Source: a virus (taxonomy: Duplodnaviria > Caudoviricetes). From it: a DNA stretch of 58,726 nucleotides. Position numbers and translations under genes: made by a program. Location of the stretch: IMG/VR virus record IMGVR_UViG_3300012942_000005, positions 1 through 58,726 of that record; one strand, written 5' to 3'. The notes below the pieces were generated by a model, which had not been told where the DNA came from, ran no database searches, and saw only the letters and a program-made list of their open reading frames with translations. This document shows, one piece after another, positions 1 to 58,726 of the stretch (position 1 is its first letter; every line of letters begins with the position of its first letter).

Positions 1-123
1 ACGGTGAGAGTGCGGATCTGATTGGTGAGATAGGCGTTCTGTTCGCGGAGTTTTGCATTCTCCTGTTCGAGTGACCCGGCCCGGCGGAAATAGTAATGGC
101 CGTCGATGCGCTTTCGCCCAGCG
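1..123. repeat. Terminal direct repeat, identical to 58604-58726 (circular assembly overlap)
   Basis: First 123 nt match the last 123 nt exactly; an ORF reads in frame through the join. Confidence 0.95.
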
Positions 124-698
124 AGACGTTCTTCTTGCTCGCTGACTTCACGGTGAGCCTGTGCGGCAAGTTCGGCTTTGGAGTTCTCGACGCGTTGCTC
201 GATATGCTCCGCGAACGATCCCATGCCCACATTAGCAGGGCCGGGCGGATCGAGGGGCGCGTCTTGGTGCGGCTTGGCTCGCGGATCGACCTGGCGTAGC
301 TGCAACGATTCGATAAAGTCGGGATCGACGAAGTTGTTCGGCATTGTGGGGAGCGGCAATGGGGGTGCGGGGTCAGTGTGCTGGAGTACGCCGGTGAAGC
401 TGATGGGTTCTTTGGTGCAGCAAAGTTGGTCGCACATCGCTTGGAAAGGGTTCGAGGGCGTGTAGTTGAAAGCGTCGGTCGCGCGGTCGCGGTCGAGGTT
501 GAGGTTAGCGATGCTTTGAAACGGGGTCGGGGCGGGATTGACTTTGTCGATCAATGCGGACAGGTCGATTGGCTGTTGCTCCCTCACTTCTTGAACGGAT
601 TGGTTCATGCGGTTGATGTGGGAAAGGGCGGCGCAGAACTCGGCGGCAGTACTGCATTCGAGGGTGAAGCCGGCGGCGTCTGTGTAGATGATGGGCAT
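1..698 (-). CDS. Hypothetical protein, 5' part of a ~350-aa ORF that wraps the contig join and continues at 58603-58249
   Basis: Manual translation from ATG at 698 (MPIIYTDAAGFTLEC...QIRTLT) is open to base 1 and joins in frame to VEHNDPQQ... of ORF 58249..58605; missing from the ORF track. Confidence 0.75.
   Translation of the reverse strand, partial: MPIIYTDAAGFTLECSTAAEFCAALSHINRMNQSVQEVREQQPIDLSALIDKVNPAPTPFQSIANLNLDRDRATDAFNYTPSNPFQAMCDQLCCTKEPISFTGVLQHTDPAPPLPLPTMPNNFVDPDFIESLQLRQVDPRAKPHQDAPLDPPGPANVGMGSFAEHIEQRVENSKAELAAQAHREVSEQEERLAGRKRIDGHYYFRRAGSLEQENAKLREQNAYLTNQIRTLT
95..123. repeat. 29-bp exact inverted repeat, partner at 4942-4970
   Basis: aatggccgtcgatgcgctttcgcccagcg is the reverse complement of 4942-4970. 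Confidence 0.9.
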
Positions 699-1004
699 TT
701 GGGTTAGCTCCGGTCGAGCGGCAGCGCCGCGAGAGTAAGGCTGATGATGGACATTTGGTAGGTTCCAAAAATTGAGGTTTTAAAAATGGACCGAGTGAGA
801 TTGCTTGCGTAGGATAGCGCAGAAAGGCGGACGGAGGGGGATAGAATAGTATGATTCGAAAATTTATAGTTTTTCTGGAAAGGTAGCCCGGTACGGACAA
901 CAGGTACCCGGTCTGCGCAGCGCGGGGGTGGTGGGGTCCGCCCGCAGCGCAGGTCGCTGCGACCAGCCGGGCTGTGCCTCCCGGCCGCTGGGCTGTGAGA
1001 GCCG

Positions 1005-1172
1005 CTAGGCAGCGCGCGCCCGATCCTCAGCTTGCGCTGCCTGCCAGCCATCGCGCCACTCAAGCGAGCCTCGCTCACCCGACCCATAAGGGCTCTGCCA
1101 CTCCTCCGCGCCATCCAGATAGGCATTATAGCCGCTGGTATAGGCGCGCTGCGCTTCGCTCAATCTCTGCAT
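1005..1172 (-). CDS. Rmf/CrpP-fold small protein (ribosome modulation factor-like), 55 aa
   Basis: Manual translation MQRLSEAQRAYTSGYNAYLDGAEEWQSPYGSGERGSLEWRDGWQAAQAEDRARAA; GY.A...G...PY...W..GW pattern; GGAGA RBS; below the ORF-track cutoff. Confidence 0.7.
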   Translation of the reverse strand: MQRLSEAQRAYTSGYNAYLDGAEEWQSPYGSGERGSLEWRDGWQAAQAEDRARAA

Positions 1173-1220
1173 TTCATTCTCCCGATCCGGCTCGCGCCCA
1201 ATGCGCTAGCCCATGACTTA

Positions 1221-1249
1221 ATCATAGGCCAGCCCGCAAAGAAATGCAA
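1221..1249 (-). promoter_or_regulatory. sigma70-type early promoter for the Rmf-like gene
   Basis: TTGCAT-17-TATGAT on the minus strand with an AT-rich upstream tract. Confidence 0.65.
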
Positions 1250-1267
1250 GAAAAATCTTTCGCCTAA

Positions 1268-1504
1268 TCAAATGATGCCGATATCCAGCCCATTGAGCCA
1301 TTGGCAAAGCGCATCCAATTTGAATGCTTCGCATGCGATGCGCTCGCGGCTATCGCCATTCTCGCCATTAGCGTAATAATCTGCGCTCGCATCTTCTTCG
1401 CAAAGCGCATTCAATGCCGCGCATTCATCCGCTTGCAGCGGGCGCGCGAGGATGAGCAGCAAGCTATCATCCCGATAAGGCTCCGCTTCGATTTTGAATT
1501 GCAT
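1268..1504 (-). CDS. Early hypothetical protein (78 aa, acidic, no Val or Thr)
   Basis: AGGGG RBS before ATG at 1504 (MQFKIEAE...). Confidence 0.65.
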   Translation of the reverse strand: MQFKIEAEPYRDDSLLLILARPLQADECAALNALCEEDASADYYANGENGDSRERIACEAFKLDALCQWLNGLDIGII

Positions 1505-1517
1505 GATATTCCCCTGA

Positions 1518-1712
1518 TTAATTGGCCGGCAATTCGCTTTCGCGCATTGCGGCTTCGAATTCGGCCATAGAGCTATCGGCCGCGCAAGCAATCTCGCGGC
1601 CCTTGCTGCCCTTCGCGAAGCTCTTATAATGCTTCGCAAGCGCGGCGGCTGCATTCTTCGCGCGAATCTGATTGATATTCTGGCTTCGATAATAGATATA
1701 GAATTCTTTCAT
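1518..1712 (-). CDS. Early hypothetical protein (64 aa, no Val or Thr)
   Basis: AAGGGG RBS; tandem with the downstream ORF. Confidence 0.65.
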   Translation of the reverse strand: MKEFYIYYRSQNINQIRAKNAAAALAKHYKSFAKGSKGREIACAADSSMAEFEAAMRESELPAN

Positions 1713-1869
1713 TTCGCTTCCCCTTCTCTTGATTGATCCAATGGCTAAATAATAGAGGAAAAATCTTTCTTAGCTACGTAGGGTTTTCCCTAGTATTTCT
1801 AAGGGAAGAATCTTTCCTATAATGCTTCTCATGGCAGCGCGATTGGCGCGCGGCGAATAGGGGATTAAA

Positions 1870-2094
1870 ATGAGCGATATTCAGGAATATGAAATTCATC
1901 CCGAATATGCGAAAGCATTGCGCGCGATTATTAATGATCCGCGCCAGCCAAATGTCATTCGCATCGCGGCGATTAAAGAATATCGCTATCTGGCTCAGAA
2001 TATGCCGAAGGGCGCAAGCATCGAAGGCGATGACGAATATCTAGCTGACTTCGCGGGCGAATTCTTCGAAGAATTCCCTGCTCCGAACGATTGA
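1870..2094 (+). CDS. Early hypothetical protein with acidic C-terminus
   Basis: AGGGG RBS; TATAAT at ~1818. Confidence 0.65.
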   Translation: MSDIQEYEIHPEYAKALRAIINDPRQPNVIRIAAIKEYRYLAQNMPKGASIEGDDEYLADFAGEFFEEFPAPND

Positions 2095-2427
2095 TAGCCA
2101 CATTAGCCGCCGAGCAAGCCACGCCCGCCTCTGTGCGGGCTATCGGCGCTTCTGTTCCCATAGCAATTTCACTATCGCTTTCGAGCGACATGCGATAATG
2201 CCCATTATGGTAAATGAATCTTTCGATCCTTTCAATCGAAATTCTTTTCGAATCAATGGCTTAGGCGCGGCTCGCTGATAATGTAAGCATTATGAAATTT
2301 ATCTGCAAGTTAGCTGCAAGATATATCATGTATTAACGGACTACTTACGCTAGTACCTTCTGAGGATATGCCAAATTTTCCTATCATAGTTCTTTAGGGA
2401 AAATCTTCCGAATGCACGAAATAAATA

Positions 2428-2456
2428 TTGATGCGATGCGGGAATGCCTCTAGCAT
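2428..2456 (+). promoter_or_regulatory. sigma70-type early promoter
   Basis: TTGATG-17-TAGCAT upstream of 2509. Confidence 0.55.
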
Positions 2457-2508
2457 TAGTCCTAGGCGCTTCACTTTCGAACGCCTTTCAATCTGATAGG
2501 GGATTACT

Positions 2509-2847
2509 ATGGAAGTCGTAGCTTTCATTGCAGAAGACGGCCACAAGCTCTATGCCATCGGGCCTTTCAAAGATAAGGCGAGTGCGAATGCGGCTGCGGA
2601 TCGCGCAAGCGCCGGCCTCAATGCCAGCCCGGCCAGCATGCGCCATCGGCCCAGCGGGGCTATCACCGGGCGCGCATGGGCGATCTTCGATCTGCTCCAA
2701 GGCAAGCCGCGCGGCGAATTGATTGCGGAATGCGAGCGGCAAGGCATCAAGAAAGGGACCGCTGGCGCGCAGTACAGCCGCTGGGCGCGCGCTCGCAAGC
2801 CGGATAGCCGGGCGAACGGGGATTCGCGAAATGCACGCAGCAGCTAA
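2509..2847 (+). CDS. Early protein, paralog 1 of the GTxxxQ(Y/F)xxW putative HTH family
   Basis: TGRAWAIFD...GIKKGTAGAQYSRW; AGGGG RBS. Confidence 0.7.
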   Translation: MEVVAFIAEDGHKLYAIGPFKDKASANAAADRASAGLNASPASMRHRPSGAITGRAWAIFDLLQGKPRGELIAECERQGIKKGTAGAQYSRWARARKPDSRANGDSRNARSS

Positions 2848-3024
2848 TCAGGGCCAGGTTAGCTAATTCGGGGATCGGCCCAGCAAGAGGCAATACATTT
2901 CTTCAACATGAACAGATAAGCGATTAAAAAGTAGTATTGGAAAAGCGCGTTGCCCTGAATTAATATTCTTACATGGGCAACGCGCAATCCCGCGCCAAGG
3001 CCCTGAATCTTAAGGATAATCATC

Positions 3025-3612
3025 ATGGCCTTCCCAACGAACATCGCGGCAATCAACGCCGCCAATGCTTTCCTCAAAGCCCAAGGGCTCCCGAAGGAAC
3101 AGCGCGCTCAGTTCTTCAAAATCGAAAAGCTCGATGGCGAATGGCATAGCCGCCAGATCGCCCCCTTCCCCGCGCCTCGTGATCCGCTTTCCTGCCTGAT
3201 GATCGAGCGGGATGGCATCTATCCCTTCCCCAAGGCTGGCGAAGGCGCGGAAGCGGATGCCACGAAAGCTAGCGAGGAAGATTTTGCAGCGGCTCAGGCC
3301 GCAGCGGATCGCGCGGCGGATGCCCAGCAATCGGCCGGCATCAAGGGCGGCAAGGAATGGATTCGGATGAGCACGATCGAGCGCCCGACCAAAATGGTGC
3401 ATGTGATTGCGGATGAAATGGTGGCCGCAGCAGCCGCCGAAGGCCGCGAGCGCCCGAGCCGCAAGGAAATCCAAGATGAATGCGTGCGCCGGGGGATCGC
3501 CAGCGGCACCGCTCGTACCCAGTACCAGGCATGGAAAAAGGCGAACGACAATGCCGCCGCCAATGCCGCGAATGCCGCCGCTCTCAGCGCCGCTTTCTCC
3601 CGACGCATCTAG
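3025..3612 (+). CDS. Early protein, paralog 2 of the same family
   Basis: TKMVHVIAD...GIASGTARTQYQAW; AAGGA RBS. Confidence 0.75.
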   Translation: MAFPTNIAAINAANAFLKAQGLPKEQRAQFFKIEKLDGEWHSRQIAPFPAPRDPLSCLMIERDGIYPFPKAGEGAEADATKASEEDFAAAQAAADRAADAQQSAGIKGGKEWIRMSTIERPTKMVHVIADEMVAAAAAEGRERPSRKEIQDECVRRGIASGTARTQYQAWKKANDNAAANAANAAALSAAFSRRI

Positions 3613-3687
3613 TCTCTACATTTCGAACATCGTCTGTTCTCGCTATCGCTCGACTGGGGCGATAGCGACCATCTATCGGAGAAAATC

Positions 3688-3822
3688 ATGATCGCCATCG
3701 GCATTCTTCTTTTCGTCGGCTGCATCTTGTACCATCGTTGGATCACCGGCTGTTGGACTACTCGCCATCCCTACAATCGCAATAGCAGTTCTCTATCAAT
3801 CACCGAACGCGATAGCCACTGA
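3688..3822 (+). CDS. Small putative membrane protein (44 aa)
   Basis: GGAGA RBS; MIAIGILLFVGCILY hydrophobic start. Confidence 0.4.
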   Translation: MIAIGILLFVGCILYHRWITGCWTTRHPYNRNSSSLSITERDSH

Positions 3823-3958
3823 TCTGCCCTACAAGCTATCACCCGAGCATTCCCAATAGAGTATCTCACATGGCAAAATTCTTCCTCGCTGCTATACTTC
3901 TTTTCATAGCAGCACTCATCAAGCGCCCCGCAAGCAAGCGCGGCCATCACTAGCCACA

Positions 3959-4480
3959 TTATTCCGTCCAAGGCGCGGGTATCGCTTCAATATCGAAATA
4001 CCAAAGGATCGCTCGCAGCGCATCGCCCCAGCTATCGAACACCGCATACAGATAGCCAGCCGAACCGAGATACGCGCCGAACTCTTTTTGCTCGGCGCTT
4101 TCACCTTTGAGCTTCCCCGGGGCTTTCATTTCGATACAAAACCCGTGGTACCCTCTAGCTGGCCACATTATCGCAATGTCGCTCACCCCTGCTCGCTGGC
4201 CCTCCGCTTTCATGTTCGCTCCGGCAATCATCGCAGACCGCCTATCGCCTCCCCGCGTCCCACCATTCGGCACCGCGTGTACCCATTTCAGCGCATCCGC
4301 GATCCGCCACAATCTATCACGTTCCTCTCTCGCACCATCCGCCCCATACCCCGCGTCCGCAATCTCCGCATTGTTCGCCGCTTTCTCCACTGCAACCCGA
4401 TACGCAGCCAACGCAGCAAACAGCGCGACCTGCTGCGAATGCTCACTAGCACCTGCCAACTTTTCTGGGCTCATGTTCAT
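3959..4480 (-). CDS. VRR-NUC family nuclease (putative Holliday junction resolvase)
   Basis: HAVPNGG...EG.RAGVSD...IEMKAP...SAEQKEF motifs. Confidence 0.85.
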   Translation of the reverse strand: MNMSPEKLAGASEHSQQVALFAALAAYRVAVEKAANNAEIADAGYGADGAREERDRLWRIADALKWVHAVPNGGTRGGDRRSAMIAGANMKAEGQRAGVSDIAIMWPARGYHGFCIEMKAPGKLKGESAEQKEFGAYLGSAGYLYAVFDSWGDALRAILWYFDIEAIPAPWTE

Positions 4481-4641
4481 TCCTTAAAGTCGGGCATCGG
4501 GCTATGGCGATTCCATAATCCGGTCGCGACATTGAACTCATACAACCAGCCATCATCCCCTTCCGCGAACAGCGCGCTATCGTTGAAATCAAATCCGGGC
4601 ACTTGATGCATTCTCACAAAGTTAACTTTCACATCAGACAT
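4477..4641 (-). CDS. Small hypothetical protein (54 aa)
   Basis: MSDVKVNFVRMHQV...; AAGGA RBS; ATGA overlap with VRR-NUC. Confidence 0.5.
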   Translation of the reverse strand: MSDVKVNFVRMHQVPGFDFNDSALFAEGDDGWLYEFNVATGLWNRHSPMPDFKE

Positions 4642-4649
4642 TTCATTTT

Positions 4650-4834
4650 CCTTTCAGGGGTAAAATAAAATTAAAAAATTATTTCGAATCCGCGAAAATG
4701 CCGATGGGTAAATTAGGCTCCCCTTATCCCTTCGGGAATAAGGGGGAGAGCCTATTATTTTACCCGCATTTCAGGGCATCGCCAGCCATATATTTACCCT
4801 CTCGATTAATTTACCCGCCGAATATTTTACCCTT
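4650..4834. other. Putative replication origin (hairpin plus iterons)
   Basis: AT-rich tract, long imperfect palindrome 4696-4771 centred on cTTCGg, six TTTACCC/GGGTAAA copies, directly downstream of the primase gene. Confidence 0.55.
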
Positions 4835-7267
4835 TCAACTATCTTTCAACTGGATACTATTTCCACTCACTTCGAATATTTCACCGCTATCCAACATGCC
4901 GGTAAACGCTCGGGTCATATTCTTGATCGATTGATGTGCTCCGCTGGGCGAAAGCGCATCGACGGCCATTTGCGCAGTTTCGTAAGTGATCGGCCCACCA
5001 TTCGCTTTGCATGCTGCGTCAATCGCCGCGATGATCCGCTGCTGTTGCGCGCCCCCACCTTTCGGCCGGCCACGAGCATTCTTCGGGGTCGGGTCATCTG
5101 AATTCTGCGCGTTCGCCACATTAGCCCGTTCCGCCGCACTATAGGTTTCGCCGCCTTTGGGTCGGGTCGCCGCTGGCGCATCCGCACTCCCACCTCTCAT
5201 CGGCTCGCGCTTGCCACGCCCAGCCGATCCACCGGCTCCCGGTCCGCTCGCAATTTTCGGTCTTGCAAGCGTGCCAGTGTTAACAATCTCATGTACTTCG
5301 CCTGTCTCTACATCAACATGCTCAGTCGCCACCGGCTCAATCGCCACGCTCATCACCGGCCCATCCTCATCAAAGCCGATTTGTACCTCGCGCATGTCGA
5401 ACAACTTCTCATAGCCGTCGCGCCCATCCTTCACTTTCTGCGCACGCCAACCTCTGCGCCCTTCGATCAAACGCGGCTGTTCTACCGGCTTGCCATCATG
5501 GCCCATCGCGGGCTTCGTCCATACTTCGCGCAGCACTTCAAGAATCCCATCCATCGCCCCATACAACGAACTGTGGCCGCGCATCGACTGATTCTCTTTA
5601 CTCTTGGTCGCATGGTGTACGATCAACACGAGCGATCCGGTCTCGCGCTGGATAAACTTCATCGCCTTCAACAATTCGCCCATATCGCGCGAGCTATTCT
5701 CGTCCGCCCCATCGCTCGCCTGATTCAGCGTATCAATGACCACGACGCCGCCTTCCCGCCCATTCGCTCGCAGATCAGCACAGAGCCGAACCAGCCGATC
5801 CGCGTTCTCATGCTGCATCCGATCCGCATCACGCAGCGCAAACGAGCCGTTCTTAGCGCTATCCCAAAAGTAAACTTGGGTCGGGTAATCGCGCTTGTTG
5901 ACTAACTCCCAAGCCTTGACGCGCCCTTTCAATCCGCCTTCACCTTCAAGCGCGAATACGCTCACTGGCAGTTGCTTAGTCCGCAATCCGAACCAGCGCG
6001 AGCCCTGCGCGATGGCCGCAATCAGATCGATACCCACAAAGGATTTACCCGCGCCTGATTCGCCATAGATCGCGCCAACGCCACCGGACGGAAACAATCC
6101 TTTCACTACCCATTCAATATCGGGTGATCGCGCCAGATCGTCTTTGGTCAACCAATTGAATCCCGCGAAGCCGCTTTCATTCTGGCCGGGTGCCGCCGCG
6201 CTATTGGCTGGGGCCGCTTGCTGGGCGCTAGCCGGCGCTTCACTTTCCGCGCTCGCTTCGCCGCTGGGCGCTGGCTCGCTTGCAGCCGCGCGGCTCGCCT
6301 CTATCTGCGCCTGATATTGCGCCATAAGCGCATTCGAGCCCTCACGAAAGTCGTAATCCTTCGCAATCTGCTCATCGCGGCGCAAGGCCATCCGCGCAGC
6401 ATTCAGCGTGCGGCCGAGATACTGACCCCAATCGCTCGTTCTGCTCTTGTAGTGCTCGCGGGCTTTGGCGCGCGGCGTTTTGAGGAACATGCGCAGCGCT
6501 GCTGCGATCCGGTCCTTGCTGCGCGTGAATTTCATGAACGCTTGGATAAGCGACATGTCGCCTTCCGATCCGCCGCCGCCATCCGGGCGCAGATCGTGGC
6601 CGTAAAAGAAGTGTTCGAGATTGCGCGCATTCTGCCAAGACGACATGCTGGCAATTAGCGCATCATCCAATGCCATGTCTTCGGGGCTGGGGTGATTCAC
6701 CGCCTCGATATCGTAGCCCAGCGAATCGACGCCCGCGTCATCAAATGCGCGCTTGTACTTATTGGCCAGATAGTCAAGCCAAGGTTGCGCTTTCGCAACA
6801 TCAGCAGTCACGCTATCAATGTGGCCAGTCATCACCACGAAGCCCTTGTTGCCGTAGCATTCGATGCCGGCCGTCTGAGCATTGAAGTCGTGCGGCAGTT
6901 TGCCCTCAATGACGATATGCGCGCCCTTGCCGCTGACGCTGCGCTCGACATAAGTGCTCTTGCATGCTTCTTGCCACAAGGACGCCTTTACATCGCTCGC
7001 TTCGACGTCGTACACTCGGTCTTCTTTCCAGTCCAGATCAATGATCGTGAACGGATCGTCCGGCGTCGGGCAGTACCCAATGCGCAAGCCAAAGCGACCG
7101 CCTAGCTCGACTGCATCAGAGAAACACAACCATTGATCGGGTCGATTCTTGGAGCCAGCGTAAACGGATTCTTCGCCCCAGTCATAAGCAACTGGCGCTT
7201 TATTCGCTCCCGCTAACATCCATTGGGCGCGCTCGCGCATCGCCGCAGGAATGTTGTAAACACTCAT
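4835..7267 (-). CDS. DNA primase-polymerase / RecA-type (AAA_25) helicase fusion
   Basis: N-terminal IIDLD and SxSGKGAH; C-terminal Walker A GESGAGKS, Walker B VVIDTL, IVHH. Confidence 0.9.
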   Translation of the reverse strand: MSVYNIPAAMRERAQWMLAGANKAPVAYDWGEESVYAGSKNRPDQWLCFSDAVELGGRFGLRIGYCPTPDDPFTIIDLDWKEDRVYDVEASDVKASLWQEACKSTYVERSVSGKGAHIVIEGKLPHDFNAQTAGIECYGNKGFVVMTGHIDSVTADVAKAQPWLDYLANKYKRAFDDAGVDSLGYDIEAVNHPSPEDMALDDALIASMSSWQNARNLEHFFYGHDLRPDGGGGSEGDMSLIQAFMKFTRSKDRIAAALRMFLKTPRAKAREHYKSRTSDWGQYLGRTLNAARMALRRDEQIAKDYDFREGSNALMAQYQAQIEASRAAASEPAPSGEASAESEAPASAQQAAPANSAAAPGQNESGFAGFNWLTKDDLARSPDIEWVVKGLFPSGGVGAIYGESGAGKSFVGIDLIAAIAQGSRWFGLRTKQLPVSVFALEGEGGLKGRVKAWELVNKRDYPTQVYFWDSAKNGSFALRDADRMQHENADRLVRLCADLRANGREGGVVVIDTLNQASDGADENSSRDMGELLKAMKFIQRETGSLVLIVHHATKSKENQSMRGHSSLYGAMDGILEVLREVWTKPAMGHDGKPVEQPRLIEGRRGWRAQKVKDGRDGYEKLFDMREVQIGFDEDGPVMSVAIEPVATEHVDVETGEVHEIVNTGTLARPKIASGPGAGGSAGRGKREPMRGGSADAPAATRPKGGETYSAAERANVANAQNSDDPTPKNARGRPKGGGAQQQRIIAAIDAACKANGGPITYETAQMAVDALSPSGAHQSIKNMTRAFTGMLDSGEIFEVSGNSIQLKDS

Positions 7268-7271
7268 GGGA

Positions 7272-7466
7272 TTACTGTACCTTGAGGGTGGTGCCGCTCA
7301 ACAGATTGTAGATCGCTTCGCACAACTCGACGGACGGAATGTTCACGCCCGCTTTGATGTTGACGATCGTGCGCGTGGTGCAGCCGCAATGCTCGGCGAT
7401 AACCGTTTGCGGGATCGGTGTGGTTTCAAGTAGCTCACGCGTTCGCGTCAGCAGGGCGGATGCCAT
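7272..7466 (-). CDS. Cro/XRE-like HTH protein
   Basis: QTVIAEHCGCTTRTIVNIKAG...PS pattern. Confidence 0.75.
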   Translation of the reverse strand: MASALLTRTRELLETTPIPQTVIAEHCGCTTRTIVNIKAGVNIPSVELCEAIYNLLSGTTLKVQ

Positions 7467-7507
7467 GTCAGAGGCTCCTTATATAGATGGAAAGGGCAGG
7501 GATTGGA

Positions 7508-7599
7508 GCATAGCCCCATCGCGGCCGGAATGCAAGAAGAATATTTCACTACATTAAATGAAAAATATTGCTTGCGAAAAACATTGCTTGGCCTATAAT
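7508..7599. promoter_or_regulatory. Divergent sigma70-type promoters
   Basis: Minus strand TTGCAT-17-TATGCT; plus strand cTTGCGA-16-TATAAT. Confidence 0.7.
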
Positions 7600-7631
7600 A
7601 GATTCATTGGATGACCAAACAGGGGAACGCA

Positions 7632-7892
7632 ATGAACATCAAGACGAACAAGATTCTCAACGATCTGGATGATGTAGCGATGGGTCGTGCATATCACGGG
7701 AACTCGCTGAACGCCGCACTGGCTACTTTCATCCTGTCCGATAGTGAGCGCGCGATGATTACTCGTTTTCGGAATGGGGTGGCGCATAACATGGACCACG
7801 TTGCGCTTCAAGATTTCGTACGCGAAACCCGCATGGACCACGTTGCGCTTCAAGATTTCGTACGCGAAACCCGCCGCAACGAACGCGATTAG
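7632..7892 (+). CDS. Early hypothetical protein with a duplicated 14-aa unit
   Basis: AGGGG RBS; MDHVALQDFVRETR twice. Confidence 0.65.
   Translation: MNIKTNKILNDLDDVAMGRAYHGNSLNAALATFILSDSERAMITRFRNGVAHNMDHVALQDFVRETRMDHVALQDFVRETRRNERD
7790..7873 (+). repeat. Perfect 42-bp tandem duplication
   Basis: catggaccacgttgcgcttcaagatttcgtacgcgaaacccg x2. Confidence 0.95.
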
Positions 7893-7911
7893 CTGCACGG
7901 AGGTGCATATC

Positions 7912-8115
7912 ATGAGACCGAAGATTTATACCACAGGTGACGGGCGCGACAAGCAGTATGCCCGTCATGAGAACGGAACGCTGTTTGCTCGCGACTATCG
8001 GCCTGACATTCCGGGCTGGGGCAAATGGCACGTGAGCATCAATCAGCATCCGTTCGGCCTCTACCCCGCTCCGCGCTACGGGCACGCACGACTGCCCGAA
8101 CTGGAATCAGTTTAA
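7912..8115 (+). CDS. Early hypothetical protein
   Basis: GGAGGT RBS; MRPKIYTTG...; ends in phage-typical ARLP. Confidence 0.65.
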   Translation: MRPKIYTTGDGRDKQYARHENGTLFARDYRPDIPGWGKWHVSINQHPFGLYPAPRYGHARLPELESV

Positions 8116-8221
8116 AAGTGAGGTGTATCATGATGATGAAAACCTACTGGATTCGCTATCGCGACTCCCTCGGCCGCTGGACCCGTCGCCCGTACATCAT
8201 GTTCTGCGTGGAGCAGGGATC

Positions 8222-8383
8222 ATGAACGCCGAAGAAGCCGAGCGTTTTACCTTGTTGGCCGAGTTATTGGCGCAAGGTTACGCTGACGAAGCACAAGAAC
8301 ATGAGGACGAAGACCTCAAAATGACCGAGGCCGAACGCCTCGTTGACTTCACGTTGTACATACTCTCAAAGGTGAAAAAGTGA
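8222..8383 (+). CDS. Small acidic hypothetical protein
   Basis: MNAEEAERF...; GTGA overlap with the next gene. Confidence 0.5.
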   Translation: MNAEEAERFTLLAELLAQGYADEAQEHEDEDLKMTEAERLVDFTLYILSKVKK

Positions 8384-8889
8384 AACGTCCTTCCTCGTTG
8401 TTGCTCGCTTGCATTACCGGCGTCCTCGTATCCGCTGGCATCGCCCAATGCGCGCATGCGGAAACCGATGTACTGATATTCGGGCATTCCCAGCATTTTC
8501 GCAATAGCTGGGACCGGCCGTACAATCAGTGGAATTTCGGCGGTGGGCTGGAATACGCGCCGGATGCTTTCGCCCATCAATTCAGCACGCATGGGCGCGG
8601 CCAATGGCTCGTCGGCGCTTTCGCGCTGCGCGATTCGATCTATCAGACTGGCGGCGCGGCTTATATCGGCTACCGGTACACCTACGCGCTTTCGGATAAC
8701 TGGTCCGTGAACGCTACGATCCGGGCCGGCTGGATCAAGGATGCTGACTATCGCGGCCCGGCTGCGCTCCCGGCCATCGGCATCACGTACAAGCGCGTGA
8801 CGATCGAAGGCACATTCATTCCCCACATTAGCAGTGGGAACAAATTCACCGATCCGCTGGCGATTGTATGGGCGCGGATTCGATTCTGA
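8380..8889 (+). CDS. PagP-like outer-membrane beta-barrel (lipid A acyltransferase-like)
   Basis: Signal peptide ending AHA; H...YNQWNFGGG, ALRDS, GY.Y, LPAIG, TFIP, terminal WARIRF resembling PagP motifs. Confidence 0.7.
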   Translation: MKRPSSLLLACITGVLVSAGIAQCAHAETDVLIFGHSQHFRNSWDRPYNQWNFGGGLEYAPDAFAHQFSTHGRGQWLVGAFALRDSIYQTGGAAYIGYRYTYALSDNWSVNATIRAGWIKDADYRGPAALPAIGITYKRVTIEGTFIPHISSGNKFTDPLAIVWARIRF

Positions 8890-9007
8890 CTGCGCTGGAA
8901 TGCATCGAAGTCGGCCTCGCGATTATTGTGGCTATCGGTATGATAGTTTCGATAGTCGCGCGCCGCTGGTTCAATCCGAATAACTGGGAGACCTGAACTA
9001 AAACCCG

Positions 9008-9036
9008 CTTGCGAAGAATATTGCTTCCGCTATAAT
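9008..9036 (+). promoter_or_regulatory. sigma70-type early promoter, near copy of that at 7571
   Basis: CTTGCGAAnAAnATTGCTTnnnCTATAATAGAnTCAT shared with 7571-7607. Confidence 0.75.
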
Positions 9037-9140
9037 AGAGTCATGGATCGGGGCTGGCCGCAAACGAGAGTTCAGCGGGAACACAGACCGCAGGTTAGCA
9101 CGATCCACTTTTTACCCCTTGACGAACAGGAGAAAGGGAA

Positions 9141-9869
9141 ATGAGCGAAGACCGAATCATCGACCGAATCAAGAAAATGCTGGCGCTGGCTAACGACCTC
9201 GCGGCCAGCGAAGGTGAGCGCGACAATGCGCTGCGGATGGCCTTCAACACGATGGCGAAGTACAACATCGACATGGCCACGGTCGAGAAGCACGGCAAGA
9301 AGGCCGAGGAAGCGCGGATCAATTTCCGCAACGACAGCTGGTCGTGGCTGTGGGCGAAGAAGGTTAACCAAATCGTCGGTCGCCTGTTCTTCTGCAAGTA
9401 TTACTACGGCGAGTCGATCAACGGCACGCAATGCCAACATCATTTCGTCGGCCGCGAATCAAACGCGATGACGGCGGCGGTGATGGCCGATTACGTGGTC
9501 AATTCGATCTTGAAAGAAGGCCGCAAGCTCGGCAAGCAAAATACGAGCCCGATCACGCGATCTTTCTGCGTCGGCGCAATGGAGACTCTGAGCATTCGCG
9601 TCAATCAGATCATCGCAGAGAAGGAAAAGGAATTGCAGGGCTCTCCCACGCCCGGAACGGCCCTTGTGCTGGCCTCATTCTATAAGAGCGAGCAGGACGA
9701 AAATTCTCGCTGGATTGCGGAGCATATCGGCAATCTGAAAACGAACAAAGGGCGCGCGAGCAAGGTGAACGCGGAAGCCTATGGCGCTGGGCGCGAATAT
9801 GGCGATAAGATCAATCTGAGCACGCAGGTGGCCGATGCAAGCGGCCCGACGCGCAAGCAAATTCGCTAA
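9141..9869 (+). CDS. DUF2786-family protein
   Basis: IIDRIKKMLALAND...SEGE..NA...A...MAKYNI N-terminus; AY.AG..YG..INL C-terminus. Confidence 0.8.
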   Translation: MSEDRIIDRIKKMLALANDLAASEGERDNALRMAFNTMAKYNIDMATVEKHGKKAEEARINFRNDSWSWLWAKKVNQIVGRLFFCKYYYGESINGTQCQHHFVGRESNAMTAAVMADYVVNSILKEGRKLGKQNTSPITRSFCVGAMETLSIRVNQIIAEKEKELQGSPTPGTALVLASFYKSEQDENSRWIAEHIGNLKTNKGRASKVNAEAYGAGREYGDKINLSTQVADASGPTRKQIR

Positions 9870-9882
9870 CAGGAGAACGGCC

Positions 9883-10122
9883 ATGTCAGGACTGACGAAT
9901 GGGCAACGTGAATTTCTGCTCGGGTACGACGATAACCACAAGAGCACGGAGGAATCGCGTGCGCTCCATTGGGTGCTGTTCAATAGCGCGAACTATCGGC
10001 CCGATATGATAATCGCGGTCGTCGGAAATCGCGTCTTTATGCGGGCTCCGAAAAGCGAATTGGAGTATCGTCTCGCGAAGCAAGTCGAATCGGTTTTCAA
10101 GCGCATCATGCGCGTCAACTAG
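9883..10122 (+). CDS. Hypothetical protein
   Basis: AGGAG RBS before MSGLTNGQ. Confidence 0.55.
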   Translation: MSGLTNGQREFLLGYDDNHKSTEESRALHWVLFNSANYRPDMIIAVVGNRVFMRAPKSELEYRLAKQVESVFKRIMRVN

Positions 10123-10134
10123 GAGAGGTGAGGA

Positions 10135-10509
10135 ATGAATCACGTGCAGGAACAGCCCAAGCCGAGCATTAAGGTGCGGCAAATGAAGCCCCGCGTCGAA
10201 CTGTCTCTCAAAGAGAATTTCGATCTGTGCAAGTATCTCGAAACGCGCGCGCCGCAAGCGGGGGAAAGCTATCCGTTCATCGCGGAAGAAGCGGGAGCCG
10301 CGCTAAACAACGCGCGCATCAACCAGTCCCATATCATGAGCCGATTTCAGGCGCTGGGGCTCAAGCTCATGCCCGCCAAGCCGGGCACCGATGCCGAACG
10401 CATCGCTGCGCTGGAAAAGATGATAGGGCTCGCGATCAAACAGCAATTGGCTCTATGCGCCGCGTATGGCGTGACGGTGGTGCCGGAATTGCAGGAATTC
10501 GCGGAGTAG
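10135..10509 (+). CDS. Hypothetical protein (possible DNA-binding)
   Basis: GAGGTGAGG RBS; operon packing. Confidence 0.6.
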   Translation: MNHVQEQPKPSIKVRQMKPRVELSLKENFDLCKYLETRAPQAGESYPFIAEEAGAALNNARINQSHIMSRFQALGLKLMPAKPGTDAERIAALEKMIGLAIKQQLALCAAYGVTVVPELQEFAE

Positions 10510-10515
10510 TCTGAA

Positions 10516-10785
10516 ATGGCCGGTCGTAATAAATTCTTTAGCGCGGAGTTAGTCGAAGCGACGACGAAGCATGAGCGGCGCGTTCGAGTCATCAATCGCG
10601 AGACTGGGGACTATTACTATCGGCCGTTTCCGAATCGCGACACCGGCGTATCGTTAGAACAACAACTGCGCTACCGTATATACGAGATTCACACTTCCGC
10701 GCTTTTCGATCCGCGAGTGCTATGGCACGATAAGAAGCTAGGAATCACCTTCTTCGAACTAGTTTACGGGAAAGATAATGGCTAA
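10516..10785 (+). CDS. Hypothetical protein
   Basis: GGAG RBS; operon packing. Confidence 0.55.
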   Translation: MAGRNKFFSAELVEATTKHERRVRVINRETGDYYYRPFPNRDTGVSLEQQLRYRIYEIHTSALFDPRVLWHDKKLGITFFELVYGKDNG

Positions 10786-11350
10786 ACCGCTACCGATTAA
10801 CGAATTGCCTTTCCAAGGTGATTGCGAACTGAAGGAATGGACGATGCCGGATGGCACCGTCGCCATTCTAACCAAGGCCAAGTACTTCGACAGGATTCTG
10901 GCCGATTGGTATCAAAAGGCTACTGAATTCGCTGCGCTTAAAGCGGCCGAAGCGGAAGCGCGGGCGCGCGTCATCGAAATGGTCTACCCCGACGGGTACG
11001 CCAAGCCGGGTACCGACAAGTTCGGCATTCAATCCGGCTGGGTGCTTGAAATGGAGCGTCGAATCAACGTCAGTATCGACGAGGCGCAACTGGCCGGGAT
11101 TGCGGCCGAAGTCGCCAAACTCGAAGTCGATCCCGATACGGGCGAAATTCCCACATTCAGCGCGGCCGTCAAACCCAAGCCGACTTTCTCGGAGGCCGGG
11201 TACCGCGATCTGCGCGAGGACGTGAAAGCGCTGCTGAATGACGCCCTCACTTTCACTCCGGGTACCGCTGGCGTCAAAGTCATTCCGCCGAAAGCGAAAG
11301 CCACCGCGCGCGTCACGGATCAGAAGGCGAAAGCGAAGGGGGCGGCATGA
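10778..11350 (+). CDS. Hypothetical protein of the recombination module
   Basis: 190-aa ORF with overlapping start/stop with neighbours. Confidence 0.7.
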   Translation: MAKPLPINELPFQGDCELKEWTMPDGTVAILTKAKYFDRILADWYQKATEFAALKAAEAEARARVIEMVYPDGYAKPGTDKFGIQSGWVLEMERRINVSIDEAQLAGIAAEVAKLEVDPDTGEIPTFSAAVKPKPTFSEAGYRDLREDVKALLNDALTFTPGTAGVKVIPPKAKATARVTDQKAKAKGAA

Positions 11351-11556
11351 GCGGAGTCACCGTCAGATTGCGCGTTGAAGTCGAAGTCGAAGTCGGCACG
11401 TGGAGCGAAAAGACCAATTTCGACGAACTGGAAGAACAAGTTACGCGCGAAGGGATACAAATCATCCGTAGCCGGCTTGCGTCAGCAGAACACAAGTGCC
11501 GGATCGTCGGACCCATGTCGCTGTCTTTCGTCGTGTTCGAAAAGGAAGTGAGATGA
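11347..11556 (+). CDS. Hypothetical protein
   Basis: ATGA overlaps at both ends. Confidence 0.6.
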   Translation: MSGVTVRLRVEVEVEVGTWSEKTNFDELEEQVTREGIQIIRSRLASAEHKCRIVGPMSLSFVVFEKEVR

Positions 11557-11858
11557 CCACATTGGCATCGATTCACGCGCGCCAAGGCGTTACGCTGGAT
11601 GACGAGAGTTACGACGCTGCGAAGGAAGCGCGCCGGATCAAGAACGTCGAAAATGCGCGCGAAGTGCTGAATCGGAATAAAATTGATTACGGGGAGCGCC
11701 CTACGCTGCTCGATCCGCCGATGTTCATTGTCCAAATGATCGACGAAAACTATGCGATCAAGTATCATCCCGCTACTGGAGTTTGGTACGACGTTGACGG
11801 CGTTCGGAACTTCGGCGTACGAAATTTAGTTCGCTATTTGAAAGGGAGTGTTATATAA
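11553..11858 (+). CDS. Hypothetical protein
   Basis: ATGA overlap; C-terminal YHPATGVW...FGVRNLVRYL. Confidence 0.6.
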   Translation: MTTLASIHARQGVTLDDESYDAAKEARRIKNVENAREVLNRNKIDYGERPTLLDPPMFIVQMIDENYAIKYHPATGVWYDVDGVRNFGVRNLVRYLKGSVI

Positions 11859-11996
11859 TGGTATTCCCACTTCTGTTCGGTTCTGTGCGTCATATGAAAC
11901 TCATAGGGGAAGACCCTGAATTCAAAGCACTGCGCCGCCGAAATGAACAGCGCCTCGCCGCGCTGAAAGCCAATCATCGACTCTACGAGGACAAGC

Positions 11997-12947
11997 GTGA
12001 ACCTGCCGCCGCAACCGGGAACCGCCTCAAGCTCTACGCAAACTGCGCCCCCATCGTCAACTGGGACGACTATCCCGCCCTCGCAAACCTCGCCGGGCTT
12101 GCCACCGCAGGGAACGCCTATGGCGCAGACCTCGCCGGGATCGGCGGTACCGCCATCGTCGCTCAATCCCCACTCTTCGGGGCTATCTTCGGATCTGGTT
12201 TTCTCGACCGTTGAGCAGCAGTGCGGCGCGGAAGCGGGTGTAAAAGTTCTCGTCTATGGTGACGCGGGCATGGGTAAAACCGTGCTTTGCGCGACGCTTC
12301 CGATGCCGTTCGTGATCGTCAGTACCGAGAACGGCTTGCTGTCACTGTCTGTCAAAAACTTGACGCAGATTTTCATCGGGTTGGGTCTTGACGAAGAAAG
12401 CGCACGGTCGCGGGCGGAAATGGTGCGTCAGCAGAAAGTCATCATCGTGCGCAATGGGCTGCAATTGCGCAAGGCGCACGAATGGCTGGTTGCCCACATG
12501 AGCGAGTTTGCGTCTGTTGGTTGGGATTCGGCCTCGGATACGGCCGAAGTGATGCTTGAGGCCGCGAAGGCGGTTAAGGCGGATGGCCGTCAAGCCTATG
12601 GCGAAGTCGCTGACCTGATCGGCGGGTACTTCAAGAAGTTCCGCGACACTCTGCCCGGCAAGCACATTTGCGTCGTGGCCAAGAAGGGTTCGGTCAAGGA
12701 CGAAGTTACCGGCGGTATGAAATGGGGACCGGATTTTCCCGGTAAGCAATTGGGACCGGCAACGCCGTATTGGTTGGACGAAACGTTCCATATCAATGTG
12801 GCGACGAATCCCGAGAACAACACCCAGTATCGCTATCTGCAAACGCAGCCGAACGAGCAGTACGTCGCGAAGGATCGCAGCGGCTTGTTGCTCCAGTGGG
12901 AAAAGCCGGACCTCTCGTACATCATTGCGAAGATAACCGAACAATGA
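11997..12947 (+). CDS. Sak4-like AAA ATPase (phage recombinase)
   Basis: KVLVYGDAGMGKT Walker A, WDS Walker B, AKDRSG.L...EKPDL C-terminus; upstream of SSB; start uncertain. Confidence 0.85.
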   Translation: MNLPPQPGTASSSTQTAPPSSTGTTIPPSQTSPGLPPQGTPMAQTSPGSAVPPSSLNPHSSGLSSDLVFSTVEQQCGAEAGVKVLVYGDAGMGKTVLCATLPMPFVIVSTENGLLSLSVKNLTQIFIGLGLDEESARSRAEMVRQQKVIIVRNGLQLRKAHEWLVAHMSEFASVGWDSASDTAEVMLEAAKAVKADGRQAYGEVADLIGGYFKKFRDTLPGKHICVVAKKGSVKDEVTGGMKWGPDFPGKQLGPATPYWLDETFHINVATNPENNTQYRYLQTQPNEQYVAKDRSGLLLQWEKPDLSYIIAKITEQ

Positions 12948-13492
12948 AGCGCTGTTGCACCTGCAAACTAGATAAGCCGTTGGATCGTTTCGGTAAAGAT
13001 CGAAGCAAGAAAGACGGTTTGCAGGTGCAATGCAAAGATTGCAATAAAACGTATCGCGACGCGAATAAAGAACGAGCAGCACAGTATTCCAAAAGGTATC
13101 ACGCCGAGAATTTCGATTTGGTTTCTGCTCATAAGCGCAAACATTATGAAACGAATATTGAGTCGATCCGCGAGAATCGAAGGGCGTACTTCGCTGCGAA
13201 TCGATCTGCGTTTAACGCGCGCTTTGCTAAACGAAGGGCAGCACAGCGCCAAGCGATTCCCGGCTGGGCCGATCAAACGAAGATTGCCCTAGCGTACGAA
13301 GAAGCACAATTTGCGACGGAATTCTTTGGCGTACCTTTTCACGTCGATCATATAATTCCGATCAAAGGGGTTTTTCGCGGTAAGCATGTAGTCTGCGGTT
13401 TGCACTGGGAAGGAAACTTGCAAGTCCTTTCTAGCGCTGAAAATCTTCGAAAGAAGAACATTTGGTGGCCCGATGGGCCAATGTGTAATTAA
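12944..13492 (+). CDS. Free-standing HNH homing endonuclease
   Basis: CxxC...CKDC N-terminus; HVDHIIP...VCGLH...NLQVL...N..K.N. Confidence 0.9.
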   Translation: MKRCCTCKLDKPLDRFGKDRSKKDGLQVQCKDCNKTYRDANKERAAQYSKRYHAENFDLVSAHKRKHYETNIESIRENRRAYFAANRSAFNARFAKRRAAQRQAIPGWADQTKIALAYEEAQFATEFFGVPFHVDHIIPIKGVFRGKHVVCGLHWEGNLQVLSSAENLRKKNIWWPDGPMCN

Positions 13493-13515
13493 CTTAAAGT
13501 TTGGAGAACAGCAAC

Positions 13516-14157
13516 ATGGCACTCAAGCCTATCGAGTTTACGTTCGATATCGGTGGCATCGAACCTTACGTGAGCGGCGGCGAACCGCTGCCGACCGGCA
13601 CGTATGCGATGAAGATCACGGACATGCAAGTCAAGGGCAACAACGGCGACACCGGCAGCAACCTCGCACTCGAGTACACGGTTCTGGAAGGCGAGTTCAA
13701 GGGCCGCAAGTTTTTCGAGAACCTGAACCTCTGGCACAAGACGTCGTCGTCGGCCGTCGAAATCGCGTACAAGCAACTGTCGTCCATCGGCCATGCGCTC
13801 GGCATCACCGCGGGCAGCGACCTCACGATCCTCGCGGACAAGGCCATGCTGGTCGACCTCCAGTACGTCGATGCGACGCCGGACACGCCGAATCCGAACA
13901 CCGGCGAAACGATCAAGGGCCGCGGTCCGCAGAACCGCGTCAGCAAGCGCAGTGCGTATGCGGCGCAATCGATCCAGAAGCAGCCGGGGTTCCAGCAGCA
14001 ACAGCAAGCCAGTGCAGCGAACCAAGCGCCGCCGATGCAGCAGCAAGCTCCCCAGCAGCAGGTCCCCAATCCGGTGCCGCAGCAGCAGAGCCCCGCGCCC
14101 CAGCAGGTCGCCCAAGGCACGCCCGGCGCAGCGCCGCCGCCGTGGCAGCGCGGCTAA
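13516..14157 (+). CDS. DUF669-like single-stranded DNA-binding protein
   Basis: PLPTGTY...L.LEYTVLEGEFKGRK...LNL; Q/P-rich tail ending PPWQRG. Confidence 0.85.
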   Translation: MALKPIEFTFDIGGIEPYVSGGEPLPTGTYAMKITDMQVKGNNGDTGSNLALEYTVLEGEFKGRKFFENLNLWHKTSSSAVEIAYKQLSSIGHALGITAGSDLTILADKAMLVDLQYVDATPDTPNPNTGETIKGRGPQNRVSKRSAYAAQSIQKQPGFQQQQQASAANQAPPMQQQAPQQQVPNPVPQQQSPAPQQVAQGTPGAAPPPWQRG

Positions 14158-14190
14158 CCCACTAACCGCCGAAGGGCAGTAATCGAAACG

Positions 14191-14217
14191 AAAGCCCGCC
14201 ACTGCGCGGGCTTTTTC
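14191..14217 (+). terminator. Rho-independent terminator
   Basis: aaagcccgc-loop-gcgggcttt followed by T run. Confidence 0.85.
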
Positions 14218-14236
14218 AATTTCACCGGAGAGTTTC

Positions 14237-14752
14237 ATGTTCAATCGGTTCTGGAGTTTGGTCGCGTCTTTCGCGATGAGCGACCGAGGTTTCCGCTGGT
14301 TGCATAAGCGCGCGGATAAGTCGCACTATACGCATATCCTCCACATGGGTAAGCTGTATATGTGGCGCGGCTGGGTCATCAAACGCTGGCGAAACTTCCC
14401 CGCAGTCCGGCTGCACCGTATCATGGGGCCGGACCTGTCGCGCGACATGCACTCGCACCCGTTCAATTTTCGCACGATCATCCTGCGCGGCTGGTACATT
14501 CAGGAGTATCCCGGAGAGCACTGGCCCGGCCAGAAGAACTCGATCAATGTGGTCAAAATGCTGCCCGGCATGCAATCGATTTGCAAATACGGCGACTTCC
14601 ACCGCATTACGCAAGTCAGTCAAGGCGGCTGTTGGACTTTGTTCATCATGTGGGGTGGCAAGCGCCACGATTGGGGTTTCATGACCAAAAACGGTTTTGT
14701 GCACGCGCGTGATTACAAGGACAAGAACGGCCACGGGGTCGCGAAGGTATGA
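14237..14752 (+). CDS. Cupin-fold protein
   Basis: LH....D....HSHPF...IILRGWY.E...FHRI...WTLF...WGF. Confidence 0.7.
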   Translation: MFNRFWSLVASFAMSDRGFRWLHKRADKSHYTHILHMGKLYMWRGWVIKRWRNFPAVRLHRIMGPDLSRDMHSHPFNFRTIILRGWYIQEYPGEHWPGQKNSINVVKMLPGMQSICKYGDFHRITQVSQGGCWTLFIMWGGKRHDWGFMTKNGFVHARDYKDKNGHGVAKV

Positions 14753-15708
14753 GCTATGAACCGATCATCGCGCATCAAACCCGCGAACTCATCCTCAGTT
14801 CGATTTACGCGGATCAAGGACGTGCCTATCGCGGGCATCTTCGGCAGACTATTCTGTCTGTGGACGATGCTTTTGACGATACCATTCATGACCGGTTCCG
14901 TTCCCATATGGGAGTCAGCACCAGTGGTCGCGAGTGCGCCCGAGAGCTTTGGTATTCATGGCGTTGGAGTACCCCTGTCAAGATTGCGGGCAAACTGCTA
15001 CTTCTGTTTAATCGCGGGCACTTGGAGGAAGCCCGTTTTGCGGCTATGTTCCTCGCTGCTGGCATTCAGGTCTGGCGTGAGGAAGCACCGGGCAAGCAAT
15101 TCCGCGTAAGCTACTTCGGCGGACATTACGGATCGGCGATTGATGGCGTCGGCTTGGGTTTTCCCGAAATGCCGAACGAGAATATGCTGTGCGAAATGAA
15201 GACTCACAACAAAAAGTCTTTCGCCAAGCTGGCGGGCGAGAAGGACTCAGACGGAAACTATGTTAAGTTTCCAGAAGGCGTGAAAGTCGCGAAACCTGAA
15301 CACCATGTTCAAATGCAGCAATACATGGGCTATTACAAGCTCAAATACGCAATGTATTGCGCGGCTTGCAAAGACAGCGACGACCTCTATTTCGAAATCG
15401 TGCCATACGAGCAGAAAGTCGACGAAGGCTATCGCAACCGTTCGCACCAAATCATTTTCGCGAAAGAAGCGCCACCTAAGATAACCACAAATGCGTCATT
15501 CTGGCGCTGCAAGTACTGTGACCAACGTCGTGTTTGTCATTTCGGAGAAACCCCCGACTTCAATTGCCGGACCTGCGCGGCAAGCTACCCCACCGAAGAC
15601 GGAAATTGGCGCTGTTCTACGCACGATCACGCTATAATAGATAAAACGAGGCAGCTAACGGGTTGTCCCGATTGGCAGCAGCACCCATCGTACCAACAGG
15701 AGAAATGA
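14749..15708 (+). CDS. Cas4-like PD-(D/E)XK exonuclease
   Basis: C.RELWY, IDG, EMKT, QMQQYM, C-terminal Cys clusters. Confidence 0.85.
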   Translation: MSYEPIIAHQTRELILSSIYADQGRAYRGHLRQTILSVDDAFDDTIHDRFRSHMGVSTSGRECARELWYSWRWSTPVKIAGKLLLLFNRGHLEEARFAAMFLAAGIQVWREEAPGKQFRVSYFGGHYGSAIDGVGLGFPEMPNENMLCEMKTHNKKSFAKLAGEKDSDGNYVKFPEGVKVAKPEHHVQMQQYMGYYKLKYAMYCAACKDSDDLYFEIVPYEQKVDEGYRNRSHQIIFAKEAPPKITTNASFWRCKYCDQRRVCHFGETPDFNCRTCAASYPTEDGNWRCSTHDHAIIDKTRQLTGCPDWQQHPSYQQEK

Positions 15709-15944
15709 ATATGAACAAACTTCACCCACCATATGTCACAATCACTCATGGAATGCGCGGCTTCTTCGCGGTACTGATGACATGGAGTGATGACGGGGAT
15801 GGTTCGAGTGAAGGGTTCTACGAGCCGTTCAACACCGGATTCGAGTCGTACAAGACCTACGAGGACGCCATTCCCGAGGCGCGAAGCTGGGCATTTGCCG
15901 AGGAGTGTGAACTTCGAGTTAAACATTTGACAATGGTGAAATAG
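15705..15944 (+). CDS. Hypothetical protein
   Basis: AGGAG RBS; ATGA overlap. Confidence 0.55.
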   Translation: MNMNKLHPPYVTITHGMRGFFAVLMTWSDDGDGSSEGFYEPFNTGFESYKTYEDAIPEARSWAFAEECELRVKHLTMVK

Positions 15945-15951
15945 GCGCGAC

Positions 15952-17637
15952 ATGCTGCTGAAAGAGCGCGATTATCAGACCTACGCAGCCGATAAACCGT
16001 TTGAGTACTTCGCGGAATCGGTAGGGAACCCGCTCATCCTGATGCCGACCGGCACCGGCAAATCGCTGGTCGTCGGCGGCATTGTGGAGCGGGCGCTTAG
16101 AGCGTATCCCGCAACCCGCATCATCATGATGACCGAGACCAAGGAATTGGTCGCACAGAATTATGAAAAACTTAAGACGATGTGGCCGGATGCGCCGGTC
16201 GGAATTTATTGCGATGGTCTGGATCGTAAGCAACATCATTACCCTGTTACGTTTGGGACAATTGGTAGTCTTATTGGTGTTGCTGAAATATTCGGTTTCA
16301 TCGATTTTGTCATTGTTGATGAAGCTCACGGCATAAGCGAAAAAGACGACACGATGTACCGTCGGTTCTTGCAAGCGCTGATGGTCAAGAATCCGAACTT
16401 AAAAGTCATTGGCCTGACGGCGACCGGCTTTCGGATGAAGCAAGGTATGTTGACTCAAGGCGATAATCCGGTGTTTACGGATATCATCGTCGACATGGTT
16501 GGATTGGAGTCGTTCAATTGGTTTTTAGATGAAGGGTACTTGGTTCCGCCGATCCCCCGCCCGACCGGCGCAGAAACGCTCATCGACGCATCGAAAGTCA
16601 AAGTGCGGGGCGGTGAGTACGATCAGAAGTCGATGCAGGATGAAGCGGACAATCAGAAAAAGAACGAGGCGGTTGTCCTTGAATTGCTCCAGTATGGACA
16701 GAATCGCCACAGTGGTATGGTATTCGCTTCCGGCCTTGAGCATTGCAAACACCTGTTGGAGATTTTCGAGTACTACGGGCAATCAGCGACTTGGGTGGCT
16801 TCGCGAGGAATGACCCCTAAGGACCGCGACCGTAATATCGAAGCGTTCAAGCAAGGGGAATTTAAGTGGATGATAAACAACGGGATTCTGACGACCGGGT
16901 TCGACCATCCGATTTTGGACATTATTGGGATGGCACGGTTGACGCTCTCGCCCGGATTGTGGGTACAAATGCTCGGTCGGGGGACTCGCCCCGTTTATGC
17001 CTCTGGATTCGATCTGTCAACACGGGATGGACGGCGATCGTCCATTGCGGCCAGTCAGAAGCAGAATTGTTTGGTACTGGACTTTGCGCAAAACGTGACG
17101 CGTTTGGGACCGATCAACGATCCTCGGATACCGAAGCCAGCGGAGCGCAAGCGGGAGGGCGACGCGCCGGTAAGAATATGCGATGCTTGCGGCTGCTACA
17201 ATCACGCCTCGGCACGGACGTGCTGGAGTTGCGGGTTCGAATTTCCACGGTACTTGAAGATCGACGAGACTTCCGGCGCTAAAGCATTGGTTCGCGGCGT
17301 GAATAGTAGCAAGCCGCCGATTGACCCGCCGATCTATGAAGAAGTTCCGGTTGATAGAGTGACTTATCAGGTCTGGCGTAAGCCCGGAAAGCCGGATAGC
17401 ATTAGAGTGACTTATCATTGCGGACGGCGCACTTTCCCCGAATGGGTTTGCATTGAGCACGACGGGGTGGCGGGACGCAAAGGGCGCGCATGGTGGCGCA
17501 AATTCTCCCAGCAGCAAGACGTTCCAGAAACGACCGAAGCGGCATTGAAATTGACTGATACGCTTCGCCAGCCACGCGCCATTGAGCTAGCGACCAACAT
17601 GGATTTTGCGGATATCCGTAACCATATATTCGATTGA
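15952..17637 (+). CDS. SF2 DEAH helicase with zinc ribbon (RadD/UvsW-like)
   Basis: PTGTGKS, DEAH, TAT, TTGFD, QMLGRGTR, CDAC...CWSC. Confidence 0.93.
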   Translation: MLLKERDYQTYAADKPFEYFAESVGNPLILMPTGTGKSLVVGGIVERALRAYPATRIIMMTETKELVAQNYEKLKTMWPDAPVGIYCDGLDRKQHHYPVTFGTIGSLIGVAEIFGFIDFVIVDEAHGISEKDDTMYRRFLQALMVKNPNLKVIGLTATGFRMKQGMLTQGDNPVFTDIIVDMVGLESFNWFLDEGYLVPPIPRPTGAETLIDASKVKVRGGEYDQKSMQDEADNQKKNEAVVLELLQYGQNRHSGMVFASGLEHCKHLLEIFEYYGQSATWVASRGMTPKDRDRNIEAFKQGEFKWMINNGILTTGFDHPILDIIGMARLTLSPGLWVQMLGRGTRPVYASGFDLSTRDGRRSSIAASQKQNCLVLDFAQNVTRLGPINDPRIPKPAERKREGDAPVRICDACGCYNHASARTCWSCGFEFPRYLKIDETSGAKALVRGVNSSKPPIDPPIYEEVPVDRVTYQVWRKPGKPDSIRVTYHCGRRTFPEWVCIEHDGVAGRKGRAWWRKFSQQQDVPETTEAALKLTDTLRQPRAIELATNMDFADIRNHIFD

Positions 17638-17646
17638 GAGGAAATA

Positions 17647-17820
17647 ATGACCATTGTGCAAGATTCGATGGAAACTGCCGAACCCGTCGCAGACCCTGAA
17701 AGTTGGTGGATGAAAGAACTTGAAAAGTTCTGGGGCGATTCCTCTTACGTGGTGACGATGGATACTCGTCGAGCGGTAAAAGTGGCGTGCAATCTCTTGA
17801 CTGGAAAAGATCATGTCTAA
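17647..17820 (+). CDS. Small hypothetical protein (57 aa)
   Basis: GAGGA RBS; MTIVQDSME...; fills gap. Confidence 0.5.
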   Translation: MTIVQDSMETAEPVADPESWWMKELEKFWGDSSYVVTMDTRRAVKVACNLLTGKDHV

Positions 17821-18106
17821 CTCTCCGCTGCCCCCGACCGCGCCGATCGTGCGTAACCCGCAATCGAAATCGCGTGAATTCACGATGAAATCGCAACAAG
17901 CGATGGTCGATACTTACAGTTGGGAGTGCTGCCTTAACTGCGATCATTGGACGAAGAATCGCGTCGAGAGAGTAAAAGACGAGACCAAGTATTCCGGCTG
18001 GCGTGAGGAAAATCGCGGTCCGATCTGCATGAAATACGAAATGCTGCCGCCGCCCGAAGTGCAACTAATTGGTTGCGAAACCTACGAGCCAAGCATTCCG
18101 TTCTGA
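17813..18106 (+). CDS. Cys-rich small protein ending in IPF
   Basis: CLNC...C...GC; terminal EPSIPF. Confidence 0.65.
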   Translation: MSNSPLPPTAPIVRNPQSKSREFTMKSQQAMVDTYSWECCLNCDHWTKNRVERVKDETKYSGWREENRGPICMKYEMLPPPEVQLIGCETYEPSIPF

Positions 18107-18160
18107 CCTTTGGTGATATAGAATATTTCCTATTGAGTCGGCACATCAGGAGCTTCCGAA

Positions 18161-18850
18161 ATGCATATCGTGGTGGATAAGACGAATCTAAAAATGGTTG
18201 CGGCTGCGGCTAGCCTTAAATGGGCGAACCTGATCGCCTATGTCGATTTTGGCGAAGTCGCGACCTGTGTGGTGGATTCAGAGGACGGCCGCACGTGGAC
18301 GGTTCTCGATAAGGCGCAAATGGCCACGCTCTATACGAACATGAGCGGCCAGCCATCGCCCGAATATAAGGACGCCATCGAACAGCTGCGCGCCTATTCG
18401 TCCAGATGGCCGCTTTATCCGAAAACTGAACGCGACCTCGAACCTGTGGCCGAAGCCATTTATCAGGCGGAAATGGACGACCCTGAAATTCAATTGCATG
18501 CGGAAGAAACCGCAACAGCATTGAAACAGGAAGCCTTTCAGGCGACCGTGAGAGCTTGCGAGAATGCGCGCCCAGCCCAATCCTCGGAGCACCGCGCGGA
18601 AGCGCAGCAGCAAGCCGCCACGAAGCCGAAAGCGCCTCCTAGCGGCGAAGGCCAGCCCCGGCCGCGCCAAGGGATCACAAAAAAGATTTGGGAATACTGC
18701 GATATCGAACTCGCAGTGACCGGCCAGATGGGTGACCACAAGGCTTTCCGCCGCCGCGTGGTGGATCGAGTCAAGGCCGAGCACCCGGAAGCAAACGAAG
18801 GGACCATTGCTACACAGTTTGGGCATTGGCGTCGTGAACGGGGGCTGTGA
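18161..18850 (+). CDS. Paralog 3 of the GTxxxQ(Y/F)xxW family
   Basis: GITKKIWEYCD...EGTIATQFGHWRR; AGGAG RBS. Confidence 0.75.
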   Translation: MHIVVDKTNLKMVAAAASLKWANLIAYVDFGEVATCVVDSEDGRTWTVLDKAQMATLYTNMSGQPSPEYKDAIEQLRAYSSRWPLYPKTERDLEPVAEAIYQAEMDDPEIQLHAEETATALKQEAFQATVRACENARPAQSSEHRAEAQQQAATKPKAPPSGEGQPRPRQGITKKIWEYCDIELAVTGQMGDHKAFRRRVVDRVKAEHPEANEGTIATQFGHWRRERGL

Positions 18851-18927
18851 TGGCCCATCTGTGCAGTATTTTAACCGCGGCTCTTGCAGTCGCAATTCTT
18901 TCAATCGCTTGTCACAGGAGATTCAAA

Positions 18928-19110
18928 ATGCTGGATATCAAAGCACTGCAAGACGAAGTTAACGCCGAAATCGCCAAGGAAGAAACGACCAAGGCGAAGT
19001 CGCAATTGAAGCAAATCACGCGCGACATTCAGAACGCGAAGCAACTGGTCGCGAATCTGGAACGCAAGCGCGCCGACCTGCTGGTGGCCATCGGCGAAGG
19101 CACGAACTGA
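18928..19110 (+). CDS. Small coiled-coil protein
   Basis: AGGAG RBS; heptad-like MLDIKALQDEV... Confidence 0.6.
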   Translation: MLDIKALQDEVNAEIAKEETTKAKSQLKQITRDIQNAKQLVANLERKRADLLVAIGEGTN

Positions 19111-19111
19111 C

Positions 19112-19756
19112 ATGGACGTGCCTCGCATCCTAAGCAAGCCGCATCGGGTGCACTGGGCCGGCTTCACGACGACGACCGCCCGGCTGCAACAGGCCGGGTG
19201 GTCGTTGAGTGCCGAGCAGGATTTCCAAAACGATGGTATCCGGCTTGCGCTGCGCAACGAAGACGCCCAGCTGTACGGGATTACGGATCGAATATCGTTC
19301 TATCGACTTGCAGTCGATGATTACGAACGGTCGATGGCTCGATATAGGGAGCCGCGTTACAGCCGCGACTTCGGCAGTCCTTTGGCCAGCAGTGACGATG
19401 GCTTGCTCGACTTCCATGTGGTCAGAATGGCGAGCCAGATTATGGTTCATCATTTGGAGCGCACGAATCCGCTGGAACTGTTTAATTCCATCGACGCGGC
19501 TACGCAGATAACGAGGGAGAAAATTTCTCGTTTGGAAGATTTGGTGCCATTCGCGGCCCCGCTCGTCCAAACTAAGGAACTAATTGTCGATGAAAGCGAG
19601 GTTAGCGCGATTCTGGCCAAGCTGATCGATGCGCAGAAGCCCGAGCAAGAGCGTATTCGGGATCGCCAGCGCCTTCGCGAGAGCCGGGAAGGGCTAGAGC
19701 TAGGCGCTGATCCGCGAAGGCGCTTTCACGCTCAAATCCTCTCGATTGCTGCGTAG
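19112..19756 (+). CDS. Hypothetical protein
   Basis: 214-aa ORF adjacent to the previous stop. Confidence 0.7.
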   Translation: MDVPRILSKPHRVHWAGFTTTTARLQQAGWSLSAEQDFQNDGIRLALRNEDAQLYGITDRISFYRLAVDDYERSMARYREPRYSRDFGSPLASSDDGLLDFHVVRMASQIMVHHLERTNPLELFNSIDAATQITREKISRLEDLVPFAAPLVQTKELIVDESEVSAILAKLIDAQKPEQERIRDRQRLRESREGLELGADPRRRFHAQILSIAA

Positions 19757-19764
19757 GAGGGAAC

Positions 19765-19947
19765 ATGTTCGAAAATCATCATTTGCCTTCGGTGTGTAGG
19801 GGCAAGCCGCATATTCAGAAAGTCGGTGGATACTGGCAAATAAGTACGATGAAGCGGCCGAAGTACGATCAGTTGGAGCGCTGGCGTTTGGCGTATAACT
19901 TTGTTTTTCGGCTGAATGGCGTTCCGCGCCACGATGTACCAGTTTAA
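19765..19947 (+). CDS. Small hypothetical protein
   Basis: AGGAGG RBS. Confidence 0.55.
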   Translation: MFENHHLPSVCRGKPHIQKVGGYWQISTMKRPKYDQLERWRLAYNFVFRLNGVPRHDVPV

Positions 19948-20048
19948 AGAACTAGGCCGCGAACCAAGGTTAGACGGTTTGGCCAGCGGTTCGCGGAAAG
20001 GGTGGTTCTCCGGGTACCATCTAGTAAAACCCGGAACAAATTTAGGTC

Positions 20049-20077
20049 TTGCGTTTGATATTGGTTGCGGATAAGAT
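20049..20077 (+). promoter_or_regulatory. sigma70-type promoter upstream of the histone-like gene and RNA cluster
   Basis: TTGCGT-17-TAAGAT. Confidence 0.6.
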
Positions 20078-20133
20078 TCTTTCACCGCTAACGCATACGC
20101 GGCCCGCCATTAAATAGCCACAAAGGAAGAACT

Positions 20134-20712
20134 ATGACCGAAAGCACCAAAGCCCCGGAAACGGCAGACAAGGCCGCAGTGAAAGCGGCGAAGGACGCCG
20201 AGAAGGCGAAGAAGGCACAAGAAAAGGCCGACGCGAAAGCGAAAGCAGATGCCGAAAAGGCACAAGCGAAGCAAGCGGCCGAAGCCGCGAAGCTGTCGAA
20301 GGACACGAAGAACGGCATCACGCGACCGGCGCGTGGCGTCACGCTGCTGGTATGGACCACCGCCGATGCAATGTCGGCCGCGAAGGAAGCTCCCGCCGAA
20401 CGCGCCGACGTGGTCAAGGCGCTCGACGGCAAGGTCGAACAGGGCACCGTGCACACGCAGTTCGGCCGGTGGCGCAAGTATTATGGTCTGACCGAGACCA
20501 AGGAACAGCGCCAGACGCGTCTGGCCGACGCGAAGGCTGCGACCGCCGCGAAGAAAGCCGAGGAAAAGGCCAAGAAAGACGCGGAAAAGGCCGAAGCTAA
20601 GGTCAAGGCAGATGCCGAAAAGGCCGAGAAAGCCAAGGCCAAGGCCGACGCGAAGGCTGCGGCAGATGCGGAAAAGGCTCGCAAAGCCGAAGCCGCGAAG
20701 CAAGACGCTTAG
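20134..20712 (+). CDS. Lys/Ala-rich histone H1-like protein with central paralog-4 domain
   Basis: KA/DA/EK repeats flanking GVTLLVWTTAD...QGTVHTQFGRWRK. Confidence 0.8.
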   Translation: MTESTKAPETADKAAVKAAKDAEKAKKAQEKADAKAKADAEKAQAKQAAEAAKLSKDTKNGITRPARGVTLLVWTTADAMSAAKEAPAERADVVKALDGKVEQGTVHTQFGRWRKYYGLTETKEQRQTRLADAKAATAAKKAEEKAKKDAEKAEAKVKADAEKAEKAKAKADAKAAADAEKARKAEAAKQDA

Positions 20713-20736
20713 CAACAACCGCAGTAAGTTGCCGGT

Positions 20737-20801
20737 CGGCTGGGGTAGGTACAGATAGGGCTTTTTCACCCTATCACGCGTTCGAGTCGCGGCCCAGTTG
20801 T
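20737..20801 (+). ncRNA. D-armless tRNA-like element
   Basis: Acceptor-like CGGCTGGG/CCCAGTTG, 7-bp stem GATAGGG/CCCTATC with 8-nt loop, T-arm CGCG-TTCGAGT-CGCG; no D stem or encoded CCA. Confidence 0.6.
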
Positions 20802-20818
20802 AATAGTTTAACTCGCGA

Positions 20819-21259
20819 TATCAGCAGATCGGGCGCGCAGCGCTTAAGAAAAGTTGAGGAGTTGCCTTAAGGGAAGTCGCTACCGAAAGGCCCGAAGCGC
20901 GTACCGGTAAAAGTGGGTGAGCCATGCCAACCACAGCCGATCACAGAGACGACAAGTCTCAATGCGGCCGAGAGTTGATGGAGATACCCAAGCAACGCGC
21001 GTAAGTCTATTGGATACAGGGGCGGCCTATCGCGACGATGCGCGGCGGTCGCCGCCCCGACCGACATTTTAGAACGTTTATCCAGGGGTTACGGCACCTT
21101 TAGTCGAGGGCGGTCAACTGGGCGGCGTGACTAACCGCAATCAGTTCCTTGGCACGAACTCCGCGATAAGCGTTCTAGACGGACCGACCATCCGTGAAGT
21201 GGGCAAGGTCAACGAGTCAGTGAACTCTAAAAAGATAGCCCTAGGATGCTTTTCTGATA
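20819..21259 (+). ncRNA. Candidate large structured ncRNA (~440 nt)
   Basis: No credible ORF; ends pair with each other and more than ten nested helices are visible. Confidence 0.7.
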
Positions 21260-21264
21260 GAATT

Positions 21265-21339
21265 GGTTTAATCGTCCAGCGGTTAGGACAGCGCCCTGTC
21301 ACGGCGCAGACTCGGGTTCGACTCCCGATTAGACCGCCA
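21265..21339 (+). tRNA. tRNA-Asp(GUC)
   Basis: Full cloverleaf: GGTTTAA/TTAGACC, GTCC/GGAC, GCGCC-CTGTCAC-GGCGC, TCGGG-TTCGACT-CCCGA, G73, CCA. Confidence 0.95.
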
Positions 21340-21410
21340 AGCATTACCGCAGTTGGCACCGGCTTTTGCCGATCCCTTAGCCCGCTCACCTTAGAGACTC
21401 ACCACAATCC

Positions 21411-22163
21411 ATGCAACAGATTAACTTCCAGCGTCCCGAAAAGGCGACGACTCAGGGCAATGGCGAAATCCTCCTAATCCACTCTGTGTTTTTTACAATT
21501 CAAGGCGAGGGTCCGAATGTCGGCAAACCTGCTGTTTTTGTGCGCCTTGGCGGCTGCAATCTTCAATGTCCGGGTTGCGACACTGACTACACGCATGGAG
21601 TCGCAAACGAACACATCGAGTCCATCGTTACTCGAATTGGAATGGCTTTTGGTGATTACAAGGGCGAACGCTTGGTAGTTATCACGGGCGGCGAGCCGTT
21701 CAGGCAAGAACTCGAACGGTTTATCAACAGTTTGTTTCGGCTGGGATACGTGGTGCAGATTGAAACGAATGGTACGCTCGGTTTTCGCGAGCCGGAAGAA
21801 CTGACGTTCTTTGCAAGAAGATTTCTTCAAATCGTGGTCAGCCCTAAAGCGGGCAAAGTTGCCGAAAGCCTCTATCCGTGGATCACGGCGTACAAGTATG
21901 TGCTGGATATCGTGCATATCGATCCGAAAGACGGATTACCGACTTCGGCGCTAGGTATGCCGGCCGCACCTGCTCGGCCGCATGCTGGCTTTTTTGGCGA
22001 CGTGTACGTGCAACCCGCTGACGAGCCGAAAGAGGAAGAATTTGAAGACGTCGGTGCAATCAATCGCGCGAACGACGATAACCTAGAAGCTTGCATTCAA
22101 GTTGCCAAGAAGTTCGGTTATCGGGTCTGCATTCAAACTCATAAGATTCTTGGCGTCGCATAA
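21411..22163 (+). CDS. queE: 7-carboxy-7-deazaguanine synthase (radical SAM)
   Basis: TIQGEG, FVRLGGCNLQCPGCDT, TGGEP, IETNGT, VSPK, QTHK. Confidence 0.95.
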   Translation: MQQINFQRPEKATTQGNGEILLIHSVFFTIQGEGPNVGKPAVFVRLGGCNLQCPGCDTDYTHGVANEHIESIVTRIGMAFGDYKGERLVVITGGEPFRQELERFINSLFRLGYVVQIETNGTLGFREPEELTFFARRFLQIVVSPKAGKVAESLYPWITAYKYVLDIVHIDPKDGLPTSALGMPAAPARPHAGFFGDVYVQPADEPKEEEFEDVGAINRANDDNLEACIQVAKKFGYRVCIQTHKILGVA

Positions 22164-22191
22164 ATTGTAGTTCAAACTCTGGAGTTTCAAA

Positions 22192-22923
22192 ATGAGCAAA
22201 GCGGTAATCGTATTTTCGGGCGGTCAGGATTCAACGACCGTCCTCGGCATGGCTCGTCACATGGGCTATGATTGCTACGCCATCGGCTTCGACTACGGCC
22301 AGAAGCACGCGGTCGAGTTGCAGCAAGCGCGGAAGATTGCGGCCAAGCTCGGCGTACCGTACCATGTGGTCAATATCCGCGAATTCGGCAAGCTCGTCGG
22401 CGCGGGATCGGCCCTACTGAACAACGGGCAAGAAGTGACCGACGCTTCGCGCATCGTGAAGGACGTACCGGCTTCGTTCGTGCCGAATCGCAATGCAGTC
22501 ATGCTCACGATCGCGCACGGCTACGCGCAGATGATCGAGGCGGATACGGTCTGGACTGGCGTCTGTCAGACGGACTACAGCGGCTACCCGGATTGCCGGC
22601 TGGAGTTTATTCAGAAACTGAATGTCGCCTTGAATCTCGGGTACAAGACGCAAATCTCGATTCTGACGCCGCTGATGCATTGCACGAAGGGCGAAACGTT
22701 CAAGTTGGCAGAAGAAGCGGGCGTGCTCGACTTGGTGATCGAGGAGTCGCATACGTGCTATAACGGCATCCGACAAGTCGGCCCGACGATGCCTGACCGT
22801 TGGGAATGGGGCCACGGCTGCGGCGAGTGCCCGGCTTGCCTACTGCGCGCGAAGGGCTGGGAAGACTACAAGGCAATGGAACATATCGCGGAAGGCCGGG
22901 TCACTGGGAAGGCGGCGCAATAA
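22192..22923 (+). CDS. queC: 7-cyano-7-deazaguanine (preQ0) synthase
   Basis: SGGQDS, DYGQKH, FVPNRN, GYPDCR, TCY...CGECPAC. Confidence 0.96.
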   Translation: MSKAVIVFSGGQDSTTVLGMARHMGYDCYAIGFDYGQKHAVELQQARKIAAKLGVPYHVVNIREFGKLVGAGSALLNNGQEVTDASRIVKDVPASFVPNRNAVMLTIAHGYAQMIEADTVWTGVCQTDYSGYPDCRLEFIQKLNVALNLGYKTQISILTPLMHCTKGETFKLAEEAGVLDLVIEESHTCYNGIRQVGPTMPDRWEWGHGCGECPACLLRAKGWEDYKAMEHIAEGRVTGKAAQ

Positions 22924-23387
22924 TGTACCTCTCGACAAAATGTTATGGGCATGAAGAAGGACTTTCATGCGCCTTTCGCCAGTGGCGGGCGAATCATTCC
23001 CATTGCCAGCTGTTGCACGGGTACGCGCTCTCGTTCAAGTTCGTTTTTGCCGCAGACAAGCGCGACGAACGCGGCTGGGTGATGGACTTCGGCGGTCTCA
23101 AAGGGCTCAAGCAACAACTCAAGGATACCTTTGACCACAAAGTTGCTATCGCGGCCGACGATCCATATCGGGCAACGTTTATGTCGATGAACGACGTAGG
23201 AATCATGGACGTGTTGATTTTCGAAGGGGGTGTCGGTATCGAAAATTTCGCACGGGAAGCGTGGTACCTTGCGACCGTTTTCCTGAACGAAAACTACCCC
23301 GAGCACGTCAAGTCGCGCGGGCTCCGCGTAGTATCCTGCGAATGCGCCGAGCATGGCGCTAACTCTGCAATTTACGTCAACGATTAA
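22923..23387 (+). CDS. queD: 6-carboxy-5,6,7,8-tetrahydropterin synthase
   Basis: HCQLLHGY, VMDFGGLK, FDH, EN.A; start at ATG 22923 (TAATG overlap). Confidence 0.93.
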   Translation: MYLSTKCYGHEEGLSCAFRQWRANHSHCQLLHGYALSFKFVFAADKRDERGWVMDFGGLKGLKQQLKDTFDHKVAIAADDPYRATFMSMNDVGIMDVLIFEGGVGIENFAREAWYLATVFLNENYPEHVKSRGLRVVSCECAEHGANSAIYVND

Positions 23388-23394
23388 AGAGAAC

Positions 23395-24231
23395 ATGGGC
23401 GATCTTAAACAAGAAGTGCAAACCACCATTTTCGATGATGGTGACGAAGGCAAGCCGATGCAAAGGAGTATAACGGCCTCTCACAATTGTGCCAAGTGCG
23501 GCACCGGCTATGCTGGACCAGAGTGCAAAGGTAGCCCCGGTCTGTTTATTTCGGGCGTGGGTCATTTGAGCGATGCGGAAATTGCGGAGTTGATAGGTGC
23601 GAGGCCGAACTCGGTCGTTAGAGTTGGGCCGGTGTCGCAATTGGAGCCTATCAGCAAATCGCTGAGCGAAGGAGTCATCAGCGATTTGCTGGCGCATGTC
23701 ATCGGCGAGGACGTGAATCGCGAAGGGCTGCGCGAGACCCCGGCGCGGGTGGTGAAAGCATGGAAAGCATGGACTGCGGGCTATGCGCAAGACCCGGCCG
23801 AAGTGCTGAAAGTGTTCGAAGATGGTGGCGAAGCTACGCACGGCCAGTGGATCATCGTCAAGGATATCCCCATCTACAGTCACTGTGAACACCACCTCGC
23901 GCCGTTCTTCGGCACGGCCACGATCGGCTATGTGTCGAGTGGCCGGGTCGTCGGGCTTTCGAAGCTCGCGCGGCTCGCTGACGTGTATGCCAAGCGGCTG
24001 CAAGTGCAGGAGCGCCTTACGAATCAGATCGCAGACGCGCTGATTCAGGTACTTGATGCCCCGGTTGCCGCGGTGGCGCTGAATTGTCGCCACATGTGTA
24101 TGGAATCGCGCGGCATCCAGCGCACGGGCAGCAGCACGTCGACTTTCGCGTTCAAATGCGGCCCGATGGTGACCGTCGACGGGCTTAAAGAGTACCGCAT
24201 CGAATTCTTCGAACAGCTGTCGGTGCTCTGA
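23395..24231 (+). CDS. folE: GTP cyclohydrolase I with N-terminal extension
   Basis: GED..REGL.ETPARV, SHCEHHLAPFFG, GLSKLAR, RLQVQERLT, HMCMESRG. Confidence 0.95.
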   Translation: MGDLKQEVQTTIFDDGDEGKPMQRSITASHNCAKCGTGYAGPECKGSPGLFISGVGHLSDAEIAELIGARPNSVVRVGPVSQLEPISKSLSEGVISDLLAHVIGEDVNREGLRETPARVVKAWKAWTAGYAQDPAEVLKVFEDGGEATHGQWIIVKDIPIYSHCEHHLAPFFGTATIGYVSSGRVVGLSKLARLADVYAKRLQVQERLTNQIADALIQVLDAPVAAVALNCRHMCMESRGIQRTGSSTSTFAFKCGPMVTVDGLKEYRIEFFEQLSVL

Positions 24232-24500
24232 TGGAGAAGCGGCCCCCGAAACTGGTTGTTGCTCCGCGATTGGAGCATGCGGAGTACTTCGCGCGCGAGG
24301 TGATGCTGTGGGGCCGCTCCGAATGGAAGTATGTTAGCAGCCCCGAAAAGTTGCAGGGCATGCAATATGTTTTCATCTTCAAGGTGGTTGCGCCTCGCCA
24401 TCGATTCGGCTCGCATGGGGATGAGGAAAAGTACGAACAGATTCTGCAAATCCTCGCATCGCGCCACAACGTTCGCATCAACATTTACGTCCTGAAATGA
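24231..24500 (+). CDS. Hypothetical protein inside the deazaguanine operon
   Basis: TGATG and ATGA overlaps with folE and dpdA. Confidence 0.65.
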   Translation: MEKRPPKLVVAPRLEHAEYFAREVMLWGRSEWKYVSSPEKLQGMQYVFIFKVVAPRHRFGSHGDEEKYEQILQILASRHNVRINIYVLK

Positions 24501-25414
24501 ATCTCTATATCGCCGGTCTGTACACTGCGAACTTCCAGTATGGCGGTCCGGGCTGGAGCAATCTAGATGACCGGGAGAAGCAAGCCCATGCAAGCGTTGA
24601 GAACAAACTCGAGTCTTACCACTATATCGGGAAAGGACGGTATGCCTTACGGATTCGTGAGAACGGGGACCGAGTATTTTTGGACAGCGGAGCCTTTTCC
24701 GCGTTCTCGTTGGGGGTCGAAGTCGATCTGCCCGAATATTGCCGCTGGATACAAGAAAATCTCGACATTGTACGGGTCGAGGACGGCGATCTTATGGCTT
24801 CCGTACTTGATGGAATTGGCGATCCACTCAAGACGTATCGCAACCAACTCGCGATGGAACAATTGGGAGTTCGGCCTCTCCCTTGTTTTCACTATGGCGA
24901 GGACGAGCGGTATCTGGAACATTACATCGCAAATTACAGGTATATCACAATCGGCGGCATGGTGCCGATTTCGACGCCCCAATTATTCCATTGGCTTGAT
25001 CGAATCTGGAACAAGTACCTCATTGATGGGTCCGGTCGGGCTCGCATTAAGGTACATGGATTCGGACTGACTTCGCTACCGCTGATGCAGGAATATCCGT
25101 GGTATAGCGTTGACTCCTCATCATGGGTGCAAATCGGCGCGCACGGAAACATCATCATGGACGGTAAGACGCTCGCGTTTTCGAGCCAATCGCCTAGCCG
25201 AAAGAATGCGAATCAGCACGTCGACTCGCTCCCGGAGACTATGCGGTCTGCGATTGAGCAAAAGCTGGTCAGCATGGGATATGATCCTATCAGGCTTCGC
25301 GATATCCAATATAGTCGCTGGGCCTTTAACGCTGAGCAGTTCGCCAACATGGGCCGCGAACTCAAAGCGCGAGGAATTACGTTCGATAACCAGCAACCGG
25401 AGCTTTTCTCATGA
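24497..25414 (+). CDS. dpdA: DNA 7-deazaguanine transglycosylase (TGT fold)
   Basis: FLDSGAFSA, P.FH.GE, GG.V, VHGFG.T, SVDSSSW; follows que genes. Confidence 0.88.
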   Translation: MNLYIAGLYTANFQYGGPGWSNLDDREKQAHASVENKLESYHYIGKGRYALRIRENGDRVFLDSGAFSAFSLGVEVDLPEYCRWIQENLDIVRVEDGDLMASVLDGIGDPLKTYRNQLAMEQLGVRPLPCFHYGEDERYLEHYIANYRYITIGGMVPISTPQLFHWLDRIWNKYLIDGSGRARIKVHGFGLTSLPLMQEYPWYSVDSSSWVQIGAHGNIIMDGKTLAFSSQSPSRKNANQHVDSLPETMRSAIEQKLVSMGYDPIRLRDIQYSRWAFNAEQFANMGRELKARGITFDNQQPELFS

Positions 25415-25533
25415 ATACCCCTTTGTATGATCCGCTGACGAACCTCCTGTGGACACTTTTGATCGGCGCATTGAGCGGTACCGTGATGGGCACAGGTTTG
25501 GGAATCCTCATCGTCAAGCTGGGTTGGTTCTAA
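25411..25533 (+). CDS. Small membrane protein (40 aa)
   Basis: MNTPLYDPLTNLLWTLLIGALSGTVMGTGLGILIVKLGWF; ATGA overlap. Confidence 0.5.
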   Translation: MNTPLYDPLTNLLWTLLIGALSGTVMGTGLGILIVKLGWF

Positions 25534-25956
25534 ATGCCGTGGCCGAAAGGGCGACCGGCCGCAACTGTCGGCCGGATTGGCGAAACCAAACAAGCAGTGA
25601 TCGATGCGCTCAAATTGTGCGATTGGACTAAGACTGAACTCGCGCATTTTCTGGGCAAGCATAAGAACACGATCGATGGCAGCATTCGAAGTTTGAACGA
25701 AGCCGGTCAGTGCTATATCGTTAGATGGCAACGCGCGCAAGGGATCGGCGGAACCCCGGCCGCAATTTGGCGATGGGGTGCCGGGCTCAATGCGAAGAAG
25801 CCCCAAGGGCGCGACCGCAAGGCGGAAGGCAAGCGTAGGCGCGCGAAAGAGAAGGCAATCCGCCCCGATGCGGTAAAGTACGCAGCTATGATCGGATTGC
25901 CGGCTGGGCCGTTCGATCAGCTATTGAAATCTGCTGGAGTGGATGAGAATGCTTGA
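25534..25956 (+). CDS. Winged-helix DNA-binding protein
   Basis: TKTELAHFLG.HKNTI...L...G.CYIVRW. Confidence 0.65.
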   Translation: MPWPKGRPAATVGRIGETKQAVIDALKLCDWTKTELAHFLGKHKNTIDGSIRSLNEAGQCYIVRWQRAQGIGGTPAAIWRWGAGLNAKKPQGRDRKAEGKRRRAKEKAIRPDAVKYAAMIGLPAGPFDQLLKSAGVDENA

Positions 25957-26962
25957 CTCCCTCAAGTTCATCAAGGGCAGCGTTGCGCGCAAGGATTTTG
26001 TCCCCGCGCTCACCCATTTCTCTATCAGGAATGGCGTGATTCGCGGGTCGAATGGGCTCATCTGCATGGCTGCTCCCATAGGGCTTGATATCGATTGCCA
26101 GCCGAAAGCGCAGCCCTTCACGAAGGCCGTAGAGATATGTGAGGATATGGATTCGACGCCGGCCTTCTCTATGACCGCGGCCGGACGCTTAACGATCAAA
26201 TCGGGCAAATTCAAGGTGCATATTGAATGCTCGCCCGAGCCGTATCCCGATATTCAGCCCGAGGGGGAATCGGTCGAGGTACAACCGGGCTTGCTGGCCG
26301 CATTCAAAACGCTTGCGCCGATGATCGCAGAGGACGCTAGCCGTCCTTGGGCGCGGGGGATTCTGCTGCGCGGCGGATCGGCGTTCGCCACAAATAATGT
26401 CGTAATCGGCCAATATTGGGTCGGGTCGGATTTCGGCTTCGACGTGAATATTCCAGACGAATGCATCAAGGAGATTCTTCGTGTCAAAATGGATCCCATC
26501 AGTATACAAGCGACTCCACGATCCATCACGTTTCATTTCCCCGAAGGACGTTGGATCAAATCGCAACTGCTTACGACCGATTGGCCGAATGTTGCACCGG
26601 TCTTGGATCGTCCTTGCAGCCCCGCACCCGTGCCATCCGATTTCTTTTCTGACCTTGCCCGGCTTGCACCTTACGCGGATGCCGCTCGTCGCGTGTTCAT
26701 TCGCGGAAGTACATTGTGTACTCATGTTGAGGAAGGGTCAGGCGCAAGTTCCGTGGTCGAGTGGAATGAGGGTAGTGCAGAATCTAAAACCGCACCTGAA
26801 TTACGCGGAGTATACAATATCGACTTACTCCGATCGCTGGACGGACTCGTGGCTCGAATGGACCTGTCTCTATACCCCCAACCCGCCCTTTTCTTTGGGC
26901 CTGACACAGACGCTGGCTATCCTGTACTTCGGGGTGCAGTGGTAGGGATGAAGGGGGTATGA
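25943..26962 (+). CDS. DNA polymerase sliding clamp (beta-subunit-like)
   Basis: P.L.HF, TIKSGK, YPDI, D.SRPW..GI repeats resembling DnaN; immediately upstream of the polymerase. Confidence 0.8.
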   Translation: MRMLDSLKFIKGSVARKDFVPALTHFSIRNGVIRGSNGLICMAAPIGLDIDCQPKAQPFTKAVEICEDMDSTPAFSMTAAGRLTIKSGKFKVHIECSPEPYPDIQPEGESVEVQPGLLAAFKTLAPMIAEDASRPWARGILLRGGSAFATNNVVIGQYWVGSDFGFDVNIPDECIKEILRVKMDPISIQATPRSITFHFPEGRWIKSQLLTTDWPNVAPVLDRPCSPAPVPSDFFSDLARLAPYADAARRVFIRGSTLCTHVEEGSGASSVVEWNEGSAESKTAPELRGVYNIDLLRSLDGLVARMDLSLYPQPALFFGPDTDAGYPVLRGAVVGMKGV

Positions 26963-26963
26963 C

Positions 26964-27155
26964 ATGCGATGGCTCGTTTACGTTCGTCGCTTGGATCGAG
27001 TGACCGGCAAGCTGCCGAAGCGCTCCAGTCTGGAAGTCATTTATCAATATCATTATGAAGGGAGCATGCCTTATCAGCAGGTCTGGAAGCGCTTTCGAAA
27101 AGAGTACCCTTGGTATCATAGTTCGAGCATAAGGATCGAACGCGATGCGTTTTGA
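26964..27155 (+). CDS. Small basic hypothetical protein
   Basis: Fills the gap between clamp and polymerase; GGGGG RBS. Confidence 0.5.
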   Translation: MRWLVYVRRLDRVTGKLPKRSSLEVIYQYHYEGSMPYQQVWKRFRKEYPWYHSSSIRIERDAF

Positions 27156-29184
27156 CGAAGCCGGGTTGTTCTGGAATGACGTAAAGCCGCCGAAAGTCAA
27201 GCGGGCGGATAAGATCAAGCGCACGCCGCCTGATCCGGTTTGGCTATCGCCTAACTATTTACCCAATCTGGCCGAGGCGCTGCATTGGGAACCGGAGTGT
27301 ATGAGCGATGGAGAACTTCTAGATGCCAAACTGTCAGGCGACCGGCTGGTATGGGATACCGAAAGCTACCCCAATTATTGGTCGGCGGGTTTCACTAACC
27401 TTCGAACAGGTAAAAGCCTTATATTCGAATGCGCACCCGAATTCGGTTTGCACCTTGATAAACAGAAGCTCGATTGGGTGCTTCGAAACTTCACTCTTAT
27501 CGACTTCAATGGCGAGTCGTATGATCGCCATACAACGGCGATTGCAGTCAAGCCCGGAACTACTTCTGACCACATGTATGGAGCAACGGTCGAGATAATC
27601 GAACGCGGCGTGCCGGGTTGGATGGTTGTGCGCTCGTATGGCGCGCGCAAAGTGCAGATGGATCATATCGACTTGATTCAACTGACGCCGCTGGCTCCGT
27701 CGCTCAAAATTATGGCCGGTCGGCTCGGCTCGCCGCTGATGATGGACTTGCCGTTCAAGCCGGGCACATATTTGTCATGGGAACAAACGCGCATCCTGCG
27801 CTGGTACATGTTCAATGATAATCGCAACACGCAGTTGGTCTATGAGGCGCATCTAGCGAACATCAAACTCCGCGAGGAATTCGGGCCGAAGTACGGCATC
27901 GACTTGCGGAGCCGCAGCGATGCGCAGATGGCCGAGGCGATTTTCAGAGCCGAAGTGCGCAAGCGGACCGGGCGCAATCCCGAGGTGATCCCCTATGAAG
28001 GTGCGTTTAAATTTCGTATGCCGGATTGGGTACAATTCAAAACCCCGATTTTGCAGCAATTGAAACAAACTATCATCGAATCCGATTTCATAGTCGGGGA
28101 GAATGGATATGTTCAAGAACCAGCCGCTTTCAAAGACCTTAAAATCGCCATCGGAAGCGGACTCTATACTTTCGGCATTGGCGGACTGCACTCTAACGAG
28201 AAACGAGCAGCGCATTGCACACATGATCGAACTGGCGTGCATCGATGGATTCTCCGCGATCACGATGTGGCTTCATACTACCCCAAGCTCATCCTCGAAA
28301 GTGGTTATTACCCGCCCGCTATCGGCCCGATCTTTGTATCGATCTACAGCGATATCATCGAAAGACGATTGAAAGAGAAGGCCATCGATCCCAAAGGCGT
28401 TTGGGCGCTGGGCCTGAAAATTGTCGGTAACGGAACGTTCGGCAAGACCTCCGATCCGTTCTCCATTCTTTACTACCCGCCACTGATGGTACAAACCACG
28501 ATCAGCGGGCAGCTAGCGCTGTTCATGATGATCGAACGTGCGCATCTGGCAGGGATGGAAGTGACGAATGCGAACACTGATGGCGTCGTTATTAAAACCA
28601 CGATCGAGCGCGATGACGAATTGAAGGCGATCGTTGCAGATTGGGAAGCGGCGACAGGTTTGCAGATGGAAACCAAGGACTATGTGGCTACTTTCTCGCG
28701 CGACGTGAACAGCTACATTGCTATCGACACGAAGTATAAGGCAAAGCGTAAAGGCTGGTATAAGGAGAATGGTTGCAATGGTCGCCCTGATAACGAGCAA
28801 ATCAAGAAGAACCCGACCGCCGAAATCGTCGGAGACGCACTTGAAGCATTCTTTACAAAAGGCAAACCAGTTGCTGAAACGCTCAGAGAGTGTCGTGATA
28901 TCAACAAATTCGTCACTGTCAAACAGGCACAGGGCGGCGGCGCTTTTGTTGAACCTGGTTCCGATCCAGTCTATCTCGGTAAAGCCGTCCGCTTCTACAA
29001 GAGCGCGGGCAGCACGGGGGAAATCATCACAGTCACTAAAGGCCATCTTGTCGGCGGTAGCGAAGGATGCCGCCCAATCATGCGCTACGATGGAACCTTT
29101 CCCGCCGATGTAGATATGGAGTTTTATGAGTCAATGGTGAATGAGCACCTTGAACTGCTCGGATTTAACGAGTTGGTATCCTAG
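27145..29184 (+). CDS. Family-B DNA polymerase with 3'-5' exonuclease
   Basis: Exo WDTE, FNG..YD, Y..ND; polymerase motifs DVASYYP, KIVGNGTFGK, NTDG. Confidence 0.9.
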   Translation: MRFDEAGLFWNDVKPPKVKRADKIKRTPPDPVWLSPNYLPNLAEALHWEPECMSDGELLDAKLSGDRLVWDTESYPNYWSAGFTNLRTGKSLIFECAPEFGLHLDKQKLDWVLRNFTLIDFNGESYDRHTTAIAVKPGTTSDHMYGATVEIIERGVPGWMVVRSYGARKVQMDHIDLIQLTPLAPSLKIMAGRLGSPLMMDLPFKPGTYLSWEQTRILRWYMFNDNRNTQLVYEAHLANIKLREEFGPKYGIDLRSRSDAQMAEAIFRAEVRKRTGRNPEVIPYEGAFKFRMPDWVQFKTPILQQLKQTIIESDFIVGENGYVQEPAAFKDLKIAIGSGLYTFGIGGLHSNEKRAAHCTHDRTGVHRWILRDHDVASYYPKLILESGYYPPAIGPIFVSIYSDIIERRLKEKAIDPKGVWALGLKIVGNGTFGKTSDPFSILYYPPLMVQTTISGQLALFMMIERAHLAGMEVTNANTDGVVIKTTIERDDELKAIVADWEAATGLQMETKDYVATFSRDVNSYIAIDTKYKAKRKGWYKENGCNGRPDNEQIKKNPTAEIVGDALEAFFTKGKPVAETLRECRDINKFVTVKQAQGGGAFVEPGSDPVYLGKAVRFYKSAGSTGEIITVTKGHLVGGSEGCRPIMRYDGTFPADVDMEFYESMVNEHLELLGFNELVS

Positions 29185-29222
29185 CCTATTACGGCTTATC
29201 CTATTACAAGGAGTAACATGAT

Positions 29223-29666
29223 ATGAGTACACTCGATCGACTAGAACTTTTCGCTATTAATCGCGCGGGCGATCTGCTGGAAACGGCTTGCCACAATCTA
29301 AGCCGCGAGGCCGGATGGTGGCGCGACAAGAAAACCGGGCTCGATTTGATCGAAGTTATCAACCGGCCGGTCACGGATATTCAACGTCTGCTGGCCGGGG
29401 CGTTGGTCGCGCAGAAACTGTGCCTGTCGCACTCGGAAATCTCCGAAGCGATGGAAGGACACCGCAAGGGGCTGATGGACGAGAAGTTGCCGCACCGCAA
29501 GATGATCGAAGTCGAAATTGCCGACGCGATCATCCGACTGTTCGATCTGGCAGGGGCGCTGAATCTCAACTTGGGCGGCGCTATCGCGGAGAAGCTGGAG
29601 TTCAACACGAAGCGCCTCGACCACAAGCCCGAGAATCGCGAAAAGGAAGGCGGGAAGGCTTACTAA
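29223..29666 (+). CDS. MazG-like NTP pyrophosphohydrolase
   Basis: HSEISEAMEG.RK...EIADAIIR.FDL...EK..FN. Confidence 0.85.
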   Translation: MSTLDRLELFAINRAGDLLETACHNLSREAGWWRDKKTGLDLIEVINRPVTDIQRLLAGALVAQKLCLSHSEISEAMEGHRKGLMDEKLPHRKMIEVEIADAIIRLFDLAGALNLNLGGAIAEKLEFNTKRLDHKPENREKEGGKAY

Positions 29667-30244
29667 GACAGGGCTCTGAGAACCGCGCCGATCATGTGAT
29701 CCTGCACGTTCGGGATCGGAAGGTGCGGTTTGCCTATGTGAATCAAAGGTGCCGGATGATGCCAAAATTCAGGCACGTCCGTCACCAAATCATTCCCCGT
29801 TTGGTACAGATAAGCCGGTACTTTCAAGAGCAGACTGGTCAGATTCACGTCTGGACTGGTGCGCGGCGGCTCGAAAGCGTAGATCGCGAGCGGTGGCCGA
29901 TTGCTGACCACATAGGATGCAGCAGCCATAATCGCCATCGCCGCACCCAGCGAATGGCCGACCAAAATCACTTCCTTGCCAATCGTCCGGTCTAGCACTT
30001 CTTGACCGATCTGATTCCACGCGTTCCAGAAACCTTGATGCACACGACCGATACCGTCGATTGTGATTGGCAGCGCGTCGAAATCATGGACCCAGCAGTC
30101 CAGATTGTCCGAGCCCGGAAAAGCCACAATTAGCCCTTCCGGGGTATCTCGTAGAATCGCGCGAGAGGCGCTATCCGCATTGCCTATATCCGGCTTTGCG
30201 AAATAGCTCTCTTGCGCGATCAGCGCGAAATCACGCGGGCTCAT
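29663..30244 (-). CDS. Class-3 lipase (alpha/beta hydrolase)
   Basis: VAFPGS, VHQGF, GHSLGAA nucleophile elbow, DLV..VP, DH; likely start MSPRDF at 30244. Confidence 0.88.
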   Translation of the reverse strand: MSPRDFALIAQESYFAKPDIGNADSASRAILRDTPEGLIVAFPGSDNLDCWVHDFDALPITIDGIGRVHQGFWNAWNQIGQEVLDRTIGKEVILVGHSLGAAMAIMAAASYVVSNRPPLAIYAFEPPRTSPDVNLTSLLLKVPAYLYQTGNDLVTDVPEFWHHPAPLIHIGKPHLPIPNVQDHMIGAVLRALS

Positions 30245-30708
30245 TATGCGCCGGAAGCCGCCAAGGGAGCCGAAGCAGCAGCGGGCGCGCTGGCCGGGGT
30301 CGGGGCGACCACGACGATCAAACTGTCGACGAGTTGCTGAACGATCGGGCCGATGGTCACGAGCGCGAGCATTGCGGCTTGCTGGGTCGGAGTCGGCGGC
30401 AACGCGTTCACGATGGCGACGGCAGCGGGCAGCAGTTGATCGTGGAACGTTTTCAAGTCCGTTGCGTTCAACTTCGCATTCGCGACACTCGTGCACAGCG
30501 CTTCGTTGGCCGGCAACAGAGTCTTCGTGATGAAGTCGCGGTCGGCTTGCGCAACAGGGAGTTGAGCGATCAGCGGCAGGTCAGCATTCACAACGCCGCA
30601 AGCGCTGACGAATTGTTGCTGAACGTTCGGAATGCTTGAGCAAGCGCCGAGCGCAAGCGCCCCGGCAATAGCCGCGACCGCGGCCACGCTACACAGATAC
30701 TTCTTCAT
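30244..30708 (-). CDS. Lipoprotein of the lysis cassette (possible spanin-like)
   Basis: Lipobox LGAC-SS; hydrophobic C-terminal segment. Confidence 0.7.
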   Translation of the reverse strand: MKKYLCSVAAVAAIAGALALGACSSIPNVQQQFVSACGVVNADLPLIAQLPVAQADRDFITKTLLPANEALCTSVANAKLNATDLKTFHDQLLPAAVAIVNALPPTPTQQAAMLALVTIGPIVQQLVDSLIVVVAPTPASAPAAASAPLAASGA

Positions 30709-31019
30709 AGTTGCACCTTATCGGATAGAACGGCGGGTTTCACTTCGGGGTTGGACAACACGGGTGCGGTTTGCGTCGCCTGTTTCTGGATCAACGAAAC
30801 TGCAATCTGCTCCGCGAGCGCTTGCGGGCTCACCCCGGTAGCTTTCGCATGCAGAACGTTCAACGCGAGAGCGTCGACAACTTTATACACATGAGCCAAC
30901 CACGTTCCCGCTTTCGGGGTCGGGGTGACCGCGGTAAATGCGGCTGCGGCCACGATCGGGTGAGTCCAATCGGACATGAGCCATGCGTAAATATGGATGA
31001 AAAAATCGGGCGTGCTCAT
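30705..31019 (-). CDS. Putative holin
   Basis: AA..TPTPK...YKVVD.LALN..HAK pattern; follows endolysin. Confidence 0.55.
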   Translation of the reverse strand: MSTPDFFIHIYAWLMSDWTHPIVAAAAFTAVTPTPKAGTWLAHVYKVVDALALNVLHAKATGVSPQALAEQIAVSLIQKQATQTAPVLSNPEVKPAVLSDKVQL

Positions 31020-31501
31020 TTGAGGGTTCCTCCTGCTGCGGTATAGGCCGCTTCGATAAAATCCATCGAATTGGTATGTTGACCATAGGGCGATCCGGGA
31101 AGCGACGCCCAAATGTTATTGATCTGAGCGACCGCGGCGTACAGATTGCCCACATCAATGAAGGGGAGGGCCTTGCGCTCGCGCATCTGCTGAATCGCAT
31201 ACAAGTCTTGCGAAAGCGGCCCGAAGTCGGGCAATCCCAATTGCGCCTTGTAATGCGGCCACCACTTCGACATGATCTGATACGCGCCGGCTGCGTCTGA
31301 ATTAAGCGCGGCACATCGAATGCGCGGGTGATCGGCGTAGCTATGGAACGTATGAATCGCAGAAGGCGTTGACCCGACCAGTACGTTGTAGCCGCTGTCC
31401 GAGCCATTTATCAGAGCCGCACCTAGCTCCGACATGGTAATCGCTGCGAGCAAAGCAACGCGATTCTGGCTACCGGCGCGGGCTGCGGTTATAACTGGCA
31501 T
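31016..31501 (-). CDS. Endolysin (lambda R-like lytic transglycosylase)
   Basis: I..SE, GYNVLVG, Y.DHP, AAGAYQ, DF.P.SQD, WASLPGSPYGQ. Confidence 0.93.
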   Translation of the reverse strand: MPVITAARAGSQNRVALLAAITMSELGAALINGSDSGYNVLVGSTPSAIHTFHSYADHPRIRCAALNSDAAGAYQIMSKWWPHYKAQLGLPDFGPLSQDLYAIQQMRERKALPFIDVGNLYAAVAQINNIWASLPGSPYGQHTNSMDFIEAAYTAAGGTLK

Positions 31502-31668
31502 CAGTGCAAATACTCTGGAACAACGATGATGGGGTCATGATAGTACTTGTTGGGAACTTTATCAAGCGCCCCAAGTACCGCAGCAACTCGATCCGGCGCG
31601 CGACCAACTGTCGTCTCGATAAGCTGCTTTGTCGAGTGGTCGATGAAAGTCACGTGCCAAAGAGTCAT
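31501..31668 (-). CDS. Small hypothetical protein (55 aa)
   Basis: MTLWHVTFIDH...; overlaps both neighbours' start/stop codons. Confidence 0.5.
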   Translation of the reverse strand: MTLWHVTFIDHSTKQLIETTVGRAPDRVAAVLGALDKVPNKYYHDPIIVVPEYLH

Positions 31669-32039
31669 TTTTGGCCTCGGATGAACTCAAGCAGCATTTG
31701 GTCATTCGCGCGAATCTCACGCAGCAGATCGACCTGGTCTTGGAGCGATTGGCGGGATAGCTGGGCCATCTCGATCAATGTGGCCAACTGCTCACGTTGC
31801 ACTCGCGCCATTTCATCCTGTTGCGCCGCGGTTCGTTCTGCGACCATCATCAAGACGGCACTTGCGGTCGACGCTTCGATAGATAGGATCATGTTCGTCA
31901 GACCGAAATCTGAATCATACGCAAATTGGGTATGAGCGAACATCGAGCCGAGAATAAACGCGATCAGAACGATCAAGAAAAACTTGGGATCGCGGAACGT
32001 CATATACGCCCGTAGGACGTAAGGCGAAAGTTTAGCCAT
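31665..32039 (-). CDS. DUF1003-like two-TM membrane protein
   Basis: Two hydrophobic helices, D..F.L.N..LS.EA motif, coiled-coil tail. Confidence 0.65.
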   Translation of the reverse strand: MAKLSPYVLRAYMTFRDPKFFLIVLIAFILGSMFAHTQFAYDSDFGLTNMILSIEASTASAVLMMVAERTAAQQDEMARVQREQLATLIEMAQLSRQSLQDQVDLLREIRANDQMLLEFIRGQK

Positions 32040-32232
32040 GATGGAAGTACGTGATGCAGCCTTGGGCGATTTCGACGAGGATCAGGAAGATGACCACATA
32101 TTCCAAGGTGCGGGCCTTCTTGACTTCCTTGTCTGCTTCAAGATTGAGCACACGTTCGGTCAATGCATCGACTCGATCGTCAGTGTGATCGATTCGGTCA
32201 TTCACGAAGTCGTATTGCTCTTGGGAGTTCAT
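32032..32232 (-). CDS. Coiled-coil plus C-terminal TM protein (XhlA/holin-like)
   Basis: Heptad N-terminus, YVVIFLILVEI TM. Confidence 0.55.
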   Translation of the reverse strand: MNSQEQYDFVNDRIDHTDDRVDALTERVLNLEADKEVKKARTLEYVVIFLILVEIAQGCITYFHHG

Positions 32233-32564
32233 TACTTGAAGTGCTGCACGGCGAAACTGAGGACTGCGATCAGGGCAACGATCCCGCCGAACGCTGCGGC
32301 GAATTTGGCCGGAATGGAACTTTGTGCAGCGGCAAGCTGTTGACTGTAGTTCTGCGTGATATCGCGACGCAGATCGGAGATATCGTCTTTCGTGGCCACG
32401 CGGCCCATATTTTCGCGAATCACTGCGATGGTTTCATCCATCTTACTCAAATGAGCTTCGTGACGTGCCAACATGGTGTCATGTCCTGTGAGCCGTGACT
32501 CGATAGCGGCGATGGCAGCAGCGTGTTGTTGGTCGGCCGCGTGCAATTCGTCGGTGGTCGGCAT
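32232..32564 (-). CDS. Coiled-coil plus C-terminal TM protein (XhlA/holin-like)
   Basis: ATKDDI motif, FAAAFGGIVALIAVLSFAV TM. Confidence 0.6.
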   Translation of the reverse strand: MPTTDELHAADQQHAAAIAAIESRLTGHDTMLARHEAHLSKMDETIAVIRENMGRVATKDDISDLRRDITQNYSQQLAAAQSSIPAKFAAAFGGIVALIAVLSFAVQHFK

Positions 32565-32600
32565 GGTATCCCCGGATAGTTAAACTGTTGCTTCTCGCGA

Positions 32601-32633
32601 ATGGTACCCGAGTATGTGCCGCTAAATCAACAA
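32601..32633 (-). promoter_or_regulatory. Late-type promoter (lysis cassette)
   Basis: ttgTTGATT-18-TACCAT. Confidence 0.45.
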
Positions 32634-32645
32634 TTTCGCTGTTGC

Positions 32646-33152
32646 TTACAAGGTCGGACGAATGAAGTAGGTCGCGTTAAAGTTTCCGAACGGAAATGTT
32701 TGCCCAGTGGCAGAAAGCCACTGTAGTGCCGGGCCAGCTTGCAAATCCGGGTACAAAACGTTCGATACTCCCGTGGTCTCATTGGTCAAAATAATATTGC
32801 CTTGCCAAGTCGGGGGAGTGCCCGAAAAGTATAACGCTGATTGGAGAACTTCCTGTCCTCCAGTTTCCGCGGTCCAAAGCCCATATAGCGGGCCGCCTCC
32901 ATTATTGAAGAAAACGGAATTGCTGAACGGATACGTGATTTGCCCACCCGGCCCAATCACAAAGTCGGCCGTGGCTGTTATACTGCCGCTTCGTCCTCGC
33001 AAGTTACCGTAGCTGATAGGACCGCTCGCAATGTTTGCTAGAGCCCGACAGAACGGGTGCCCCAAGTTGAACGAAGCGACCCCGACGCCAGCCGATACGC
33101 CAAATTCAGCGGCAATCGTGCTCATTGCCAATTGACCGCTTGCGGGGATCAT
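32646..33152 (-). CDS. Tail fibre tip/adhesin-like protein
   Basis: IPASGQL.MS.I..EFG...SGPIS..N.RG.S N-terminus typical of fibre adhesins. Confidence 0.6.
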   Translation of the reverse strand: MIPASGQLAMSTIAAEFGVSAGVGVASFNLGHPFCRALANIASGPISYGNLRGRSGSITATADFVIGPGGQITYPFSNSVFFNNGGGPLYGLWTAETGGQEVLQSALYFSGTPPTWQGNIILTNETTGVSNVLYPDLQAGPALQWLSATGQTFPFGNFNATYFIRPTL

Positions 33153-34525
33153 GACAACTCCCAAACGATCACGCGACCAACGCCGCCATTGCCGCCGGCC
33201 AATGCGGATTGTGAGGCACCAAGAACAGTTCCGCCACCGCCCGCACCCGCACCGGAAGCCGCGCCGCCAGTTGCAGCCGGACGACCTAGGCCGCCAGTTC
33301 CCATAAACGAATCGCCGCCATTGCCAGCAAAATAACCCGTCACTGGATTCTGCCCTAACGTTGTGCCGCTACCGGGTGCCCCGGAAGTTGCAATAAGCGC
33401 CGTGGCGGCACCGGCCGTGAGCGCGACTCCACCTCCAGTCGCTCCTGCAATTGAAACAACAGCTGCCGGCCCTTGAATAGCGCCTCCGTTCCCACCCGTG
33501 CACGTAACTACGGAACCGAAAACTAGATTGCCGCCGGCATTTCCTGTATTACCGAGAACGCCCGTCCCGTTCGAGCCTATTGTGATGGGAATCGAACCCG
33601 ATACGAGCGCGGCGGTAATCTGAGCGGCGGTCATGTACAGTTTGCAATAGCCGCCCGCGCCACCGCCACCGCCGACACTCGCTTGCGATGCGCCGGTTGT
33701 CGGGCAACCTCCCCCAGCGCCGCCCGGCGCTTGCAGTTCGACGATCGCGCCTTGAAAGCCCGGAGTTGGGGTGTAATTGCCAGTTGCTGAGAATATCTGT
33801 ATGTTCAGCAAACGGCCGGGAACGCCAGTGATAGCGCCAGTGACATTAAGCGCCCCCGCGTCGACCGTTTGACCTGACACTGTACCCGAAGCAGTTAGCG
33901 AATCGACTCCTGCGCCGCCTTGGACGGTTACTCCATCCCCAAACGTGTTGCCACCGGACCACGTGTTAGTGCCGTTGAGCAGCGGAATTTCTGGGCCACT
34001 CGTGCCGGTATTGAACTGTGCAGCGGTGCCGAGGCCGAGATTCGTCCTTGCAGTAGCAGCATTGGCCACATCGGATAGATTATTTTGCTTGGTCAGCGCA
34101 TTCGCAAGCGTGGAAGCTGCATCCGATGCGCTAGTCGCAGCAGCAGCAGCGTCGGCAGCAGCAGCAGTGGCGCTCCCGGAAGCGTTCGTTTCACTGGTTG
34201 CCGCAGCATTTTGGCTGGCCAGAGCAGCAGAAGCACTGCCGCTAGCATTCGTCGCAGAGGTATTAGCGGCCGTCGCGCTACCTGCTGCCGCGTTTGCCGA
34301 ATTCATCGCATTTGTGGCAAATCCGCTTGCGGAATTCTGTGAGTTGGCTGCTGCCGTAGCTGAACTATCCGCTGCCGTAGCCGATGCAGCAGCGGCAGCA
34401 GCGTCCGCGTCCGCTGCAACCCGATCAGCATGAGTCGCAACTACGTCCGATTGGATCACTGCCCCGAAAGTCGCAGTCAGTCCCTGCACTCCGTTGCCAT
34501 CTGTGAGGATCAGTCGAATCGCCAT
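33149..34525 (-). CDS. Tail fibre protein
   Basis: Ala/Ser repeats, NNLSDVAN.ATARTNLGLGTAA motif, Gly-rich C-terminal domain. Confidence 0.85.
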   Translation of the reverse strand: MAIRLILTDGNGVQGLTATFGAVIQSDVVATHADRVAADADAAAAAASATAADSSATAAANSQNSASGFATNAMNSANAAAGSATAANTSATNASGSASAALASQNAAATSETNASGSATAAAADAAAAATSASDAASTLANALTKQNNLSDVANAATARTNLGLGTAAQFNTGTSGPEIPLLNGTNTWSGGNTFGDGVTVQGGAGVDSLTASGTVSGQTVDAGALNVTGAITGVPGRLLNIQIFSATGNYTPTPGFQGAIVELQAPGGAGGGCPTTGASQASVGGGGGAGGYCKLYMTAAQITAALVSGSIPITIGSNGTGVLGNTGNAGGNLVFGSVVTCTGGNGGAIQGPAAVVSIAGATGGGVALTAGAATALIATSGAPGSGTTLGQNPVTGYFAGNGGDSFMGTGGLGRPAATGGAASGAGAGGGGTVLGASQSALAGGNGGVGRVIVWELS

Positions 34526-34840
34526 TTAGCCCACCACAGGAGTTTGCAGAATGCGGAAATAATCGGGATCGGAGGCCAATGTGCTGCCATCAGAGAACGT
34601 GAATAAAGCGTCAATTCTGGCACTTCCGACCGGCCAATTGCCAGTACCTTGTGGATAGCCGACCGAAATAACACCCAAAGTCGGTTGAAGAATATCAACT
34701 GCGAGGGCTCCGATCAACACGGTGCCCGCGCGGTTATACACGTTGGCAGTAATCGTGCAGCCGGTCAAATCCTGAACTTTTCCCTCATTCTGAACTTGAC
34801 CGGCAAACTGGAAAGTCGTACCGCGATAATGAGTATACAT
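34526..34840 (-). CDS. Tail-associated Ig/BppU-like protein
   Basis: RG.TF...DLTGCTI beta-rich pattern between fibre genes. Confidence 0.55.
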   Translation of the reverse strand: MYTHYRGTTFQFAGQVQNEGKVQDLTGCTITANVYNRAGTVLIGALAVDILQPTLGVISVGYPQGTGNWPVGSARIDALFTFSDGSTLASDPDYFRILQTPVVG

Positions 34841-34841
34841 G

Positions 34842-35672
34842 TTATCGTCCGCCGAGCAACTGTCGCTCCAGTTCAAGCACTCGTTGAGCCAACTTTACGC
34901 AAGCCACGAGGGCGGCATTCCCGTATGCCACTCCTAAGACTCCGTCCAGATTCTCGTTCACGGCTTCGGGCAAAAACTCCTGTAGCGATTGCGCACCGAC
35001 CCCTACTTGCGTCGCTTTAATATCGATGCGATCGAATATGCCGGCCTTGAGATTGGCTAGTCGTTCTACGAAATCGTCCCCGAGGTCTCGCCAATTCTCT
35101 TTCAAACGCTCATCCGAGAAGGCAATCACATTACCGTTCGCTGTAGTGTTGCCTGCGTCGTCGATTGTAAAAATGCCGGCAGTGAACGCATTATTGACGA
35201 TTTGGAGTTGGTTAAGGACGGATCGAATCGTCTTGCTGCCCGTGTTGTCGATCATTTTGATGTTGCCGCCAGTCGCGCCCGCGCTTCCGTCCACTTCTAT
35301 CCCGATTTGATTTGCACTCTGCACAATCAAACCGGTCGCGGTGCCAGCCTTGATGGTCATCGCAGTCACATTCGGTGTGTTGAACGTAACCTGCCCGGTA
35401 AGGGTGACTCCTCCCGCCAGTGGCACATAACCTTGCAACTGTCCGAAATTCACTCCATCGGTAGCAACAGTCCCGGTCGCCACATTGGTCAACTTCTGGC
35501 TATTGAGATTGACCGCGCCGGTCGGAACAATGCCGCCCTGGTACAAAGTCTTGATGAACGAATATGCTGCTTGGAAGTAATCGTTCATATCCGTACCGAC
35601 GGTCTCCGTTCCGAGCGGAGAGTTCGCGGTCGGGTCAGTCGAGATATCGTCGAAACTTGTCGGTACCGGCAT
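34842..35672 (-). CDS. Tail fibre/spike with intramolecular chaperone (peptidase S74) domain
   Basis: SDERLKEN...AQ.L...PEAV...GVAYG. Confidence 0.85.
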   Translation of the reverse strand: MPVPTSFDDISTDPTANSPLGTETVGTDMNDYFQAAYSFIKTLYQGGIVPTGAVNLNSQKLTNVATGTVATDGVNFGQLQGYVPLAGGVTLTGQVTFNTPNVTAMTIKAGTATGLIVQSANQIGIEVDGSAGATGGNIKMIDNTGSKTIRSVLNQLQIVNNAFTAGIFTIDDAGNTTANGNVIAFSDERLKENWRDLGDDFVERLANLKAGIFDRIDIKATQVGVGAQSLQEFLPEAVNENLDGVLGVAYGNAALVACVKLAQRVLELERQLLGGR

Positions 35673-35681
35673 GATAGCCCC

Positions 35682-38600
35682 TTATTGAGACGTAAGTGCT
35701 TGATACGATTGAACCGCGATCACTCCGGCGCGACCGCCCTTCAATGCTTTTGCTTTCAGAGCGTCCAAGAACGCTTTTCCGGCTTTCGGATTGCTCTTGT
35801 ACTTTTCGAGCACGTCCGCCATCTTTTTAGGATTGGTGAACAGATCGATTGCGGCCTTGACAGTGCGGCCATTCGCTTCTTTCAGCGCAGACTGGATGAC
35901 CTTACCAGCAAGCGCACCCGGAATCGCCCCGAGGCCATGCAACGAGCCTTCGCCAGCAATAGCGCCGACCGTGCCACCGTCAATTCCGTGGCCAAGCACC
36001 TTGAGCAGCCCGGATTGCTTCAAGGCTTCGTTAGCGGCGGTCTGCGATCCGGCCGCGCCGAGCGAAGCATTAGCTGTGGTCGAGCGCTGCAAATCTTTGA
36101 GCAGGCTGTCACCGTATTGTGCTTGGGGCCCTTGCAAGTTCGCGTTACGCAGCGCTGCCTTTGCCGTGCTGTACGCGATTTGCGGTTCGCCAGACGCATT
36201 ATTCGCCGATTGCGACAATTTATCAAGTACGTTCGCGAGGTTCTGGCGCGATGCGAGGCTCAGACCGGTAGTGGCTTGCCCGTTGATCGCCGCTGCATAG
36301 CCCGGCGATTGGCCGCTCAGGTACGAGTTGAAGTCGCCAAGCGCTCGCACCGCAGACTGATCGCCGCCCATCGCCCGCTGGGTCAATTGCTGACGAATCA
36401 GTTCCTGCCCCTGTGCGTCGAGCCCGAGCATGTTACCCGGCGCGCGCTGTGCTTGCTGACCAATCTGCTGCAACTGATTGACCTGATCCGGCGTGATCCG
36501 ATCAGCGGGCCGCAATCCCGGCTTCAACTGATCGCGACGCACCGCATTGATCGTCGAATTCAGGGCGGTAGGATTCGCCTCCCCTGTCAGGTTGTTGACC
36601 GCACCTGCGAGCTTCGATTGCAGGAACGTTTGTTGATCGATGGGTACCGAATTGGCAGCATAGTTCGCGCGAGCCGTATTGAACGAATTCGCGATATCGT
36701 TACCCACATGTTCCGGGTTGCCGAGGAAGCCGTCGACCGCGTCCAACGTGGCGCGGTAGCCTGCCGCCGCTTTCGCCCGACCTGCGCGCGCTGCCTCGTT
36801 GGCCATGTCGGACAGTTCGCTGCGCGCGCCTTGCAAAATGCCCGCATCGACCATGCGATTGCCCGGCTGCTCGACCCAGTTCAGCGTGCCATCCGGGTTC
36901 ATCGCGAGCGAGCGCGTGCCGCCTTCTGTGGTGAAAGGCTCGCGGGCTGCGGACCCTTGCAAGTTGTCTTCGATCCCTGCCGCCCGGCGCAGCGCCAGAT
37001 TGAAACCCGGCCGCGCTTCCAGATCAGCGAACGCGGGAGTATCCGCGCCTACTTGACCGGCGACTCCCGCATAATCGTCAGTGCCTTGGGTGCGACGTGC
37101 GCCTCGCAATTGCTCCAAGCTATCGGGCGTGCCAGCCAATTGACTTACTTGATCGGCCAACCCTTGGTTGATAGTGGCGGATTGCTGATCGAACGAGCCG
37201 ACGCCTGAGTTCGCTGCCTCGCGACGTGCCGCGTTGATAGCAGTTTGGTACTCCGGCGTCTGCATCGCATCCGCTTGCGCTTGCGTCACCGGCGCAACTT
37301 CGGACTGACCTTGCGCAATGCGCTGGGCTTGGGCTTGCGTGAACGCTTGCTGTTCGGCTTCCAGCCCCGGCCCCATCATCGCCGGATTGGAATTGCTCGC
37401 GCTCGGCCCCACCGCGTCTTGGCCAGCCTGAAAGCGGGCTGCATTGTTCTGCGCATCACGCGCGCTGAATTCCGCTTGGCCTTCCGGCGTATTACGAAGC
37501 GCGCGCTGGGCTGCGCTGATCGTCGTATTGTTCGCAGTTTCCGCAGCAGTCGGTAGGCTCCCCGGAATGATTTCGTCCGAGTTCTGACGCAAGTTCTGGA
37601 TCACCGTGTCCGCTTGATCGCCAAGCATGTTCTGGATGATCTTAGTTGCTGCTGGCTCGCCGCCTTTCAGTCGATTGATAAAATCGGTGATAGGCACCTT
37701 AGCGGCTTCCGCTGCTGCGCCAAGGATATGCCCGAGGGCTGCGCCGCCCGCGCCCAAGCCTGCCCCTTCAACGGCCGATTGAGCGACGTTACCGCCATTG
37801 AGCGAGGCATCGCCCGCGCTGAGAATGCCGCCCGCGACCGCTTGACCGCCGACGCTCATCGGGGCTACCAAAGCCGGCGCGACTTGACCGATGAACTGTC
37901 CAGTTTCCCCCGCGAGCGTATTGCCGCCATTAGCGGTCACGTCTTTCTGGCCTTGGACGTTGCCCGTTGCAGCATCCTGTTGCAGCCAGTTGCCCGCGCC
38001 AGTTGCCCCAATTGCGCTCAGACCTTTACCCACAAGGGATTGAGTCCCGAGCGCGGTCTTTTGCACGCCACGGCCGAGCCCCGCGCCGAGCGCCACGAGC
38101 GGGTTGGTTTCATCGCCGGCACCGACACTTGCCCCCGGATACTGCTTGGCGATTGCGTCGAAGTCAGGAACGGTCGATTGGGTGTCCTGCGGCTTCGCTG
38201 CTGACGCACTTTGACCTGCCCCCGTTTGCTGATTGAAGTTCAGCGCATAGGCGAGCGTTTCATTCGGCACTTTCGACGGATCAGCGCCGCTCTTGAGCCA
38301 CTTGTCCACATTGCCCGGACCCCAATCGTAGGCCATCGCCGCGATTGTTGGGTCTTTGAAATGGGAGTTCAGGGCGTTGTAGTACTGCCGCCCCATGCGC
38401 GCGTCATCTTCGGGCGTTCCATTCGAAGGCGATACGCCGAAGCCCGGATCAGCAGCGGTGCGCGGCATGACCTGCATATTCCCGCGCGCGCCGGAAGCCG
38501 GATTGACGATACCCGCAGTCGCATCGGATGCGCCGCTCGACTCGTTGCCGTTGATTGCCGAGGTGAACGTGTTCGGCGCAGACGAGGGAGCGCCAGCGGG

Positions 38601-38687
38601 CGAGGCCGCAGCCCCGCCGCTGTTCAACAGATCGGCTAGATCGGAATCGCTCAGATTACTTGGGGACGTACCAGCGGCCGTTTGCAT
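35682..38687 (-). CDS. Internal virion (ejection) protein with lytic transglycosylase domain
   Basis: ESSG...ARGNMQVMP.TA..PGFGV...AY.WGPGNV; long helical Ala/Gln-rich body. Confidence 0.85.
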   Translation of the reverse strand: MQTAAGTSPSNLSDSDLADLLNSGGAAASPAGAPSSAPNTFTSAINGNESSGASDATAGIVNPASGARGNMQVMPRTAADPGFGVSPSNGTPEDDARMGRQYYNALNSHFKDPTIAAMAYDWGPGNVDKWLKSGADPSKVPNETLAYALNFNQQTGAGQSASAAKPQDTQSTVPDFDAIAKQYPGASVGAGDETNPLVALGAGLGRGVQKTALGTQSLVGKGLSAIGATGAGNWLQQDAATGNVQGQKDVTANGGNTLAGETGQFIGQVAPALVAPMSVGGQAVAGGILSAGDASLNGGNVAQSAVEGAGLGAGGAALGHILGAAAEAAKVPITDFINRLKGGEPAATKIIQNMLGDQADTVIQNLRQNSDEIIPGSLPTAAETANNTTISAAQRALRNTPEGQAEFSARDAQNNAARFQAGQDAVGPSASNSNPAMMGPGLEAEQQAFTQAQAQRIAQGQSEVAPVTQAQADAMQTPEYQTAINAARREAANSGVGSFDQQSATINQGLADQVSQLAGTPDSLEQLRGARRTQGTDDYAGVAGQVGADTPAFADLEARPGFNLALRRAAGIEDNLQGSAAREPFTTEGGTRSLAMNPDGTLNWVEQPGNRMVDAGILQGARSELSDMANEAARAGRAKAAAGYRATLDAVDGFLGNPEHVGNDIANSFNTARANYAANSVPIDQQTFLQSKLAGAVNNLTGEANPTALNSTINAVRRDQLKPGLRPADRITPDQVNQLQQIGQQAQRAPGNMLGLDAQGQELIRQQLTQRAMGGDQSAVRALGDFNSYLSGQSPGYAAAINGQATTGLSLASRQNLANVLDKLSQSANNASGEPQIAYSTAKAALRNANLQGPQAQYGDSLLKDLQRSTTANASLGAAGSQTAANEALKQSGLLKVLGHGIDGGTVGAIAGEGSLHGLGAIPGALAGKVIQSALKEANGRTVKAAIDLFTNPKKMADVLEKYKSNPKAGKAFLDALKAKALKGGRAGVIAVQSYQALTSQ

Positions 38688-40431
38688 CTTGTTTCAGTCC
38701 TCGACTCTTGGCCAGCGAGACCAGTTGCGGATTAGCGACGGGCGCTCCCTGCGTGCCGCCAGATGCGCCATTCTGCCCGGATTGCTGCGCCGGGGTACCC
38801 CCTAATCCGGCACTGACTTGCGCGTAGGTCGTACCTGCGGGGAAAGTCATCCCGTTGAACGTCAGCGGCGCGGCCAGTGGGGACATATCGCCGCGATTCT
38901 GCGATAGGTACGTCGCTTGCCGTTGAGCTTGGTTCGCAACGTCGGCTTGGAGCTTGCCGTAGCTTTGCAAGAACTTACCCCACGTGGAACCACTCGCCGT
39001 ATCCGGCGGCATCCCGCTTTTGAGCAACTGGACGTCAGTATTCGTCAAGCGACCGCCTATGCCCGGCTTCCACGTGGCGAGATAATCTTGGTACGTTTGT
39101 TGACGCATTTGATTGCGAAGAATCTGGCCGGTCGTTTGATCGCCCGTGAGCTTCGTCCAAATATCCTGACCTTGCGCCGCGATACCGCCGGGCACGCTTA
39201 CATAATTCGGATTCGGCACTTGCTGACCGGTTGTCGGATCAGTCATCGTGGGCGACAAGCGCTGAATCCAATTGGCGGTCATTTGCGCTTGATGTGCCTG
39301 ATTCGCGGCTTCGGCTTGGGCAGTATTAACAACTTTCAGACGATCTGCCGGAAGCGGCCCGGTATTCACGAGTGATTTCGGAATCGGAGCGCCGACCGGC
39401 TGTCCGAACTTGTCGATATTCTGCGTGAACGTGTTGCCTTGCGCATCCTGATAGTCGCGCGAGCCAGCGACTGGCAAAGTGCCGCCCGGTCCGGTCAGCA
39501 CTTGCGGGCTCTGGCCGTTAGCGATCATCGCCGGGGTAATGACTCCGTTGCCCGGCTCAACTTGAGTCGGACTGTTCAACGCCTTCTGACGCTCCGTCAC
39601 AGCGTTGTAGTTTGCGGTCGCGTTCGTCGCTTGCTTTTCGGCAAGGTCTTGGGCGAGCTTCTGGCGCGCAAGAGTGTTCTGAATCTGATTTTGCGTGACC
39701 GCTTGATATTGGTTCAAGCCCGCCGCACCCGCACCTCCGACCAATTGGGACAAATTGCGAGTACCGTCATTATTGCCGAGCAACGACAGGCCGGCTGCAA
39801 GCAAGCCTTGCGACGCAGCCGGTGACAAGCTCTTGAGGTGACCGCCGACTTCGCCAAGCGTATCACCCAATGTGGACAAAAGACCCTTCGCCTTCACAGG
39901 GTCTTGTGCGGCATCCTGACTAGCCCCCGCCAGAGCAGTAAGAAGCCCACCCTGTCCCGACGACGCACTTGCGCCCGGAGAAGCCTGAGTGCCATCGGAA
40001 TTGTAATCCGAAGGCGAAGGGAAACCTGCGGTGGCATTAACATTGGCCACAGTAGTGTCGGGGACGCTGGCCGATTGCAAACCCGGATCGGTGGCAGCGG
40101 GCGCGGCGGCTTGCAGGGCTGCGCCTTGATTGCCTTGCCGCGCTGCAATTTGAGCCGCCGTGATGGCCGCCACTTGGCTAGGATCGGCTCCGGGCGCGCT
40201 TTGCCCTTGCTGGGCTTGCGCGTCGGCTGCTTCTGCGGCGCTGATCGGAATGATCGACGGATTTTGATTCGCTTGCGCGTTGATGAACGCGGGAGTGTCT
40301 TGACTCATCGCGCCGCCCAGCGTTTGAGTCGGATTACCGCGAATCAGCGACAACAGACTGCCCAGCCCTTGGCCGATGCCAGAGCCAGCAGTGCCATACG
40401 CGTTCGCCAGATCGTCGAGAAGGCCAGCCAT
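38656..40431 (-). CDS. Internal virion (ejection) protein
   Basis: MAGLLD start; Gln/Ala/Gly-rich; position in the injection cluster. Confidence 0.7.
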   Translation of the reverse strand: MAGLLDDLANAYGTAGSGIGQGLGSLLSLIRGNPTQTLGGAMSQDTPAFINAQANQNPSIIPISAAEAADAQAQQGQSAPGADPSQVAAITAAQIAARQGNQGAALQAAAPAATDPGLQSASVPDTTVANVNATAGFPSPSDYNSDGTQASPGASASSGQGGLLTALAGASQDAAQDPVKAKGLLSTLGDTLGEVGGHLKSLSPAASQGLLAAGLSLLGNNDGTRNLSQLVGGAGAAGLNQYQAVTQNQIQNTLARQKLAQDLAEKQATNATANYNAVTERQKALNSPTQVEPGNGVITPAMIANGQSPQVLTGPGGTLPVAGSRDYQDAQGNTFTQNIDKFGQPVGAPIPKSLVNTGPLPADRLKVVNTAQAEAANQAHQAQMTANWIQRLSPTMTDPTTGQQVPNPNYVSVPGGIAAQGQDIWTKLTGDQTTGQILRNQMRQQTYQDYLATWKPGIGGRLTNTDVQLLKSGMPPDTASGSTWGKFLQSYGKLQADVANQAQRQATYLSQNRGDMSPLAAPLTFNGMTFPAGTTYAQVSAGLGGTPAQQSGQNGASGGTQGAPVANPQLVSLAKSRGLKQDANGRWYVPK

Positions 40432-40440
40432 AGTAATCCC

Positions 40441-40974
40441 TTAAAACAACGTGCTCAAACCGCCAAGCAAGCCGCCAGCGACGCCGCCAATCGCGGTTCC
40501 GACGCCCGGCACGATCGAGCCGATAGCCGCACCGGTGCCCGCGCCTTTCAGTGCAGCGCCGCCGATGTTACCCGCGCTGTTACCCGAGTGAGTCGGGCTT
40601 ACAGTGCCTTGAAGCAAACCGCCCGCGACGTTGCCCGCGATCCCGAGAGGTCCGCCCCATGCCGAACTTAGGCCGCCCGCTGCGGAGCCCAGCGTACCGG
40701 AATTCGCCGCCAAGTCTCCAAGACCGGAGCCCATTCCAGCGGCCGGCCCGAACAACGCGCCGCTTCCTGCAATCGAACTCGGAGCAAGCGCGCCCGCTGC
40801 TGCGCCAGTAGCAGAGCCGCCCGTAAGCGCGCCAGCGAGGCCCGCATCGGGGAGCGAATTGGTGATACTTGACGCGGGAGCGATGCCGCTCGCCAACTTG
40901 CCGATAATCGGCCGAGCTTGCATCGCAGCAGTGTTGACTTGATTCGAAGCCGATTGGTTTCCGCCCGAACTCAT
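40441..40974 (-). CDS. Glycine-zipper virion protein
   Basis: GAGTGAAIGSIVPGVGTAIGGVAGGLLGGL. Confidence 0.7.
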   Translation of the reverse strand: MSSGGNQSASNQVNTAAMQARPIIGKLASGIAPASSITNSLPDAGLAGALTGGSATGAAAGALAPSSIAGSGALFGPAAGMGSGLGDLAANSGTLGSAAGGLSSAWGGPLGIAGNVAGGLLQGTVSPTHSGNSAGNIGGAALKGAGTGAAIGSIVPGVGTAIGGVAGGLLGGLSTLF

Positions 40975-41498
40975 TGTGCCCCCGGATGATATTTAGCCAG
41001 CAGTTGGAGCAGAGCGCTACCCGCTTGCGAACCGCCGTTCGACCCCGCAAAGTCCGTAATCGGGCTTTGGAATTGAGTCGGTTTCGTCGTCACATGCGCA
41101 TTCCCAGTCGGAAGCCGCTGCGTACCCGTACCCGTCGAACCTGTCGAACCGGATATTTTCGCCCCAGTCGCGAGCGCGTTCGACAGCGCTTGCGAATTAA
41201 GTTGCGACGTGCTCGAACTGGGCATGGAAAACGACAAATTGCCGTTCAGCGCGCCTTGAGAAATACCGCTGCCAGTCGGAACATAATTACTCGACGCGCC
41301 GTTTGCCGTGGCAAATCCGTTCGGCAACGTGCCAGCGTTCGGACCCATCAGAGACCCGTTCAGTCCGTTCAATCCCGTATTCGGATCGACCGAACCAAGC
41401 CCGGTGCTGAAATTGCCCATGTTGGAGCTACCCACATTGGTGACGGGGCTCGTGACGCTTTGCGGGATTTCGCTGTTTCCGTTGCTTTGACTGCTCAT
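40971..41498 (-). CDS. Ser/Gly/Asn-rich virion protein
   Basis: AAGGGG RBS before MSSQSNG; ATGA overlap. Confidence 0.6.
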   Translation of the reverse strand: MSSQSNGNSEIPQSVTSPVTNVGSSNMGNFSTGLGSVDPNTGLNGLNGSLMGPNAGTLPNGFATANGASSNYVPTGSGISQGALNGNLSFSMPSSSTSQLNSQALSNALATGAKISGSTGSTGTGTQRLPTGNAHVTTKPTQFQSPITDFAGSNGGSQAGSALLQLLAKYHPGAQ

Positions 41499-41508
41499 TG
41501 ATTTCCCC

Positions 41509-42504
41509 TTAACCCGAAAGAGCGCCATACAAGCCCGCGCCGGTAGCCCCAAGGCCGAGCAGCGATGCTAGCGTGTTGGACGAGCCCGGATTGGTCTGAC
41601 TCAGCGAAGTACCTGCACCCGACCCGAGCGCGCCCGACAGAGCGCTCGAAAGCGTCGACAGATTCGCATACGGCTGGTTGACCTGGTTGTACCATTGCTG
41701 GTACGCGGCGTTCAATTGATCCTGCGTGTTTTGCTGCTCCGTCGCGCCGCCGGTAAGCTGAGTGTTTGCCAAGCTGCCGGCGGTATTGTTCGCGCTTGCC
41801 GCGGTTTGCAAAGCCGAGTTGTCGAGATAGCCGTTGTTGAAATAGTTGCTCGATAGCTGCGAGTTGTACGCGTTGTTCGCATTCGTGCCAATTGCCTGAT
41901 TCGACAGATTGACCGCATTCTGTTGCGCTGCGTTCTGCGAGGCCACGGAGGCGGCAGTATTGTATGCCGAGTTCTCCATGTTCGCGGTGTTGTTCGACAG
42001 CGCGTTGCCGAGTTGGTACTCGTTGTTCGACGTGGCTTGCTGCTGGGCCGAACCGCCGAATGCGCCCGCGTCACGGAACTGCGCGAGCGTGGTCGGAGCG
42101 GTGACGCTATTGTATGCTTGGGTAATCGCTTGGTTCGAAGCGTTTACCGCGCTATTCAAGTATGGATTGTTCGAAGCGTCCGCATATTGATTCGCAGCAG
42201 TGGAAGCGGTCACATTGCCGGTATACGGATTGCTGATCGCGGGAGCGCTCGATGCCGCTTGCTGCTGGGCGAACCCGTTTGCCTCATTCGCAATGAGTTG
42301 ACCGTTGTTCGCGGACGAATTCAAGTTATTCAGTCCGGCATTCTGCGTAGAACTGAGGCCCGCGACTTCTTGTCCGGTATACTGCGGAACGGATTGCTGC
42401 GACAGCGCCGACCCTTGCTGCAACAGTTGCTGTGCGTAGGGTTGCGCCCACGAAGGCAATTCAGTCGTCGTTGTGGTGCTGCCACCACTGCCGCCACTGG
42501 ACAT
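41509..42504 (-). CDS. Internal virion/DNA pilot protein
   Basis: MSSGG...TTELPSWAQPY, Y.G..VAGLS..Q, NPYL, AGAFGGS; C-terminal hydrophobic segment. Confidence 0.75.
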   Translation of the reverse strand: MSSGGSGGSTTTTTELPSWAQPYAQQLLQQGSALSQQSVPQYTGQEVAGLSSTQNAGLNNLNSSANNGQLIANEANGFAQQQAASSAPAISNPYTGNVTASTAANQYADASNNPYLNSAVNASNQAITQAYNSVTAPTTLAQFRDAGAFGGSAQQQATSNNEYQLGNALSNNTANMENSAYNTAASVASQNAAQQNAVNLSNQAIGTNANNAYNSQLSSNYFNNGYLDNSALQTAASANNTAGSLANTQLTGGATEQQNTQDQLNAAYQQWYNQVNQPYANLSTLSSALSGALGSGAGTSLSQTNPGSSNTLASLLGLGATGAGLYGALSG

Positions 42505-42520
42505 AATCGGTTCCTCAAAG

Positions 42521-42548
42521 CAAAACGGCTCGCGTATAAGCGAGCCGC
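42521..42548 (-). terminator. Terminator-like hairpin
   Basis: cggctcgc-loop-gcgagccg followed by TTTT on the minus strand. Confidence 0.5.
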
Positions 42549-42570
42549 TGTAAGTAGGCTATTGGGGCCG

Positions 42571-42602
42571 ATTATCGTTGATTGCTGTGCATTAAGCAAC
42601 AG
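42571..42602 (-). promoter_or_regulatory. Late-type promoter
   Basis: ctgTTGCTT-17-GATAAT. Confidence 0.6.
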
Positions 42603-42614
42603 CGGATCAGTACC

Positions 42615-43106
42615 TCAGTGAGTGGCGTGTTTATCGTTATCCGGCGCACCGTCATCGATGGCAATATTCGGGATCGATGCGCCATTTCCGCATACGTGCA
42701 GCGGTTCGACCGGGCATTCATATACCACCATGCGAATCGAAAATCCGTGATCCGGTGCGACCTTGGCCCATGCTTTACGAGTCGAGCCGTAGGTGAGCTT
42801 CGTTGCATTCGCGCTACGCGCGAGTTGCATCAGTTCACCGCGGAAAGTGTGCAGCACATCATAGCCGGTTTCAGCCCTGACCATCCAGATATGCAGATCG
42901 GCACCGAGCAGTCGACAGATCATCCATCCGACGCGCTTGCCTTCGACTTCCAGAAAGAACAACGACGCTTGAGCAGACTTGCACATGGCGTAAGCGTCTT
43001 CGGGAATGAAACCGTCCGGCGCTTCGATTTCGGCAACTTCGTGACGGATTTCCGGCCAAACTTTCGACAAATCGATCGGTGCAATCGCACGCATGTTCGT
43101 GAGCAT
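42615..43106 (-). CDS. Virion assembly protein, possible GNAT-like fold
   Basis: LHIW...S.RKAW pattern; typical position before ejection proteins. Confidence 0.55.
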   Translation of the reverse strand: MLTNMRAIAPIDLSKVWPEIRHEVAEIEAPDGFIPEDAYAMCKSAQASLFFLEVEGKRVGWMICRLLGADLHIWMVRAETGYDVLHTFRGELMQLARSANATKLTYGSTRKAWAKVAPDHGFSIRMVVYECPVEPLHVCGNGASIPNIAIDDGAPDNDKHATH

Positions 43107-43107
43107 T

Positions 43108-43437
43108 TTAAGTTCCAGTTAAGCACCGGCACGGAACCCACGTTCCCGGCTTTCCGCCGGCCGTGCAAATCCAACCGATGACCACGTACTGCGATCCCGC
43201 CGAACCTACAAGCGTCGGGGCTGAGTTGCGGATGAAATCACCCTGCGCATAGAGCGTAACCGAATTATCGGGCGGCGGTGAGGTCGATGCAGTCGTTGAA
43301 CCGCTTATTGAACCGGACGAGAGTCGATTGACCTGCTGCTGGGCCAGTTGCAGCCACGATACGAGCGGCTTAACTAGAGCCTGAACAGTGCTCGGATGAC
43401 CGATCCGATTGGGATCAGGCAGTTGTGTAGTCGGCAC
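43108..43437 (-). CDS. Tail-associated protein
   Basis: GDFIRNSAP...GWIC..GG.PGTW motif. Confidence 0.6.
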   Translation of the reverse strand: MPTTQLPDPNRIGHPSTVQALVKPLVSWLQLAQQQVNRLSSGSISGSTTASTSPPPDNSVTLYAQGDFIRNSAPTLVGSAGSQYVVIGWICTAGGKPGTWVPCRCLTGT

Positions 43438-45159
43438 TTAAATTTCTCCCGAAGGCGCAACGCGAGGAGTCGCGCCCAATATTTCGTGGTTGCCCGTGAA
43501 TTCCATCGTGACTTGGCAATAACGTGACGAAAAATCACATGCCAATTCGCCATCGTAATACGGACCGATGGGCCAACTCTGCGGACTTTGGTTCATCCCG
43601 AGTTGCGATTGGGTGTACGCCGTTCCGGTGGCGGTCGATGGGATTTGCATAAACCGCGGAACGAAGCCCAGCCAATCCGTATAGCTGTAATCGTCACCCA
43701 TCCACCCAGTCGTCAAACTGCTCGCGCCAGCGACTCCGTTCAAGCCTTGCAGCGTGTGAGTCGTGTCGACAAATCCCTGTGCTGGCGCTGACTGAGTCCA
43801 ATACGACGAGTTGTAAGGAATCTGCGGAAGCGTATCCCATGTGGAAACACCGGGCAATGAGCCCATGTCATCCCACGTAATTTGACCGGAAATCGCCTGA
43901 ACGACACACTCAACGGCCAGATCAGCGCGACCGAACTTACCAGTGCGGTAGTTATATACCAAACAAGTGTCAATGGCCCCTTGGCTATTCGAACTTGCGA
44001 AGTACCAGTATATCAGCGAATTCGGCTCATCGTGATACGATTGCACGTTCGCTTGATAAGTTGAGGACCAGGTCGATGACAGCCAATCATGGACTTCGTC
44101 TCCGATAGGCTGCGGAATCGTGCCATCGAAAACGTAAACCTGTTTGTCGGTGCCAAGGAAATAATGCACCGACCCCACTTGAACGACGCATTCCTGCGCT
44201 GGGGTACCAACAATCGGGCTGATCTGATTGAACGCCCATACCACCGGCGGCCCTTCATATACGCCATAGAACATCGATTGCGCCTTGTACACGATGATGT
44301 TCGTGCCGAGCGCTTTACCTGCCGTGATCGGACCTGGCTGGTCGACGATGATCCCGTTTTCGCACTGTGTCGCTTGATCCGGCGTCCAATTCGTCTGATC
44401 GTACAAGCCCGAACACCACCAACCATGTGGGCGCGATCCATTAACCGGATCGCTCGTCCCGAGAGCAAACACAAAACCTTGCACAACTTCCAGAATGTTC
44501 GCAATCGGCGCGCTCTGCATCACTGCCGTGGCCGCAGCGCCCGAACCGCCCCCGCCGCTAAACGTTATTGGGGGAATCTCATCGTATGCGTAACCTTCAC
44601 CGGGATCGTCGATGGTGATGCCGCTAACCGCCCCGCTAGCAATGGAAGCGGTGCCCGTCGCAGCCCGACCGCCTTTAGCAGGAGGCGCAAAGACCACGGT
44701 AGGCGCGCTCGTATAGCCGGTGCCAACAACTTTAACCGTGGCAGACAACACGGAGCCAATCGCGGTAAAATTCCCGCTGCTGATTGACTGTTGCAGCGCG
44801 TCGGCCCCGTTAGTGGCCACAGTAGCATTGCCGAATTGGACGAAGCGCCAGCGATTGGCAGCGCCCGTATACACCCCAGCTGTAGAACTGACGTTCGTAT
44901 TCGTATGACCGCTGACTTCGAACAGATCGGTGCCAGTGCCGACCAGCGTTCGATTCGCTCCGGTCAGAAGTTCAACCGTTGCTGCACCGGTAGTCGCTGC
45001 CGGGAATGCGGGATTGCCGAATGGAGTCGCGCTCGCCCCAGCGCGCATGCCGCGAAGTGTCGGGACCAAATTCGAACAGTTTAGAATCGCGCCCGGTACA
45101 GTCGGATCAACTGACGGCGTGAATCCTTTGAACGGAATGAAAGTTCCTGCGCCCGGCAT
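43438..45159 (-). CDS. Tail nozzle / tubular protein (P22 gp10-like)
   Basis: 573-aa beta-rich ORF after the adaptor; WRFVQFG, W.S...D...W, YNY....F. Confidence 0.75.
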   Translation of the reverse strand: MPGAGTFIPFKGFTPSVDPTVPGAILNCSNLVPTLRGMRAGASATPFGNPAFPAATTGAATVELLTGANRTLVGTGTDLFEVSGHTNTNVSSTAGVYTGAANRWRFVQFGNATVATNGADALQQSISSGNFTAIGSVLSATVKVVGTGYTSAPTVVFAPPAKGGRAATGTASIASGAVSGITIDDPGEGYAYDEIPPITFSGGGGSGAAATAVMQSAPIANILEVVQGFVFALGTSDPVNGSRPHGWWCSGLYDQTNWTPDQATQCENGIIVDQPGPITAGKALGTNIIVYKAQSMFYGVYEGPPVVWAFNQISPIVGTPAQECVVQVGSVHYFLGTDKQVYVFDGTIPQPIGDEVHDWLSSTWSSTYQANVQSYHDEPNSLIYWYFASSNSQGAIDTCLVYNYRTGKFGRADLAVECVVQAISGQITWDDMGSLPGVSTWDTLPQIPYNSSYWTQSAPAQGFVDTTHTLQGLNGVAGASSLTTGWMGDDYSYTDWLGFVPRFMQIPSTATGTAYTQSQLGMNQSPQSWPIGPYYDGELACDFSSRYCQVTMEFTGNHEILGATPRVAPSGEI

Positions 45160-45774
45160 TTAGCCCGCCCGAATGGTGAGTTGACCGGAAGGAAAGCGGC
45201 TCGAAACGTCGTTATCGACATATACCGCAATCGCGTTGTCGCGCTTCGATTGCCAATATTGCGCTTTCTCGTAATCGCGAACATAGCTGAACCCTTCGTA
45301 AAGAGTTCCAGCCAAATAAGCGGTCGGGCTATCTTCAAGCAACCAATTCGACTCGTTTGTATCGGACAACCCTTCGAGTGTTTGGTAATAATCCAGTTGG
45401 AAAATTTGACCTAACTGCGGAACGCTCAAACTGATGTTGTTTCCGATGATTTGATAGCCGTGCGCAATCATCGGAACCGTGCCACCGGCGTATTGCGACT
45501 CCCATCCAATCGGGAAGAAATCCAGCGGGCGGCCGGCGTAATACGCTTGAATCGGCTGTTTACAGTCCGATGGCATCGCAAATACGGCTTGGGATGGGGT
45601 GATGACGAACGAAGTGCGCCGGGCGTTGACTTGGGCGAGGTCGTTCAAATTGTCGAAATACTCTTCAGCCATCTGAACGAAGTTGCCCATCAATGGGGCC
45701 AAGTCCTGTCTCTTGAGCCACTTATTAGCTGCGGCAATCAAGTCGTCGAAATTCTGGATATTGGAATTGGCCAC
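45160..45774 (-). CDS. Head-tail adaptor
   Basis: WL.R.DL...FVQMAE...L.YY...LSDTN.SNWLL...P.AYL.G.L. Confidence 0.8.
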   Translation of the reverse strand: MANSNIQNFDDLIAAANKWLKRQDLAPLMGNFVQMAEEYFDNLNDLAQVNARRTSFVITPSQAVFAMPSDCKQPIQAYYAGRPLDFFPIGWESQYAGGTVPMIAHGYQIIGNNISLSVPQLGQIFQLDYYQTLEGLSDTNESNWLLEDSPTAYLAGTLYEGFSYVRDYEKAQYWQSKRDNAIAVYVDNDVSSRFPSGQLTIRAG

Positions 45775-45783
45775 ATTGGTTCC

Positions 45784-46125
45784 TTAATACGCGCCCGGCG
45801 CGATGCGGAAGTCCGCGAACATGGGATCGGCCAACATTTTCTTGATCCACTTCGGATCGGACCAAAACTCTTCCCATGTGATCCCCCATGCATTGCAACA
45901 GATTTCGGGCATATGCGGAGGGTATAAACCGACGAGTCGCATTTCTTTCGACCCGTGGACACCTTCGTTCGACATGGACTTGGCCAAATCAACCAAGCCA
46001 TCGAACCGCGAGACGTGGCGCGTAATGACTTTCGTCTCGTCGTCGGGACTGGAGATAAACTCCGTTCTCGACAGATACGCGCCTACGTCCGCGCTGACAA
46101 CATCGCGCGGCGAGAAGTCCATCAC
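45784..46125 (-). CDS. Conserved-looking morphogenesis hypothetical protein
   Basis: C-terminal L.DP....FR..PG pattern; precedes adaptor. Confidence 0.65.
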   Translation of the reverse strand: MMDFSPRDVVSADVGAYLSRTEFISSPDDETKVITRHVSRFDGLVDLAKSMSNEGVHGSKEMRLVGLYPPHMPEICCNAWGITWEEFWSDPKWIKKMLADPMFADFRIAPGAY

Positions 46126-46397
46126 CCGGCCGCCAGCTTTTTCGCTTGATCGAGAACGGCACGAATTTCGCCGTTGCCCATCGCTTCGACGCTCGCGAGG
46201 TTGTCAAAGATGAACGTCAGTGCCTTTTCGTGCGCGCTGATTTCGGCCGGCTGCTCGTTTGCTCCCGTTTCGCCAGCCTTTTCGAGCACATCGGCTGCAT
46301 TTTCGAGCGCGTCGATTTGCGGCTGGAACGGATTCACCGGAGCGGCGGCCGGCTGAGCGGCTTGGATTTGCGGGGCGGTTTCAGCGGGTGTGCTCAT
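46122..46397 (-). CDS. Hypothetical protein
   Basis: Start MSTPAET just after the previous stop. Confidence 0.6.
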   Translation of the reverse strand: MSTPAETAPQIQAAQPAAAPVNPFQPQIDALENAADVLEKAGETGANEQPAEISAHEKALTFIFDNLASVEAMGNGEIRAVLDQAKKLAAG

Positions 46398-46398
46398 T

Positions 46399-46602
46399 TT
46401 AATGATTTCCCAGTTTAGCGTTCGCCTTGGTCTTAACCGTGGCTTCTTGCGCCGGAGTGATATTGCCCGCATGTTCGGCGCGCGTGGCACCGGAAATCGC
46501 ATTCCGGGCGTGGCTCGCGTCATTAAGCGGGAATCGTTTGCCCGGAAGCGCGTACTCGGACTGCGGCATCGCTTTGCGTTGTTTCGTGCTCAACTTAGCC
46601 AT
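46399..46602 (-). CDS. Small basic protein ending LGNH
   Basis: GGAGG RBS; MAKLSTKQRK.MP.S.YALPG.RFPL.D..HARNA. Confidence 0.75.
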   Translation of the reverse strand: MAKLSTKQRKAMPQSEYALPGKRFPLNDASHARNAISGATRAEHAGNITPAQEATVKTKANAKLGNH

Positions 46603-46632
46603 ATCCCATACCTCCCGAACGGTTGAGCTTGT

Positions 46633-46664
46633 AGGATAATCCCATGCGACTGACATATCAACAG
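46633..46664 (-). promoter_or_regulatory. Late-type promoter
   Basis: ctgTTGATA-17-TATCCT. Confidence 0.55.
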
Positions 46665-46747
46665 GTGAGCTTGGAAATCTTGTTCACTGCCATTGCGTTT
46701 TATTTTGAGCAGCCGATAATATCCCTTTCTAACGCTTAGGAGAAAAC

Positions 46748-47077
46748 ATGCGAATTCCTGCGATAGTGATTGCGCTGCTGATTGGCGGGGCGGCTATGGC
46801 CGGCTCTATCGGCATGAGCGCAAGCAGCAAGGCGGATGATTGCCGAGCCTATAAGGCGCGAATCGAAAGCCTCTCACAAAGCCAGCGGCCCCCAATTGCG
46901 GATAGCTCCCCGGCTGCTCGATTCCAAGCTACAGAGCGAGAATATCCCGGCCCAGGATGCGAAAACGTTAACGCTCTCGATATCGCGAACGCAGTTATCG
47001 GAGGCGGAATTATCGGACTGATTTCGCTCATCTTTTTACTGCTGTTCGGCAAGTTTGTTCGATGGGCCGAGCGTTAA
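46748..47077 (+). CDS. Moron-like two-TM membrane protein on the opposite strand
   Basis: Own promoter-like TTGCGT...GATAAT, AGGAG RBS, N- and C-terminal hydrophobic segments, two Cys, downstream hairpin. Confidence 0.7.
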   Translation: MRIPAIVIALLIGGAAMAGSIGMSASSKADDCRAYKARIESLSQSQRPPIADSSPAARFQATEREYPGPGCENVNALDIANAVIGGGIIGLISLIFLLLFGKFVRWAER

Positions 47078-47081
47078 AACA

Positions 47082-47106
47082 AACAGCCCGCGCAGTGCGG
47101 GCTGTT
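47082..47106. terminator. Probable bidirectional terminator
   Basis: aacagcccgc-gcagt-gcgggctgtt between convergent genes. Confidence 0.8.
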
Positions 47107-47107
47107 C

Positions 47108-47287
47108 TCAATGGTTTCCCATCTTTTTGACCGAAGCGGGCGGTGACCATCGCGTTTTGGTCACGTTCGAGCGGCCGACGCTTTGCCGCTTATCGATCAA
47201 CGGCAACTTAGGCGTTTCGGCCTTCGGTACCGTCATTCCCTTCGGCTGCTGCAACGCGATCTTAGGGATGCCCTTACTTGTTGCCAT
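47108..47287 (-). CDS. Small basic protein ending MGNH (start 47287 or 47236)
   Basis: Fills the gap before the terminator; Lys/Pro-rich. Confidence 0.5.
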   Translation of the reverse strand: MATSKGIPKIALQQPKGMTVPKAETPKLPLIDKRQSVGRSNVTKTRWSPPASVKKMGNH

Positions 47288-47573
47288 AATGGCAACCGAG
47301 CTTGTGACCGCCGCCGAGGCCGCTAGCCGCATCGCCCGCGCGATCCGCGCCGCTGAACGTCTTTTGCAGCGACGGCGAGCTACCAGTCGAACCGCCGGAA
47401 GCTTTCGGACCCGACTTCGACGGAGTCGATGCGTTCGCGACATTCTGCCCGACCACGTCCTTCGTTTGGCCGCTCGATTGCTTCATCATCGAACCGTTGC
47501 GAGTCGTCGAAACGATCTTTCCACCGCCCTTGGGTGCGCTCGACCCGCCCTTCGCGCCGATTAGTTTTGCCAT
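47274..47573 (-). CDS. Small basic Gly/Ser/Lys-rich protein
   Basis: AGGAG RBS; ends KLGCHYGNK. Confidence 0.7.
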   Translation of the reverse strand: MAKLIGAKGGSSAPKGGGKIVSTTRNGSMMKQSSGQTKDVVGQNVANASTPSKSGPKASGGSTGSSPSLQKTFSGADRAGDAASGLGGGHKLGCHYGNK

Positions 47574-47594
47574 TTCAAAGTACTCCTATAAAAG

Positions 47595-48986
47595 TTAAAC
47601 AAACAGCGTGGGATCAATCACGCCCGCGCGCTGTATCATTTGATAAGCATAGGGCGTTTCATGCGTACCGTCACTGGTTATGGCGGCTGGCATTGCAGGT
47701 ACAGAGTCGGTGCCCCGCCACTTACCGGGGTTGTTGGGATCTTCCACCACCGACGCCACGTCAAATACTGCCCACAATGGGGCCGGCTTGGACAGAATCC
47801 AAGTATTCAATGCTGCACGCGGCCCGTTAGACGCGGCAACGGTCTGATTCGCAACCGTTGCCCACGAATCGGTTGAAGTCGTCACCGGAGGGATCGTCGA
47901 TTGAGATACTTTCAGCGATGGAACGTACCCATAGGCGGTTTGCAGTGCGGCCTGAATCACCGCTTCCGTCCGACCTGCTGTCAGATCGTTGATACCGTAT
48001 TGGAAATGCGCGTGCGTATGGTATCGGGAAAGCTGTGCCCGTAGTGTATGGCTAGCCGCGAACGATTGAATCGTATCCGACTCGCACCCGCAATTCGTAT
48101 AGGGGAGTGCGCGCCCAAGCGAACGACAGATTTCGCCCATACCCCAAGAGCCAAAATCCACTTGCTGAGCGACATTACTCGACGCATCGTTGCGCCCGGA
48201 TGCCCGGCTATCACCGTAAATCACCACGCTCGGAACGCTAGACAGTCCGAGAACTGCCAGCGGATAGATCGTCCACGCACCGCCCGTTGCGCCGCCCGTG
48301 AAAGCCGTTCCGCATACGAAAGCGCGCGGATCATCGGTTACGGCAGTCCACTGAGCATTCGTCCAGATATAACTGGCAACTGGCTCCACCGAAGAAGGTG
48401 CAATGACCGCATTTGCCGACACTGGGATTTGCACGTCCGATGGGAATATTTGAACGCGATGCACCCAAAAACCGTCCCCATGTCGTAAACTGACTGGGAT
48501 GGGGTCGGTGATTACATTCGCTCCTGCGGCGCACGTGGTGAAATCCGCCCCGCTCCATTTCGCGAGGTGGTATACGCCAGAAGGGTATTCGACCGCAAGG
48601 TACTCAGTCGAAAGAGCCGGGCCGTTAGATTCGCCATTGTTATTCGCCATCCAGTTACCGATGACGACTTGAATGCTAGCAACATCATCACCCATATTTT
48701 GGTGATAAGTACGGCTTCCAACGGCAGTGGCCGCTGTCGAAAGTTGATAATTGTGGCGACACCGTGTTGCGATATTGCGAACCGTTTGGGCGGCTCCACT
48801 TCCGCCACCGCCATTTCCCGGACCCCCATTAGCAGTCCAGATTCCTTGAACTTTTTGATAATAAGTGCCATCCGCCATCGATAAAACGACGTCACCTTCC
48901 GCACCAACCGAATTCGACGGCATATTAGGAACGATCGTGAGCGGCTGACGATCGCGCATCGGATGCAAACTTTGGTCAATCGACAT
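47595..48986 (-). CDS. SGNH/GDSL hydrolase-domain protein
   Basis: VIYGDS, GINDL, DGTH catalytic blocks. Confidence 0.85.
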   Translation of the reverse strand: MSIDQSLHPMRDRQPLTIVPNMPSNSVGAEGDVVLSMADGTYYQKVQGIWTANGGPGNGGGGSGAAQTVRNIATRCRHNYQLSTAATAVGSRTYHQNMGDDVASIQVVIGNWMANNNGESNGPALSTEYLAVEYPSGVYHLAKWSGADFTTCAAGANVITDPIPVSLRHGDGFWVHRVQIFPSDVQIPVSANAVIAPSSVEPVASYIWTNAQWTAVTDDPRAFVCGTAFTGGATGGAWTIYPLAVLGLSSVPSVVIYGDSRASGRNDASSNVAQQVDFGSWGMGEICRSLGRALPYTNCGCESDTIQSFAASHTLRAQLSRYHTHAHFQYGINDLTAGRTEAVIQAALQTAYGYVPSLKVSQSTIPPVTTSTDSWATVANQTVAASNGPRAALNTWILSKPAPLWAVFDVASVVEDPNNPGKWRGTDSVPAMPAAITSDGTHETPYAYQMIQRAGVIDPTLFV

Positions 48987-49002
48987 TTAGTTCTCCATAT
49001 GC

Positions 49003-49030
49003 CAGAGGCCCGGACTGAGCCGAGCCTCTG
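49003..49030 (-). terminator. Hairpin downstream of the major capsid gene
   Basis: cagaggctcgg-loop-ccgggcctctg on the minus strand; weak T tract. Confidence 0.5.
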
Positions 49031-49053
49031 TTCGAACTACACTTGCGGCGAAA

Positions 49054-50010
49054 TTACGTCAGGTCGCGAATCTGTGAGCTCGACGCTTCGTTGCGGGCTT
49101 CCAGCGTACCCTCGTACACGATCTGCCAGTTGCGAGCGTCACCGACCTGCGCCAGTTCGGTCTTTTCGAAGCCGCGCAGCGTGGCGAGTGCCCACATGGA
49201 GGGATCGATACAGTACGCGGCCTTGTCCGGCGTCGCTTGAGCCGACATGACGCGGTTCGGGATCATCGCGACGTTGCCGAAGTCCGAAGCGTACACCGCG
49301 TAGGCCGCTTGCAGAATTGCGCCCTTGCCGTTGCCTTCGACTTCCTGCATACGCGTCGCGTTGCCCGAGAAGGCCGACGCGATCACCTTGTCGCTCGGAC
49401 GCATGTGCACTTGCGAGACGTTGCCGCCCGCTTGGTACGCTTCCATCAGAGCCGTCTTGAGCATCGTTTCGGTGAACGCTGCCGCCGTGCCCGCGGTCGG
49501 GCCAGTGTTGCTCGAAGGAACTGGAGCCGCGCCACCCGCGCCGCCCTGGTAGTTCGTCGCGATCCAGCCGGCGAGGCCGCGCATGGTACGAGCCACGCTG
49601 GACGAACCGACCGTCGAAGTGCCGTTCGCCATCGCGGCGGCTTCGATATCCTTCTTGAGTTCGACCGACTTCTTCGCGGCGAGACGTGCAACTTCCTTCG
49701 GGCCGGCTTTGCGGATCACGTCCTGCGTGTTCGACACGCTGAAAGTGTCTTGAATGATCTGCGTGCGGTTGCCGATGCGAACGGTGGGCGATTGCGCTGC
49801 ATACGACGCGTCAGCGCCTTCGACTGCGGCATTCGTCGCGCTCGGAGCGCGAAGCGAATCCGTCTGCCATTCGTGGTACACGTTTTCGGCGTTCGTCTTC
49901 GCAATGGACGAGGTGAACGGCGTATCCGACGGCGAAATCATGAAAACCTTGTCGATCAGGTCCTCACGGTTGCCGACCACGCCGTAGCTGGTCAGGGTAT
50001 TTGCGGGCAT
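49054..50010 (-). CDS. Major capsid protein (DUF5309/SU10-like)
   Basis: GNREDL...ISP.DTPF...HEWQTDSL...N.TQI...ELKKDIE; GAGGA RBS. Confidence 0.9.
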   Translation of the reverse strand: MPANTLTSYGVVGNREDLIDKVFMISPSDTPFTSSIAKTNAENVYHEWQTDSLRAPSATNAAVEGADASYAAQSPTVRIGNRTQIIQDTFSVSNTQDVIRKAGPKEVARLAAKKSVELKKDIEAAAMANGTSTVGSSSVARTMRGLAGWIATNYQGGAGGAAPVPSSNTGPTAGTAAAFTETMLKTALMEAYQAGGNVSQVHMRPSDKVIASAFSGNATRMQEVEGNGKGAILQAAYAVYASDFGNVAMIPNRVMSAQATPDKAAYCIDPSMWALATLRGFEKTELAQVGDARNWQIVYEGTLEARNEASSSQIRDLT

Positions 50011-50047
50011 TTCAGTTCCTCAGAGTTTGAAAAGTGCCGACTAGCTT

Positions 50048-51133
50048 TTATTCGAAAAAGCCAGCCAGCGTGTCAACGGAGGGATTCGCGTCGAAACGCT
50101 TCTGCACGTTCGCTTTGGCCAGATTTTGCTGGCTCGCGGCAGTCTGTGCTACGCTTCGGGCTGCACCCGGACGCTCAACACGCACTTGCGGTTGCTGACG
50201 CTGTTGCCCGACCGGCGTTTGCTGCTGTTGGCCGACCGGACGTGCGCCACCTTGGCGACGTGCGGCTTGCTGCTTGGCGATTGCTTGGTCATACAGCATC
50301 GCTTTGCGGGCGATCAACACTACCCCGGCGGTATCGATTTGGGCCACCATTTCGGGCGGAATCCCTTGCGTCGCGAGGTACTCATCGATCTGTTTTGCGC
50401 CTGCCGCCAACTTCTGAGGGTCGCGCCAGTCAGGGATAGCCGCAACGAGTTGTTGCTTAGCTTCTTCGGCTCTCTGACGTGCGGATACCGCGTTCTGTTC
50501 GGCTTGCTGGCGTTGCAGGTTGGCCTGAATCTGCGCCGCTTGTGCGAGTTGTTGTTGCTTCAACTCCCAGTTGTGGCGTTCGACCAGGTAACGCTGCGGT
50601 TCTTCTGCGATCAGCTTGGCCCAGTCGGGCTGTTGCGATTGCATCAGAGTACTGCTTTCCCGGATATAATGCTCCAGAACTTGCCCGAGTTGTTGCTCAC
50701 GCTGAACCAGCGTTTGCGACTTGTCAGTATATTCCTTACGGATTTGCGCCGCTTCTTCGAACCGCTTGTTTGCCGCTTCGTACTTTTGCGCCCCGGCTTT
50801 GAGGTCACCGAACGTCATGGCGACTTCCTTGCCGTCGATCGTCAGCTTCACTTCGTGATCGTCGGGCACTTCCAGTACGACAGGCGCGTTCGGATCGACT
50901 TTAACGATGGGCTCGCCATTTTCGTCGAGTTCCAACTCGACTTCTTCGGCAACACCGTTGTTTTCATCGATCACGACTTCGACGATGGGCTCGCCATTTT
51001 CGTCGAGTTGCGGTTCTTGCTGTTGCGACTGGTTCTGGCCGACGTTCTGTCCTTCCGAGTTGCCGGTATCGGGCTCGGCTTCGAACAGGTCTTCCAGACC
51101 ACCCATGTCACCGCCCGCTTGGGTAGGATCCAT
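50048..51133 (-). CDS. Scaffolding protein
   Basis: Acidic N-terminus, IDGKEV..T..DL..G.Q, coiled coil; between portal and capsid. Confidence 0.8.
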   Translation of the reverse strand: MDPTQAGGDMGGLEDLFEAEPDTGNSEGQNVGQNQSQQQEPQLDENGEPIVEVVIDENNGVAEEVELELDENGEPIVKVDPNAPVVLEVPDDHEVKLTIDGKEVAMTFGDLKAGAQKYEAANKRFEEAAQIRKEYTDKSQTLVQREQQLGQVLEHYIRESSTLMQSQQPDWAKLIAEEPQRYLVERHNWELKQQQLAQAAQIQANLQRQQAEQNAVSARQRAEEAKQQLVAAIPDWRDPQKLAAGAKQIDEYLATQGIPPEMVAQIDTAGVVLIARKAMLYDQAIAKQQAARRQGGARPVGQQQQTPVGQQRQQPQVRVERPGAARSVAQTAASQQNLAKANVQKRFDANPSVDTLAGFFE

Positions 51134-51158
51134 GTTAACTTCTCCGTAAGTTGATGTG

Positions 51159-51190
51159 AATATAAACTGCTTCTTGGCGGAAATCAACAG
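51159..51190 (-). promoter_or_regulatory. Late-type promoter (scaffold/capsid)
   Basis: ctgTTGATT-17-TATATT. Confidence 0.65.
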
Positions 51191-51217
51191 AGAGTTTGTA
51201 CCTCCCTGCCGATTTTG

Positions 51218-53938
51218 TTACTTCTTCGGTTGTTGCGGCTTGTTTTTCTGCGTTTGTTGCTGATTCTTGGCTGTTTGCTTGGCAATCTCGTGCTGGTTGG
51301 CTTGCTGATTGGCCACATTAACCTGCTGGGCTTGCCGATCCGCGTCGCGGTGCGCCGAGTCGATATTCTGCTGCCTCACCGTGGTCAGTGCCTCGTGCGG
51401 AACGCTGAAAGTATTACCTTCCGCATCCTGCAAGATAACGTGATTCATCGCAATTTCTTGCTGTGCACTCACACCGGCAGTCATTGCAGCCGCTTCGCGT
51501 TGCTGGGCCAGTTTGGCGAAGAATTGCTCACGCATCCATTGTTGTTGCTGGGCAAACTGATCGCGTTCACGAGCGTCTTTCAATTGCTCCGACAGCAACG
51601 TTTGTTGATGCATCTGTTGCGCTTTCTGCGCCGCCAGCTGTTGCTCAAATTGCTGTTTCTGCTGATCCATCTGTTGCTGATGGGCGAACTTCTGTTGCTC
51701 CAACTGCGCTTGTGCTTGCACTGCCATCAATTCTGGATTGGGCGGCGGTGAGGGATTCGGATGCGGAGGCGGCGGCATGGTAAGGTATTCATCCGGCCGC
51801 CCGATCTGCAAACACTCGATAGCTTCCTTTGCCGCATAATACATGTTCTGCGGCGTAACGATCCCAAGCGGCATCAACATTTGCGCCATGTCGATGAACT
51901 GCTTAATCATCGCAGCGCGCTCGCCCATGTCGCCAGTGCCGAGCCCAACCCGTACACGCATGTCATACTGGTTGTTCCAGACGCGCGGATCGACGTTGAC
52001 CCACTGGCCTTCAAGTTCGAAGACCATTTGTTGATCCTGGTGCTTCATCAGCACTTTCTGGATCAGGCGAACCAGGTCTTTGATGCCCCCTTCTGCGAAC
52101 AACCGGGCGATCATTTTCGTGCGCAAATCAGCACGTTGCGTAATGCCTTTGTACGCCGTCGCAGTCGGATTCAACATATCCGCGTCGGTGCCCTGCGAGT
52201 ACTTCGTGATGCCCGAGCGCTCTTGCGACGCGGCGTCCAGATACTCCAGCAGTTGATACGCGCCGGCCGAATCGGCCATACCTTGATTCAGTGACCCGAC
52301 CGCGTTTGCGGCCTTCACTCGCACTACGCCGCCCGGACGATTCGTCAACAGGTCGTCGATGTTGACCTGATTTTCGATAGCCCACGTGCGACCATTCACT
52401 TGCACGTTCATGTTGTCGTCAAGAGCGCGCAAAACGCGAGTCTTAGACAACTGCATCGGCATACCGAGTTCGGCAATCGAGCGGCCGAAGAACAGACCCG
52501 GAATCGGTACCGGGCAGAGCGCCGCGAATGGAGGGCCGTCTACGACCAGATTTTCGAGTAGCGCATTGCCAGCGCGTGTAATTTTGCGCCATTCTGCAAA
52601 GCCATCGCCGTCGCAATCAATCTTGAGGTAGCACTCGAACAGAAATACTTTACGTTGGGATTCATCACCGTAATCCTCGACTTCTTGCGGCTTATACACC
52701 GTTTGCAGCGACTCGCGAGCGTACATCACTTCGGAGTTCTGCACAGTTTCGGCTTGCTGATCGCTCGAAATTTGGTCGAGGTCCAGCGAATCGACGTTGC
52801 GATATCCGGCCGCACGCAATTCGCTGATGGTGCGAATGATGCGGTGCGCCGAGAAACCGTCATCGATGCGGCGCGAACGTTCGTCGATCAAGAAGTCTTC
52901 AGGATTCATCGCTTCGATAGCGACTTTCCCGGCCTTCTTCGAACGATGCATGACCACATTGTGCAGTTGAGGCAGCGAATCGGGATCGACCGGCTTCGGC
53001 GGTTGCGGCGGTACAGGTGGCATGCCCGGACCGCCCGGCATCGGAGGCCGTGGCTGGCCCTGCGGCGGCATCGCTTGCGCGGCGGCTGCATTGGGATGGG
53101 CAGGAGGCGGGGGCGGCATTTGACCCGGAGGCACAGCGCCCGGAGCGGGCGGGGGCGGCATCATCTGCGGCGGCTGGCCCGGTTGGGGCTGCGGCATCGG
53201 AGGAAGCGGGTGTTGCAACGCTTGGTAGTACTGCGCCATCGCCGCGTTATGCTGTTGCACCGCTTGTGAATATGCGTTCGGATCGATGTACGTGACAATC
53301 CGAGAAATTTCGACTTCGTTGTCGTTCGAAAGGATCGCTAGCTGATCGTCAGTCAGCGCAGTGTATTCTTCGCGCGTGCGTTCGTCGAACGGCTCCCACC
53401 ACACTTTGGCGACGCCGACTTTGTTCAGCAAGGAGTTCTTGAACCACTCCATGAAGAACGTGAAGCCAGGATTTTGGTCGTTCATGATATGGTTGACCAG
53501 GTGCGTCATTTGCTGCGCCGCCGCTTCATCGCCCGGCTTGCGCGGCGTGAACCGCACGATGTTCCCGGATGCGAAAAAGATTTCCATCAACTGCGGCATC
53601 AACCATTCGATCTGATCTGAGACCGTGGTATCGATGATAGGCGAGCGCCCTTGAATGCCAGACGGCGCAAGGTCGCCCTCCGGGAGACCAAGGTAGTACT
53701 GCATCGCCTTGGCTTGCGCCGTGCTGATCTGCGAGCCCATCCAGTTGGTGCTGTTCTGAATGTGGCGTTGCAGAATGGAGTCGATTTCCGAGTCCGGCAT
53801 TGCCAGCGGCTCGTCCTGGTCATCCTCGCCAAATTCGCGAATCTCTTGCACCTGCACGCCGGGCATCGGAACGCCGGCGGGCGAGGTATCCGGCAACATC
53901 GACTTTTCGTAGATGGCCGCAAGTTGGTCTTCGGTCAT
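51218..53938 (-). CDS. Portal protein (P22/SU10-like) with Pro-rich insertion and Gln-rich tail
   Basis: YYLG, GRS, W.MP.LM.IF, D.DGDG.AE, DLLT.RPGGVVR, ERSGIT, VGLGTG; follows terL. Confidence 0.9.
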   Translation of the reverse strand: MTEDQLAAIYEKSMLPDTSPAGVPMPGVQVQEIREFGEDDQDEPLAMPDSEIDSILQRHIQNSTNWMGSQISTAQAKAMQYYLGLPEGDLAPSGIQGRSPIIDTTVSDQIEWLMPQLMEIFFASGNIVRFTPRKPGDEAAAQQMTHLVNHIMNDQNPGFTFFMEWFKNSLLNKVGVAKVWWEPFDERTREEYTALTDDQLAILSNDNEVEISRIVTYIDPNAYSQAVQQHNAAMAQYYQALQHPLPPMPQPQPGQPPQMMPPPPAPGAVPPGQMPPPPPAHPNAAAAQAMPPQGQPRPPMPGGPGMPPVPPQPPKPVDPDSLPQLHNVVMHRSKKAGKVAIEAMNPEDFLIDERSRRIDDGFSAHRIIRTISELRAAGYRNVDSLDLDQISSDQQAETVQNSEVMYARESLQTVYKPQEVEDYGDESQRKVFLFECYLKIDCDGDGFAEWRKITRAGNALLENLVVDGPPFAALCPVPIPGLFFGRSIAELGMPMQLSKTRVLRALDDNMNVQVNGRTWAIENQVNIDDLLTNRPGGVVRVKAANAVGSLNQGMADSAGAYQLLEYLDAASQERSGITKYSQGTDADMLNPTATAYKGITQRADLRTKMIARLFAEGGIKDLVRLIQKVLMKHQDQQMVFELEGQWVNVDPRVWNNQYDMRVRVGLGTGDMGERAAMIKQFIDMAQMLMPLGIVTPQNMYYAAKEAIECLQIGRPDEYLTMPPPPHPNPSPPPNPELMAVQAQAQLEQQKFAHQQQMDQQKQQFEQQLAAQKAQQMHQQTLLSEQLKDARERDQFAQQQQWMREQFFAKLAQQREAAAMTAGVSAQQEIAMNHVILQDAEGNTFSVPHEALTTVRQQNIDSAHRDADRQAQQVNVANQQANQHEIAKQTAKNQQQTQKNKPQQPKK

Positions 53939-53941
53939 GTT

Positions 53942-55240
53942 TTACCCTGCGAGGATTTTCGGATAGGAAAGCGGTCGGCCCCAACTGCCGAGGCGGTTGC
54001 TCCCGATCATAGCAGTATCCATCAAATTTGAATGGACACCTATGTACCTCACCATGTCCGCGCCATGTGAGTTGTCATCGTGCTGCGGGTGACCGTGCTT
54101 GTTCCGCTTGTATCGTTTGAGGCGTTCGAGCAACTGCGAGCAGCGGAATTCATCGATGTACATCGTATCCATCAATTCGCGCGTCACGCGAATGCCGTTC
54201 TCGACGCCGATATTGTCGACGATTTCGACCATCCACCCATACATTTGCATGATTTCTTGCGGAGACAAACCGGTCTGCAAGCTCTTGTGGCGACCATCAT
54301 GCGGCAAGACGACGATAGTGTTTCCGGGCTCGTGGCCACGCTCGCGCATTGCATCATCGAACCACTGTAACGAGACTTTGTTATTCTCGATGTAATCCAT
54401 GATACGAATATCGTCCTTGGTGCGCTGCGTAACACCGCACGTCATCGCATCGTTGAAACCAAGGTCGAATACCGCATACTTTTGCAAATCAGGATCGAAT
54501 GTCATCGGACGAATGCGACCCTGATTCTGCATTTTCATGATTTGGTCGAAGTAAATAGCGCCTTCGACTGCGGGCAGCGGCTCACCTAGCCAGATATGGC
54601 GATGGCGAACAGGATCTTTGCCGAGCATGTCCTGTTCTTCCAGACGGAGAACGTCCGGAAACCACGGATTCTGATCGAAGTTGACGAAAAGATTCGCGCA
54701 CTTCGGGAGCCCATCTTTGACCACGAGTTCATAGACGGGATCAGTCTCCAACTCGGGGTTCCACGAGAGCCAGATTTGCGAGCCTTCCGCACGAATAGTC
54801 GGAAAGAGCATATCGAACGACTTGCGACTCACTGCTTGGGCTTCTTCGACCCAGCAAATGTTGATATCCGCGAGGGACTTGATCGAATCGATTGTCTCGG
54901 AAGCGAGACCGCGGAAAATGAACGAACCGCCCTTCTTGGAACGGATTTCGTTCGACAAGATTTCGAACTGACTGCTCAGGCCGAGTTCGTTAATCTCATT
55001 CACCAGCGTCGCGTACACCGACTCGCGGATCGACAATTGGACTTCACGAGTGCAGAGAACCCGCAACTTCTCGACCGTCGAACGCATGATAAGCGCCCGA
55101 GCGAAATTCTTGGTCTTACCCGACCCTCGACCGCCGCGCACGCTGATATAGCGCCACTGCGGTTCAAACAGTACCCGTGCCCATGCGGGCATTTGGTTGC
55201 CAGCTTTGCGCGGCTCGTCGAGCGGTCGAAGTTGCATCAA
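53942..55240 (-). CDS. terL: Terminase large subunit (PBSX-like)
   Basis: GGRGSGKT, WVEEAQ, PTIR, WNP, DLG, LPHDG, SHGAD..RY. Confidence 0.95.
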   Translation of the reverse strand: MMQLRPLDEPRKAGNQMPAWARVLFEPQWRYISVRGGRGSGKTKNFARALIMRSTVEKLRVLCTREVQLSIRESVYATLVNEINELGLSSQFEILSNEIRSKKGGSFIFRGLASETIDSIKSLADINICWVEEAQAVSRKSFDMLFPTIRAEGSQIWLSWNPELETDPVYELVVKDGLPKCANLFVNFDQNPWFPDVLRLEEQDMLGKDPVRHRHIWLGEPLPAVEGAIYFDQIMKMQNQGRIRPMTFDPDLQKYAVFDLGFNDAMTCGVTQRTKDDIRIMDYIENNKVSLQWFDDAMRERGHEPGNTIVVLPHDGRHKSLQTGLSPQEIMQMYGWMVEIVDNIGVENGIRVTRELMDTMYIDEFRCSQLLERLKRYKRNKHGHPQHDDNSHGADMVRYIGVHSNLMDTAMIGSNRLGSWGRPLSYPKILAG

Positions 55241-55518
55241 ACTGCCTCGTAAGTCTGCTCGAAAATGTCACGCCGGCACGGATAGAGTTCACCCTTCACA
55301 CCGACGATCAACATCGCGTCGGGGCCGAAGTTCATGTATCCTTCCAACGTCGGAATGATGTACAGGTCTTCGCCGCCGTGCGTTATCGGATGCCCGCGAA
55401 AGTCGAACGCCCACGGAATCCCGTCGACTACGCTTTTCGCAACTTTGCGGCCTTCCTCGACAAACTCATCGAAAGTGAATGCTTCGATGACGACTGGCTT
55501 TTTGCGAAATTGCGCCAT
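55237..55518 (-). CDS. Common phage protein (RKKPVVIEA family)
   Basis: FRKKPVVIEA...IPTLEG...GVKGE.YPC..DIF..TYE. Confidence 0.8.
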   Translation of the reverse strand: MAQFRKKPVVIEAFTFDEFVEEGRKVAKSVVDGIPWAFDFRGHPITHGGEDLYIIPTLEGYMNFGPDAMLIVGVKGELYPCRRDIFEQTYEAV

Positions 55519-55901
55519 TAGAACACCTTGAAGTAGCGAAACAGGTTATGGAATAGGTGCTCGATACAATAGGCGTAGAACTCGTTCGCGTCACCCGCAT
55601 CAGTCGGAATGCCGTAGTACCCGCAGATATCAAACGTGGCGTGCGAGAGTTCGTGAAGGAGCGTGCGCCGCGTGCCATCATAGACTCCGACTAGGAAAGT
55701 CGTAATGGGGCACGTATCAGACTTGGCGATACGTACTTCACAGCCCAAATGCGAATCTTCTTCGATTAAATTGTGACTGGCATCATCCCCTTTCAATTCG
55801 GTAACCGCCGCGTTCCATTCGGAGTATGTGCGAACAAGCATCACCCGACCGCCAAACATCGGCAGATCAAGGACAATCCGGTCGTCACTCGTATTGAGCA
55901 T
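55518..55901 (-). CDS. HExxH metallopeptidase-like protein
   Basis: LLHELSHA...NEFYAY. Confidence 0.65.
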   Translation of the reverse strand: MLNTSDDRIVLDLPMFGGRVMLVRTYSEWNAAVTELKGDDASHNLIEEDSHLGCEVRIAKSDTCPITTFLVGVYDGTRRTLLHELSHATFDICGYYGIPTDAGDANEFYAYCIEHLFHNLFRYFKVF

Positions 55902-56394
55902 CGCTCCACCCCACCCAGCCGTGCGCGATGTGACGAACTTCCGAAGTCGCCCACGGAAAGACTTGTACGCCGCGGTACAACGTGTCGATGCACTCGCCGC
56001 GCGGCTGCGGATAGCGCGCCTGAACGATCTTGTCCCCGTGCTTTCGGATGAAATTGACGAACTCACCCCACGAAGGCGTATCTTCGGTCATCGGGAACGG
56101 TTCCGGCGCTTTCATTTCGGGCGCTTTCGCCTTGGGCGCAAAGGGCGACTTCTGCGCAATCGCAGCACCGGCAAACGATGCGCGAATACGTTCGACATTC
56201 GCCGCATCCACTTTCGCCAGATCGGCAGTCGTTTGAGCGTCACGTGCGGAGTCTTGCGGCGCGAAATTCGGGAAAACCGGCGCTTCTTGCGTCAGCACGT
56301 TCACCTTCGCTTCGTCGTCGGGAATCGAATCGGCGGCCGGCTGGCCCCAAGGCACCGGCGGCTGCGGCGCAGGTTTATTGCGATTGCTCGTCAT
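55885..56394 (-). CDS. Hypothetical protein
   Basis: Start MTSNRNK overlapping the previous gene end. Confidence 0.6.
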   Translation of the reverse strand: MTSNRNKPAPQPPVPWGQPAADSIPDDEAKVNVLTQEAPVFPNFAPQDSARDAQTTADLAKVDAANVERIRASFAGAAIAQKSPFAPKAKAPEMKAPEPFPMTEDTPSWGEFVNFIRKHGDKIVQARYPQPRGECIDTLYRGVQVFPWATSEVRHIAHGWVGWSDAQYE

Positions 56395-56671
56395 CGTTTT
56401 CACTCTTGAGTTGGTTGAGTTGGTACTGCGCCATGCGGCCGGTATCCACAATAGTCTTGAGGGCACCGATGAATTCCCGCACGCCAAGCTGTTTCTGCCA
56501 CAACAGTTCTCGCTCATCGCGATTGACTGTGACCAGCCATTCGTTTTGAATACCGTGCAACAGGCCGTCGAGCGCCTTTTTCACAGTCTCGTTGTTGATA
56601 AGACTGGCGATTTCGATACCGAGCCCGACTTCCTGTCGAAGTTGAGCCAGTTCGGCTGCGCTGATGGCCAT
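56375..56671 (-). CDS. Helical morphogenesis hypothetical protein
   Basis: W......RE.LW...L..IVDTGRMA pattern; TGATG overlap. Confidence 0.65.
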   Translation of the reverse strand: MAISAAELAQLRQEVGLGIEIASLINNETVKKALDGLLHGIQNEWLVTVNRDERELLWQKQLGVREFIGALKTIVDTGRMAQYQLNQLKSENDDEQSQ

Positions 56672-56874
56672 CAGTGGTTCCCCAGCATGCGATTGACCGT
56701 CTTCTGCACGCGTTCGGCGTTCGCCTTATCCTCGCGCTTGTCGGCCGGCGTACCTTCGCCAGTTTTCTTGTCGTTTTTCTTGTCGTTCGGGGACGACTCC
56801 CACAGGCGCTCTGCCTGACCGAGCGTCATTTCCTTCGACTTTCCGGTATCGAGTTTCTTTTTCATCGTGGCCAT
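56671..56874 (-). CDS. Small charged protein ending LGNH
   Basis: GGAGG RBS before MATMKKK. Confidence 0.65.
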   Translation of the reverse strand: MATMKKKLDTGKSKEMTLGQAERLWESSPNDKKNDKKTGEGTPADKREDKANAERVQKTVNRMLGNH

Positions 56875-57129
56875 ACCGAGCCTCCGCAAAGTAGGTAAAT
56901 GATCGGGCCGAAAATCGCCGCTACTAGACCGAGAATGATGAACGATCCGAAACCGCAAGCGAATCCAAGCCAGAACATGGAATCACCCGAGGAATACGAA
57001 CACGAGCAGGAGAACCGGCAGAAATGCCCAGTCGTCGTGATTCGTGATGACCAGTGCGGTCGCGGAGGCAATGCAGCCCAGCGCAATCGCGATGAGGAAC
57101 CACGCGACTATCTTGGCTTCGTCTTTCAT
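56862..57129 (-). CDS. Two tandem small membrane ORFs (56983-57129 and 56862-56978)
   Basis: MKDEAKIVAWFLIAIALG... and MFWLGFACGFGSFIILG...; ATGA overlap with terS. Confidence 0.45.
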
Positions 57130-57707
57130 TTCGGATCCCAAGGGCGACGATTTTCCGGCACGCGAACTGTGTTCAGTTGCATGTCGATGATTTTCTCGCT
57201 TTCGTCCTTGATTTGCGCTTGGACGACTGCATTGATCGGAGGTTGGCCAACGAACTCGATAGTGAGTTTCGTTTGAATATCGCCGCCATCTGCGCCGGTG
57301 ATTTCCGTGACCTGCTTGGTCTTGCCGAAACCACGGTCGAGGATTTCCTTGGCGGCGCTGATTCGATCACTATTGTTTGCGCGCTCGTCTTCCATCACAT
57401 CGACCAATGTGGCCAATGCGCGGAGCCCGAAGACCCGAGCCGATTTCTGGATATCGACCCGAGCAACTTTGTTTGGAGTACCTTTCTGACGGCCGCCGGT
57501 CTTGACGCGCTTTTGTTCCTCGTAGCCGGGGTTGGCGTCGGATTGCTCGTCTTGAGCGTCTTCGAGTTCTTGCAGTGCGGACATGGGACGATCGCTGAGT
57601 TGCGGTTCGTCCACGATGGGGCGTTTCGGCCAGGTGCGATTAGCGGCAAGAACCGCGTCATCGTCAAGCTCTGCTGGCGAAGTGCGAGGAATGGAATTGT
57701 CGCCCAC
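57126..57707 (-). CDS. terS: Terminase small subunit (putative)
   Basis: KTGGRQKGTPNK, A..TL..VM, R.SAAKEILDRGFGK..Q..EITG.DGG; start probably GTG 57707. Confidence 0.75.
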   Translation of the reverse strand: MGDNSIPRTSPAELDDDAVLAANRTWPKRPIVDEPQLSDRPMSALQELEDAQDEQSDANPGYEEQKRVKTGGRQKGTPNKVARVDIQKSARVFGLRALATLVDVMEDERANNSDRISAAKEILDRGFGKTKQVTEITGADGGDIQTKLTIEFVGQPPINAVVQAQIKDESEKIIDMQLNTVRVPENRRPWDPK

Positions 57708-57741
57708 CGTGGACTTCCCTAAACGTTGATGAATACATCGC

Positions 57742-57773
57742 AGATTAGAGAAATAGGTGAGCGAGCGCAACAG
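57742..57773 (-). promoter_or_regulatory. Late-type promoter (terminase)
   Basis: ctgTTGCGC-17-TAATCT. Confidence 0.55.
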
Positions 57774-57785
57774 ACTTTTTGTACC

Positions 57786-58076
57786 TTAAATCCCGTACTC
57801 GCTCGCGGCGAAGGGCTGCCCGGCCGTGCCAAGCACACCAACTGTGTTGATCGGCGCAAATTCTTCGCAATACCAGGTCTCGTTCGGCATCACTTTATAG
57901 CGACACACTTCCGTATCATGGCCATCGGTGATGACTAGCCACATGGGATCAGTGCCTTGATTCTGGAAGTGAGCGCCGATGCGGTGCGGATTGCGCGGGA
58001 AAATAGTGACCGGCTCGTCTTGAATGGTACCGGAGCGACCGAACCATTCGACAGAGGAAGGGCGATTGAGAGACAT
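57786..58076 (-). CDS. Hypothetical beta-rich protein
   Basis: GGAG RBS before MSLNRPSS. Confidence 0.6.
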   Translation of the reverse strand: MSLNRPSSVEWFGRSGTIQDEPVTIFPRNPHRIGAHFQNQGTDPMWLVITDGHDTEVCRYKVMPNETWYCEEFAPINTVGVLGTAGQPFAASEYGI

Positions 58077-58248
58077 GAGGTACACTCCGTGACAAAAAGA
58101 TGCCCGCCCCACTCGTGCTCTTGGCTGTCGCGTCGCCCATCGGGAGCGGCACTAGGCTGTGCAATTGCGGTTAAGGCGGGCTTAAACCTGCGGCTTGGAG
58201 ACCGTCGGATCAGAAGCAGTCCTCACCACCTGATCCGACTCCTCAATA

Positions 58249-58726
58249 CTACCACGGTTTGGCGGGAGTGTCACCGATAGAATTGTTGTTGCTGCAGTTG
58301 CCAAAAGGATTGCCGTTGCCGCCGAATCGCTCAATGGGAGGGGCATGGGCACCTTGAGTCTGTTCCGTGTAGCGTCTGGACCAATTCAGGAGCGATTGGT
58401 GTTCGACTTCGTCCATGAGTAGCACGGTCAGGACGTTGCGCAGTTCTCTGAACATCGAGGACGTCAAGTGTAGAAAAGGAATTTGCGGATGATTGAGCCA
58501 ACGTTTCACCACCGCACGCGCCCAATCTTCTTTGGAGGCAAAGCCGGTATTTGCATAAGGATCGGGCGGCGTGGGCATCGACTGCTGCGGATCATTGTGT
58601 TCCACGGTGAGAGTGCGGATCTGATTGGTGAGATAGGCGTTCTGTTCGCGGAGTTTTGCATTCTCCTGTTCGAGTGACCCGGCCCGGCGGAAATAGTAAT
58701 GGCCGTCGATGCGCTTTCGCCCAGCG
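58249..58726 (-). CDS. 3' part of the join-spanning ORF that starts at 698
   Basis: In frame with 1..698 through the terminal repeat. Confidence 0.7.
   Translation of the reverse strand, partial: AGRKRIDGHYYFRRAGSLEQENAKLREQNAYLTNQIRTLTVEHNDPQQSMPTPPDPYANTGFASKEDWARAVVKRWLNHPQIPFLHLTSSMFRELRNVLTVLLMDEVEHQSLLNWSRRYTEQTQGAHAPPIERFGGNGNPFGNCSNNNSIGDTPAKPW
58604..58726. repeat. Terminal direct repeat copy
   Basis: Identical to 1-123. Confidence 0.95.

Follow-up and report, generated by a model that had tools for sequence, protein, structure and literature searches.

A region nearly free of GT/AC dinucleotides at the probable leading end of a podoviral genome follows a clade of DpdA transglycosylases

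Phage DNA that enters the cell first avoids restriction sites, as in the early region of T7 and the first-step-transfer DNA of T5, and the same avoidance is seen in plasmid leading regions; AC and GT dinucleotides occur in Type I half-sites. Among phages with deazaguanine DNA, the closest described systems are iggy, whose DpdA targets GA (PMC10484667), and CAjan, where the targets are GA and GGC (PMC7544227). Host defences against such DNA include the glycosylases Dag1/Dag2 (10.1101/2025.10.29.685425) and GrwAB (PMC12137116); in the parts of these sources considered here, phage escapers from Dag1 and GrwAB are dpdA mutants. As for transcription, 7-ethynyl- and 7-vinyl-deazaguanine almost abolish it, sigma Arg584 contacting the guanine at -31'; initiation is affected and elongation is not, with no pausing and no shorter transcripts on the modified templates tested (PMC4838386).

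The window analyzed here is a stretch of 58,726 nucleotides from a Caudoviricetes virus (IMG/VR record IMGVR_UViG_3300012942_000005). Its capsid and portal proteins are homologous to those of the LUZ24/phiM5 type, there are no long tail genes, and the late block runs opposite to the early block. The plus strand carries queE, queC, queD, and folE for preQ0 synthesis at 21411-24231, identified by PHROGs, Pfam, and NCBIfam matches, and a full-length phage dpdA adjoining them at 24497-25414. The latter encodes a DNA guanine transglycosylase of 305 aa (phrog_887, E 2e-74) that is 54% identical to the DpdA of iggy and 50% to that of CAjan. Since QueC is a 243-aa single-domain protein, and neither a separate QueF nor an ArcS was recognized among the ORFs scanned, the predicted deazaguanine in the virion DNA would probably be preQ0.

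The preliminary description reported near-total avoidance of GT/AC steps in the first genes of the window, and recounting confirmed it. There are exactly two steps at 1141-1775 (AC at 1216 and GT at 1373), compared with 78.3 expected from the local base composition and 62.6 at the genome-wide rate, so that the depletion remains significant after composition correction (Poisson P 3e-31), and 1375-1775 has none versus 49.4 expected. The longest GT/AC-free gap in the genome is 403 nt (1373-1776), versus 117 nt in 100 composition-matched shuffles. No other dinucleotide is missing from this desert (observed/expected GA 87/80, TG 72/78, AG 75/80). The weaker depletion proposed up to about 3.4 kb is present as well (64 steps in 1141-3450, 288 expected), and the limits could be refined. 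The extreme stretch, seen on both strands alike, spans 1100-2032 and has 8 steps in 932 nt, with four lying within or next to a single palindrome; it is followed by a shoulder at 2033-3450 with an observed/expected ratio of about 0.3-0.4 and by a fainter gradient to about 7 kb. An assembly artefact is unlikely, because a contig from run X1, produced by another assembler and possibly from the same source sample, shows no differences from the window at 200-4200.

Synonymous codons, the junctions between codons, and intergenic DNA are all affected by the loss of GT/AC, which spares neither strand and no flanking context; the selection is at the level of DNA. In the first three ORFs, the variant creating a GT/AC step is taken in 4 of 74 two-way synonymous choices, compared with 946 of 2433 in 19 other genes, and codon junctions contain no such step in 216 codons, compared with 648 in 8827. 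The six genes with the strongest depletion under a protein-preserving null are all located within 1005-3612. With ten zones pooled, the eight flanking contexts (NGT and GTN) are all down to 0.31-0.56, GTT at 0.42 being like the others, and gapped G-N(1-8)-T is normal (0.93-1.04). Intergenic DNA outside the zone is not poor in GT (0.88-1.13 of coding).

The ORFs at 1268-1504 and 1518-1712, both on the minus strand, lack Val and Thr altogether, as had been noted. The former encodes an acidic 78-aa product (16 D+E, 6 K+R) with one GT/AC step versus 17.5 expected for the protein, and no family or usable Atlas match was found for it; the latter encodes 64 aa (0 steps, 10.7 expected), and its one homologue, at 63% identity, has two Val and one Thr. 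The plus strand carries a 74-aa acidic ORF at 1870-2094 (15 D+E, one Val, no Thr; 4 steps, 14 expected), then a 112-aa protein with a three-helix HTH-like domain at 2509-2847 (11 steps, 24.9 expected), and, at 3025-3612, a 195-aa member of the BcepGomr gp65 family that ends in an HTH-like domain at its C terminus (21 steps, 40.1 expected) and is present in all nine other GT-zone genomes. The 112-aa protein belongs to a dpdA-associated HTH-like family of which the zone has copies and which, among the phages examined, occurs only in dpdA phages. Two HTH-like paralogues lie outside the zone, also on the plus strand: one at 18161-18850 with the usual Val and Thr (14 V, 15 T), and one at 20134-20712, directly upstream of queE, with the usual GT/AC. 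For the HTH-like domain of the 3025-3612 protein (three helices, predicted pLDDT about 95), Foldseek returned nothing at E≤0.001, the best VIA Z of 6.7 was inside the background range, and a PDB sequence search gave no match under E 0.5; fold and structure searches produced no named family and no firm match to a sigma domain (sigma-70 region 4) or an activator. In Vibrio phage CA8, a homologue adjoins queE and bears the depositors' label 'transcriptional activator', with no test behind the label.

A conserved junction motif (880-935, plus strand), comprised of paired GGTACCCG-like words followed by a G-rich tract, separates the late leftward block from the early one. It is present in all seven aligned sequences (the window, G001, L081, L082, G045, G046, and G003) and also in G002, and in six of six podoviral genomes the GT/AC drop starts at most 500 nt past it. 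The motif probably marks the genome end and is probably a terminase or terminal-repeat site; the 123-nt end overlap of the window itself lies within a reading frame and resembles a circular-assembly overlap, and no termini were visible in the contigs. The gene layout and the conserved motif fit the region as the first DNA into the cell, and it is from the layout that we infer the zone to be first-entering and earliest. In BcepGomr, the lysis genes separate the zone from the end of the record. The gradient of the window, G001, and G002 runs for 5-10 kb. The zones of G045 and G046 measure about 1 kb, with a sharp far edge instead of a long gradient, and each is essentially a promoter region with the HTH-like gene.

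The sole GT/AC cluster of the desert is formed by the palindrome TAGGG-N4-CCCTA (1779-1792) and its flanks. The palindrome lies in the divergent early promoter region, is probably an operator, and recurs in the zone of five of six podoviral genomes, G003 being the exception. Sigma-70-like promoter matches follow at 1795-1871 on the plus strand (TATAAT at 1818, TAAAAT at 1866); these are consensus matches only, and their best -35 hexamers have no AC. Of 174 promoter-like sites in the GT clade, 9 have TTGAC, as do 39 of 535 in other dpdA phages, versus 34 of 100 in phages without dpdA, where 29 of the 34 come from five genomes; G001 and G003 have each kept three. Genome-wide anchoring of the depletion to promoters in the GT clade was considered and rejected (0.94 at 186 -10-like sites outside the zones).

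The zone follows DpdA. It occurs in nine of the ten members of one DpdA clade (tree support 97/90), podoviruses and siphoviruses both included, and is clear in eight of them (log10 P from -6.1 to -19.7; -4.8 in G003). The 30 dpdA phages outside the clade have no zone (-1.7 to -5.6). Comparison with phages without dpdA, suggested in the preliminary description as a way to break the link, leaves it intact: 0 of 13 have the zone (-1.6 to -4.8). The trait requires one change on the DpdA tree, whereas a grouping of the GT-zone genomes is rejected when the tree is that of QueC (p-AU 3.5e-6) or that of the polymerase (p-AU 0.039). The tenth member, VpKK5, has no zone and sits inside the clade on a long branch, the support for excluding it being 0. 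The trait spans Burkholderia and Achromobacter phages of 42-56% GC, and three Achromobacter phages without dpdA lack the zone. DpdA is not uniquely singled out, because four other genes (3025-3612, 20134-20712, 9141-9869, and 10844-11350) rank the GT genomes first just as cleanly.

We found no complete close relative without dpdA; a DNA search with the first 8 kb returned only three records at 2-3% coverage, and a primase scan of viral contigs gave no relatives. G046, which has the zone and no dpdA match, was considered as a zone carrier without dpdA and is uninformative, because its record, at 86% completeness, stops about 10 kb short of the dpdA position in G045. In G048-G050 (terminase 56-57%), there is no dpdA match and the 10 kb upstream of terL show no dip, but these are fragments, 58-64% complete. 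RHph_N3_2, with a 43-residue dpdA match at E 2e-4, was classed as lacking dpdA.

Iggy provides a control in the form of a single genome with non-coding depletion (best gene z -2.6). Of ten step classes, its strongest local depletion is that of GA/TC at 60051-60550, the genome end (9 steps versus 48.7), and among 46 sequences iggy has the lowest intergenic GA ratio (0.70). The genome-end depletion in CAjan is weak (-4.8, within the control range), and two phages without dpdA have GA-poor, GC-rich patches (-5.5 and -5.7). A scan of GA:AG ratios was dropped as support, being confounded by CAG/CTG-rich low-complexity stretches. In the window, the footprint is GT, not GA, and it points to 5'-GT-3' as the probable target of its DpdA. 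Guanines in GT context make up 17.6% of G, near both modification levels of PMC10484667 (16.5% and about 25%). Only three DpdA columns (I5, F164, and H216) separate the GT clade, too few to argue specificity. We found no published measurement of the modified base or its context for members of the GT clade, and a literature search gave no restriction or modification data for BcepGomr.

The explanation that we favor, with a confidence about midway between doubt and conviction, is that DpdA writes preQ0 at 5'-GT-3' and that the first unit is kept GT-free, and so unmodified, for reading and survival. DpdA would replace guanine by preQ0 in the GT context. Written free of GT on both strands, the unit at what is probably the first-entering end would stay unmodified until its products are made. 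GT-free promoters would allow the host sigma-70 RNA polymerase to initiate, because the template-strand G of the consensus -35 box sits in a GT step. The GT-free coding parts would most likely be hidden from host enzymes attacking deazaguanine DNA, and the small acidic and HTH-like products may then open or shield the modified rest of the genome. Several of the observations above weigh against this explanation: the single-genome, non-coding iggy control, the weak CAjan signal, and the GA-poor patches in two phages without dpdA; VpKK5 and the four other genes that rank the GT genomes first; the ordinary GT content of intergenic DNA outside the zone; the TTGAC sites kept by G001 and G003; the short, sharp-edged zones of G045 and G046; and the position of the lysis genes in BcepGomr. 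This retains one of three options offered earlier, in which DpdA modifies G in GT context and the earliest genes must be readable by host RNA polymerase. The link to DpdA holds up, if indirectly: the trait follows the DpdA tree, it is absent from the 13 phages without dpdA, and iggy avoids its own motif. The host polymerase as the reader holds up in part, as the promoters fit but the purge of coding sequence is left unexplained, because elongation is unaffected (PMC4838386).

That purge, with its loss of Val and Thr, also weighs against a rather unlikely version in which GT is the DpdA target and the host transcription machinery is the sole reader, initiation and in vivo early elongation being hindered until the HTH-like protein, as an activator, makes the modified genome usable for RNA polymerase. 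The short zones of G045 and G046, the scarcity of TTGAC in dpdA phages, the non-coding depletion with low intergenic GA in iggy, and the depositors' label in CA8 all agree with such a version, but PMC4838386 saw no pausing, and the HTH-like fold has no firm sigma-domain or activator match. Slightly harder to accept is another factor co-inherited with the DpdA clade, for example the HTH-like protein silencing or coating DNA by binding GT/AC steps, or an unrecognized enzyme that targets the A, C, or T instead. A dinucleotide footprint is silent on which base is read, and the four genes named above rank the GT genomes as well as dpdA does; however, a scan of 74 ORFs revealed no second DNA-modifying enzyme, 32 of 33 other dpdA phages, which lack the GT zone, have the HTH-like family too, and the iggy genome is evidence that footprints of this kind can come from a DpdA target.

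The two remaining earlier options, that GT is the one context that cannot be modified, or that the sequence escapes Type I restriction or GAAC/GTTC phosphorothioation, both have GT avoided in first-entering DNA as an unprotected context or as part of a host target site. The probable leading-end position and the 5-10 kb gradient are in line with this, yet we consider it improbable. The even depletion of all contexts and the normal gapped G..T speak against it. The depletion is not confined to specific 4-8-bp or bipartite sites, GT sites are not under-represented elsewhere in the genome, and there is no selective loss of GAAC/GTTC. Outside the zone, 6-mer palindromes with GT are spared relative to GT-free ones in the GT clade (median log2 +0.12, versus -0.19 in phages lacking dpdA, p 0.0014, and -0.09 in the remaining dpdA phages, p 0.0055, the genomes being non-independent samples), as expected if GT sites are protected; the test does not clearly recover the iggy motif (GA 0.01). 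Also outside the zone, GAAC is at 1.01-1.18 in the ten genomes, AAC at 0.99-1.16, and GTAC at a median of 0.91 versus 0.73 in phages without dpdA. The spread over hosts and GC contents and the three Achromobacter phages without dpdA tell against it as well. A neutral origin, by local mutation bias, low-complexity sequence, or amino acid composition, is hardly credible. In its favor, the HTH-like proteins are rich in Ala, and MiCath, NP1, and iggy have their weak GT dips on or beside HTH-like genes; but five adjacent genes stay at z -3.5 to -5.0 under the protein-preserving null, TG/CA, which is the step reversed, keeps a normal level (1 against 58 within a single 500-nt window), and unrelated ORFs of G001, G002, L081, and L084 also lack Val and Thr.

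Building on the favored explanation, in which GT is written by DpdA and kept out of the first unit, we tentatively suggest a wider scheme that is possible but on balance doubtful. Deazaguanine phages might begin infection from a modification-free cassette at the first-entering end, in which the gene for a hitherto undescribed HTH-like reader of modified DNA, usually found by the que-dpdA operon, has a copy written without the DpdA target, so as to be expressed first and to unlock or shield the genome; the missing dinucleotide would then give the DpdA specificity, here a new one, GT. If so, a modification-free start-up region would be the price of a protective base modification, under selection strong enough to strip two amino acids from whole proteins. 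A third DpdA specificity would be predicted, with BcepGomr and vB_Ade_ART as the two cultured phages concerned, and DpdA targets could be guessed from sequence alone. The HTH-like family would be a candidate for how host RNA polymerase reads deazaguanine DNA, and for how host glycosylases and GmrSD-like nucleases fail against it.

Like T7, T5, and plasmid leading regions, the window has a purge limited to probable first-entering, first-expressed DNA with small acidic ORFs. Unlike them, it has lost a dinucleotide whatever the context, where they avoid sites of 4-8 bp, the purge follows a phage enzyme and not the host, and GT sites are spared in the remaining genome. With LUZ24/phiM5-type podoviruses, which have short direct terminal repeats, it shares a capsid protein (36-40% identity), and the LUZ24 record begins with a repeat of 184 bp, together with sigma-70 promoters and small early genes; however, this type has neither dpdA nor the zone, and 9 of 13 promoter-like sites in LUZ24 have the consensus TTGAC. 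Dag1/Dag2 and GrwAB, as far as the parts of the sources considered go, supply a cost of bearing the modification, but escape from them is by its loss, whereas a locally unmodified zone is proposed for the window. The set of folE, queD, queE, queC, and dpdA is shared with iggy and CAjan, and iggy too is depleted of its own DpdA target at its genome end. By contrast, the step depleted in the window is GT, which is not reported as a main target in the papers considered, its virion is of the LUZ24/phiM5 podovirus type while iggy and CAjan are Queuovirinae siphoviruses, and its purge spans whole genes and alters amino acids, while that of iggy is non-coding.

The GT/AC desert (counting GT on either strand) is real, extreme, and conserved. 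As the preliminary description had it, positions 1141-1775 contain only two GT/AC steps, and none are found in 1375-1775; the expected number for 1141-1775 is 78.3; the depletion continuing to ~3.4 kb was also borne out, with 64 steps in 1141-3450 vs. 288 expected. These comprise 27 GT and 37 AC, hence both strands are affected. The longest GT/AC gap in the zone is 403 nt, while the maximum over 100 shuffles is 117 nt. Among the steps containing G or T, GT/AC alone is missing from the desert; GA, AG, and TG are normal. The region 200-4200 is identical in a contig from a different assembler, possibly of the same sample.

The target of selection is DNA. Of the two-way synonymous choices in the first three ORFs, 4 of 74 produce GT/AC, vs. 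946 of 2433 in 19 other genes; GT/AC at codon junctions is absent (0 in 216 codons vs. 648 in 8827 in other genes), and valine and threonine together account for one residue in 216 (vs. 1042 in 8827). Under a null model with fixed proteins, the six most GT/AC-depleted genes, as called by a simple custom script, all lie within 1005-3612 (z from -2.9 to -5.0). In ten pooled zones, the ratio is down to 0.31-0.56 in all NGT and GTN contexts, but remains at 0.93-1.04 for G and T with 1-8 bases between them. Therefore, the signal is a dinucleotide, and not a collection of longer sites.

The window holds the complete genome of a podovirus whose capsid is 36-40% identical to those of LUZ24-like phages and phiM5; the queE-queC-queD-folE-dpdA cluster lies at 21.4-25.4 kb. 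The two ends of the window share a 123-nt overlap, which makes position 1 a probably arbitrary start. The late genes run leftward from ~700 across the join. A motif at 880-935 is conserved in seven of seven real rows aligned and also in a related genome, G002; in all six podoviral genomes the fall in GT/AC sets in at most 500 nt beyond it. The start of the LUZ24 record comprises a terminal repeat together with sigma-70 promoters and small early genes. As a rule, DNA packaged last leaves the capsid first. From this layout we infer that the motif is probably the physical genome end and the zone the first-entering DNA. Within the zone are three small ORFs, of which two are acidic, and an HTH-like gene in two copies. 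The palindrome TAGGG-N4-CCCTA in the divergent early promoter region (1772-1800) holds the sole GT/AC cluster of the desert and is present in five of six podoviral zones (in relatives, at 14410 in G001, 60487 in G002, 30952 in G045, and 33698 and 33789 in G046); it could be a sensor site for the modification state.

In G046 (locus L097, 7182-8973) and G045 (locus L098), the genes that separate terL from the junction motif, among them a probable small terminase gene, are oriented opposite to terL, unlike in the window. ORF 7611-7892 has a tandem duplication of ~42 nt (about 7780-7870), read as a repeated 14-residue peptide. Profile matches in the window further identify PagP-like (8380-8889), endonuclease VII-like (12770-13492), cysteine-dioxygenase-like (14237-14752), and GDSL esterase-like (47595-48986) genes.

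Searching with the 195-aa early protein as a profile yielded 43 loci, some of them duplicates and one the contig of the window itself. The 600-nt GT/AC minimum is at most 0.14 at nine of them (L063, L083, L078, L081, L084, L091, L092, L097, and L098), of which L083 duplicates L063 and L078 is the window itself. At many others it is 0.24-0.53, and loci found only via a distant paralogue mostly have no dip. Junction-proximal ORFs without valine and threonine occur again in relatives (e.g., 116 aa in G001, 98 aa in G002, 98 and 102 aa at L081), though they seem to be unrelated between genomes. In G001 and G002, as in the window, the GT/AC gradient spans 5-10 kb; G045 and G046 have a sharp 1-kb zone around the promoter region and the HTH-like gene. 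BcepGomr and vB_Ade_ART share no related virion genes with the window; their zones, at the corresponding place, are milder. In vB_Ade_ART, the primase gene (about 72.0-74.3 kb of the record) is the most GT-depleted at synonymous sites (154 vs. 216, z -6.7), meaning that this zone extends into replication genes. A patch at locus L070 (about 12500-13100) with GA at 0.05, GC at 0.02, and GT/AC in excess is probably a simple repeat.

For the DpdA phylogeny, whole or near-whole records, picked by length and completeness, were taken for 28 of 60 IMG/VR DpdA loci, and named phages and records reached via the capsid and the early gene were added. In the tree of 40 rows, all strong zones fall in one ten-row clade (support 97/90): eight rows have log10 P of local depletion from -6.1 to -19.7, G003 has -4.8, and VpKK5, on a long branch, has no zone (-3.2). 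The other 30 rows range from -1.7 to -5.6, and two later records outside the tree have -2.1 and -2.3. The tree requires one change for the zone trait; the exclusion of VpKK5 has support 0. Grouping of the GT genomes was rejected, using a simpler model, by the QueC tree (37 rows, with MiCath, 9g, and NP1 omitted as long branches; p = 3.5e-6) and the polymerase tree (24 rows; p = 0.039). Four other genes set the GT genomes at the head of the ranking just as cleanly as dpdA does, which counts against a link unique to dpdA. The comparison with dpdA-less phages, proposed earlier as a check, showed no zone in any of 13 phages picked for related polymerase or capsid (-1.6 to -4.8), none of them close relatives; a search for a complete close relative without dpdA found none.

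The avoided step could be the one modified by DpdA, the one context left unprotected, or part of host-recognized sites, all three having been suggested from the sequence. The iggy DpdA is reported to modify ~97% of GA sites (PMC10484667), and the strongest local depletion in iggy is that of GA/TC at the genome end, 9 vs. 48.7 expected, with AG normal there. Hence the avoided step can be the step that DpdA writes, and a link to modification is preferred over restriction avoidance. As a control, iggy has its limits, since its GA-poor end is non-coding. In CAjan, the top depleted class is also GA, but just at -4.8, and dpdA-less phages reach -5.2 to -6.4 for GA; two of these dips fall on low-complexity sequence rich in CAG/CTG, and two on GC-rich patches resembling non-coding DNA.

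In the GT clade, 6-mer palindromes with GT are spared outside the zones when compared with palindromes lacking it (+0.12); the same measure is -0.19 in phages without dpdA (p = 0.0014) and -0.09 in other dpdA phages (p = 0.0055), for four motifs tested, with related genomes counted singly and G046 included. For iggy's own motif, this test gives no clear recovery. GAAC is not avoided outside the zones. Palindrome sparing and the lack of GAAC avoidance fit protection of GT, and argue against both GT as the unprotected context and escape from host sites with AC/GT. As a site lacking GT, AGCT would be unprotected; among 16 words tested, this one is rarer in the GT clade outside the zone (median 0.75) than in other dpdA phages (0.99; p = 0.001). 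In 9g, the longest GG/CC-free gap (28079-28197) lies beside the pac site, placed at 28243 in PMC5567051; 500-nt counts show no clear GG loss near it. Overall, GT is likely to be the DpdA target.

According to PMC4838386, E. coli and B. subtilis polymerases almost completely lose transcription on templates with 7-ethynyl- or 7-vinyl-deazaG and tolerate unsubstituted 7-deazaG; the effect is mainly on initiation, with no elongation defect seen there, and sigma Arg584 is placed on -31'G. In the template strand of TTGACA this G is followed by T, and thus is a GT site; 7-cyano would be similar to 7-ethynyl in shape. The consensus TTGAC occurs at 9 of 174 promoter-like sites of the GT clade; for iggy and CAjan the count is 5 of 54, for the remaining dpdA phages 39 of 535, and for phages without dpdA 34 of 100, five genomes giving 29 of the latter 34. 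Many of the sites are chance matches. As no elongation defect was seen in that study, the initiation effect alone is unable to explain coding sequences stripped of valine and threonine. Enzymes attacking deazaguanine DNA can provide an explanation: Dag1 is reported to degrade preQ0 DNA (10.1101/2025.10.29.685425) and GrwAB to restrict Queuovirinae (PMC12137116), and dpdA mutants escape both. The 5-10 kb gradient fits exposure by the order of entry, and a single unit needed first would match the sharp 1-kb zone of G045 and G046. Given the promoter, defence-enzyme, gradient, and G045/G046 evidence, we adopt an account in which the early zone would be a start-up unit kept free of modification, which the host polymerase could read at its promoters and whose genes would be shielded from modification-dependent defence. 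To this account in full, with its modification-free unit, host-polymerase promoters, and genes hidden from defence, we give an even chance.

The HTH-like family (window ORFs 2509-2847, 3025-3612, 18161-18850, and 20134-20712) has 1-4 copies per genome, both in all ten GT-zone genomes and in 34 of the 35 other records. These 35 are two fragments and 33 records with dpdA, and the one without a copy, G034, has dpdA; the profile search found the family in none of 13 phages without dpdA. One paralogue matches 43 public phage records, and all 32 of them that were checked were confirmed to carry dpdA. Most dpdA phages of the set carry three neighbouring copies, which in the cases examined lie directly before the que genes on their upstream side. 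The GT clade has one or two copies in or beside the zone, and a further copy, distant from the que-gene cluster, is present in each of iggy, CAjan, and 9g. The domain is predicted to form three helices, with no firm match in fold and structure searches; hypothetically, the protein may be a reader of modified DNA.

In the literature searched, which leaves out most subscription journals, neither a GT-specific DpdA nor a phage that clears its own modification target out of its first genes was found to be reported. The desert is open to a cheap and decisive test on cultured relatives. Avoidance of sites in leading DNA is known. Motif-specific modification by DpdA has already been published (PMC10484667, PMC7544227).

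Follow-up and report, generated by a model that had tools for sequence, protein, structure and literature searches.

GOLLD and ROOL RNAs are encoded by phages near tRNA genes, contain pseudoknots and are of unknown function (10.1101/2024.12.08.627333; PMC5737381). The species I and II RNAs of phage T4 are not tRNAs, and they belong to the same primary transcript as the phage tRNA cluster (PMC2330249). The theta (HDV-like) ribozymes of gut phages are pseudoknotted and lie beside phage tRNAs (PMC10879173), and Y RNAs also mimic tRNA (PMC4201824). Phage tRNAs have been proposed as a counter to anticodon nucleases (PMC10264068), and tRNAs and Y RNA/Ro60 have been connected with the damaging and mending of RNA in conflicts (PMC10264068; PMC7824862; PMC4201824).

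The window analyzed here is a complete virus genome of 58,726 bases with direct terminal repeats. Its nearest named relative by both proteins that flank the locus is Burkholderia phage BcepGomr (QueE, 52%; core of the upstream protein, 60%). The stretch under study (20819-21259) sits within a 698-base spacer that runs from a phrog_18634 gene to queE (Table 1). Comparison with homologs indicates that the structured phage RNA encoded there is real, has not been described before and is rare; it is of a known general kind and is built of modules, each supported by two to three lineages.

Table 1. Features of the RNA locus and its flanks (window coordinates).
Feature	Position	Strand	Remark
Ala/Lys/Glu-rich conserved protein (phrog_18634), ~70-aa core; left edge of the slot	20134..20712	+	
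tRNA-like element (tRNA mimic)	20738..20800	+	Homolog in L058, compensatory stems
Likely 5′ end: ACUCG (5′ strand of closing helix P1), then small hairpin 20816-31	20811..20831	+	Placed from homologs
Module M1 core (~145 nt)	20864..21007	+	
M1 helix Y	20864-66/20889-91	+	Encloses exactly 22 nt
M1 pseudoknot helix K	20892-94/20905-07	+	
M1 helix A	20897-902/20995-21000	+	12-nt linker to helix B
M1 helix B	20915-19/20985-89	+	Followed by AG/AGA loop
M1 helix C	20922-25/20978-81	+	
Window-specific ~50-nt extension of helix C	20926..20977	+	GCAA tetraloop instead in L060/L061
M1 conserved AGUC	21004-07	+	
G+C-rich hairpin at the site of the 5-bp hairpin of L060/L061	21019..21058	+	Pair probability 0.97-1.0
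Module M2 with 14-15-bp closing helix	21069..21178	+	Stand-alone in L056/L057
M2 P1	21078-93/21155-69	+	
M2 hairpin P2	21094-99/21107-11	+	
M2 P3	21112-15/21144-47	+	
M2 loop-loop pseudoknot	21101-06/21128-33	+	
Small hairpin 21179-95, linker, CGAGU 21213-17 (likely 3′ strand of P1)	21179..21217	+	Probable assignment
Weakly structured tail, likely 5′ leader of tRNA-Asp	21218..21264	+	z +0.38 for 21179-21264
tRNA-Asp(GUC), CCA encoded	21265..21339	+	
queE leader element, clade-conserved; right edge of the slot	21356..21380	+	4-bp covarying hairpin, then AUCCCUUAG
Deazaguanine DNA-modification genes: queE, queC, queD, folE, small ORF, tRNA-ribosyltransferase-like (dpdA-type)	21411..25414	+	

Like GOLLD, the window RNA is found in a phage and near tRNA genes; a further mark of GOLLD is its assembly into a multimeric RNA nanocage. 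In contrast to GOLLD and ROOL it is built of separable modules and is very rare, and it is shorter: at most ~400 nt with a family core of ~170 nt, when many GOLLD RNAs exceed 800 nt and ROOL RNAs average 581 nt. The space between the two tRNA-type elements is 464 nt, which speaks against ROOL. In agreement with an earlier sequence-only reading of this DNA, which had put the RNA forward as a candidate novel one, the stretch matched no Rfam family even at E ≤ 10, and tRNA-Asp was the sole Rfam find. Since neither the GOLLD model (conserved 3′ domain) nor the ROOL model matched at E ≤ 10, the stretch is not GOLLD or ROOL; the homolog loci gave no GOLLD match either. With T4 species I and II it shares the position of a small non-tRNA RNA among tRNA genes and, by analogy, perhaps the processing; unlike them, the window region and the homologs of its modules had no blastn match in INPHARED, tRNA excepted. 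Theta ribozymes are likewise pseudoknotted and beside phage tRNAs (PMC10879173), but the modules of the window do not begin at a tRNA 3′ end.

The sequence-only reading had described the stretch as one closed, ornate, GOLLD/ROOL-like domain without a credible ORF, bracketed by tRNA-type elements. The last two points hold: tRNA-Asp and the tRNA-like element bracket it, and the four overlapping ORFs of at least 50 aa, two of which extend across the tRNA, had PHROGs E values not better than 0.07. All 16 helices that it listed are complementary. The single domain did not withstand folding against shuffled sequences: the 441-nt whole gave z -1.69, with 6 of 100 shuffles equally good. The sub-regions 20897-21000 (z -2.89) and 21069-21178 (z -3.41) were better than shuffles, and both ends were not (z 0.01 and 0.38). 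The proposed outer pairs 20831/21241, 20853/21213 and 20862/21206 had pair probabilities of just 0.02-0.10, and the end pair 20819/21259 reached 0.2-0.5 solely when the sequence was cut exactly there (0.03-0.08 with natural flanks). Its helix 20862-67 clashes with 20864-66/20889-91, which covaries in homologs, and its GAAA tetraloop (20885-88) is absent from them. The claim of an undescribed structured noncoding RNA is supported, and the comparison with homologs points to a composite of at least two separable modules with other ends, rather than a single ornate domain.

The protein at the left edge carries a net charge of just +12 (K+R 45, D+E 33), and in a structure look-up its core resembled LexA/HrcA-type winged helices weakly, below the level required for a name. 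The gene at 18161-18850 (phrog_7864) ends with a paralog of the same ~70-aa core (35% identity in L054). The tRNA mimic has a 7-bp acceptor stem, a stemless D-loop, a 7-bp anticodon stem, an 8-nt anticodon loop and a T arm. Its homolog in L058 (1402-1472) is identical at 68 of 92 positions (E 4e-10) and likewise lacks a D-stem and has 8 nt in its anticodon loop; the acceptor and anticodon stems of the pair are compensatory. D-loop and T arm are identical in the two, and the acceptor, the discriminator and the anticodon loop (UUUU in the window, UUCG in L058) differ. Both lack an encoded CCA and G3-U70. The mimic may serve as a signal for processing or as a decoy for anticodon nucleases. On the other side of the stretch, the hairpin of the queE leader has a variable loop and is followed by AUCCCUUAG; it is present in L047, L055-L059, L239 and L241 and altered in L063. 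A processing site, an operator or a phage promoter are possible roles for this leader. A separate sequence at 21255-21263, TGATAGAAT, resembles an extended -10 box, and L060 carries it too, 17 bases past TTGCAA. In the window it lies just 1 base ahead of tRNA-Asp, which would put a start site within the tRNA.

When the region was compared by blastn with phages, all of the 34 records found were matched through tRNA-Asp, and plasmids gave one short match, in a LacI gene. Because direct DNA searches gave nothing, related loci were gathered through the flanking proteins. Both flanking genes were found in 51 distinct loci, with spacers of 32 to 2296 nt (34 under 140 nt). The longer spacers carry tRNA-Pro, -Asp, -Val and -Gln, the L058 spacer carries the tRNA mimic, YrlA-like repeats occur below the gathering score (E 0.0005-0.04), and in G031 a TROVE (Ro60) match exceeded the cut-off. 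Of the 14 spacers tested, 6 held unclassified elements with long closing helices of 15-23 bp, above the shuffle maxima of 12-15, and 8 did not exceed their maxima. The locus is thus a slot with variable cargo, a hot spot between the Ala/Lys-rich gene and queE. The upstream protein, which had been suggested as a partner of the RNA, precedes queE in 51 of 51 loci, mostly with spacers too short for the RNA; because it is present with or without cargo, it is an unlikely partner. The suggested tie to the deazaguanine genes fares no better, as most relatives with the same operon are without the RNA.

Other cargo of the slot was also observed. Y RNA-like repeats and Ro60/TROVE lie between the same upstream gene and queE in L060 (2330-3030), L061 (2330-3160) and G031 (~63-kb phage), and in G031 they separate a homolog of the first module (M1) from queE. 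A third undescribed motif of ~110 nt, without an Rfam match, is found in two phages (L063 375-480, the same as L240, and L058 1475-1592); it consists of a small arm followed by an H-type pseudoknot with a covarying loop pairing, within a 13-17-bp closing helix. Further cargo, most of it with long closing helices, occupies L047 (BcepGomr; 2912-3332), L036 (2527-2610), L001 (3601-3677) and L033 (2737-2862), and also L241 (3007-3087), L055 (622-718) and L239 (2924-3085). The L036 and L047 cargoes are rods with a pyrimidine-rich, anti-Shine-Dalgarno-like bulge, and that of L033 has a CUAGUCA loop, as in the second module (M2). In L009 (2803-2952) the slot is occupied by a tandem pair of tRNA-like genes whose anticodon arms are shrunken. 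An apparent enrichment of UAGUC over the spacers was discarded: it ranked 16th among 5-mers, uncorrected, and came partly from the shared leader.

Homologs of M1 were found in two related phages, L060 and L061, as a ~170-nt element that, by eye, has motifs in common with 20864-21007. Helix K crosses helix A, so the M1 core is pseudoknotted. A covariance model from L060 and L061 only (70% identical, with L061 misaligned in one helix) placed 20847-21015 first of 80 matches in the 58.7-kb genome (22.2 bits, E ~4e-5; next-best match 12.8 bits). The calibration of this score is rough: within apparent bacterial coding sequence, a chance match of 21.4 bits was seen among 150 genomes of one bacterial family, and the 22.2 bits are meaningful only because the search space is small and the locus is shared. 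A sequence-only profile gave E 0.061.

The hand alignment of the three sequences that make up the whole support for M1 had 62 of 63 cells paired over 21 positions, with both sides changed at 9 and one side at 3. Helices A, B and C of the nested arm are a fair test, since the sequence-only reading had drawn them without knowledge of any homolog: 44 of 45 cells were paired and 7 of 15 pairs showed compensatory changes. That arm (20897-902/20995-21000, 20914-18/20986-90 and 20922-25/20978-81) was recovered at probabilities of 0.75-0.98, covarying with the two homologs. Helices Y and K, and all inner helices of M2, were chosen after the homologs had been viewed, and their counts are thus biased in favour. 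A model-fitted alignment of three rows, which leans toward the model, was 94% paired with 10 both-side changes; 0-1 of 500 shuffles scored as high for four of the five measures, and 16 of 500 for the fifth. The 22-nt loop and the 12-nt linker are constant among homologs. Helix Z is degenerate in the window, and the homolog sequences alone fold no better than shuffles (z +0.83 and +0.47). Downstream of M1, L060 and L061 have a G+C hairpin and a short run rich in U and A.

When the whole 698-nt cassette was folded, the 5′ strand of the tRNA mimic paired with 20927-40 (0.96-0.97), disrupting its acceptor stem and helices A and B. The segments 20736-20749 and 20927-20940, the latter in the inserted M1 arm, are complementary at 12 of 14 positions (p about 0.07 against shuffles). 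This pairing, which speaks against a simple picture, may be an artefact of the modelling, in which neither pseudoknots nor the tertiary contacts of tRNA are considered, or it may mark a precursor that processing later relieves. The idea that the stretch pairs with the ends of the flanking tRNAs was dropped (p 0.07-0.6 against shuffles).

M2 (21078-21170, ~100 nt) aligned with L056 without gaps, 61 of 93 positions being identical (E 4e-6 against the whole window). In L056 and L057 (identical to each other at 97 of 101 positions, so that M2 is supported by two lineages) it is the sole element between the upstream gene and the queE leader, and there is no tRNA. Three helices make up the conserved fold: the closing stem, a hairpin with its loop paired to 21128-33, and P3; the hairpin stem covaries (CCU/AGG against CGG/CCG). 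In total 89 of 90 cells were paired and 5 pairs were changed on both sides, for a structure chosen from the same sequences of two lineages. Among the pairings that the sequence-only reading had drawn here, the 14-bp helix 21069-82/21165-78 and the crossing pair 21100-05/21129-34 were borne out by the comparison, and the register of 21116-20/21142-46 was not preserved in L056/L057. GACCGAC is found at 21059-21065 and 21183-21189, on both sides of M2; these repeats might be a short duplication left by an insertion, or chance. A likeness by eye to the loop-loop pair in the L033, L058 and L063 cargoes was rejected (E 0.4-2.4; the L063 match was the closing stem only).

The L060/L061 element is closed by CUCG/CGAG, and ACUCG at 20811-15 has the same position and letters as in these homologs. 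Pairing of ACUCG with CGAGU at 21213-17 is the best-supported closing of the composite, although weak by energy: its pair probability was 0.14-0.20 in 20801-21264 and 0 in the whole-cassette fold, and for the likely 5′ end (20811-20831) the pair probability was just 0.14-0.28. Homologs place the likely ends of the RNA near 20811 and 21217. By these comparisons, the stretch combines M2 with a form of M1 that a 50-nt arm and a larger hairpin make longer. M2 is somewhat more probably enclosed by the closing helix of M1 than placed merely after M1.

Wider searches for both modules gave little. M1 and M2 homologs had no blastn match in phages. Motif scans of IMG/VR returned 4 loci, none similar by nhmmer; 90 and 85 loci in two scans, solely the L061 record being related; 16 loci, none similar; and 6 loci, of which 3 were already known and 3 unrelated. 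A GTDB scan returned 12 loci, all judged by eye to be chance. The patterns were derived from two to three sequences, so diverged members would be missed. Among 36 related virus records, covariance model R1 (M1) matched just that of L061, and it gave one chance match in 150 genomes of one bacterial family; model R2 (M2) matched 0 of 35 related virus records. Literature searches turned up no description of the RNA. A partial overlap with the catalogue of PMC10690425 (10,006 candidates of 30-151 nt) is possible; the three of its six supplementary files that were searched gave no match.

Known RNAs were also compared with the stretch. The setting resembles that of YrlA/Ro60: the M1 homologs in this slot have YrlA-like repeats around them and a TROVE gene downstream. 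M1 and M2 had no Rfam match to YrlA, the Ro60-binding motif GNCGAA(N)G is absent from 20811-21217 by reading, and the window genome has no TROVE/Ro60 gene (the control was positive in 2 of 14 genomes). RNase P RNA gave no Rfam match, and CR-I to CR-V were not found; a word-level likeness to it, judged by eye, was lost in L060/L061, whose core is too short. Likenesses to a group I intron and to cobalamin, SAM-I, glmS and lysine riboswitches, at word level, had no Rfam backing and were set aside. A tmRNA, permuted or not, was rejected: ARAGORN made no call at default settings, Rfam gave none, and the mimic and its L058 homolog are without G3-U70 and CCA. A permuted tmRNA was called solely at a lowered threshold, which also called two in L036. 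No Rfam aptamer, for preQ1 or other known riboswitches, matched in the stretch, and the only match, for c-di-GMP (13.7 bits, E 3.1), lies outside it.

How would such an RNA be made and used? Tentatively, and at a little under an even chance, we regard it as a composite M1+M2 noncoding RNA (~20811-21217) that is excised by host tRNA-processing enzymes and works as a trans-acting decoy, binding proteins to counter RNA-directed defences of the host. The reasons for the decoy reading are indirect: both modules are closed from end to end, their movement does not follow that of the que genes, and tRNAs, the mimic and Y RNA/Ro60 occupy the same slot. The role is predicted from this company, in which the mimic has an 8-nt anticodon loop and the Y RNA-like repeats come with Ro60. 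Transcription that starts from the upstream gene would read through the slot into queE, and a single transcript is probable because no terminator-like site was found between 20712 and 21411, nor in 20800-21400. RNase P would cut at the 5′ end of tRNA-Asp (21265), as in standard tRNA maturation, and an endonucleolytic 3′ cut after the tRNA mimic would fall in the A/U-rich 20801-10. By analogy, tRNA processing plausibly releases the RNA. P1 would close the product, with M2 hanging inside M1 as an inserted domain, and the conserved unpaired nucleotides (GAA..UA loop, AG/AGA loop and AGUC) may form a protein-binding surface.

It is rather unlikely that M1 (about 20811-21060) and M2 (21069-21178) are separate tandem small RNAs, each processed alone, with no ~400-nt species. 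The isolated M2 of L056/L057 with its own 14-15-bp closing helix, like other cargo of the slot, is what tandem RNAs predict; all long-range closing helices are of low probability, and the GACCGAC on both sides of M2 is a possible trace of its insertion. However, the ACUCG of the window occupies the homologous 5′ place, and its sole downstream CGAGU partner lies beyond M2, at 21213. Far less probable is a stretch without function in the present phage, either a spacer in decay or one pieced together from remnants of mobile RNAs. The modest whole-region z (just -1.69), the degenerate helix Z and the free gain and loss of cargo among relatives would fit decay, but paired positions have co-changed in both modules with fixed spacings, and 698 non-coding bases have been retained in a tightly packed genome.

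Two further readings appear improbable, to a similar degree. M1 might be a ligand-sensing aptamer or attenuator of read-through downstream, for example sensing a deazaguanine intermediate. Its core is pseudoknotted with conserved unpaired purines, the L060/L061 copies are followed by the G+C hairpin and U/A-rich run, and every checkable M1 or M2 copy is upstream of queE on the same strand. This is opposed by the lack of matches to riboswitch families and of a terminator-like site in 20800-21400, by the separation of M1 from queE, through either tRNA-Asp or a 2.3-kb block of Y RNA-like repeats with Ro60, and by the scarcity of the modules (M1 in 1 of 36 related records, M2 in 0 of 35), although nearly all of these records came from a queE search. 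Alternatively, M1 or M2 might be a new ribozyme that helps to cut a polycistronic tRNA/Y RNA precursor, comparable to theta ribozymes, which have been proposed to process phage tRNA 3′ trailers (PMC10879173). Compact folds with several pseudoknots among processed RNAs would suit such a role. Against it, no Rfam ribozyme matched at E ≤ 10. The theta/HDV nested double pseudoknot P1-P4, with a catalytic C in J4/2, was not found with Rfam or with a loose descriptor run without a positive control. That descriptor and the hammerhead, pistol and hairpin core motifs matched nothing, and a twister motif gave one minus-strand match only. The M2 of L056 has no adjoining tRNA, and both modules are closed end-to-end and do not abut a tRNA end.

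A broader proposal, which we consider unlikely on present evidence, is that the slot is an exchangeable island of RNA-only counter-defence genes, in which at least five undescribed folds rotate with tRNAs, the mimic and Y RNA/Ro60, two of them being fused here into a ~400-nt RNA by domain insertion.

Large phage RNAs beside tRNAs (GOLLD, ROOL, T4 species I/II) are not known to have a function. Here one core comes in a minimal (~170 nt) and an expanded (~400 nt) version, and the inserted module is also found alone; nature has thus defined minimal constructs for probing, pull-down and structure determination. Several more undescribed RNA folds occupy one orthologous position, one of them in BcepGomr, the only cultured phage found with long cargo in the slot; this makes the role of RNAs of tRNA clusters testable.
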